NCBI RefSeq assembly: GCF_032191835.1 | Contig: NC_083224.1 | Span: 17,918,001 to 17,982,000, forward strand | Length of the DNA stretch: 64,000 nt | Direction of reading: 5' to 3' | Source: Heteronotia binoei | Lineage: Eukaryota | In this document: positions 1-64,000 of the stretch, in pieces | How positions within the stretch are numbered: position 1 is the stretch's first letter | How the letters are laid out: each line of letters opens with the position of its first letter | Program-made: the position numbers and the translations under genes | Notes under the pieces: generated by a model | Databases searched by the model: none | What the model saw: only the letters and a program-made list of their open reading frames with translations | What the model was told of the DNA's origin: nothing

Positions 1-642
1 TCTGAGTGTGGGAAGAGATTCAGTGACTCTAGCAGTCTTCAAAAACATTCAAGAACCCACACAGGGGAGAAGCCATTTGAATGCTCAGAGTGTGGGAAGA
101 AATTCAGTGAGAGTGGTCATCTTCAGTGTCATCTACGAACCCACACAGGTGAGACTTTTGACTGCTCAGAGTGTGGGAAGAGATTCAGTCAGGGTAGTAC
201 TCTTCAAAATCATCAAAGAACCCACGGAGGAGAGAAGCTTGTTGAATGTTCAGAGTGTGGGAAGAGATTCAGTGACAATAGCAATCTTCAAAAGCATCTA
301 AAGACCCACACAGGGGAGAAGCCTTTTGAATGCTCGGAGTGTGGGAAGAGATTCATTCACAATTGCAGTCTTCAAAAACATTTAAAAACCCACACGGGGG
401 AGAAGCCTTTTGAATGCTCCGAGTGTGGGAAGAGATTCAGTGAGAAAGGCAATCTTAAACGTCATTTAAGAACCCACACAGGGGAGAAGCTTTTTGAATG
501 CTTAGAGTGTGGGAAGAAATTTAGTCTAATTCGCGGTCTTCTACAGCATCAAAGAACTCACACAGGGGAGAACAGATTCAGTCAGAGTGGCCATCTTGAA
601 CAACATCAAGGAATCCACAAAGGGCAAAAAGTTTATGAATAG
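1..642 (+). CDS. Gene 0: 3' end of a C2H2 zinc-finger array (partial, runs off the window start)
   Basis: Frame 1 is open from base 1 ([28 protein letters not shown]...) to TAG at 640-642, with about 7 fingers and TGEKP-type linkers. It ends [12 protein letters not shown]. The ORF track misses it because it has no start codon. Confidence 0.92.
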
Positions 643-721
643 AAAAAGATTAATTCAGTGTGGTTATCTTCAACAACATCTAAGAACTCACCCAAGGAAA
701 AACCATATAACGTCTTAGCCT

Positions 722-1797
722 AGATGTGTTGAACTGAATTGTTACAACAATCTGACAGAGATGTCTCTTTGTTGTGCCAGACCATATGTGCCATCCAACG
801 TAATACCAGGTGGTAGAGATATACAACAACAACAACAACAAATTTTATTTGTATCCCGCCCTCCCCGCCGGAGCAGGCTCAGGGCGGCTAACAACATGGT
901 TCGGAGTTAAATTATACAAGTGAATAAAACTACATTAAACATTATCAGCATTTACTTAAAATCTGATTAAACTTTAAAATTAAATAATTTTTAAAAGTGC
1001 TAGTGCTATGTTTACTTTTTCTGATGGCGGTTTCCTTCGCAATTTCCATTTCGATCAGGGAAAGCCAGTCTGAAGAGGAAGGTCTTGCAGGCCCTGCGGA
1101 ACTGTTCTAGGTCCCGCAGGGCCCGCATTTCCTCTGGAAGTTGGTTCCATAGGCTCGGGGCTACAGAGGAGAAGGCCCGGTTACGGGTGCTTTGCAGCTT
1201 CACCTCTCTCGGTCCGGGGACAGTCAGCAGGTTTTTCCCGGCTGACCTCAGTGCTCTCTGGGGTTCATATGAGGAGAGACGGTCCCTAAGGTAGACAGGT
1301 CCTCGACCATATAGGGTTTTAAAGGTAATGACCAGCACTTTGTAACGAACCCGGTATGTAACTGGCAGCCAGTGCAGTTCGCGCAGCCCAGGCTGTATGT
1401 GCTCCCATTTAGGGAGTCCCAGCAACAGTCTAGCCGCTGCGTTCTGCACCAGTTGCAGCTTCCGGGTTCGGCACAGAGGCAGCCCCATGTAGAGGGCATT
1501 ACATATAAACTTTAGAAAGGACATAGAGATACCCAATTAACAATATTATATTTTACTCAATATACAATCCTACTTCAAGAATGAACAGCTGTATAGTATT
1601 TCCTTTATTTAGCAATCTTTGATAACTGAACCTCTCTTTCTCTGAATTACTGCATCAAACTCTTCTCTTCCACCTCTCCCACAGTTGTGCTGTAGCAATC
1701 TTGAATGTTCTGGTTAGGTGTGTATCTGTAAGCTGAGAATGTACCTTTCATTTATGGACATTTATTCCAGAATAGAGCTGTTCACAGACATATACAC
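722..1797 (-). mobile_element. hAT transposon 3' remnant (terminus plus transposase C-terminus) in the gene 0 3' UTR, split by an L2 insertion
   Basis: Reverse complement of the same sequence seen at 10165-10689, with the L2 inserted at 824-1502. Confidence 0.75.
824..1502 (-). mobile_element. L2-clade LINE, 5'-truncated 3' fragment
   Basis: ORF 1012..1500 (CNALYMGLPLCRTRKLQLVQNAAARLL...FRRACKTFLF) matches the ORF2 C-terminus of the L2 at 14150. It has a (CAA)n tail at 824-840 and an ATATA duplication at 819-823 / 1503-1507. Confidence 0.9.
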
Positions 1798-2589
1798 TGT
1801 GATCACACATAATGCACTTTCAAGAGTCTTCTCCAGCACCACTTCTCAAAAGCATCTATTCTTCTGCGCTCTGCCTTCCCTATGGTTCAGCTCTCACAGC
1901 CATACATTACTACTGGAAATACATGCATATATACACATATAGGTAAAATCGTACATAGGTACATACATACCCATGAACACATATGTACACAGGTATTACC
2001 TTTCTTGTATGTTATGATGTATTCATGGTTTATTAAATGTATTTTCTATACTATGTAAGAGAGAATATTTGTACTTATATAATCAGAATAAATTTTCAGT
2101 GATGGGTCTTCAAAATGGATTCTCTGATACAGAATGGAGAGTTCTCTGAGCTTTCTGAACCCTCTGATACTTAGAGGAAAAACTAAGGGCCCAGAATTGT
2201 GGATAAGGGTCACGTTGACATTTGGTAGTATAAAGGGCTCTTGTTACTGGAAAGGACCCGGAGGAAAAGTCCCTGGGAGAGATCCCTGGTAAATTCCAAG
2301 ATATAGTGATAATTTGGGACTTTCTAGCCAAAAGATAGCCAAAGATGGTCTTATTTTTGATTGGTTAGAAGAGGTGGTCAGACACTTTGGAAAAGTGTAT
2401 AAAATAGGAGGAAAATTCAGTGAAGGTAGGAGCCTTTGGGGAAACCTTCTCTATCTCTTCATAGCCAACCACCTGAAGACCCTAGGAGAGGTGAGATGAA
2501 CTGCTCTTGCTGCTATTCACATAATGGCTTTGTTTTTCCTAATGTAATAGGCTAGATAAGTTTAGCAATAGGGAAGATTGTAGATTGTA

Positions 2590-2719
2590 AATTATTATTT
2601 CTTGACCGGAACACCAGTCCAATAAATTCTTATGACTGCAGTTCCTTCAATTTCCGTGGCTGGTATCGTGCAGTCATAAGAATTTATTGGACTGGTGTTC
2701 TAGTCAAGAAATAATAATT
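2590..2719. repeat. Inverted repeat / hairpin with 51-bp arms and a 28-nt loop
   Basis: 2590-2640 is the reverse complement of 2669-2719 with 2 mismatches. Confidence 0.9.
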
Positions 2720-3621
2720 CTCTTTAGAAATTTGTTCTGGATATTGGTGAAAAAGCTGCCTGAAAACGAGAAAACTGCAGGGAAGCCCTTGGCTGACAAA
2801 GATGTGTAACATTGAAACCGGTCCCCCACGGAGTATGGGCTTGCCGTTATAAAAAGAAAAAGTTGGGAGACTACGCTTTGGATACCGACCACAAAGGCTT
2901 TGCTATCAGTAATGAGAGACTTTGTTTATGTAATGATAACTTTTTGATATTGTTATTATAGTGATTTGTATTGTGCTACACAGTGTTGTGTTATTTATCC
3001 TTGTTAAATTTTCAACTGTTTCTTCTATACTTACCGCAGATGACAAGAGGAGGCATTGGTAATGAGACAGGAAACCATGGTCTCGATTCACTCCTGGAGG
3101 ATGTATTGAGTTTTACTATCAGTTGCAATTTGGCAGTCTCTCTAATATTCCTTTGAAATTCCTTTGTAAGAGAAACACTACTCTTAGGTCAGCAATTGAA
3201 TGGCTGGGAAGGTTAAATGTTCCCCCACTGGTTTTTGCATGTTGTGGTTTCTAATGTAAGACTTACATTCATTTATTCTTTGCATCCTCCTGGACCAAAC
3301 TGAGACCTAGGTTTCCTATCTCATTACTAATATTGGTACCTCCACATCTACTACCCCTCTGCATATTACACTTAATCCAATCAAGCTTGCTATTATGATT
3401 CACCTGCTATGGCCATTCAGCATTTGAAATCAACTTAAAAAAATTTATAGCTATACCCAGGTGTTTTTTTGTATAAAAAGCCCAGCAGAAACTCATTTAC
3501 ATATTAGGCCACACCCTCTGACATCACCATAGTTTTGTGCTGTGCTTTTTGTAGGAAAAGCCCAGCAGGAACTCATTTGCATATTAACCCACACATCCCT
3601 GGCACCAAGCCAGCCAGAACT

Positions 3622-3864
3622 GTGTTTGGTGTAGTTGTTAAGTGTGCGGACTCTTATCTGGGAGAACCGGGTTTGATTCCCCACTCCTCCACTTGCACCT
3701 GCTAGCATGGCCTTGGGTCAGCCATAGCTCTGGCAGAGGTTGTCCTTGAAAGGGCAGCTGCTGTGAGAGCCCTCTCCAGCCCCACCCACCTCAGGGTGTC
3801 TGTTGTGGGGGAGGAAGGTAAAGGAGATTGTGAGCCGCTCTGAGACTCTTTGGAGTGGAGGGCG
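3622..3864 (+). mobile_element. Squam3-type (tRNA/MIR-related) SINE running into the gap
   Basis: tRNA-like head (tttggtgtag..ttaag...gtttgattcccc) and body shared with the copies at 4943, 21915, 45376 and 57791. Confidence 0.8.
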
Positions 3865-4044
3865 NNNNNNNNNNNNNNNNNNNNNNNNNNNNNNNNNNNN
3901 NNNNNNNNNNNNNNNNNNNNNNNNNNNNNNNNNNNNNNNNNNNNNNNNNNNNNNNNNNNNNNNNNNNNNNNNNNNNNNNNNNNNNNNNNNNNNNNNNNNN
4001 NNNNNNNNNNNNNNNNNNNNNNNNNNNNNNNNNNNNNNNNNNNN
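3865..4044. other. Assembly gap (180 N)
   Basis: Run of N. Confidence 1.
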
Positions 4045-4148
4045 CTGCTGATACATCATGTTATATTTTGCAACATACATGGCCCAACCCAACAACCTGA
4101 CATTTCTGTCAGATCTGACCCTCGTAGCAAATGAGTTTGACACCCCTG
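4045..4148. mobile_element. Right end of a hAT MITE (terminus ...tttgacacccctg)
   Basis: Same terminal sequence as 48500-48604. Confidence 0.7.
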
Positions 4149-4225
4149 TCCTAGCGTAATGCTCTGACCACTATACCACACTGGCTGTGGTTACAAATCT
4201 TCTCACATCATAATGACTCCACAGC

Positions 4226-4412
4226 AGGGCTTTTTTTTGTAGCAGGAACTCCTTTGCATATTAGGCCACACACTCCTGGTGTAGCCAATCCTCCTGGAGC
4301 TTACAGTTGGTCCTGTACGAAGAACCCTGTAAGCTCTTGGAGGATTGGCTATGTCAGGGCTGTGTGGCCTAATATGCAAAGGAGTTCCTGCAAAAAAAAA
4401 GAAAGAAGCCCT
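4226..4412. mobile_element. Fold-back MITE (agggctttttt...aagccct), probably hAT-derived
   Basis: Almost the whole element is an imperfect palindrome. Related fragments lie at 3465-3620 and 63734-63850. Confidence 0.75.
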
Positions 4413-4942
4413 CCAGAGACAGTCTGTGCCCAGCCGAAAGAAGAAATCTCTCCCAGAAGCAGCAGAGAGATTGAGAACCCTGGAGAAAGTCAGTGCCGTT
4501 CCCTGGCAGGAAGAAGGGAGTGTAGGCATACATGAAACCAACCAGTACTTACAAAAGGGAGGCGGATGACTCGGGCTTGCCTGTAAAGAGCACACTTGCA
4601 AACTGATTTGGGGTTCCCTATGGAGATGGCAATAGCAAGTCTTGCCTCTGCCTGAAACAGCACCTTTCCTGAAAAGGACCAGCTGATAGCGCTGAGACTG
4701 CAGCAAGGAGGTGGAGCCAAGGCTGCTGGGTCACTGGGGTGGCTTTTAGTACCGGGCATTAGCAAGAGGGCTCAGATGGACAGAGAATTGGTTCTGACCC
4801 TGGAACTGAGGCTGTCCCAATAGAATGAGTTGGGGAAAAAAGCTCAGTAAAACTTTAGCACAACGAGTTATCTCAGAACATAACAACAACACAGTTTTTC
4901 ACACTGTGATCTCTGAAACAGGGCCTTAGGGCATTGCACATA

Positions 4943-5208
4943 GAGAGCCAGTTTGGTGTAGTGGTTAAGTGCACGGACACTGGGAGAACCGGGTTTGATT
5001 CCCCAGTTCTCCACTTGCAGTTGCTGGAATGGCAGAGCTGTAGCTCTGGCAGAGCTGTCCTTGAAAAGGCAGCTTCTGCCAGAGCTCTTTCAGTCCCACC
5101 CACCTCACAGGGTGTCTGTTGTGGGGCAGGGGGGGGGAGGTAAAGGAGATTGTGACCGCTCTGAGATTCAGAGTGAAGGGCGGGATATAAATCCAGTATC
5201 TTCTTCTT
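4943..5208 (+). mobile_element. Squam3-type SINE
   Basis: Head gagagccagtttggtgtagtggttaag and L2-like tail gggcgggatataaat. Confidence 0.85.
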
Positions 5209-5559
5209 GTTGGATCCAGTGAGCAGGGCAAAGGAGTGTGGAAGAAGTCTTTTCTTTACGACCCTACCTATTTACCCATTCAATATACTTCAATTCTAAA
5301 GAGTTTTATTGGTTTCAGAAAGATTAAGGGTAGGAGATGGGGGGAATAGAAAACACAATACATTTAGCCTTATTCTGCATAGAAATACTTTTGAAAAATA
5401 CAAGCTTACATCTATAATACTTTCTTTACATAAATTGTCCCATATTATTATGTCTATACTAAACATCATCAACATTTTAAAATGTTATAGTATAAATCTT
5501 TTGTTAAAGTTATCTATTAGTTTTGACAATTCCAGTAAAGGCAATTTTGTAATATAAAA

Positions 5560-5940
5560 TACGGGGGGTGGGGGGAAGAGAAATAAGTTCACACCAGAGA
5601 ATCTTAAGAGTCTGGAGTGTCTAACCAGGCATAAAATTTCATCCAGTATTTCCTTGCTTCTTCTTTAGATCTCCCAGCCATCACCTGGGATAGAAAGTTC
5701 AGTTCTGCTGTTTCCAGAATTTTTCCCACCAAGTGCATTTTCGTGGGAATTTCCTGAGATTTCCATCTCTGCGCCAAGAGAATCCTGGCTGCTGTGTTGA
5801 AATGTGCCAACAAGTGTCTCATTTCTTTGGAATAGTCCTCAGGAAATATATTCAATAAAAATAGTTCTGGTTTGAATTGAATCAGTGTCCTTATAATCTT
5901 CTGTAATATTTCATGCACCATACCCGTTCAATATACTTAC
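5560..5940 (-). mobile_element. L1/Tx1-like LINE ORF2 C-terminal fragment
   Basis: ORF 5604..5921 (TAARILLAQRWKSQEIPT...WMKFYAWL) resembles the conserved C-terminus of L1-clade ORF2. Confidence 0.65.
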
Positions 5941-6284
5941 AAAGTCCTTCTCCCTGCAGAAATGTGGAGGCTGAGACTTTCCCTTATGGCTGTTTAAAAA
6001 TGACCTTTATACAGATGGAAGTACCATCCCAGCCTTAGGAACAAAGCACACATCTGCTGGATATGCTATTTAGGGGGTCTTTACTCACACAGAGGAATTC
6101 ATTTTATGGGAAAGAACATTTTTCCCAGCAGCAGAGAATACAGCCCAACAAATTGAATGGCTGGCAGTTCTGGAAAAGGCAAATTCCACTCATTTAGGCG
6201 CACACACACACACACACACACCCCTGCCGTAGTAATATATAAAAACACCATTTACACAGACTGCGCTGGTGCCAACTGAATACT

Positions 6285-6530
6285 GCGGTCAGGAAGTTCT
6301 TCATAATGTTGAGCCGGAAACTCTTTTGATTTAATTTCAACTCATGGGTTCTGGTCCTACCTTCTGAGGCCACAGAAAACAATTCTACACCATCCTCTAT
6401 ATGACAGCTCTTCAAGGACTTGAAGATGGTGATCGTATCACTTCTCAGCTGCCTCCTCTCCAGGCTAAACATGCCCAGCTCTTTCAACCTTTCCTCATAG
6501 GACTTGGTCTCCAGACCCCTCACCCCTTTC
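6285..6530 (-). mobile_element. CR1 LINE ORF2 fragment
   Basis: GLETKSYEERLKELGMFSLERRQLRSD...EGRTRTHELKL is the typical CR1 C-terminus. Confidence 0.85.
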
Positions 6531-6673
6531 ATTTTTTTCACATTTTCCTTTGATTGATTGGGGATTTTGAACTTAAGACTTCCCAGAGAGTAGGCTGTTA
6601 CTGATCATTGTACACATGGTTGTCTCTCTGTTCCAGTTCATAAGAGCTGCAGTTATTCGTCTAGGGAACGCTA

Positions 6674-7578
6674 AAAAGGTAAAGGTAGTCTGCTGTGCAA
6701 GCACCAGTCGCATCATGATGTTTTCATGGCAGACTTTTTACAGAGTGGTTTGCCGTTGCCTTCCCCAGTCATCTACACTTCCCTGCCCCCCCCCCCAGCA
6801 AGCTGGGTACTCATTTTACCAACCTCGGAGGGAAGGCTGAGTCAACCTTGAGCCGGCTACCTGAACCCAGCTTTCGCCAGGATCGAACTCAAGTCATGAG
6901 CAGAGAGTTCAGACTGCAGTACTGCAGCTCTACCACTCTGCGCCACAGGGCTCTCTTAACTCACAAATAAAGGTAAAGGTAGCCCCCTGTGCAAGCACCA
7001 GCTGTTTTCAACTCTGGGGTGACGTTGCTTTCACAACGTTTTCACGGCACACTTTTTACGGGGTGCTTTGCCATTGCTTTCCCCAGTCATCTACACTTTC
7101 CCCCCAGCAAGCTGGGTACTCATTTGACCGACCTCGGAAGGATGGAAGGCTGAGTCAACCTGGAGCTGGCTACTTGAACCCAGCTTTCGCCAGGATCGAA
7201 CGCAAGTCGTGAGCAGAGAGTTCAGACTGCAGTACTGCAGCTCTACCACTCTGCGCCACAGGGCTCTCTTAACTCACAAATAAAGGTAAAGGTAGCCCCC
7301 TGTGCAAGCACCAGCTGTTTTCAACTCTGGGGTGACGTTGCTTTCACAATGTTTTCACGGCACACTTTTTACGGGGTGCTTTGCCATTGCTTTCCCCAGT
7401 CATCTACACTTTCCCCCCAGCAAGCTGGGTACTCATTTGACCGACCTCGGAAGGATGGAAGGCTGAGTCAACCTTGAGCCGGCTACCTGAACCCAGCTTT
7501 CGCCAGGATCGAACTCAAGTCGTGAGCAGAGAGTTCAGACTGCAGTACTGCAGCTTTACCACTCTGCGTCACGGGGCT
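6674..7578 (-). mobile_element. Three head-to-tail Sauria SINEs (6674-6953, 6970-7266, 7283-7578)
   Basis: Sauria body (gagtacccagcttgctgg, gactcagccttccatcc) and tail (ggtaaaggtag). Period 313 bp. Confidence 0.9.
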
Positions 7579-10164
7579 GCTCTAGTAAATTAAACACATA
7601 ACCCTCAGTCTATGCCATGGTGCCTTCACATGTTCTTGACCAGCACATGAAGCAGCTTCTGTACGAAAGCTAACAACACCCAGCCATTTCATGTTTTCCT
7701 CTAGGTCATACGATGAAAGCATTGACCATGAGATTTCTGTAATGAATGTCAATAAATCAAAAGGATGTAGGAAGCAACCACACAAGACACGTGTCCTGGG
7801 AGAATTGCTCAGCTTGCAAGCCAGCAGTCTTTATTTTTATAGGAGTCAGGTCTCAGATTGTGTCATAGCAGTCACAAGACTCTTACAAGGGACATGCAAA
7901 ACATTTACCGAAATCTACCATGGCATTTCTCCAGAAATAACTTGTCTCAAGGTGACAGACGTAAGAACATCTCTGTTTCCCCTCATTTCGAAAGTCCCAG
8001 CTGGGCTTTGTCTGGGTAGCTAAACTAACTTGTGATACTCCCATACTTGTGAAAGGTCACAGTGTCAAGGCACCATGCAACAGCTATAGGGTACTACAAA
8101 AGGAAGTTTGCAACTTACAGATACCATAGAGATACCATGGTATCATAGAGTTCCCCCCAAATTCCTAGAGTTTCCTGCAAATTCCTAGAGCGTCCCCACA
8201 TGATGTCACTTTGGGGTGCTGTCATTGTGCTATGCACGTCGGGGGGGGGGGAGTCCCCCGCCAGCAGCTGCGGGGGACTTGGCAACCCTATCTCAAAGGA
8301 GGAGAGCTCAGCCAATGAAGGCAAGGGACGCTTGGCTTAGTTCTCTCCTGCATGAAACAGGAACAAGGAAGAGGGAGCTGGGCAAATGCGAGTTGCAATG
8401 CAGTGGCGGCGGCAGCCCCAGAAAAGGAAGGATGAGAGCCAGTAGCTTGAGAGAAGGATCTGAGGCCTGCAGGGGCTGGGACAAGATAGGATACAGATAA
8501 TCTTCATATTCATCATTTTTAAATGACATCTTATGTTTCTACTTAAAACAGCTGCCCCATGAGACAAAGGTTTTAACATACTATGATGATTTCACCTACC
8601 CTCAGGATTCTGTTGTCTTCTTTGCTGAGCAGCCCCCTTTTTTCTTCTTTGTCTGTCTGTCCCACTCAGCTGTTAGTTTGATAATCGCACACAAGAAGAT
8701 GACAAATCAAAACCATAACCTGTTTTATTTCACTTTTAAGGGCATTGGTCAAGTAGGATTCAGGTTTAGGATTTATCAGATGAACAGGAACAGGAATGGG
8801 GTAACCTCATAGAAATATAAACACCAGCCAGTTTGTCACAAACAAGTAACTGTTCCTGCTATTCAAACAAGTCTTTACAAGCTGACGTTTCTTGGCATTC
8901 TCTGCTTACATAAACAAGCACAAGCTTCTTGGTCTCAAAGACACTTGTTGGTGAAGGAAGGAACATTTCCACAAGCTCCAGTGTCCCTTCTTATTCACTT
9001 TACTGTGTTGAGTACTGTGTGGTGAGTACTGTGATATCGCTTCTGATTTATAGCGATTCTCTGAATTGACATTCTCCAAAACATCCTATATTCAGCTACC
9101 TCTTTGAATATCCTGCATGCCCCAGTAGGGACAGTCATCAGAGGTCGGCATGACTTTCAGATGCACACGCAGACTCACATGCACACACATAAAAATATAA
9201 AAATTCCACACACACCCCATAAAATCGTTAATCCTCTACCAATTTTTTCTCTACCTTCATCTGAAACTGATTCAGATATCCTTACAATGCATTCTGCATA
9301 CAGATGGAAGAGATAGGGAGAAAAAATTCATTGTTGACACCTTTCCAATTGGAAACCTTTCTGCTGGAAATTCATGGCTTGGGAGGAGAAATATACCTGT
9401 TAGGGTGAGGGAAGGTGCTGTTCTTATTTTCTAGGTATCTTTTCCTTGCTTTTCTTCAGGTATCATTTAACTCATCTATGCTTTTGTCCTCAGAACTACT
9501 ATCTTAGGCTGAGAGAACTGGCTCAAAGTCACCTAGCAACCTCTATGGCAGAGTTGGACTTATGAATCTTGGTCACCTAGTTATTAGTCCCCACGCTTGA
9601 ACCTCAGCACCATAGGGTGCAAATGTGTCTTTGTGGAAGGTCAGATCTCTAAGTGAGAATTAACTGCGAGAAAAGGAGTGGAAGTGGACTTGAAATTGGA
9701 GGAGAGTGGATCGGTGTGGATGAATCACACTGAGGTGGTGGGAGAAAAGGGCAGATTTAGGAGGTCTGGTCATCGAGAGGTGGCTGATGAATCTGTGGAG
9801 GCTTCATGATTTTTTTGTGGTTGATGGAGCTATTGTTAAGGGCAGTGTCTCCAGTTTCTTGGAGAGTTTATACTCTATGTGCACGATTTTGGATGAACCT
9901 CTCTACATGGGGAAGAAACCCTGCTTCACAAGCAAAAATGCATCCATGTTTGTGGAGAAAAAAGTTGCTGATCCAGTGTAGTGAGGAAATGTATTTTCAG
10001 AGTGGGAAGAGGACTAGTTAGGCTGAGGAGTGGAGGAAGAGAGATGGACAGGAGAAATTTCTCCAAGGTGGGAGGTATTCTGAAACTAGATTACAAACTG
10101 CAAGTCAGTACACTTGAGGAAATGGGAAACACACTACTCATCACCTACCAATTAAAGGAGTCTA

Positions 10165-10689
10165 CAAATTGCAGGTACATGGGGAAGCAGTGTGATGCTA
10201 TATGGAAGGATACATTTTCTGAAGTTGGCATTAGGAAATTTTATTAGTTTTTTGAGTCCAAATTACCCCCATGTTAAGACTTTTGCTTCTAAAATTCTAT
10301 ATATGTTTGGAACATCTTTGTGAACAGCTCTATTCTGGAATAAATGTCCATAAATTGAGAGTACATTCTCCGCTTACAGATACACACCTAACCAGCACAC
10401 TCAAGATTGCTACAGCACAGTCATTGACTCCAGATTTTGATTCAGTAATTCAGAGAAAGAGATGTCACTTATCAAAGATTGCAAAATAAAGGAAATACTG
10501 TAAGGCTGTTCATTCTTTAAGTACATTTGTATATTGAGTAAAAAATAATATTGTCAATTGGGTTTGCTTATGTTCTTTCTAAAATTTATATCTCTGGTAC
10601 CTGATATTGTACTGTATGGCGCACTGGTCCAGCCCAACAAAGTGACATTTCCATCAGATCATTGTAACAAATGAGTTCAACACCCCTAG
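10165..10689 (+). mobile_element. hAT (Charlie/Buster/SPIN-like) transposase C-terminus plus right terminus, antisense in the gene 1 3' UTR
   Basis: Translates with frameshifts to QCDAIWKDTFSEVGIRKFY...LCEQLYS...HSPLTDTHLTSTLKIATAQSLTPDFD, the hAT dimerisation-domain type seen in GTF2IRD2/SPIN. It ends ...gagttcaacacccct. Confidence 0.8.
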
Positions 10690-10766
10690 GCTATGAAGTT
10701 ACATTGTTTTTCCTTGTGTGGGTACTTAGATGTTGCTGAAGATAACTACACTTACTTAATCTCATT

Positions 10767-13249
10767 CTACTCCAAAACTTTCTGCCCTCTGTGGATTCCC
10801 TGATGATGTTGAAGACTGCTACTGTGACTGAATCTCTTCCCACACTCACAGCACTCAAAAGGCTTCTCTCCTGTGTGTGTTCTTTGATGCTGTTGAAGAT
10901 TTCCACTCCAACTGAATCTCTTTCCACACTCTGAGCATTCAAAAGGCTTCTCCCCTGTGTGGGTTCTAAGATGTTTTTGAAGGCTGCTACTGTCACTGGC
11001 TCTTTTCCCACACTCTGAGCATTCAAAAGGCTTCTCCCCTGTGTGGACTCTTCGATGTTGTTGAAGATGGCCACTGCGGCTAAACTTCTTTCCACACTCT
11101 GAGCATTCAAAAGGTTTCTCCCCTCTGTGGGTTCTTAGATGGCTTTGTAGATTGGCACTCTGACTGAATTTCTTCCCACACTCTGAGCACTCAAAAGGCT
11201 TCTCCCCTGTGTGGGTTCTTTGATGCTGTTGAAGATGGCCACTGCGGTTGAATCTCTTCCCACACTCTGAACATTCAAAAGGCTTCTCCCCTGTGTGGGT
11301 TCTTAGATGACTCTGAAGACTGCTACTGTCACTGAACCTCCTTCCACACTCTGAGCACTCAAAAGGCTTCTCCCCTGTATGGGTTCTTAAATGACTTTGA
11401 AGATGGCCACTGTGGCTGAATTTCTTCCCACACTCTAAGCATTCAAAAGGCTTCTCCCCTTTGTGTGTTTGTTGATGCTGTTGAAGACTGCCACTCCGAC
11501 TGAATCTCTTCCCACACTCTGAGCATTCAAAAGGCTTCTCCCCTGTGTGGGTTCGTAAATGACTATGAAGATCATCAGTCCGAATGAATCTCTTCCCACA
11601 CTCTGAGCATTCAAAAGGCTTTTCCCCTGTGTGGGTTCTTTGATGCTGTTGAAGATAGCCACTGCGGCTGAATCTCTTCCCACACTCTGTGCATTCAAAA
11701 GGCTTCTCCCCTGTGTGGGTACTTAGATGTCTTTGAAGACTGCTATTGTCATTGAATCTCTTCCCACACTCTGAGCATTCAAAAGGCATCTCTCCTGTGT
11801 GTGTTCTTAGATGTTTTTGAAGAGCACCACTGTCACTAAATTTCTTCTCACACTCTGAGCATTCATAAGGCTTCTCCCCTGTGTGGGTTCTTAGGTGTTT
11901 TAGGAGTGTGCTACTATGGCGGAATCTCTTCCCACACTCTGAACATTCAAAAGGCTTTTCCCCTGTATGGATTCTTAGATGACTTTGTAGACTGCTACTG
12001 TGACTGAATCTATTCCCACACTCAGAGCATGTAAAAGGCTTCTCTCCTGTATGGGTTCTTAAATGTTTTTGAAGAGCGCCACTGTGACTGAATCTCTTCT
12101 CACATGCTGAGCACTCAAAAGGCTTCTCTCCTGTGTGGGTTCTTTGATGCTGTTGAAGATGGCCACTCCAACTGAATCTCTTCCCACACTCTGAGCATCC
12201 AAAGGGCTTCTCCCCTGTGTGGGTTCTTAGATGTTTTTGAAGACTACTACTTTCAATGAATGTCTTCCCACACTCTGAGCACTTAAAAGGCTTGTCCCCT
12301 ATGTGGCTTCTTAGATGCTTTTGAAGAGCACCACTGTCACTAAATCCCTTCCCACACTCTGAGCATTCAAATGGCTTCTCCCCTGTGTGAGTTCGTAGAT
12401 GACTTTGAAGATTGCCACTGTGAGTAAATCTCTTCCCACACTCTGAGCATTGAAAAGGTTTCTCCCCTGTGTGGGTTCGTATATGAGTTTGAAGATTGCC
12501 ACTCTGACTGAATCTCTTCCCACACTCTGAGCATTCAAAAGGCTTCTCCCCAGTGTGGGTTCTTCGATGCTGTTGAAGAGTGCTACTGTGACTAAATCTC
12601 TTTCCACACTGTGAGCAGCGAAAAGACTTCACTCCCGTGATGGTTCGTAGATGACTTTGAAGTTCACCACTCCGACTGAATCTCTTCCCACACTCTGAGC
12701 ACTCACAATCCTTCTCCCCTTTGTGGATGGTGTGATGCTGTTGAAGAGTGCTACTGTGACTGAATTCCTTCCAACACTCTGAGCATTCAAAAGGCTTCTG
12801 CCCTGTGTGGGTTCTTTGATGCTGTTTAAGAAGGAGACAACGGGTGAATTTCTTTCCACACTCTGAACATTCAAAAGGTTTCTCTGCTGTGTGGATCCTT
12901 TGGTGTACAAGGAATTGTGACTTGTATCTGAAATACTTTCCACACTGAAAGCATTTACATGCCTTCATTATACTGTGCTTTGAAAAATGTATATTATACT
13001 GGGTTTCATCTGAGAAGTTCATTCCACACTCCAAGCACTTGTATGTTTCTTCTAGCATGTGAATTACTTCCTGGAGATAATCCTCTTGGCAAGGAATGGA
13101 TTTATCTCTCTTCTTCATTCTGCGCCTGACTTTCTGCCTCTGAGGCCTACTTGGAATCCTGATGTTTCTTCTCACATCTTCATTTTTCACTTCATCTGGT
13201 GATAGATGACGCAGTTCCTCATCTTCATTATTCCTCTGATCATCTCCTG
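10767..13249 (-). CDS. Gene 1 last exon: acidic spacer plus about 27 C2H2 fingers
   Basis: Open frame to the stop at 10767. Acceptor tttattccag|CA at 13250/13249, phase 1. One finger lacks its last His (QSHLRTI). Confidence 0.95.
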
Positions 13250-13667
13250 CTGGAATAAAGAGAGAGATCTCCTGTTGGAATCCACACAAGGAGGTCTGAT
13301 ATGCTCCTAAATTTAAGTACATTAAGCATCAGAGACACTTGGTTGGGGCTCTTACCATTTTTATGGCTCCCCACCTGTGTGACTTCTTTTATGTGAAATA
13401 AGGGCTGTTTTATGATTGAAGCTGTTTTTGTAGTCTAAGCAATTATACAATTGGTCTTCTAAGGGCATTAGCATCTGCAAGATGACATTCATTCTCTGCA
13501 GAAAGTCTTTGCAAATGCCATACATTCATTTCCCTTTTCCCTGTGGTGGTTTCTCTGGTTCACACAGAGGTCTCTGTTCCTTCTTCTGTTTACTGACCTT
13601 CCTTCATAGACTGGGGTTTCAGGGAGGACCCCTCATTCGGAAGGAGTGGGCTTATCCCTCCTCTTAC

Positions 13668-13775
13668 CTGCGAGGCTTTCCTCCTGCCTCTCTGGTCCAT
13701 CTTCATAATTTTCTTTGGCATCTTCATTTTTGACTTTTTCCCGGAATTCCCCAGCTGCCTCCTCTACATCTGCTG
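13668..13775 (-). CDS. Gene 1 exon 6, 108 bp, phase 1-1 (AADVEEAAGEFREKVKNEDAKENYEDGPERQEESLAG)
   Basis: Acceptor ttattccag|cagcag and donor cag|gtaaga. In-frame homologues exist in genes 2 and 3. Confidence 0.75.
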
Positions 13776-13869
13776 CTGGAATAAGCAAAGAGTTTTAATC
13801 AGCACCCATGCAAGAAGCCAAGCCACCAATCAGGCACTCCTCACTCTTGGCTCTGCATTACTTTTATAA

Positions 13870-15745
13870 AATCGCATCGCTCCGTTCCGACTTCCCTGCC
13901 ACATTAGATACAGTTAGTGAACCTGAGGCTCCGTGCCTGTCTTCGGACTGTGTCCTGGACGGCTTCGGCGCGCTCAGCCTGGAAGAAGTTGACAGGATCC
14001 TCCTATCTGCACGCCCAACAACTTGTAAATTGGACCCATGCCCCTCCTGGCTTATTAAGACCTGCCAGAGGGAGCTAAGATAGCCTATACGGGATATCAT
14101 AAATAGATCCCTACTGGAGGGGCATTTTCCATCAGCGCTCAAAGAGGCGGTGGTCCGTCCCCTCTTGAAGAAAACAACGTTAGATCCGACCGAATTGGCA
14201 CACTATCGGCCGGTATCGAATTTGCCCTTTTTGGGCAAACTTATAGAGAGGGCAGTGGCGTTGCAGCTACAGAGCTTCCTGGAGGATACTTCTGTCCTTG
14301 ACCCCTACCAGTCTGGTTTTCGCCCGGGCCACGGGACGGAGACGGTGCTGGTCGCCCTGGTGGATGACCTTCGGCGACATCTGGATCAAGGCGGCTCGGC
14401 GGTGCTGATGCTGTTGGACCTATCGGCAGCGTTCGATATGGTCGACCATCGGCTTCTGGCGTGCCGCCTTGCCGACGCAGGGATTCAGGGGTTGGCCCTG
14501 CAATGGCTTTCCTCTTTCCTTGACGGTCGGGGACAAAGGGTGGCGATTGGGGAGGAACTGTCCCAGAGACACACGCTTGATTGCGGGGTGCCTCAAGGGG
14601 CGGTGCTTTCCCTGATGCTATTTAACATCTATATGCGCCCCCTTGCCCAGATGGCCCGAAGGTATGGGCTGGGTTGCCATCAATATGCTGATGACACCCA
14701 GCTCTATCTGCTTATGGACGGCCGGCCCGCCTGCGCCCCAGAAAATCTGGACCGGGCATTACAGGCAGTGGCTAGGTGGCTTAGGCTGAGCGGGCTGAAG
14801 CTGAACCCGGCGAAGACAGAGGTCCTTCGCTTGGGTCGCTGCGGCCCGGGAAGGGAAATCCCCCTGCCAGTTTTTGACGGCGCTCCGCTAACAGCGTCGG
14901 GCAGGGTTAAGAGCCTGGGGGTGCTGTTGGAGCCTTCACTGACGATGGAGGCTCAGATAGCAGCCACTGCCAAGTCCGCTTTTTTTCATCTTAGGCGGGC
15001 GAGGCAGTTGGCCCCCTTCCTGGAACGTGACGACCTGGCAACAGTGATTCATGCTACGGTCACCTCGAGGCTGGACTACTGTAATGCCCTCTACATGGGG
15101 CTACCCTTGTGCCGGACCCGGAAACTGCAGTTGGTGCAGAACGCTGCTGCCCGGCTGCTATTAGGGCTCCCAAGATGGGAGCACATTCGGCCGGGGCTCC
15201 AGGGTCTGCACTGGCTGCCAGTAATATTCCGAGTCCGGTACAAGGTGTTGGTCATTACCTTTAAAGCCCTATATGGCCTAGGACCTGCCTACCTTAGGGA
15301 CCGTCTCTCCCCACACGTTCCCCAGAGAGTACTACGTTCAGGTTCGCAAAACCTGTTGGTAGTCCCCGGGCCAAAGGAGGCCCGCCTAAAATCCACCAGG
15401 GACTGGGCCTTCTCAATAACGGCACCTTATTGGTGGAACCAGCTGCCGGAAGAGGTGCGGGCCCTGCGGGATCTAGGGCAATTCCGCAGGGCCTGTAAGA
15501 CAGCCCTCTTCCGGCAGGCCTATAATATTAACTGACAATGAAAATATCTTGGATGGAACAAAATGCATCTATAGACCGCCGGTTTTATTCTATCTTGTTT
15601 TTATTAATTTATGGTTAATTGTATTTTAATTGTATTTTTAAATGTTTTAAACTGAAGTGTTTGAATTATTATGCTGTAAGCCGCCCTGAGACACTTAGGT
15701 GAGAAGGGCGGGGTATAAATCCTAATATATAAATCCTAATATAAA
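13870..15745 (+). mobile_element. Young L2-clade LINE, 5'-truncated, with a complete RT domain
   Basis: One frame runs from 13870 to 15535 with a single TAG at 14081-14083. It has YRPVSNLPFLGK, QSGFRPGHGTET, LLDLSAAFD and YADD (14684-14695), an L2-type 3' end and retained CpGs. The site is empty in units 2 and 3. Confidence 0.95.
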
Positions 15746-16828
15746 TAAGATCTTTCTGCCCAAACTGATCTGCTGATCACACCTTATTCCTACCTGGACC
15801 TCCCATAGAGCTGTTTTTATATTCTGCTCATCCTTCCTCTCACCAAACTTATGTTAAGGGGGGAGGTGGAAACCAATTATTCCACTGCTGCTCCCGTTGA
15901 CCTGCCATGCAGCTCTTTTGACTCTCTGCTCTTGACGATGAAATACAAGAAGGCCTCATGATATCCAGTCCTGCAACTGCACTGAGAGTTTCCTACCAGT
16001 TGTGAAGAGAGCCAGGAGGAGCTGGTTTCCAGCCTCCCGCAAATACACCTTTTCTGTGAATCCACCCAGGATCTAACCAAGTGAACCCCATAGCGCAGAG
16101 GGAGACCCCTATGCTTTTTGGAAGAGGTGCCATAGTTTAGGGGGGGCAGGTAATGGCTGACGAGATAACCAGCCACCTTTCTCAAGCTCAGAAACATTTT
16201 CTTGATTTTTCTGAGCCATTATTTACATCTTAGCTGGGCCAATTGTCTAATGCGCAGCAATTTCTTAATCATCCAGGCATTTCTGCCTTTCCAGCAAGCA
16301 CCAAGTCGGCCTGTCTCTCTGGAAGGGAGTGTATCTTATTGTCAGGAAGAGATAGCCAGAAGATTGGTTTAGGAGGCCTCAAGGTCATTAACTTGTTGCA
16401 GCAGAGTAAGAGCCTCTGGAAGCCCATCCCAGAGGAACACACAGTGCCAAAAAGCCCTGATAAGGCCTCAGAATAGTCTGTCTTGTTCCATCTTCCTGTA
16501 ACACAGAGGGAACACACACTGAACATACAGATATGCTATGTTCAGTGTGACCAGGGTGATGTAATGTAAATGTAGGGAAGCTAGTTTGGCAGACAGAGCA
16601 CCACAGGGGTGTCAATGTTTTCAATCGTCTTCTCTGGGGATGGGGAAGATAGCACCAGCTGGCTTTGAAGAAACCTGAGGATTGGGGAGAGCTGAGTGGA
16701 CAGGTATACCTGGCTTTTCTGTGTCTGTCTGTTTTTCTGTGGCAGAAGCTTTCCTGCTTCAAGGGGGTGGGAAGGAGTTGGCCGCTTGCCTCTTGGGGAT
16801 ACAGGAGGTTGCTGTGGCACTTTCTCTA

Positions 16829-17045
16829 TGGGAGGGATAATGGTTCAGTGGCAGAAGCCGTGGTAAGCAGAAGGTCGCAGGTTCAATTCCCGGCATCTCC
16901 AACTAAAAAGAGTCCAGACAAGTAGGCTTGAAAAACCTTAACTTGAGACCCCGGAGAGCCGCTGCCAGTCTGAGTAGACAATACTGATGTTGATGGACTG
17001 AGGGTCTGATTCAGTATAAGGCAGCTTCATATGTTCATATGTTCC
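16829..17045 (+). mobile_element. tRNA-derived SINE with an ...atatgttc tail (probably Squam2-type)
   Basis: Degenerate A/B boxes. Body and tail are shared with 22274, 34407, 44578 and 61497. Confidence 0.7.
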
Positions 17046-17952
17046 ATCCTGTTGTGGGGTTCAACCAACTGTGCTTCAACTGAGAACTTGTCTCTCTGTT
17101 TACTGGGCTACTGAATCTCTTCAGAAGAACACGATTCCACCTTCTTGGGATGAGGCCTGATCCACCTCATGACAACAGAGGTTGTTACATGGTTCAGCTT
17201 AAGCCACTTTCGCTTGGGTTGCAGTGTTAACTGGTTGGTCTACTTGCTGAAGAACACCCCTGCAAGGGAGAACAGCTGCTAGGAAGCACTCAAAGCCATC
17301 TCCAATTATAGAGAGGCCTGAATTCATCCATGTGAATACTCTAGGAAAGGGTTGATGGGCCTTTGTCTTCATATAGCAAGGCTGTTATTAGGTAAATCCC
17401 ACCCCTTTCCTTAGACTGGCCAGTATTTAAGGATAGTGTGGCCACTCAACAGCCACAAGTGAGCTCAGCCCCTGAAGGAGCTTCTGAGCTTTCAGATTCC
17501 AGGCCCCAGAAGGCCTCTCTCGCTCTCCCCTCACTCAGTGGGAATTCTACCAAACCAAGAGATGATTAGAAGTGCAGAGGAAAGGTCCCATGGGTATTCC
17601 TTGCCCATTCCCTTGACATAACTGTAAAGGACATCCCCTTCATGCCAGTTCATTTGGGAAGAATACCCCAAAATCCCATATGGGGATGCTGTAACGGCTG
17701 ACAACTGAGAAATCAGGATCTGGCTCCTTCCAGAGTCTTTTTGAAGGCCTCTCAGCCTCCTCCTTGACCTAGGGCTACGACACCCTTTCTGGCTTGGGTG
17801 ATGGCCACAACACTGGGCTCAGCTGCCCTGGTTCAGTGGGGTGGCTTGTATTGCTCTACTTGGCCATGCTTTCATGGCCACTCCAACTTCATCACTTTCA
17901 TGGCCACTCCAACTTCAAACCTTTACCTTTAGCACTTACGAAAGATCCTTAC

Positions 17953-18079
17953 CCAGAAAAGCCACACTTCCATAGTTCTCCAGCATGACTTCCCTGTAGA
18001 GGGCTTTTTGGCCTGGATCCAGCAGGCTCCACTCAGCCTTGGTGAAATACACAGCCACCTCCTCAAAGGAAAATGGAGA
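17953..18079 (-). CDS. Gene 1 KRAB-A exon (127 bp)
   Basis: [42 protein letters not shown](G). It has ttttcag|/|gtaagg flanks, the classic 127-bp length and phase 0-1. Confidence 0.95.
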
Positions 18080-18288
18080 CTGAAAGAAGAAACAGATTCC
18101 CTCATCAGAAATCATGCCGGGCGGAGACTTGACACTCTCGACAGGGGTAGTTTGTGAGGGTGCAGGATGCAGAGCTCAGTAGGGGTAAAGGCAGGGCTCT
18201 TCAGAGCCTCTCTTCCTCAGACAGCAGGAGCGAAAGCTTCCCTGAGAAAGGAGGGAGGGCCCTGACTATCCCTCGTTCACCCCCCTAC

Positions 18289-18362
18289 CTGGATCAGAGG
18301 TCGAGGTTGAGATGTTTCCATTTCTCTGCAAAGAAAATGGCTTGATAACGTCTCTTCACTGG
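18289..18362 (-). CDS. Gene 1 exon 4 (74 bp, ASEETLSSHFLCREMETSQPRPLIQ), phase 1-0
   Basis: cccttgcag|/|gtaggg flanks. It restores the frame between the 115-bp exon and KRAB-A. Confidence 0.8.
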
Positions 18363-18607
18363 CTGCAAGGGAGACAAAATGGGAAAGAAGAATTTTAGCC
18401 TCAAACGAATCTATATACTTCATACTTTCCCTTAAAGTATAAAGTATACTTAAAGTGGAGTGGCCATCATGAGATCCTATCACACTGTATCCCAAATCTC
18501 CATTCTACGTAGTCTGCAGAAGTTTTCTCCTTTTCTCCTGTCCTGAAACTTCTGCCCAGCAACTTCATCACATGCCCCAATCCCCTCTGGGCAGGAGGCC
18601 CCCTTAC

Positions 18608-18722
18608 CACTTGACAGGAGATCTTGGGCACGCTCCTGGGCCTGCGCCCTCTGACCTTCCTCTGACGGAGCTCCTTCTGCCTCAGAGAACTCTGCTTCCA
18701 CCTTCATGGCTCCTCCCCACAT
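18608..18722 (-). CDS. Gene 1 exon 3 (115 bp, MWGGAMKVEAEFSEAEG...DLLSSG), phase 0-1
   Basis: tgttccag|/|gtaagg flanks. The same 115-bp exon is present in gene 2. Confidence 0.8.
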
Positions 18723-19019
18723 CTGGAACAACAGCAAGGGAGAGGGGCAAGAGAAGGAACAGAACAGGCTGAAGAGATGGATCTGGACCTACTCCCAGAC
18801 TCCACCACCAGAGCTGCTATAGCTCCTTTCAAGCTATGGAGCCTGTTGAGCAAAAAATTCTACTTTGTGAGCTGCTGGCATTAAAGTTGTGAGCTACTGC
18901 ATAAATTAGTTTGCTCTGGAGCCATTTTTCCTGAGCGAAGACAAAAATGTGTGAGCTGGAGGCTAAGAAACTGTGAGCTAGCTCACACTAACTCAGCTTA
19001 GAGGGAACTTTGGGACACC

Positions 19020-20345
19020 ACATTACTGGCAGAAAGTAGTGCTAAAGGAAGATGACAGCTGAACATCAGGATGATAAAAATAATGACTAGTGGAGAATTA
19101 CAGAAACTGAAGATTGATGATGAAGAAACTGGAATTGTTCAAGATTGTTCTGTTCCTTGGCTCCAACATAAATGCTATGAAACTTGAAATATGCTGCATC
19201 TCAGCCAACTAAAAAGAAAAACAAAATGTTGCTTCTTACCTTCATGCTTCAAGGGAAATGAATGGGGCATTGAAAAGGAATCTCAGTTAATTTCACCATA
19301 ATTAGAAAAGATTATCTTATCCTCTATTTAAACATATATTGCTTTAACCCTTGTTGCCCCTTAATTGGGATCCATACAGCTGTTGACCCTGTACACTTGG
19401 CTTGTTCCTGTTTTGTCTCAAAATGTCTTCATGATGTTATATTCTAATTTGCTTTTCAGTCCTGTTTGTATGAAGAGCCCCATGGCACAGAGTGTTAAAG
19501 CTGCAGTACTGCAGTCTGAACTCTCTGCTCACGACCTGAGTTTGATCCCCGGTGGAAGCTGGTTTTTCAGGTAGCCGGCTCGAGGTTGACTCAGCCTTCC
19601 ATCCTTCCGAGGTCGGTAAAATGAGTACCCAGCTTGCTGGGGGGAAAGCGTAGATGACTGGGGCAAACCACCCCATAAAAAGTCTGCTGTGAAAGCAACG
19701 TCACCCCAGAGTTGGAAATGACTGGTGCTTGCACAGGGGATCTTTCCTTTCCATGTTTCTATGTTTTAATGGTTTTCTTCCATCACATTTTATCTTAAGA
19801 ACTGTGCTTGTACAGGAAAGGTCATACCTTGAGTAAAATTTGGTTGGTCTTAAAGGTGCCACTGGATTCTAACTTTATCTACAAAAAGGGGAGACTGCAA
19901 ACAAGAAGCCAGGAAACTGAGACTGGAAGGGGCAGCCATGAAGGAGCTAGAAAAGATTCTTAAGGGCAACACTGAATCACTGGTGACCAAGGTCAAGTTA
20001 ATTTGTGCCTTAGTATTCCCCATTTCTATATGTGGGTGAGAGAAAGCTGGACAAGGAAAAAGCTGGGAGGAAGAAAACTTGATTCTTTGTGGTGTTGGAG
20101 GAGAGTTTAGCGTTTTTACAGCTACTCAGCTCTCCAGGTACTCAACTGAGGCTACTGCATTTTGGTGATATTATGAGAAGACAGGAGTCACTAGGAAAGA
20201 CAATCATGCTAAGAAAAGGGGAAGGCGGCAGGAAAAGAGGAAGACCAAACACAGGATGGATGGACTCAGTCAAGGAATCTACAGTCTACAAGACTTGAGC
20301 AAGGCTGTTAATGAGATGATGTTCACATGGTTGCCATACAGAAGC
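19020..20345 (+). mobile_element. Old RTE/Bov-B-like LINE remnants, interrupted by a Sauria SINE (19475-19752) and a Penelope-like fragment
   Basis: Degraded RTE C-terminal motifs (CESW..., GDIMRRQESLGKTIML..GRPNTGWMDSVK). Homologous remnants lie at 37480-39690 and, inverted, near 62960-63340. Confidence 0.7.
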
Positions 20346-20439
20346 AACCTGATGGCAGTTAACATACACACAACAATAGCTGGCAGGAAGTCTTAGGATA
20401 AGGTCACTGGCTTGAGCGGAGCGACTGAAAGCCCCTCAC

Positions 20440-20862
20440 CTGCTGTGCCTGCCTCTTCTCCTCTTCCTGACTCAGGAGGAAACCTTCGGCCAGGGCCACT
20501 GCCTGGGAACTGCTCTCTGGCCCGCATCCTCTCACCCAGCCCTGCACTTCCTGCGGCAGGATGGCCAGGAAGTGCTCCAAGATCACCAGATCCACCATCT
20601 CCTTCTTGGTGCACCTCTCTGGCTCCAGCCAGTCCTTACAAAGTCCGTGGAGCTGGCTGCAAACCTCTCGGGGCCCATCAGTCACCTGGTAACAGAACTG
20701 CTGGAAGCATCGGCTGCTTCCATCTGGGGTCACAGGGTTCTGAACCAATATCTCTGGCATAGCTCTTTCCCAGAATTCAGCACCACTCCCTACTTGGAGG
20801 GGATGGGGACATTCCTTTGATATCTTGCCAATTCCAGGGCCTTCGGGGTCCTTCTCTTCCAT
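20440..20862 (-). CDS. Gene 1 first coding exon: SCAN domain (141 codons)
   Basis: ATG at 20862. [30 protein letters not shown]...[35 protein letters not shown]. Donor cag|gtgagg. Confidence 0.95.
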
Positions 20863-21544
20863 CTCCTTCCCTTTTTCTCTTGGGCTGCTGCCTCTGACTC
20901 TGGAAAGATACTTTTATTCCCCTGGGTGTGAAAAGGGAGAGGACAGCAATAAAAAACACAGGAAGAAAAGAAATGGGTTCCACCACTGACCCTGGTAAAG
21001 AATCACCTAAGAATTACCTCAGTGGATCAGAAGGAACATCCCCGTCGTTTCCTGTTGAAGAGGAATGTCACTGTGGTACTTTACATATCAAGCTTTTAAA
21101 AATATGCCTGTTTGGTCTTTCAGGCAACAAAAATACCAGTACTTTTTTAAAAATCTGTTGCGGCCATTGTGAGATTGGTTTCTGATTTCTGAGGATCAGT
21201 CTGTCTAGTGGATACATCTCCAGTTAAACTGGAGCCTTGGACAAAGAGGTTGTCAAGGTCTTAACTATTAAGAGTCCACCACCCCTTAACTACTAGATCA
21301 AGCTGGAGTCCCTGAGGTCAGGAAGGCACCCACCCACATGCTTTCCCCCAAACTAAGAAAAAATTATTCAAGAGGGCTTCTCTACCCAAGCAACAGGGTA
21401 GCATTGTACAAAAGGCTTCACAAAGTTACTTGGATGAATTACTGGGGACTGGAAACTATATCCCTGCGTATAGTTTGCTATAATTTGTATCTTGCTATGT
21501 AATTTTGCATTATTTATTGGGTCATGTTAACAGTTATGTATTTA

Positions 21545-22625
21545 TTTTATTTAACATCCTGCCCCCCCACCCCCCACCGAAGGCAGGCTCAGGACGGCTC
21601 ACAGATTAAGGGTCAGGCAATCAGATTAGTGTGACCAAACAAGATAAAAACAACAGTAGGAACATAAAAACATAAGAACGGTTATTAAAAAATCAGCAAG
21701 CGCTAGTACAGTAGTTTCAGACAACAATTAAAATTCTAATGGTGGTAAATAGCTAGATGGTCGATGTTAGATGTTTGAAGAGGTCCCAGGATCGCCATAG
21801 CATGATGAGACAGATCTGTTGGTCGTATTTATGGGCCTGTCCCGTTGCTGCAGGTGTTACCGTTATGAAAATGCATGGCGGAAGAGTGCCGTTTCGCAGG
21901 CCCTGCGGGACTGTGAGAGAAGAAGAAGATATTGGATTTATATCCCGCCCTCCACTCCGAAGAGTCTCAGAGCGGCTCACAATCTCCTTTACCTTCCTCC
22001 CCCACAACAGACACCCTGTGAGGTGGGTGGGGCTGAGAGGGCTCTCACAGCAGCTGCCCTTTCAAGGACAACCTCTGCCAGAGCTATGGCTGACCCAAGG
22101 CCGTGCCAGCAGGTGCAAGTGGAGGAGTGGGGAATCAAACCCGGTTCTCCCAGATAAGAGTCTGCACACTTAACCACTACACCAAACTGGCTCTCACAGG
22201 GCCCTGTCCTCCTCCGGCAACTCATTCCACCAGCTAGGGGCAGCAACGGAAAAAGCCCTGGTTCTATTTGATTTGAACATATGAACATATGAAGCTGCCT
22301 TATACTGAATCAGACCCTCGGTCCATCAAAGTCAGTATTGTCTTCTCAGACTGGCAGCGGCTCTCTAGCGTCTCAAGCGGAGGTTTTTCACACCTATTTG
22401 CCTGGACCCTTTTTTGGAGATGCCAGGGATTGAACCTGGGACCTTCTGCTTCCCAAGCAGATGCTCTACCACTGAGCCACCGTCCCTTCCCTAAGCCTAA
22501 CTTCTCTGATGCTGGGAACTGTCAACAGGTTTTGAGATCTGGACCAAAGTGCTCACTGGGGCATAGGAATGGAAAGGCGGTTCCTAAGGTATGCAGGACC
22601 CTGGACGTATAGGGCTTTAAAGGTT
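21545..22625 (-). mobile_element. L2 3' fragment with a nested Squam3-type SINE (21915-22195) and a Squam2-type SINE (22274-22491)
   Basis: L2 ORF2 C-terminal sequence, similar to 1085-1330, resumes on both sides of each SINE. Confidence 0.75.
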
Positions 22626-22749
22626 ATGCTTTCTTTCTATATTGATTTCTACAACCCAAATTTTATTTCGTAGTTTATTGAAAGTACCATCCTATTGATT
22701 GCATTGAGTCCCTTTAAATGGCAGATTCTAATTAACGTAGATTCAGGTG

Positions 22750-23067
22750 GACAGCTATGTTGGTCTGAAGCAGGAGAACAAAGTTTTGAGTCCAGTGACA
22801 CCTTTAAGACCAAAAAAGTTTTATTCAAGGTATAAGCTTTCATGTGCAAGCACAGCTACCCACCTGCATTTTTCTTCATGGAGTGCACCACATTAAGGTA
22901 TAAGGAATGGGACTCCATCAACCTTACGAGAAACTTGCACAGGTACGGACCGATATTTCCTTTCTTACAAAATGCAAAAACCTGGACTAGTCTGAAGAAG
23001 CGCGCTTGCACACAAAAACTTATACCTTGAATAAAACTTAGTTGTCTTAAAGGTAGCGCTTGACTTA
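22750..23067. mobile_element. Inverted pair of Penelope-like pLTR fragments (22750-22853 minus, 22991-23067 plus) with a decayed hammerhead motif
   Basis: ctgaagaag-stem-(g/a)aaa-(g/a)cttataccttgaataaaac...gtcttaaaggt. The two arms are reverse complements. The paralogous pair is at 40985-41295. Confidence 0.65.
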
Positions 23068-23225
23068 AGCTATGTTTTATAATTAAAGCAAATAAATAAA
23101 ACATGCCCTCATCTTGAAACAGCCCCATCATGGGGGTGGGGAGCGCTGGCCCAAAGGTGTGGTATTTCCAGCAGCCAATCAGCATGAAGGATTGCTCCCA
23201 CTGCGATCACCTCTGGGATACTATA

Positions 23226-23765
23226 AAGGTAGGTAAAGGTATCACCCTGTGCAAGCACCAGTCATTTTCAACTCTGGGGTGACGTCACATCACAATGTTT
23301 TCATGACAGACCTAAAAAGAGCCCCGTGGCGCAGAGTGTTAAAGCTGCAGTACTGCAGTCCTAAGCTCTGCTCATGACCTGAGTTCGATCCCCGGCAGAA
23401 GCTGGGTTTTCAGGTAGCCAGCTCCAGGTTGACTCAGCCTTCCATCCTTCCGAGGTCGGTAAAATGAGTACCCTAGCTTGCTGGTGGGGGAAAGCGTAGA
23501 TGACTGGGGAAGGCAATGGCAAACCACCCTGTAAAAAGTCTGCCGTGAAAATGTGAAAGCACACAGGGGACCTTTCCTTGACATGGCCTTCCTCAGCCAT
23601 CTACACTTCCCTCCCCCAGCAAGCTGGGGTACTCATTTTACCGACCTCGGAAGGATGGAAGGCTGAGTCAACCTTGAGCTGGCTACCTGAGCCCAGCTTC
23701 CGCCAGGAGCCTAAGCAGAGAGCTCGGACTGCAGTACTGCAGCTTTACCGCTCTGCACCACGGGT
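23226..23765. mobile_element. Plus-strand Sauria SINE (23318-23580) nested in an older minus-strand Sauria SINE
   Basis: The minus-strand tail at 23226-23310 continues at 23581-23765. Confidence 0.8.
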
Positions 23766-24219
23766 CTGCTCTGGGATACTATGGTGGCTCTTTATTCCAC
23801 CAAATGTACATCCTGCTCCCTCTCCTCGCAAGGGCACTCGAGGTGACTTCCACAGCTCAGTGCACCTGATAAAACAGTGCAAAAGATACAAGAAACTTTT
23901 AAAAATAGGGAACTATTAAGCCATCTATCTCGGATAAACCCCACCCACCCTCCTGCAGGGCAGGCCTGGGGGCACCCCCCATCCTTCCCCTTCCCCCGTT
24001 GCCTGGCGGATCCCAATCCCCCAGAGGCCACCCGAGGAAGAGCCTCCTTGCAAGCCCTGCAAACCACCACCCCCTTCCCAAGGCAGCCCCCGGGGCTGAC
24101 AAAGGGACCCCCCCGACAGAGCAGAATATCCAGTCTGCAAAGGATCTAAACGACCCCCCCCCTCCCCCCAAGACGTGGCAAGATTCGAATTTGTGTCTTT
24201 GGAGACCGAAACGACTCAC

Positions 24220-24343
24220 TGGGGAGGGAATCTTCCTGGCCTTTTGCAATTCTGAAGCCTCCCTCCCTCCTCTTTCTCCTTCTGTCCCCTCCCTTTGTCT
24301 GCCTCTCTAGCCGACGGCTCGGCTCTTTTAACCCTTTCACGGT
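24220..24343 (-). promoter_or_regulatory. Gene 1 putative non-coding first exon / promoter arm
   Basis: Donor ccca|GTGAGT (intron starts 24219). It is homologous to 43262-43385, 60925-61075 and, inverted, 61235-61404. The TSS cannot be determined. Confidence 0.6.
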
Positions 24344-25115
24344 TTGTTGTTCAGTCGCACAGTCGAGTCCAACTCTTGGAGACCCCATGGACCAAGTCAC
24401 GCCAGGCCCTCCTGTCTTCCACCATCTTCCGAAGTCTCACCATCCTCAAATTCGTGTCTGTTACATCAGTAACACTGTCCAGCCATCTCATCTTTCGCCG
24501 TCCCCTTCTTCTTTTGTTGCCTTCTGTCTTCCCCAGCATCAGGGTCTTCCCCGGTGAGTGCTCCCTTCTCATTTGGTGGCCAAAGGATTTGAGCTTCAGC
24601 TTCAGCATCTGACCTTCCGGGGAACAGTCTGGGTAGATTTCCCTTAGGACTGACTGATTTGATCTTCTTGCAGTCCAAGGGACTCTCAAGAGTCTTCTCC
24701 AGCAACACAGCTCGAAAGCATCTATTCTTCTGCGCTCAGCCTTCCTTATGGTCCAGCTCTCACAACCATGCATTACTACTGGGAATACCATTGCCTTGAC
24801 TATACTTACTTTCGTTGGCAGGGTGATGTCTTTACTTTTTATTATACTGCCCAGGTTCGCCGTAGCGGTCCTCCCAAGGAGCAAACATCTTTTGATTTCA
24901 TGGCTACAGTCACCATCTGCAGTGATCTTGGATCCCAGAAATATGAAATCTGTCACTACTTCCATGTCTTCCCCTTCTATTTGCCAAGGTGTGATGGGGC
25001 CGGATGCCATAATCTTATTTTTTTTTGATGTTGAGTTTCAAGCCTACTTTTGTGCTCTCCTCTTTCACCCTCAACAAGAGGTTCTTTAGGTCCTCATTTT
25101 CTGCCATTCAAGGTT
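24344..25115 (-). mobile_element. Bov-B (RTE) LINE, 5'-truncated
   Basis: MASGPITPWQIEGEDMEVVTDFIFLGSKITADGDCSHEIKR...VHGVSKSWTRLCD, with a (caa) tail at 24344. Confidence 0.95.
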
Positions 25116-28100
25116 GCAGACCACCAAAAAAAGCTCCCTGCCCTCCCGGTAAAGCCCCCCCCCCCAGACTGGGCTTCAGCCGGGCTACGGTCAGTGCTGC
25201 CCTCTAATGCAGCTCAATGGGGCTGCTCGAGAGTCACTCCCCTGCACAGGGCTGTGCTTGGGGTGGACCCCAGGCTACAAGAGCACCATTAGCTTGTAAC
25301 TAACACAAGCACCTTCGCAGGCAGCTAACCCACTGGAGCTTGAGGTCTCCAGTGTATTTGTTAAGCTCCTGCGTATTTGTGCTTGTAGGTTACAATGGTT
25401 GAGTGTGTAAGAAGCTACAGGGCTAAATAGGGTTGCCAATCCCCAGGTGGGCTTATACAAAAAACCGCAAATAACTGTGGGAAATAACGAATAAGTCCTG
25501 AAAATTACTTCAAAAATATAAATGATTATTCTGCAAACACTTCGAAAATACATATCATTCCATATTATCAATAATTCATAAATACAAGGTACAACATGCA
25601 AGAAATAAAGTTCCAAAACTACTTTAGTTCATTGGGTCAATTTCTGGCTTAAAGCGCTTTGGAGACCATTCACGGGAAGAATAAAGTGCAGTGCCGACCA
25701 TATTTTGAATGCAGACGATTTTGATTTTCCAAGAATATTTCTTCTGTTTCCAAGGTGTTATCTTAAAACTTTCATCTTTTATAGAAGCTTTATATGCAGT
25801 GGGTCACCATCAGCCTCTGACAGTACTGCCTGTAGTACTGTTTCAAATTCCTTTGTCTAAGAGACATACCCCACTTATCAGCACACAACAAAACACGTTC
25901 ATGTAGCACTAGCTCTGGAGACTGGCTCATGAGAACATGAATAAAGGGGGAGGCAAACTCAGTTGCATCCATAACAAGCCCAACAAAACACACACACTCT
26001 TTCCGTAGCAAGGCAAAAAACTCATACCTTGACTAAAACGTTGCTGGCCTTACAGATGCTTTCTTTGTATCTCTCCAGTGGGATCAAGGGAACTGGGCAA
26101 AGGAAGCTCGCTCTCTTTCCCTCCTTCCCCAGAAGATGAGGAGGGGGAGGAGCCTCAGTCACTAGCAGGAAGACAGGCTTGGCTCAGAAGCTCTGCAGTG
26201 TGATTGAGCCTGGCAAACTTAATCACACAGCAGAGCTACAGAGCTAAGGTCCTCCACTGGCTGAGGCTCCTCCTCCCTTTGGGAGGGGGAGGAAGGAAAG
26301 AGCGAGGAGAGGCTGCTTTGCTTGGTTTCCTCAATAGGAAAGCATGCAAACTGTTGAGAAGAGGAATATCAAGCCAGCATTAGAGTGTGTGTCCAGACCA
26401 AGTTTACCCAGCACATTTCCTTTGATTGATTGGGGATTTTGAACTTAAGACTTCCCAGATAGTAGGCTGGTACTGATCACTATACATGGCTGTCACTCTG
26501 TTCCTGATTGCTTCATAAGAGATGCAGTTATTTTTCTAGGGAAGACTACAGTTTTGTAAATAAACACATAGCCCTCAGTCTGTGCCATGTTGCCTTCACA
26601 TGTTTTTGACCAGCACATGAATCAGCTTATGTACAAAAGTTCGCAATACCCAGCCATTTCATGTTTTCCTCTGGGTCATAGGATCAAAGCATTGACCATG
26701 AGATTTCTGTAATGAATGTCAATAAATCAAAAGTAGGTTTGCAACTTACAGATATCACAGAAAGACCATAGTACCATAGAATTTTTTTTTAATTCCTAGA
26801 GTTTCCTGCAAATTCCTAGAGTGCCCCTGCATGACATGCCACTTCAGGGTGTGAAAAAAAGTTCCCCGCCAGCAACCGGGGGGGGGGGGAGGGGAGACTT
26901 GGCAACCCTATCGCAAAGGAGGAAAGCTCAGCCAATGAAGGCCAGGGACGCTTGGCTTTATTCTCTCCCACACAAAGCAGGAACAAGGAAGAGGGAGCTG
27001 GGCAAAACGGAGTTGTGATGCAGTGGCAGCAGCAGCCCCAGAAAAGGAAGCAAGAGAACCAGCTGCTTGCGAGGATCTGAGACCTGCAGGGGCTGGGTTA
27101 ATATAGGGTACAGATAATCATTATACTCATCATTTTTAAAGGACATCTTATGTTTCTACTTAAAACAGCTGTCCCATGGAACAAAGTTTTTGACATGTTA
27201 TGATGATTTCACCCAACCTCAGGATTTCATCTTCTTTGCTGAGCAGCCCCCTTTCTTTCTTCTTTTTCTGTCTGAACCATGCAGCTGTGAGTTTGATAAC
27301 GCAGGAGGAAGATGATAAAAACATAACCTGTTTTATTTCACTTTTAAGGGCACTGGTCAGGTAGGATTCAGGTTTAGGACTTATCAGGTGAACAGGAATG
27401 GGGTAACCTTATAGAAATATAAACACCAGACAGTTTGTCACAAATAAGTAACCGTTCCTGCTATTCAAACAAGTCTTTACAAGCTGAGATTTCTTGGCAC
27501 TCTCTGCTTACATAAACAAGCACAAGCTTCTTGGTCTCAAAGACACTTGTTGGTGAAGGAAGGAACATTCCCACAAGTTCCAGTGTCCTTTCTTATTCAC
27601 TTGAGTACTGTGTGTTGAGTACTGTCATGTCGCTTCTGATTTATAGCGACTCTCTGAAATGACATTCTCCAAAACATCCTATATTTAGCTACCTCTCTGA
27701 ATATTCTGCATGCCGCCAGTAGGGACAGTCATCTGAGGTCGGCATGACTTTCAGATGCATACACAGACTCACATGCACACACATAAAAATACAATACCGC
27801 CACCCCCAATAAAATTGTTAATCCTCTACCAATTTTTACTCCACCATCTGAAACTGATCCAGATATCCTTACAATACATTCTGCATACAGATTGAAGAGA
27901 TAGGGAGATAAAATGCATTGGTGACACCTTTGCCAGTTGGAAACCATTCTGCTGGAAATCCATGGGCTGGGATGAGAAATATACCGGTTAGGGTGAGGGA
28001 AGGTGTTGTTCTTATTTTCAAGGTATCTCTTCCTTGCTTTTCGTCAGGTATCGTTTAACTCATCTATGTTTTTGTCCTCAGAACAACTATGTTAGGCTGA

Positions 28101-28238
28101 GAGAGCAACTGATCCAAAGTCACCCAACAACTTCTATGGCAGAGATGGACTTACGAACCTGGGTCTCCTAGTTATTAGTTTCCATGCTTAAACCTCCGCA
28201 CCATGGGGTGCAAATGTGTCTTTGTGGAATGTCAGATC

Positions 28239-28967
28239 TAGTGATGTAAAATTTCTGGAAATTTTGAAGCTCAGAAAAAAACCCGTCCCCCCCCCTTTTT
28301 TTTTCCCGGAAAAAAATAGGAAAAAATGCTACATTAGCACTTCTTTTTTCTTTCTTTTCCAGAATGAAGTCATTCTGTTACTTTAGAAACATAAAATATG
28401 ACTATGGACAATTTTACTTGGCATTATCACAACTAGCATATTACAAATGTAGTACATCCAAACAATTATTACAAACAGAATTTACTTTTTAAATAACATT
28501 TATTTGTAATTGTAACAAATGGAGCAACAATCTCCTGAAACGTTTGCTAGTTTATGTGGAACAGACAAATAAACCTCCACAAAATAATTTTTAAAAATCC
28601 AGAAGTAACAATTATTCATATTTCCTCTCCACAGTATTAAATAAAAATAAAAAACTCATTCTCATAAAAAGAACTGAAGAGGGGGGAAGTGTATAGAAGA
28701 GAGTATAGGATTAAGTTTCAATGTATGGGCATGACCTAGGATTTACTTGTCCTCAGTGCACAGAAATTAGAATAATCTGATACCATACATATTTTTTAGA
28801 AACGATTTGGAAAATATTTGAACACCTTGCCTTAAAATATTTTATTCTTCATGTTAAAATAAAACGTTCCATAATCAATTTTTTTTCTTTTCTTTTTTTC
28901 AGTTTTTCCAGTTCTTTGCTTTTCCCACTGAATTTTTCCGTTTTTTTCCCGAGCCTTCACATCTCTA
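28239..28967. mobile_element. AT-rich non-autonomous hAT element, specific to unit 2
   Basis: TIR-like ends tagtgatgtaaa / ttcacatctcta and a degenerate 8-bp TSD gtcagatc / gactgatc. The empty site ggtcagatc|tctaag is at 9640-9655. Confidence 0.75.
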
Positions 28968-29479
28968 GACTGATCTCTAAGTGAGAATTAACTGCAAGAA
29001 AAGGAGGTGGAGCAGACTTGAAATTGGAGGAGAGTGGATTAGTGTGCATGAATCACACCAAGGTGGTGGAAGAAAAGGGAAAATTTAGGAGGTTGGGTCA
29101 TTGACAAGCGGCTGATGAATCTGTGGAGGGTTGATGATTTTTTGTGGGTGATTGAGCTACTGTTAAGGGCAGTGTCTCCAGTCCCTTGAAGAGTTTATAT
29201 TCTATGTGTACGATTTTGGGTGATCCTCTCCAAATGGGGAAGAAACCCTGCTTCACAAGCAAAAATGCATCCATGGTTGCGGAGAAAAAATGCTGCTGAT
29301 CCAGTGTAGTGAAGAAATGTATTTTCAGAGTGCGAAGAGGACTACTTAGGCCGACAAGTGGAGGAAGAGAGATGGACAGGAGAAATTTCTCTAAGGTGGG
29401 AGGCATTCTGAAGCTGGATTACAAATTGTGAGTCAGTACACTTGGGAAAATGGGACATTCACACTGCTCCTCACCTACC

Positions 29480-30024
29480 AATTAAAAGATCCTACAAATT
29501 GCAGGTACATGGGGAAGCAGTGTGATGCTGTATGGAAGTATAAGTTTCCTGAAGTTGGCATTAGGAAATTTTATTAGTTTTTTGGGTCCAAATTACCCCC
29601 ATGTTAAGACTTTTGCTTCTAAAATTGTATATATGTTTGGAACAATGTACCTTTGTGAACAGCTCTATTCTGGAATAACTCTCCATAAATCGAGAGTACA
29701 TTCTCAATTTACAGATACACACCTAACCAGCACAGTCAAAATTGCTACAGCACAGTCATTGATTCCAGATTTTGATGTAGTAATTCAGAGAAAGAGATGT
29801 CACTTACCCAAAACTGCTAAATAAAGGAAATACTGTAAGGCTGCTCATTCTTTAGGTACTTTTGTATATTGAGTAAAAAATAATATTGTCAATTGGGTTT
29901 GCTCATGTTCTTTCTAAAGTTTATATCTCTGGTACCTGGTATTGTACTATATGGCACACTGGTCCGGTCCAACAAAGTAACGTTTCTGTCAGATCATTGT
30001 CACAAATGAGTTCAACACCCCTAG
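29480..30024 (+). mobile_element. hAT transposase C-terminal remnant in the gene 2 3' UTR
   Basis: YPHVKTFASKIVYMFGTMYLCEQLYSGITLHKSRVHSQFTDTHLTSTVKIATAQ. Confidence 0.85.
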
Positions 30025-30028
30025 GCTA

Positions 30029-30907
<879 letters not shown>

Positions 30908-33127
30908 TGACTGAATCTCTTCCCACACTCTGAGCATTCAAAAGGCTTCTCTCCTGTGTGGGTTTTTTGATGCTGTTGAAGATAACCACTGCAGCTGAAT
31001 CTCTTCCCACATTCTGAGCATTCATAAGGCTTCTCCCCTGTGTGGGTTCTTAGATGGTTTTGAAGAGTGTTACTGTGACTGAATCTGTTTCCACAGTCTG
31101 AGCATTCAAAAGGCTTCTCCCCTGTGTGGGTTCTTAGATGTCTTTGAAGATTGCTACTGTGACTGAATCTGTTTCCACACTCTGAGCATTCAAAAGGCTT
31201 CTCCCCTGTGTGGGTTTTTTGATGCTGTTGAAGATCCCTACTCTGACTGAATCTCTTCCCACACTGTGAGCATTCAAAAGGTTTTTCCCCTGTGTGGGTT
31301 CTTAGATGACTTTGAAGATGGCAATTGTAGCTGAATCTCTTCCCACACTCTGGGCATTCAAAAGGCTTCTCCCCTTTGTGTGTTCTCTGATGCTGTTGAA
31401 GATTGCCACTGTGACTGAATCTCTTCCCACACTCTGAGCATTCAAAAGGCTTCTCCCCTGTGTGGGTTCTTACATGTTTTTCAAGACTGCTACTGTAACT
31501 GAATCCCTTTCCACACTCTGAGCATTCAAAAGGTTTCCGTACTGTGTGGGTTCTTAGATGTTTTATAAGACTGCTACTATCACTGAAACTCTTCCCACAC
31601 TCTGAGCATTCAAAAGGCTTCTCCCCTGTGTGGGTTCCTAAATGAGTTTGAAGATCATCAGTCCGACTGAATCTCTTCCCACATTCAGCACATTCAAAAG
31701 GCTTCTCCCTTGTGTGGGTTCTTTGATGCTGCTGAAGATAGCCACTGTAGCTGAATCTCTTCCCACACTCTGAGCATTCATAAGGCTTCTCCTCTTTGTG
31801 GGTCCTTAGATGTTTTAGAAGGGTGCTACTGTGGCAGAATCTCTTCCCACACTCTGAGCATTCAAAAGGCTTCTCCCCTGCGTGGATTCTTAGATGACTT
31901 TGTAGACTGCTACTGTGAGTGAATCTATTTCCACACTCGGAGCATGTAAAAGGTTTCTCACCTTTGTGGGTTCTTAGATGTTTTTGAAGGGCGCCACTGT
32001 GACTGAATCTCTTCCCACACTCTGAGCATTCAAAAGGCTTCTCTCCTGTGTGGGTTCTTCGATGCTGTTGAAGAGAACCATTTTGACTGAATCTCTTTCC
32101 ACACTCTGAGCATTCAAAGGGCTTCTCCCCTGTGTGGGTTCTTAGATGTTTTTGAAGACTACTACTTTCACTGAATCTCTTCCCACACTCTGAGCATTCA
32201 AAAGGCTTCTTCCCTTTGTGGGTTCGTAGACAACTTTGAAGATTGCTACTGTGACTGAATCTCTTCCCACACTCTGAGCATTCAGAAGGCTTCTCTCCAG
32301 TGTGGATTCTTCCATGCTGTTGAAGACTGCTAGTGTGACTGAATCTCCTTCCACACTGTGAGCAGTGAAAAGACTTCACCCCTGCGAGGGTTCGTAGATG
32401 ACTTTGAAGTTCGCCACTCCAACTGAATCTCTTTCCACACTCTGAGCACTCAAAAGGCTTCTCCCCTGTGTGGATGGTTTTATGCTGTTGAAGAGTGCTA
32501 CTGTGACAGAATTCCTTCCAAGACTCTGAGCGTTCAAAAGGCTTCTCCCCTGTGTGGGTTCTTTGATGCTGTTTAAGAAGGAAACAATGGGTGAATTTCT
32601 TTCCACACTCTGAACACTCAAAAGGTTTCTCTGCTGTGTGGATCCTTTGGTGCACAAGGAGTTGTGATTTGTATCTGAAATACTTTCCACACTGAAAACG
32701 TTTACATGCTTTCATTGTACTGTAATTTGAAAAATGTATACTATATTTGGTTTCATCTGAGAAGTTCATTCCACACTCCAAGCGCTTGTATGTTTCTTCC
32801 AGCAAGTGAATTGCTTCTTGGCGATAACCCTCTTGGCAAGGAATGGATTTATCCCTCTTCTGCACCATGCGCCTGACTTTCTGCCTCTGAGGCCTACTTG
32901 GAATCCTGATGTTTCTTCTCACATCTTCATTTTTTACTTCGTCTGGTGGTAAATGATGTAGTTCCTCATCCTCCTCATTCCTCTGATCATCTCCTGTTGG
33001 AATAAGAGAGATATCTTCTGTTAGAATCCACACAAGGAGGTCTGCTATGCTCCTAAATTTAAGTGCAGTAAGCTTCCTGCATCAGAGCCTCTTGATTGGG
33101 GCTCTTACAATTTTTATGGCTTCCTAT

Positions 33128-33339
33128 CAGTGTTCCCTCTAAACTGAGTTAGCGTGAGCTAGCTCACAGATTTTTAGCCTTCAGCTCACACATTTTTGCC
33201 TTAGCTCAGGAAGGATGACCCCAGAGCACACTAATTTATGCAATAGCTCACAACTTTAGTGCCAGTAGCTCACAACTTTAATGCCACCTCAAAAGTAGAA
33301 TTTTTGCTCACAAGGCTCTGCAGCTTAGAGGGAACATTG
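33128..33339. mobile_element. hAT MITE (TIR cagtgttccctctaa), specific to unit 2
   Basis: 8-bp TSD cttcctat / ctccccat. The site is empty at 13365 and 52590. The same family occurs at 18830-19010, 37985-38170, 42915-43098 and 61695-62275. Confidence 0.8.
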
Positions 33340-33627
33340 CTCCCCATGCTTGTGTGACTTCTTTGATGTGAAGTAAGGGCTGCTTTATGTTTGAAGCTCT
33401 TTTTGTACTCCAAGCAATTAATACAATTGGTCTCCTAAGGGCATTAGCATCTGCAATATGACATTCATTCTCTGACTGAAGGTCTTTGCAAAGGCCATAC
33501 TTTCATTTCCCTTTTCCCTGTGGTGGTTTCTCTGGTTCACACAGAGGTCTCTGTTCCTTCTTCTGTTTACTGACCTTTCTTCATGGACTGGGGATTCAGG
33601 GAGGAATAGGCTTATCCTTCCTATTAC

Positions 33628-33741
33628 CTGTGTGGCTTTCCTCCTGCCTCTGTGCTCCATCTTGATAGTTTTCTTTGGTATTTCCATCCTTGACTATTCC
33701 CAAAGATTCCTGGAATTCCCCAGCTGCCTCCTCGACATCAG
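33628..33741 (-). CDS. Gene 2 exon 6 (114 bp, phase 1-1)
   Basis: ttttggcag| ADVEEAAGEFQESLGIVKDG...EESHTG |gtaata. Confidence 0.72.
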
Positions 33742-34406
33742 CTGCCAAAATTAAGAGATTTTCAATCAACACCCATGCAAGAAGCCAAGCCACCAGTCAG
33801 GCACTCCTCTCTCTTGGGTCTGTATTTCTTTTATAAGAACTTCTTTCCTACCAAACTGAGCTGCTGGCCGCACCTTATCCCTGCCTGGACTTCCCACAGA
33901 GCTGTTTTGATAGTCTGCCCTTCCTTCCTCTCCCTAAACTTATTTTAAGGCAGAAGGTGGCAAAGAATGATTCCAGTGTGCTCCCATTTGACTTCCCATG
34001 CAGCTCTTTTGATTCTCTGCTCTTGACAATTAAATACAAGAAATTATCATGACATCCAGTCCTGCAACTGCACTGAGAGGTTCCTTCCAGTTATGAAGAG
34101 AGCCAGGAGGAGCTGGTTTCCAGCCTCCCCCAAATATACCTTTTCTGTGGATCTACCCAGGATCTAACCACGTGAACCCCATAGTACAGAGGGAGACCCC
34201 TATGCTTTTTGGAAGAGGTGCCATTGTTTAGGGGGGGCGGGTAACGGCCGATGAGAAAACCAGCCACCTTTCTCAAGCTCAGAAGCATTTTCTTGATATT
34301 TCTGAGCCATTATTTACATCTTAGATGGGCCAATTGTCTAATGTGCAGCAATTTCTTCATCATCCAGGGATATCTGCCTTTCCAACAAGCACCAAGTCAG
34401 CCTCTC

Positions 34407-34613
34407 ATATGAACATATGAAGCTGCCTTTTACTGAATCAGACCCTTGGTCCATCAAAGTCAGTATTGTCTTCTCAGACTGGCAGCGGTTCTCCAGGGTC
34501 TCATGCTGAGGTTTTTCACACCTATTTGCCTGGACCCTTTTTTGGAGATGCCAGGGATTGAACCTGGGACCTTCTGCTTACCAAGCAGATGCTCTACCAC
34601 TGAGCCACCATCT
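34407..34613 (-). mobile_element. Squam2-type SINE, specific to unit 2
   Basis: Full head and tail. The empty site is at about 16310. Confidence 0.75.
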
Positions 34614-36325
34614 CTCTCTGGAAGGGAGTGTATCTTATTGTCATGAAGAGATAGCCAGAAGACTGGCTTAGGAGGCCTCAAGGTCATTAATTTGTTGCAG
34701 TAGAGTAAGAGCCTCTGGAAGCCCATCCCAGAGGAACACACAGTGCCAAAAAGTCCTGATAAGGCCTCAGAATAGTCTGTCTTGTTCCACCTTCCTGTAA
34801 CACAGAGGGAACACGCACTGGACATACAGATATGCAATACGCTGGCTTTGAAGAAACCTGAGGATTGGGGAGAGCTGAGTGGACAGGTATACCTGGCTTT
34901 TCTGTGGCAGACACTTCCCTGCCTCACTTCTTTGTGAAGGAGTTGGTGAAGGAGGATCCCTGCATAATTAATGAATACCCCTATAATAATGAATGAAAGC
35001 ATGTTTTTGCCTTTAAAAAGAGGGTGTTGGATACAATGTTTGTTTGAAGCAACTATCCGAGGTCAGATTGTCTCAGTGGGTGCAAATTCAAGGTTGTAAA
35101 TTAGATTAGAGACAGTGACCTCATAGAGGCCTCTGGATGTGTATTAGATAACAAAAGGGCCTCTGCCTCTTTGAGAAGCTTCTTGCAAGAGCTGATAACG
35201 CATGGAGACAGAAGGTAGAAGGAGAGCAAGGGGGGTGGGGGATGTTGAGTTAGATAAGCTTGGGGGCCTGCCTGCTTGTTTTGGGTGTGAATAAAATGGG
35301 CTGGATGTAAAATGATCTTAACTATGTCATTTTAGAGGCTTATGGCTGGCTACTTGATATCAAAGTAAATTCGGTTTCATACCAGCAATTTGTGCGGACC
35401 TCGTTATTTCTCTGCTTCATTGGTCACTTGCCTCTTGGGGATACCGGAGCTCACTGCAGTACTTTCTCTATCCTGTTGTGGGGCTCAACCAACTGTGCTT
35501 CAACTGAGAACTTGTCTCTCTTTTATTGGGCTATGGAAACTCTTCAAAAGAACACGATTCCACCCTCTTGGGATGAGGACTGATCCACCTCATGATAACA
35601 GAGGTTGTTGTATGGTTCAGCTTAAGCCACTTTCGCTTGGGTTGCAGTGTTAATTGGTGGGTCTACTTGCTGCAGAACACCCTTGCAAGGTACAACAGCT
35701 CCTAGGAAGCACTCAGAGCCATCTCCAACTATAGGGAGGCCTGAATTCACCCATGTGAAGACTCTAGGAAAGGGCTGATGGGCCTTTGGCCTCATCTAGC
35801 AGGGCTGGTCTTATCTAACCCCCTCTTCCCTGGAATATCCAGTATTTAAGGCTAGTGTGGCCACTCAACAGCCACAAGTGAGCTCAGCCCCAGAAGGAGC
35901 TTCTGAGCCTCCAGATTCCAGGCCCCCAAAGGCCCCTCCTCTCCCCTCACTCAGCAGGCTTGGGAATTCTACCAAAACAAGCGCTGCTTAGAAGTGAAGA
36001 GGAAAGGTTCCAAGGATATTCCCTTGACATAATTGTGAAGGATACCCACTTGCTGCCAGTTCATTTGGGAAGGATACCCCAAAATCCCATCTGGGGAAGG
36101 GGATGCTGTAATGGCTGACGATTGAGAAATCAGGATCTGGCTCCTTCCAGAATCTTTCTGAAGGCCTCTCAGCCCCTTTTCGCCTCGGGCCACGACACTC
36201 TTTCTGGCTTGGGTGATGGCCACAACACTGGCCTCAGCTGCCCTGGATCTGTGGGGTGTCATGGTGAACATCACTTTCATGGCCACCCCAACTTCACACC
36301 TTCAGCACATATGAAAGATCCTTAC

Positions 36326-36452
36326 CCAGAAAAGCCACGCTCCCATAGTTCTCCAGCATGACTTCCCTGTAGAGGGCTTTCTGGCCTGGATCCAGCAGGT
36401 CCCACTCCACCACGGTGAAATACACGGCCACCTCCTCAAAGGAAAATGGAGA
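36326..36452 (-). CDS. Gene 2 KRAB-A exon (127 bp)
   Basis: [42 protein letters not shown](G), with canonical splice sites. Confidence 0.95.
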
Positions 36453-36651
36453 CTGAAAGAAAAAGCAGATTCCCCCATCACTGATCATCACTTGACACTC
36501 TCGACAGGGGGAGTTTTTAAGGGTGCAGGATGCAGAGCCCAGTATGGGTGAAGGCAGGGCTCTTCAGAGCCTCTCTTCCTCAGACAGCAGGAGCGAAAGC
36601 TTCCCTGAGGAAGAACCGAAGGCTCTGACTATCCCGTTCATCCCCCCCTAC

Positions 36652-36719
36652 CTGGGCCAAAGGTCGAGGTGTTTCCATTTCTCTGCAAAGAAAATGGCTC
36701 GATAACGTCTCTTCGCTGG
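36652..36719 (-). CDS. Gene 2 exon 4 (68 bp, ASEETLSSHFLCREMETPRPLAQ)
   Basis: Canonical flanks, phase 1-0. It is 6 bp shorter than in gene 1 and keeps the frame. Confidence 0.8.
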
Positions 36720-36944
36720 CTGCAAGGGAGACAAAACGGGAAGGAAGACTTTTAGCCTCAAACCAAAATATATATATATACTTTCCCTTATAGTGGGGTG
36801 GCCATCATGACATCCTATCTCACTGTATCCCAAATCTCCATTCTATGTAGTCTGCAGAAGTTTTCCCCTTTTCTCCTGTCCTAAAATTTCTGGCAGCAAC
36901 TCCGTCACATGCCCCGATCCCCTGTGGGCAGGAGGCCCCCTTAC

Positions 36945-37059
36945 CACAAGACAGGGCATCTTGGGCACGCTCCTGGGCCTGTGCCCTCTGACCTTCCTCT
37001 GACGGAGCTCCTTCTGCCTCAGAGAACTCTGCTTCTGCCTTCACGGATCCTCCCCACAT
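36945..37059 (-). CDS. Gene 2 exon 3 (115 bp)
   Basis: tgttccag|ATGTGG ... tgtg|gtaagg. Confidence 0.8.
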
Positions 37060-37479
37060 CTGGAACAACAGCAAGGGAGAGAGGCAAGAGAAGGATTGGA
37101 ACAGGTTGAAGAGATGGATCCGGACCCACTGCCAGAGTCCTCATCCCACCACCAGAACTGCTATAGCCACAAGGGCAAGAACCAGGATTGGGTTTTCTTC
37201 CCCGCCGAGTGAATTATATAGAGGTAGAAGTATCTAATAAAAGACAGGAACAACAGACTGGAGCATTATAAATAAGAGATGAAAGGAGGACAGAATCCTT
37301 TCAAGATGGTAGAGTTTCACTAGAGCTGTTTCAAGCCACTGAAAAGGAGTCCATCAAAATCTTAACAAGAACCAGCTAACAAAATTGGAAACAAAACAAT
37401 GCCCCACTGACTGGAAAACACTCATTTTACATTCCAATTCCAAATAATGATGTCAAAGACCACTGCATTAATTCCTCAT

Positions 37480-49444: not shown

Positions 49445-49832
49445 AACTCAGACACAAAATTCTGTACATGTTTGGAACAACTTACGTCTGTATACAGCTC
49501 TATTCTGGAATAAATGTCCATAAATTAAAGGTACATTTTCACCTTACAGATACACACCTAACCAACACACTCAAGATTGGTACAGCACAGACACTGACTC
49601 CATATTTTGATGCAGTAATTCAGAGAATGAGACGTATCAGATACCGTAAGGCTGTTCATTCTTTAAGTACGTTTGTACACTGAGTAAAAAATAATATTGT
49701 TTGGTTTGCCTATATTCTTTCTAAAGTTTATATCTCTGGTACCTGGCAACACATTGTACGGCACACATGGCCTGCCCCAACAAAGTGACATTTCTGTCAG
49801 ATTGTTGTAACAAATTAGTTCAACACCAATAG
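49445..49832 (+). mobile_element. hAT transposase remnant in the gene 3 3' UTR
   Basis: KILYMFGTTYVCIQLYSGINVHKLKVHFHLTDTHLTNTLKIGTAQ. Confidence 0.8.
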
Positions 49833-49909
49833 GCTAAGAAGTTACATGGTCTTTCCTTGTGTGGGTTCTCAGATGTTGTTGAAGATTACCACACTGACTG
49901 AACCTCTTT

Positions 49910-52389
49910 CTATTCGGAATTTTTCTGACCTTTGTGTATTCCTTGATGCTCCAGAAGATGGCCACTCTGACTGAATCTGTTCCCTCTTTCCGAGCATTCA
50001 TAACACTTCTCCCCTGTGTGGGTTTTTAGATGTTTCTGAAGACCACCACTCCGACTGAATCTCTTCTGACACTCTGGGCATTCAAAAGGCTTCTCCCCTG
50101 TGTGGGTTCTTTGATGCTGTTGAAGATGGCTACTCTGACTGAATCTCTTCCCACACTGTGAGCATTCAAAAGGCTTCTCCCCTGTGTGGGTTCTTAGATG
50201 ACTTTGAAGATTGCCACTGTGACTGAATCTCTTCCCACACTGTGAGCATTCAAAAGGCTTCTCCCCTGTGTGGGTTCTTACATGTTTTTCAAGACTGCTA
50301 CTGTAACTGAATCTCTTCCCACACTCTGAGCATTCAAAAGGCTTCTCCCCTGTGTGGGTTCTTAGATGTTTTATAAGACTGCTACTATCACTGAAACTCT
50401 TCCCACACTCTGAGCATTCAAAAGGCTTCTCCTCTATGTGGGTCCCTAGATGACTTTGAAGATGGCCACTGCGACTGAATTGCTTCCCACACTTTGAGCA
50501 TTCAAAAGGCTTCTCCCCTGTGTGGGTTTTTTGATGCTGTTGAAGATGGCTACTCTGACTGAATCTCTTCCCACACTGTGAGCATTCAAAAGGCTTCTCC
50601 CCTGTGTGGGTTCGTAGATGACTCTGAAGATTGCCACTACGACTGTATCTCTTCCCACATGAGCATTCAAAAGGCTTGTCCCCTGTGTGGGTTTTTAGAT
50701 GACTTTGAAGATCGCTACTACGACTGAAACTTTTCCCACACTCTGAGCATTCAAAAGGCTTCTCCCCTGTGTGGGTTCTTTGATGCTGTTGGAGATGGCC
50801 ACTGCGGCTGAACCTCTTCCCACACCCTGAGCATTCAAAAGGTTTCCACCCTGTGTGGGTTCTTTGATGCTGTTGAAGAGTGCTATTGTGACTGAATTTC
50901 CTCCCACACTCTGAGCATTTGAAAGGCTTCTCCCCTGTGTGGGTTCTTTGATGCAGTTGAAGACTGCCACTCCGACTGAATCTCTTCCCACACTCTGGAC
51001 ATTCAAAAGGCTTCTCCCCTGTGTGGGTTATTTGATGCTGCTGAAGATGGCCACTCCGACTGAATCTCTTCCCACATTCTGAACATTCAAAAGGCTTCTC
51101 CCCTGTGTGGGTCCTTAGATGACTTTGAAGATTGCCACTTTGGCTGAATCTCTTCCCACACCGTGAGCATTCAAAAGGCTTCCACCCTGTGTGGGTTCTT
51201 TGATGCTCTTGAAGAGTGCTATTGTGACCAAATTTCCTCCCACACTCTGAGCATTTGAAACGCTTCTCCCCTGTGTGGGTTCTTTGATGCAGTTGAAGAC
51301 GGCCACTCCGACTGAATCTCTTCCCACACTCTGGGCATTCAAAAAGCTTCTCCCCTGTGTGGGTTCTTTGATGCAGTTGAAGACTGCCACTCCAACTGAA
51401 TCTCTTCCCACACTCTGGGCATTCAAAAGGCTTCTCCCCTGTGTGGGTTCTTTGATGCTGTTCAAGATGGCCACTCCAACTGAATCTCTTCCCACATTCT
51501 GAGCATTCAAAAGGCTTCTCCCCCGTGTGGGTTCGTAGATGACTTTGAAGAGCATGATTTTGGCTGAATCTCTTCCTACACTCTGAGCATTCAAAAGGCT
51601 TCTCTCCTGTGTGGCTTCTTAGATGACTTTGAAGATTGCCACTGTGACTGAACCTCTTCCCACACTCTGAGCATTCAAAAGGCTTCTCTGCTGTGTGGTT
51701 TCTTTGATGCTGTTTAAGAAGGAAACTCTGACTGAATCTCTTCACATTCTCCGAGCCTTCAAAAGGTTTCTCTCCTGTGTGGATCCTTTGGTGTACAAAG
51801 AGCTGTGATTTATATCTGAAGTATTTTCCACACCGATAGCATTTACATGCCTTCGTTATACTATGTTTTGAAAAATTTATATTACCTTTTTTGCTATTCA
51901 AGAAAATCATTCCTTGCTCTGAACAGATAAAGGGTTTCTCTCCTGAATGAACTCTTCGGTGTTGAATAAAGTCTGATTTCTTTGAGAAGCTCTTGCCACC
52001 GTCTGAGCAGCTATGAGTTTTCTTTCCTCTATGTGTTCTGAGTTGTCTAAGGAACTCTGCTCTGGAAATCATGGCCTTTCCACGCTTCAGGCATTGATGG
52101 GTCTTTTTTCCACTGTGCATTCCGGAATGGACATTATATTGCATCTGATCTGAGAAGTTCATTCCACACTCCAAGCACTTGTATTTTCCCTCCAACATGG
52201 GAATTACTTCTTGGAAATTCCCCCTTTGGCAAGGAACAGATGTGTCCCTCTTCTTCACCCTGCGCCTGACTTTCTGCCTCTGAGGCTTGCTATGAATCCT
52301 GACATTTCTTCTCACATCTTCATTCTTGACTTTGTCTGGCGATAGATGATGCAGTTCCTCATCCTCCTCATTCCTCTGATCATCTACTG
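49910..52389 (-). CDS. Gene 3 last exon: about 27 finger units (about 22 with intact ligands)
   Basis: Open to the stop at 49910. Acceptor tttattccag|CA, phase 1. Confidence 0.95.
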
Positions 52390-52890
52390 CTGGAATAAAG
52401 AGAGAGAGAGATCTCCTGTTAGAATCCACACAAGGAGGTCTGATGCAGTCCTGAAGTTTTATCCATGCTCCAAATATTTCAGTGCTTTCCTCCTGTTTTA
52501 CAGTGAAGTTTACAATAATATGAACTTTGAAAGTACATTAAGCTTCCTGCAACAGAGGCACTTAATTGAGACTCTTATCATTTTTACGGCTCCCCACCTT
52601 TGTGACTTCTTTTATGTGAAGTAAAGGCTGTTTTATGATGGCAGCTGTTTCTGTACTGCAAGCACTTATACAATTGCTCCCCCAAGGGAATTAGCGTCTA
52701 CGAAATGACATTTATTCTCTGACTGAAGGTCTTTGCAAATGCCACACTTCTCTCCCCTTTTCTCTGCAATGGATTCTTTGGTTCACATGGAGGCCTTTGT
52801 TCTTTCTTTTGTTGTTTGACCTTCCTTCATGGACTGGGGTTTCAGGGAGGACCCCTCTTTGGCAAGGAATGGGCTTATCCCTCCTCTTAC

Positions 52891-53010
52891 CTGCATGGCT
52901 TTCCTTCTGCCTCTGTGGTCCATTTCCAAAGTTTTCTTCAGCATCTTCAATCTTGACTTTTTCCAAAGAGAAATCCTGAAATTCCCCAGCTGCCTCCTCT
53001 ACATCTGCTG
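52891..53010 (-). CDS. Gene 3 120-bp exon, phase 1-1 (AADVEEAAGEFQDFSLEKVKIEDAEENFGNGPQRQKESHAG)
   Basis: ttattccag| ... cag|gtaaga. Confidence 0.75.
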
Positions 53011-54246
53011 CTGGAATAAGGAAAGAGTTTCAATCAGCACCCATGCAAGAAGCCAAGCCATCAGTCAGGCACTCCTCACTCCTGGGTCTCCATTTCTTTT
53101 ATAAGATCTTCTTTCCGTCCAAGGTGAGCTACTGATCACACCTCATTTCTACCTGGGCCTTCGGTAGAGCTGTTTTTATATTCTGCCCATCCCTCCTCTC
53201 CCCAAACATATTTTAAGGCAGAAGGTGGGAAAGAGTGATTTCCTCCACTGCTCCCATTTGACTTGCCGTGCAGCTCTTTCGACTCTCTGTTCTTGAAGAT
53301 TAAATACAAGTTATCATGAAATCCAGTCCTGCAACTGCACTGAGAGTTTCCTTCCAGTTGTGAAGAGAGCCAGCTGCATAACAATCCCTGGGTTAGGAGA
53401 GCAGGCATGCAGCCAGCCAACCCCCAGGGGCTTTGCCACACCCCCAGCAGCCTTCACTAACCCCTGGAGAAGCCCGTGCCACCATTTCTCCACTTCTTAT
53501 GTCATTTTGGGCAGCGGGTGGCTTGCTGGCCTTTTGACTGTGGAGGGGGGGGCGGCCCAGGAAAGCAAGGCCTGCTTGGGCTGGCTGGATCTCTAGCCAG
53601 CCCAAGCAGGCCTCACTCACCCGGGGCTCTCCTTTCTTGCACTGGGTTGCTTTGGCTGGGGGGGGGGAGCAGCATAGTCTGATAAGTTATGCTAATGAGC
53701 TCCACCACTTATTTTTCTACAAAACGACCCTTGAGCACAGGGGTGTCATTATTGTCAACCCTCTTCCCTGGGGAGGGGGTAGACAATGCCAGCCGGCTTT
53801 AGAGAAACCTGGGCACCAGAGAGCGCTGAGTGGACAGGTATACCTGGCTTTTCTCTGTCTGTATGTTTTTCTGTGGGAGACGCTTTCCTGCCTCAAGGGA
53901 TTGGAAGGGACTTAACCTTCGGGAAGTTGTGAAGAAGTCTGGTTCACTCAAAATGGATTCTGTCTCAGAAAGATTGGTCAGGATGTTTGTGGCCTGCTTG
54001 TTCATTTTTCTCTAGAGATTCAACTGAGTAGCTGGGAAGAAGAGTGCAGTGAACTTGCACAAAAGTCATAACATTAGCTGTGACTCTTTTTTTCTGCACG
54101 CTTATCTAATTGGTACATTCCATTCAATTAGCCGCCTGGACAGGGTGCAATAGTTGGCTGCAGACAACAGTAGCACTCTCTCTTATGCTCAGAGACGAGA
54201 AGATCATATGGTCAACCATTCGCTAACATATTTGATCACAGAAACT

Positions 54247-54438
54247 TGCTTGCAGCCCTGATTGGTGCAAAGGCCTAGTAAAATGTGAGACTCCTAGCAA
54301 TAAAGGTAACATCTCAAACCTTATTCTTTAGCCTGGAAGGTGCCTACACACTGCAATGGCACCTTCCAGGCTAAAGAATAGGGCTTGCTAGGAGTCTCAC
54401 ATTTTACTAGGCCTTTGCACCAATCAGGGCTGCAAGCA
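54247..54438. repeat. Long intronic hairpin: 54-bp perfect outer stem plus 26-bp inner stem
   Basis: 54247-54300 is the exact reverse complement of 54385-54438. 54319-54344 pairs with 54358-54383 (1 mismatch) around a 13-nt loop. Confidence 0.95.
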
Positions 54439-54616
54439 CCTCGACTTTGGCAGCTGCCACCAGCCCTCTGTGCTTCCCCCTCTAGTATGGAGCCAAAGGA
54501 TCAACTCCAGACCTCACCGGGAATGATAAAGAATTCCTCCCTGCAAGGTAAACTCATATCAGGAATTCACAAGAGTTAAGTTTCAGTGGTAGGTGGTCTT
54601 GCCAGTCTAAGGCACT

Positions 54617-54905
54617 AGAGCCAGTTAGGTGTAGTGGTTAAGTGCACAGGCTCTTATCTGGGAGAACTGGGTTTGATTCCCCACTCCTCCACATACACCC
54701 ACTGATGTGACCTTGGGTCAGCCACAAGTTCTCTCAGGGCTGTTCTGCTCAAGAGCAATTCTGGGAGAGCTCTCTCAGCCCCGCCTACCTCACAGGGTGT
54801 CTGTTGCAGGGAGGGGAAGGGAAAGGAGATTTGGAAGCTGCTCTGAGACTCCTTTGGCTAGAGATAGGTGGAGTATAAATCTAATCTCTTCTTTTCTTCT
54901 TCTTC
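54617..54905 (+). mobile_element. Older Squam3-type SINE
   Basis: Diverged head and body. Confidence 0.7.
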
Positions 54906-56565
54906 TTCGAGAATGGTATTGCAAGCTGCAGTGACAAATAACCAGTTATGAATTTGAAAAGGTATTTTTATTTAGGAGCAGATAATGCTTAAATACTTTA
55001 AGAACAGTTCAGTGAGAGGAGAAAATAAGAAAGCTAAATATTAAGGTGCTAGCTAAAATGCTGCAAAGACAATGGTTCACAAAATACAAGATGTTACCCT
55101 TCCAGTTGCAGGGTTCAAGACAACTCATCTCCAGAGTTCAGTGAACCAGTGTTAAGTTCCCAAATAGTTGAGGTGCCTGCAGGTGGACCCATCGGTTTGT
55201 AAATTGGTTGCCTGCTACCTTGAACCCAAAGGTTACCAGCTGGGTCTGGGTTGGTGACCTTTGTGACAGAAGGAGTTGTTCACCTAACTCTTGGGGAGAT
55301 GGGAGGTTGCAGCAGCGCTTTCTCTAAACTGTGGATTAACTAATTCTGCTTCAACTGAAAACTTGTTTCTGAGTTTATTGGACTATTGAATCTCTTCAAC
55401 AGCGCACAATCCCACTTTTATGGGGTGAGGATTGATCCACCTCACAGCAGCAGAGGCTGTTGTCTGGTTTGGCTTAAACCAGTTCCCCCTGGGTTGCAGT
55501 GTTAACCGCTATTAACTGGTAGGACTACTTGCTGCAGAACACCCCTGCAAGGAAGAACAGCTCCAAAGAAAGCATTCAGACCCATCTCCAACTAATAGGA
55601 AGGCCTGAAGGCATCCATGTGAAGAATGAAGGAAAGGGGTGATGTGCCTTTGGCCTCATCTAGCAGGGCTGTTCTTAGGTAAACCCCACCTTTTCCTGGA
55701 ATATCCAGTTAAGGCTAGCGCAGCCGCTCAAGAGCTGCAAGTAAGCTAGGCTCCAAAAGGATCTTATAAGTGTTGGATTCCAGATCTGAGGCCTCTCTCT
55801 CTCTCTTCACTCAGCATACTTGGTAATTCTACCAAACCAAGTGTTGTTTAGAAGTGAAGAGGAAAGTTCCCTTGGGGATTCCTTGCCCAGTCCCTTGACA
55901 TAAGTGCAAAGGATACTCACTTGCTGCTAGTTCGTTTGGGAAGGAAACAGTCTCTTCCGATCTTCCAGAGAAACTCTGGAAGAGTAGGCCTTTGTCTATC
56001 TCCAACGGAGGATCTCTTACATTCCTGGCTGCTTTGACAGAGAGAGAGAGAGAGAAAGGGGGGTAGAGGGAGGGAGGGAGAGGGAGGAGATAGATGATTT
56101 TTATACAAGGAAGTAAAGAAATCCAAGAAAGAGGAACATTTCTTCAGGAAGGACAGAACCATGATCTAGATCAAAGCCTACACCGCCAACCACTCTTAGG
56201 AGGATGAATCTTTTCCAAATTACAGAGTGGATGGCCAAAATCCCATCTGGGGAAGGGGATGTTGTAAAGGTGAACTGAGAAATCAGGATCCAGAGTCCTT
56301 CTGAGGGCCTCTCAGCCCTGCCTTGGCCTCAGGCTAAAACATCTTCTCTAGCTTGGTGATGGCCACAACACTGGCCTCAGCTGCCCCTGGATCAGTGGGG
56401 TGGGTTGTATCACTCTACCTGGCCCTGCTGAACATCACTTTCATGACCACCTCAACTTCTCAAGGCACCCAGTGGCCGCCAATTACCTGCACTGGCCTCA
56501 CAAACATACACTGCTGTTGATCCATGCATCATCCCAATGGCAGCGATTCACACCTTTAGCACTTA

Positions 56566-56826
<261 letters not shown>

Positions 56827-56913
56827 TCAGAGCTTCTTTTCCTCAGACAGGAGCAAAAGCTTCCCTGAGAAAGAACTGAGGGCCCTGACTATCCCCCGTT
56901 TATCCCCCCCTAC

Positions 56914-56984
56914 CTGGACCAGAGGCCAAGGAGGCATTTTCTCTTTTCTGTAAAGAAAACGGCTTGATAACATCTCTTCGCTAC
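56914..56984 (-). CDS. Gene 3 71-bp exon; candidate new start ATG at 56973 (MLSSRFLYRKEKMPPWPLVQ)
   Basis: cccttgcag|/|gtaggg flanks, in frame with KRAB-A. No homologue of the upstream coding exons was found. Confidence 0.65.
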
Positions 56985-57790
56985 CTGCAAGGGAGACAAA
57001 ATGGGAAGGAAGAATTTTAGCCTGAAATTCCTATTTTGTTTGCTTGTCTCAATTTTGTTTATGCACCCCAGTTCTCAGGGTTGTGAAACCTTCTTTTCTT
57101 CACGCTCAAGAAAATTTGTAATAACTTTTAGTGAACTGTGGGAGAGGTGGAAGAGAAGCCCCTGGTACCGATGAACCTCTGGAGGTTATAAATGCTGCCA
57201 ACACATTGCAAACATCTGTGAAATTTGAAATGTGCCCTGTGAGCCCTGGAGTTCAAACGGTGTCAGTATCCCAGCTAGATCACACCAAAAGCCCAAGCAT
57301 GACATTCTCCCGCCTGCTGGGCCTTCTTACCCATCCTGGAGCCTGGACTGGCAGGAGAAAAACAGGTGACTGGAAATCATGTGACACGACACAAGGCCAT
57401 CACATCCAGTCCTAAACACAAGTGATTTTAGTATATCAGCTAAATCTTTTGGGTGGTTCCAATTTGTTTTCAGAGCATCTGCTGATACTCTGACTTCACA
57501 TCCAGGTAGTTGGCCGAGTGAGACATGAAAATGATACCATGTCCGCCCCATGCTCCACCCTCAAAAGGGGGGCAAGCAATGGCCTAGCCTCCCTAATCCA
57601 GTGTCCTCTTTCTGAGTGTTGCCCCCCAGATGCCCCAAAGTCTTTAAACTGGCACATATAGCCCAAAGCATTGTCCTCTGGCAATGGGTTTTCTGAGATT
57701 TGCTGCCCCAGAACAGTGTGTGTGTGTTTGTGTGTGTCTAAAGTGCTGTCACGTCACAGCTGACTTATGGTGACTCCAGTTCTTCAAGGC

Positions 57791-58067
57791 AAGAAGAAGT
57801 TGATATTGGATTTATATCCCGCCCTCCACGCCGAATCTCAGAGCAGCTCACAATCTCCTTTTACCTTCCTCCCCCACAACAGGCACTCTGTGAGGTGGGT
57901 GGGGCTGAGAGGACTCTCACAGCAGCTGCTCTTTCAAGGACAACCTCTGCCAGAGCTATGGCTGACCCAAGGCCATTCCAGCAGGTGCGAGTGGAGGAGT
58001 GGGGAATCAAACCCGGTTCTCCCAGATAAGAGTCCGCACACTTAACCACTACACCAAACTGGCTCTC
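57791..58067 (-). mobile_element. Squam3-type SINE
   Basis: Full-length match to the other copies. Confidence 0.85.
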
Positions 58068-58199
58068 TACATTCAGAGACATTCAGAGGCAGTAAACCTC
58101 TGCAAATAGCACACAAGAGGGGACCAGGAAAGGCCTTGTATTGGCTGCCACGACTTTGGTAAGGGTCTGTACGGCAGAGCCCTGAGCACCTACCTAACC

Positions 58200-58685
58200 C
58201 CGGTATTTATTTATTTTATTATATTTATATCCTGCCCTCCCCTATTGGGCTCAGGGCGGCTCACAACAGTTAAAATACACAATGTTAAAACAAATTACAG
58301 TAAAATCATTAAAATCCATTGTATACATACACTTGCCATTTCAGTTCTAAAATCCAAGATGGCATCAGTATTATTCATTCGTATTTGGCATACGATAGTG
58401 TTGCTCAGTGCTGTGGTATAGGGGGTCGCATTCCCTGTTAGTTGTTAAAAGCTAACAGTTCTGTTTTGCAGGCCCGGCGGAATTGTGGCAAGTCCCGCCG
58501 CAGGGACCTGATATTTTTTAGGAGAGCGTTCCAAGGGGCAGGGGCTGCTACTGAAAAAGCTCTTGTTCTGGTGGAAGCCAGCCGAGTGTCTTTTGGACCG
58601 GGGATCAGAAGAAGATTTTGGGTATTTGATCTTAGTGCTCTCTGGGGCTCATATGGAGAAAGGCGGTCCTGGAGGTATCTTCCCT
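58200..58685 (-). mobile_element. L2 3' fragment
   Basis: L2-type 3' end and degraded ORF2 C-terminus. Confidence 0.7.
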
Positions 58686-58827
58686 ACTAACAAGTACCTT
58701 TTAACTGTGACCGAAGAGACGTGAGGATCCAGGCAATTTAACAAGAAGTTTATTGTAGGTGTTCTAGAATGACAAGTGGGTAGTAAAACATTTAATGCCA
58801 CAGTGAATAAAGAGAAATAAAGTCAAA

Positions 58828-59275
58828 GCGATGGTATTCCCAGTGGTGATGTATGGCTGTGAGAGCTGGGCCGTAAGGAAGGCCGAGTGCAGAAGAATAG
58901 ATGCTTTTGAGATGTGGTGCTGGAGAAGACTCTTGAGAGTCCCTTGGACTGCAAGAAGATTCAATCAGTCAGTCCTAAGGGAAATCAACCCAGACTGTTC
59001 CCTGAAAGGTCAGATGCTGAAGCTGAAGTTCAAATACTTTGGCCACCAAATGAGAAGGGAGCACTCCCTGGGGAAGACCCTGATGCTGGGAAAGACAGAA
59101 GGCAAAAGAAGAAGGGGACGGCAAAAGAGGAGACGGCTGGACAGTGTGACTGATGTAACAAACACGAATTTGAGCAGACTTCGGAGGATGGTGGAAGACA
59201 GGAGGGCCTGGCGTGACTTGGTCCACGGGGTCGCAAAGAGTCGGACTCGACTGTGCGACTGAACAACAACGACGA
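58828..59275 (+). mobile_element. Bov-B 3' fragment
   Basis: MVFPVVMYGCESWAVRKAECRRIDAFEMWCWRRLLRVPW...TRLCD plus a (caa) tail. Confidence 0.95.
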
Positions 59276-60109
59276 ATAAAGAAACAGTAAAGGTTGGTGT
59301 AAATAAATAAAAGCCCTGATGCCTCTGACTAGACGGTCTCTTCTTTAAAGTCAAACCAATTCACTCACCCTCCCTGGATGAGGGATCTCTCTACTTCTGC
59401 AACCTCCATCTCCACCTGCCCAGCCTCAGCAGAAAGAACAAACTTCCCTGTCCAGTGGGTCTATTTATGCTTTCCTCCCAGGTACCACCCCGTCTGGGCT
59501 AGTTTTCCCTGTTACCCAATCAAGAGGGACAGAAGCAAGCCTGGGAAGTGTAAGCCCCTGTATTTACTCCTAGGCAGGCTTCTCCCTGCCCTGTGGGCCG
59601 CATCAGATGATGACATCCAGTGCCGGAGCCCCAGGCAAGGCGCCGCTGTTCCCCTTGATGCCAGCACTGCTGAGGGCAAACACAGCAATAGCAAGGCTCC
59701 CGGTCTCAGCTGCCCCAGTCCACTGTTGCTATGCCTCTTATGTCAGTAATGCGAGAGGCAGAGTGACAGCGGGCAGGGGCGGCGCACATGGCGAGACTGG
59801 GAGCGTTGTTGCCACTTCCAAGCAGACTATTTCCATCCGCTTAGCAGCAAGGGAGTGTGGGAGGGCCCAAACCGGCGCCCTCTCCCCAGCTTGGCGCTCC
59901 AGGCAGCTGCCTACGGCTGCCCAATGGACGTACCGAGCCTGATGACACCCCCCTCCCACAAGACTGTGCATCTTTCCCCTGTCCTTTCCCTGGTGACAGT
60001 GTGACTGGTGCTTGCATCAGGAACTGCAGTATTTACATTTAAAAAAAAAAAATCTGTTGGGGATGTTATGAGCTTGGCTTCCGATTTCTGGGGATCAGTC
60101 TGTCTAGTG

Positions 60110-60399
60110 CAGAGGTGTTGAACTCATTTGTCATGAGGGCCGGATGTGACGTAAATGAGACTTTGTTGGGCTCAGCCATGTTGGGCTGGGCCATGTGTGT
60201 ACCTATTTAAGGTTAGATAGCAGAGGTATACATAACAGAAAGAAAGCAAACAGAAGGGGGAGTGAGAGGTGGAAAGAAAGCGACTTTAAATGCGTTCTCC
60301 AAGCTCCAGTGGAGGGGGCGTGGAATGGGGTTTCAAGAGTCACACAATTTGTGTGAAAGAGCCACATGTGGCTCCCCAGCCACAGTTTGGCCACCCCTG
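60110..60399. mobile_element. hAT MITE or chimera of two MITE halves
   Basis: cagaggtgttgaactcatttg ... ggccacccctg. The flanks share only a central ctag. Confidence 0.6.
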
Positions 60400-60849
60400 C
60401 CCTAGACTCCGGAGGTTGAAGTTGAGGTTGTCTTACATCTTCCTTTCAAAGAAATATGATATGCCAGACAGCTGATAAAGTGGATTTTCGTTCTTCCAAT
60501 ATTATGTCATAGTAATTCTATTAAAAAAGATATTTTGAGCAGCGCTATACCGCCCCCCCCCCCCCCCATGTCCACTGAAGTCAGTCAGCTTAGAAGGGTG
60601 CAACTCTGTTTAGGATTGCGCTGTTTATCTTCTAGTTTTCATCAGGGACACTGCAATATTTTGCTATTTTGCTAACTGCTGGTGCTCATCCACGCCCTCC
60701 CCACAGGTAACCTCACCGAGTCACAGGTGGCTCACAATCGGACGCCCCCCAGAGGGCCGGCCCCTAGGCAATCACCTAGTTTGCCTATTGGCAGAGGCAG
60801 CCCTGCTCCCCCTGACAAAGGGAAACTCCGACGTAGAAGAGCTGCACGT

Positions 60850-61475
60850 TTAAAAAGGTCTTAAACGTCCTCCCAACACTTAGCAAGAGCACGTTTTGTA
60901 TTTTTGGAGGCTGCACGGACTTACTGGGGAAGGCACCTTTCAGGGGCTCCGGCTGCCGGGCTTTTCTGCCTTGGCTTTCGCCCCCCCCCTTCTCTCTCTC
61001 CACCCCCTCCCTTTCCTGCCCTCTCTAGCCCAGAGCTCGGCTCTTTTAACCCTTTCGCGGCTGCAGAGCTCCGGGAAAAGCTCCCTCTCCCGCTGCAGTC
61101 AGCAGACGCCCTACGATGCAGCTCAGTGGGGCTGCTCGGGAGTCACAGGGCTTCGTTCTCGGGGAACCGCTGACTGCAGCCGGGCGGAATGAAGCCCAGT
61201 CCCGCGGGGAGGCGGTGGTCTTGACGGGGAGGGCATTGCAGGGAGCTTTTCCCCGCGACTCTGCAGCCGTGAAAGGGTTAAAACAGCAGAGCTCTTGGCT
61301 AGAGAGACCGATAAAAAAGGGGGGGGGGAGAAAGAGAGCGGGGGGGAGGTTTCAGACCCTTCCAAAGCGAGAAGATCCTGGCAGCCGGGAAGGTTCCCTC
61401 TGCAGTGAGTCCAAAAATACTAATTGGGCTCTGGCCACGTGTTGGGAGGAAGGAGGTGTTTAAATGCTTTGCAGA
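60850..61475. promoter_or_regulatory. CpG-rich palindromic bidirectional promoter with two divergent non-coding first exons (genes 3 and 4)
   Basis: Inverted arms about 60850-61103 and 61169-61475. Donors are ccca|GTAAGT on minus (intron starts 60924) and tgca|GTGAGT on plus (intron starts 61405). Confidence 0.75.
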
Positions 61476-62441
61476 CAGGGATGATCCTTCTGTGTGGGGG
61501 TTCCCCTTCTACAAGATCCCTGGCATCTCCAAAAAAGGGTCCAGGCAAATAGGTGTGAAAAACCTCAGCTTGAGACCCTGGAGAGCCACTGCCAGTCTGA
61601 GAAGACAATACTGACTTTGATGGACCAAAGGTCTGATTCAGTATAAGGCAGCTTCATATGTTCAAGCTCCGGAGGTGGGGTCAGGAGCAAGGCTGCCTCT
61701 AAGCTGCAGAGTCTTGTGAGCAACATTTTTACTTTGTGAGCCGCTGGCATGAAAGTTGGGAGCTGTTGCATACATCATAGAATCATAGAGCGGGAAGGGA
61801 CCTCCAGGGTCATCTAGTCCAATCCCCTGCCCAATGCAGGAAACTCACAAACACCTCCTCCTAAATTCACAGGCTCTTCATTGCCTCCGATTGTCCTCTG
61901 GGGCTATCCTTCCCGAGCTAAGGCAAAAATGTGTGAGCTGGAGGCTAAAAATCTGTGAGCTAGCTCAGGCGAACTCAACTTAGAGGGAACACTGGTTAGG
62001 AGCTGCCTGTCGTGTGTGTGTGTGTGTGTGTTTGTGGTCAGGAGGACTGGAGCAATGTTCCCTCTAAGCTGCAGAGTCTTGTGAGCAAAAATTCTACTTT
62101 GTGAGCTGCTGGCTTTTAAGTTGTGAGCGGTGTTCCCTCTCAGCTGAGTTAGCGTGAGCTCGCTCACAGATTTTTAGCCTCCAGCTCACACATTTTTGTC
62201 TTAGCTCAAGAAGAATGACCCCAGAGCACAATAATTTATGCAGTAGCTCACAATTTTAATGCCAGTAGCTCATTTGTGAAATAGGATAAACCTTAGGTGT
62301 CTCTTCCCCAGGGTCAGTGATGTAACTCCATTTTCTTTTCTTTCTGCCTTTCGGATATCTTTCCCTCTGCCTTTCGCAGCCAAGTGAATGAGTGTGTCTT
62401 TCCAGAGTGAGAGGCAGCAACCCAAGAGAAAAGGGAAGGAG

Positions 62442-62864
62442 ATGGAAGAGAAGAAGCCTGAAGGCCCTGGAACTGGCAAGACATCCAGGAAACGTCCCCA
62501 TCCCCTCCAAGCAGGGAGTGGTGCTGAATTCTGGGAAAGAGCCATGCCAGAGAACTTGGTTCAAGACCCTGTGACCGCAGATGTACGCAGCCGACGCTTC
62601 CGGCAGTTCTGTTACCAGGAGGCTGATGGGCCCCGAGAGGTTTGCAGCCGGCTCCATGGACTTTGTAAGGACTGGCTGGAGCCAGAGAGGCGCACCAAGA
62701 AGGAGATGGTGGACCTGGTGATCCTGGAGCAGTTCCTGGCCATCCTGCCGCAGGAAGTGCAGGGCTGGGTGAGAGGATGCGGGCCAGAGAGCAGTTCCCA
62801 GGCAGTGGCCCTGGCCGAAGGTTTCCTCCTGAGTCAGGCAGAGGAGAAGAGGCAGGCACAGCAG
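62442..62864 (+). CDS. Gene 4 SCAN exon (141 codons; an in-frame upstream ATG is at 62388); the rest of the gene lies beyond the window
   Basis: Acceptor cgcag| at 62379/62380. [30 protein letters not shown]...QAVALAEG. Donor cag|gtgagg. Confidence 0.95.
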
Positions 62865-63371
62865 GTGAGGGGCTTTCAGTCACTCCACTCAAGCAATGAG
62901 CTTCTCCTAAGGCTTCCTGCCAGCTATTTCTGTGGGCGTGTTAACTGCCAGGAAGCGCTTCTGACTTATGGAAGTCCTAAGAACATCCTCTCATTAACAG
63001 CTCTGAACAGCACTGCCTTTACACATACTGAGCTCTGCTTCGTGCACCGTCACAAAATTCGGTCTGAGGGCTGTGGCTTTCTTGGCTGAGTCAATCCATC
63101 ACGTGTTTGCTGTTCCTCTTTTTCCTGCTGCCTTCTACTTTTCTTAGCATTACTGTCTTTCCCAGTAACTCTGTCTTCTCATAATGTCACCAGAATATGA
63201 TATGCTCAGTGGAGTTATTTCAGCTTCCAGGGAGAGTTGAGGCTTGATTTGATCTAAAAGCCACTTATTTGTCTTTTTGGTGGCCCATGATATCTCCGCC
63301 AACACCACCAAGAATCAACTTTCTTCCTTTTCCAACTTTCACATTTACACATAGTAATAGGCAATAAAGTA

Positions 63372-63660
63372 AAAAGATAAAGGTAGTCCCCTGTGCAAGC
63401 ACCAGTCGTTTCCGACTCTGGGGATGACGTCACATCAAGACGTTTTCACGGCAGACTTTTTACGGGGTGGTTTGCCATGGCCTTCCCCAGTCATTTACAC
63501 TTCTCCCCCAGCAAGCTGGGTACTCATTTGACCAACCTCAGAAGGATGGAAGGCTGAGTCAACCTCGAGCCGGCTTCCTGAACCAGCTTCTGCTAGGATC
63601 GAACTCAGGTCCTGAACAGAGGGCTCCGGCTGCAGTACTGCAGCTTTACCACTCTGCGCT
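63372..63660 (-). mobile_element. Sauria SINE
   Basis: Full body and tail. Confidence 0.9.
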
Positions 63661-64000
63661 GTTCCTCTTAATAGGCAATACTAAAGCACAAATTACATAA
63701 CTTGACCTTGGTCACCATTGACACATCCTTCCCAGGGCTTTTTCTGAGCAGGAATGCACAGGAACGCAGTTCAAGCTGGCTTGGTGTCAGGGGGTGTGGC
63801 CTAATATGCAAATGAGCCCCTGCTGTGCTTTCGCTACCAGAAAAGCCCTAATCCTTATACTGAAGAATTTTTTCTAGCTCCTTCATGGCTGCCTTTCCTG
63901 GTCTCAGTCTCCTGGTTTCTTCTTTGCAGTCTCCCTTTTGGTTGATGAAGGATCCAAGGAACAGACAAGCTTGAAGAATTTCAATTTTTTTCATAATCAA

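Follow-up and report, generated by a model that had tools for sequence, protein, structure and literature searches.

The question raised by this locus is how two zinc-finger genes came to start back to back from the arms of one quasi-palindrome, and whether that structure works as a single bidirectional promoter. The window, by which we mean the whole stretch of 64,000 nucleotides that was analysed, is a cluster of SCAN/KRAB C2H2 zinc-finger genes with the strand pattern + - - - + (G0, G1, G2, G3, and G4). G1 to G3 are three tandem units of ~19-20 kb each on the minus strand. Their finger exons lie at 10767-13322, 30628-33033, and 49910-52429, and the SCAN exons of G1 and G2 were located with Pfam at 20404-20862 and 39612-40250, all on the minus strand. 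The finger exon of G0 (1-823) is on the plus strand, and so is G4, which begins at about 61300. The SCAN-domain exon of G4 falls in an open reading frame at 62388-63089 (Pfam SCAN, E 1e-35; also recovered by tblastn with the RefSeq model P0023), with the SCAN-coding part starting near 62550 by homology to the H. binoei model. Homology to P0023 and Pfam place the exons of G3 on the minus strand and those of G4 on the plus strand, in a head-to-head layout. At the other end of the cluster, G0 and G1 are tail-to-tail inverted paralogues (1-1786 against 10319-11435); their homology ends at 1786 and 10319, and the ~8.5 kb between them is rich in transposons and contains an assembly gap (3865-4044).

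The two halves of the region between G3 and G4 are reverse complements of each other, as the initial annotation had claimed. When the region was compared with the window by blastn, 60868-61086 matched the reverse complement of 61240-61450 with 70.4% identity over 230 columns (E 5e-26), and the same nested inverted blocks (I1, I2, I4, I5, and I15) were returned by a repeat search. The inner 341 nt (60990-61330) folded as a single long imperfect DNA hairpin of -117 kcal/mol versus -66 +/- 4.7 kcal/mol for 100 shuffles (z = -10.8). All of the landmarks named in that annotation were located. The arms share the outer pairs gtatttttgga / tccaaaaatac and ccggctgcc / ggcagccgg, and the donor pair consists of ggacttactg at 60917-60926 (reverse complement CA|GTAAGT) and cagtgagtcc at 61403-61412. 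Further inward, repeat search and alignment identified a perfect 12-bp inverted repeat in the upstream part common to both gene copies; its left copy, gctgcagtcagc (61092-61103), and its right copy, gctgactgcagc (61169-61180), neither assigned to a strand, enclose a 65-bp spacer (61104-61168). The distance from donor to donor is 481 bp, and the conserved blocks described below are ~230 bp apart. In four-way alignments the homology of the arms extended beyond the limits first drawn, into intron 1 on both sides, to ~60790 and ~61510. Because the arms are only ~72% identical, a fold-back artefact of the assembly is excluded. Gene conversion from arm to arm was also looked for, and nothing was found: the longest perfect runs, of 14 and 12 nt, are by our own estimate about what chance gives at 72% identity.

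What the arms contain became clear from the alignment of the corresponding regions of G1 to G4 in gene orientation. The order was the same in all four copies: a conserved block, ~105 nt of G-rich sequence, a splice donor (CA|GTGAGT or CA|GTAAGT), and ~110 nt of intron. The block spans ~70 nt, has the consensus parts TCTGCAGC..GAAAGGGTTAAAAG..GAGCT..GCTAGAGAG, and includes a TTAAAA(G/C) box. A 26-nt pattern taken from its best-conserved part matched exactly four times in the 64 kb, once for each of G1 to G4 and always in the orientation of the gene, with 0 matches expected by chance. Invariant columns across the four copies made up 37 of 47 in the block versus 93 of 179 elsewhere (Fisher p = 0.0009). 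In the left arm, read on the minus strand, the block of G3 lies at 61003-61073 (nhmmer E 8e-16; one mismatch to the 26-nt pattern) and is followed by a predicted first exon, a 5' UTR placed at 60925-61030 by homology to H. binoei exon 1 of P0023. This exon would end at 60925, and the intron would begin at 60924 with the donor CA|GTAAGT; no ATG was seen in the exon by eye. The start of G3 intron 1, which forms the outer left arm (60790-60924), is homologous to the intron 1 starts of G4, G1, and G2 in the four-way alignments. In the right arm, on the plus strand, the block of G4 lies at 61254-61324 (nhmmer E 1e-18; two mismatches), its predicted first exon, again a 5' UTR placed by alignment and by homology to H. 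binoei exon 1, at 61297-61404, and the donor CA|GTGAGT at 61405, where the intron begins. The outer right arm (61405-61510), which is the first part of G4 intron 1, is cut off by a 5'-truncated tRNA-derived SINE (61516-61664), a type of element also found at 16886-17037, 22278-22494, 34406-34619, and 44573-44788. Both arms therefore have the conserved block, the first exon, the donor, and the orientation of a SCAN-KRAB-ZNF gene. As far as sequence homology can tell, the arms are two copies of a module, promoter plus first exon, that belongs to the SCAN-KRAB zinc-finger family, and the proposal that each holds a promoter and a first exon with an intact GT donor toward its own gene was borne out by the alignment and by the homology to the H. 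binoei exon.

The module was then followed in seven H. binoei loci (L001-L007), of which L005-L007 were left out when the block profile was built. In L001, the upstream core (see below) and the block stand directly ahead of an annotated gene. Residues 1-37 of P0023 are the exact translation of L001:10001-10112, and this segment ends at AAA|GTAAGA, a donor homologous to those in the window. Therefore, the first exon and donor of the module are used in an H. binoei gene model. The profile matched upstream of every SCAN-KRAB-ZNF gene in these loci, L005-L007 included, and always in the orientation of the gene; L004 was the sole locus without the block, and the gene model there has KRAB and no SCAN. 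L001 (1-29400) is also spanned by a minus-strand gene model of 2785 residues that overlaps the plus-strand ZNF gene and probably results from several cluster members having been fused in annotation. At the protein level, a word search with the finger exon of G3 gave gecko SCAN-KRAB-ZNFs (Heteronotia binoei, Sphaerodactylus, and Euleptes) as the closest proteins, at 60-74% identity, and found no near-identical protein. The SCAN-less P0031, the match of best identity, was considered as the orthologue of G3 and rejected because its locus, L004, does not have the promoter module.

Inverted copies of the block were present in the H. binoei loci only as convergent, partial ones, in L002. There, a partial inverted copy lies ~350 bp downstream of a complete module, within intron 1 (5748-5816 on the plus strand with 6214-6143 on the minus strand, and 21653-21724 with 22126-22056 likewise), and the arrangement was copied by a ~16-kb tandem duplication. 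Inverted promoter copies thus recur, but in another geometry than that of the window. No second divergent pair of modules was found among ~10 related H. binoei promoters, so the suggestion that such a palindrome is a general way for clusters to spawn divergent pairs does not seem to hold.

The homology between the two sides is not confined to the promoters. G4 62292-63215 and G1 20140-21011, the latter in reverse complement, share 82% identity, and inverted collinear segments follow one another at 61267-61508, 62292-63215, 63293-63328, 63670-63721, and 63860-63950, up to the end of the window at 64000. Since the collinearity of the two genes takes in the SCAN exon and lasts to the window end, the palindrome is the inner tip of a gene-scale inverted duplication. 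Inverted duplication, as originally proposed, does account for the mirror symmetry; the duplicated unit, judging by this collinearity of G4 and G1, was a whole gene and not a promoter module. The copies run collinearly outward, as in a fold-back, on the G3 side save for a lost SCAN segment. In G3 the next recognisable exon after exon 1 is the KRAB-A exon (56572-56715, minus strand); the SCAN exon and the exon that follows it are lost, and 56500-60925 has no counterpart of G1 21149-18405, the segment that holds both. In keeping with the description of the pair as one SCAN-less and one SCAN-bearing paralogue, G3 has no SCAN exon and G4 has a SCAN domain in Pfam. The finger exon of G3 is an intact open reading frame of 839 codons with 21 fingers. 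With its lost exons and no ATG seen in its first exon, G3 may be a decaying gene.

The centre of the structure, in contrast to its arms, is asymmetric. On one side, 61094-61158 matches G2 44103-44166 (83%) in plus orientation and 61108-61146 matches G1 25199-25237 (87%); on the other, 61162-61235 matches G2 44119-44051 in minus orientation. Consequently, a stretch at ~61113-61160 is present only once and is homologous to G2 44120-44166 in G3 orientation only, a single-copy spacer of the kind expected from a fold-back. This part of the spacer, read on the minus strand, is distal upstream sequence of the G3 copy, and the junction falls at ~61156-61161. Within it lies a conserved upstream core (61117-61140, minus strand), given in reverse complement as CCCGAGCAGCCCCACTGAGCTGCA. 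The core is 95% identical over 22 nt to H. binoei L001 9775-9796, and no other upstream element of the family is as well conserved; in those modules that were measured, it precedes the TTAAA box by ~90-150 nt. Beyond the junction, 61162-61253 on the plus strand is the G4 copy of the proximal upstream region (75% identical to G1 and 72% to G2), and ~55 nt beside the arm that are kept in G4, G1, and G2 have been lost in G3. When the upstream regions were aligned without the insertions of G1 and G2, the G3 copy reached ~61155 and the G4 copy started at ~61162, a reach ~50 nt shorter. It had been noted that a single core stands between the arms in left-arm orientation, and the alignment agrees; the orientation is that of the left arm because the spacer is the further-upstream part of the G3 copy. 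An inversion of the spacer by recombination between the arms, which had been offered to explain it, is unnecessary, as the upstream copy of G3 is simply ~50 nt longer than that of G4. As for other identities of the spacer core, a degenerate tRNA or SINE head was rejected, the alignment scores to the local SINE heads and to tRNA-Val lying within those of shuffles, and ARAGORN found no tRNA and Rfam no match in it. A ZNF143 site was likewise set aside, a comparison by eye being unconvincing.

G1 and G2 had been described as carrying one arm plus the core. Both elements are present in each gene (arms at ~24057-24344 in G1 and ~43100-43388 in G2, cores at 25199-25237 and 44103-44166), but insertions of ~790 bp and 657 bp, respectively, split the arm from the core. 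These two insertions (24345-25132 and 43389-44045) are unrelated, and their positions, 10-20 nt upstream of the block, nearly coincide. An A-run closes the insert of G1, that of G2 opens with a (CAA)n tail, and ~15-20 nt of ancestral sequence are absent in both genes. Farther upstream, G2 differs from G1 by an inserted tRNA-Val(AAC) gene (44280-44353) and a tRNA-derived SINE (44573-44788), and the homology of G1 25355-25451 resumes at G2 44786-44882. An intron of G1 also contains the reverse-transcriptase reading frame of a LINE (14150-15535; Pfam RVT_1, E 3e-35).

Over 226 ungapped columns, the identity of the modules was 90.7% for G1-G2, 72.6% for G2-G4, 72.1% for G3-G4, 71.2% for both G1-G3 and G1-G4, and 70.4% for G2-G3. 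G1 and G2 are therefore equidistant from the two arms (71.2% each for G1, 70.4% vs 72.6% for G2), and not closer to the right arm, as had been thought. In a tree with the H. binoei modules, the four copies of the window formed one clade (support 100/99), inside which G3, G4, and (G1,G2) made a trichotomy. The arms have diverged by ~0.35-0.5 changes per site, with ~0.25-0.29 changes per site on each arm. Judged from this tree, the duplication is old and lineage-specific, because the window copies are one clade and each arm carries that many changes.

Based on these results, two other origins of the structure can be weighed against the duplication of a gene. Judged by shape and nothing else, a ~600-bp imperfect palindrome among so many transposons could be a dispersed DNA transposon or MITE with the arms as its terminal inverted repeats, or some other repeat unrelated to the genes. 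We consider this extremely improbable. The arms are not scattered independently of genes: each of the four copies in the 64 kb belongs to a different gene, shares its orientation, and keeps a constant position with respect to the SCAN exon, and the related copies in the seven H. binoei loci are all upstream of genes. Moreover, the homology runs past the arms into intron and coding exon, the RefSeq model P0023 includes the homologous exon 1 as a spliced exon, there is no Rfam match, and the core resembles neither the local SINE heads nor tRNA-Val to a significant degree. An unrelated dispersed repeat, which the initial annotation had named as one finding that would overturn its reading, was thus not what we found. 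The other origin is an inversion of a block of genes. An array co-oriented in tandem, G0-G3-G2-G1-G4, whose three middle genes were inverted, would place G0 and G1 tail to tail and G3 and G4 head to head, and the arms would then be older tandem paralogues brought together. The orientation + - - - + suits such an event, as does the 3' flank of G0, which is inverted in relation to G1 (1503-1786 vs 10591-10319). The trichotomy of G3, G4, and G1/G2 means that G3 and G4 need not be sisters, and the insertions of G1 and G2 10-20 nt upstream of the block hint at an easily broken spot. Nevertheless, such an inversion requires its two breaks to hit equivalent sites of two 20-kb units to within ~50 nt, a coincidence that is built into a fold-back. 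The distal upstream sequence that an inversion should have left over (25238-25451, 44786-44882) was not found in 1-10400, a test weakened by the gap at 3865-4044 and by transposon turnover. On balance, we hold the block inversion to be decidedly unlikely.

Whether the promoters still work is a separate matter. RNA from two raw runs (X16 and X17, ~6% of each sampled) and two contig sets (X1 and X2) was aligned to 56541-62540, a stretch that ends just short of the SCAN-coding part of G4. In these samples, depth was 0-0.9 across 60741-61340, no joints left the donors at 60924 or 61405, and the part of the G4 reading frame at 62388-62540 was also near zero. Dispersed repeats, among them the SINE at 61516-61664, accounted for all of the coverage in 56541-62540. 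Reads on this SINE belong to other copies at 95-99% identity, and the consensus of their loose ends at 61516 runs into a SINE head; because they derive from other copies, the pile-up is no evidence that the G4 intron is expressed. In base composition, 61000-61330 (331 bp) had a GC content of 0.63 and a CpG observed/expected ratio of 0.64, compared with 0.46 and 0.28 for the window. The ranges obtained were 0.57-0.64 for CpG and 0.59-0.63 for GC; at 0.64, the segment passes the usual CpG cut-off of 0.6 only marginally and is a weak island. The rise in CpG and GC suggests a promoter unmethylated in the germline. If the predicted first exons are used, the transcription start sites would be less than 481 bp apart, because the donors are 481 bp apart.

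These data bear on the idea that the inverted duplication is real and one or both of its promoters are dead, G3 being in decay, so that no bidirectional promoter is at work. The RNA depth of about zero over both predicted first exons and 62388-62540, the loss of the SCAN exon and the next exon from G3, and the ~55 nt of upstream sequence missing there all fit it. However, the conserved block has been kept in both arms with one and two mismatches in 26, both arms retain consensus donors, CpG observed/expected is about twice the window background, and the finger exon of G3 is intact, with its 839 codons and 21 fingers. Zinc-finger genes are also lowly expressed, and the reads covered only ~6% of two RNA runs. 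We therefore see such a relic as possible, though not as the favoured state of the locus. It is rather unlikely, in our estimation, that the core at 61117-61140 is itself bidirectional and so makes of a one-way promoter a shared unit that co-expresses G3 and G4, long kept by selection without homogenisation between the arms.

The reading that we prefer, and regard as highly probable, is that an entire SCAN-KRAB zinc-finger gene was long ago duplicated in inverted orientation and that the quasi-palindrome marks the junction. The two gene copies would have been joined ~160 bp (G3) and ~115 bp (G4) upstream of their conserved blocks. A stretch of ~50 nt of upstream sequence would thereby have been kept once, between the copies, and it happens to hold the conserved upstream element of the family. 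The product would be two complete and divergent core promoters. The event was presumably an inverted duplication of the fold-back or template-switch type; we infer the fold-back type because its signature is a short single-copy spacer flanked by inverted copies that are collinear (PMC3907307). Both promoters may still be active, with the single upstream element serving both. The feature is an ordinary outcome of the growth of a zinc-finger cluster and calls for no new mechanism; what chiefly sets it apart is the small distance between junction and promoters.

Paralogues arranged head to head are known elsewhere, and pairs of the COL4A1/COL4A2 type are a further example. Across animals, head-to-head pairs account for 10-21% of linked duplicate events, and most of them arose in a single step (PMC3194840). 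G3 and G4 are like these pairs in having opposite strands, abutting 5' ends, a promoter of their own each, and a one-step formation; unlike them, they have a junction unusually near the promoters (115 and 160 bp), and the intergenic region is a compact quasi-palindrome that measures ~480 bp between the donors. In fold-back inverted duplications, a spacer present in single copy is left between the inverted copies, and human spacers measure 766-70,466 bp (PMC3907307). The short stretch present once between inverted copies and the homology that is collinear outward are common to both, whereas the G3/G4 spacer is only ~50 bp, the event is an ancient one that has become fixed, a terminal deletion is absent, and microhomology is no longer legible at this divergence. 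In vertebrates, bidirectional promoters in CpG islands have transcription start sites less than 1 kb apart (PMC2688522; PMC2423431), and G3 and G4 resemble them in their head-to-head order, an expected start-site spacing below 480 bp, and raised GC and CpG. Classical promoters of this class, however, serve unrelated genes from one shared, non-palindromic island, whereas G3 and G4 are predicted to have two duplicated TATA-like core promoters.

The cluster as a whole resembles known lineage-expanded tandem arrays of SCAN-KRAB-C2H2 genes; in the tree, the modules of G1 to G4 group together to the exclusion of those of H. binoei. Neither the promoter and first-exon module shared by the family nor head-to-head junctions were described in the earlier work on such arrays. 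The module is common to the SCAN-KRAB-ZNF genes of two gecko lineages, which points to a common regulator of the family, and its ~70-nt block and 22-nt upstream core could aid the annotation of 5' ends in poorly annotated clusters. At the level of single bases, the locus illustrates cleanly how the inverted duplication of a gene sets two copies of a promoter back to back around one upstream element. By this simple route, among others, a divergent pair of paralogues can form in a fast-growing zinc-finger cluster.
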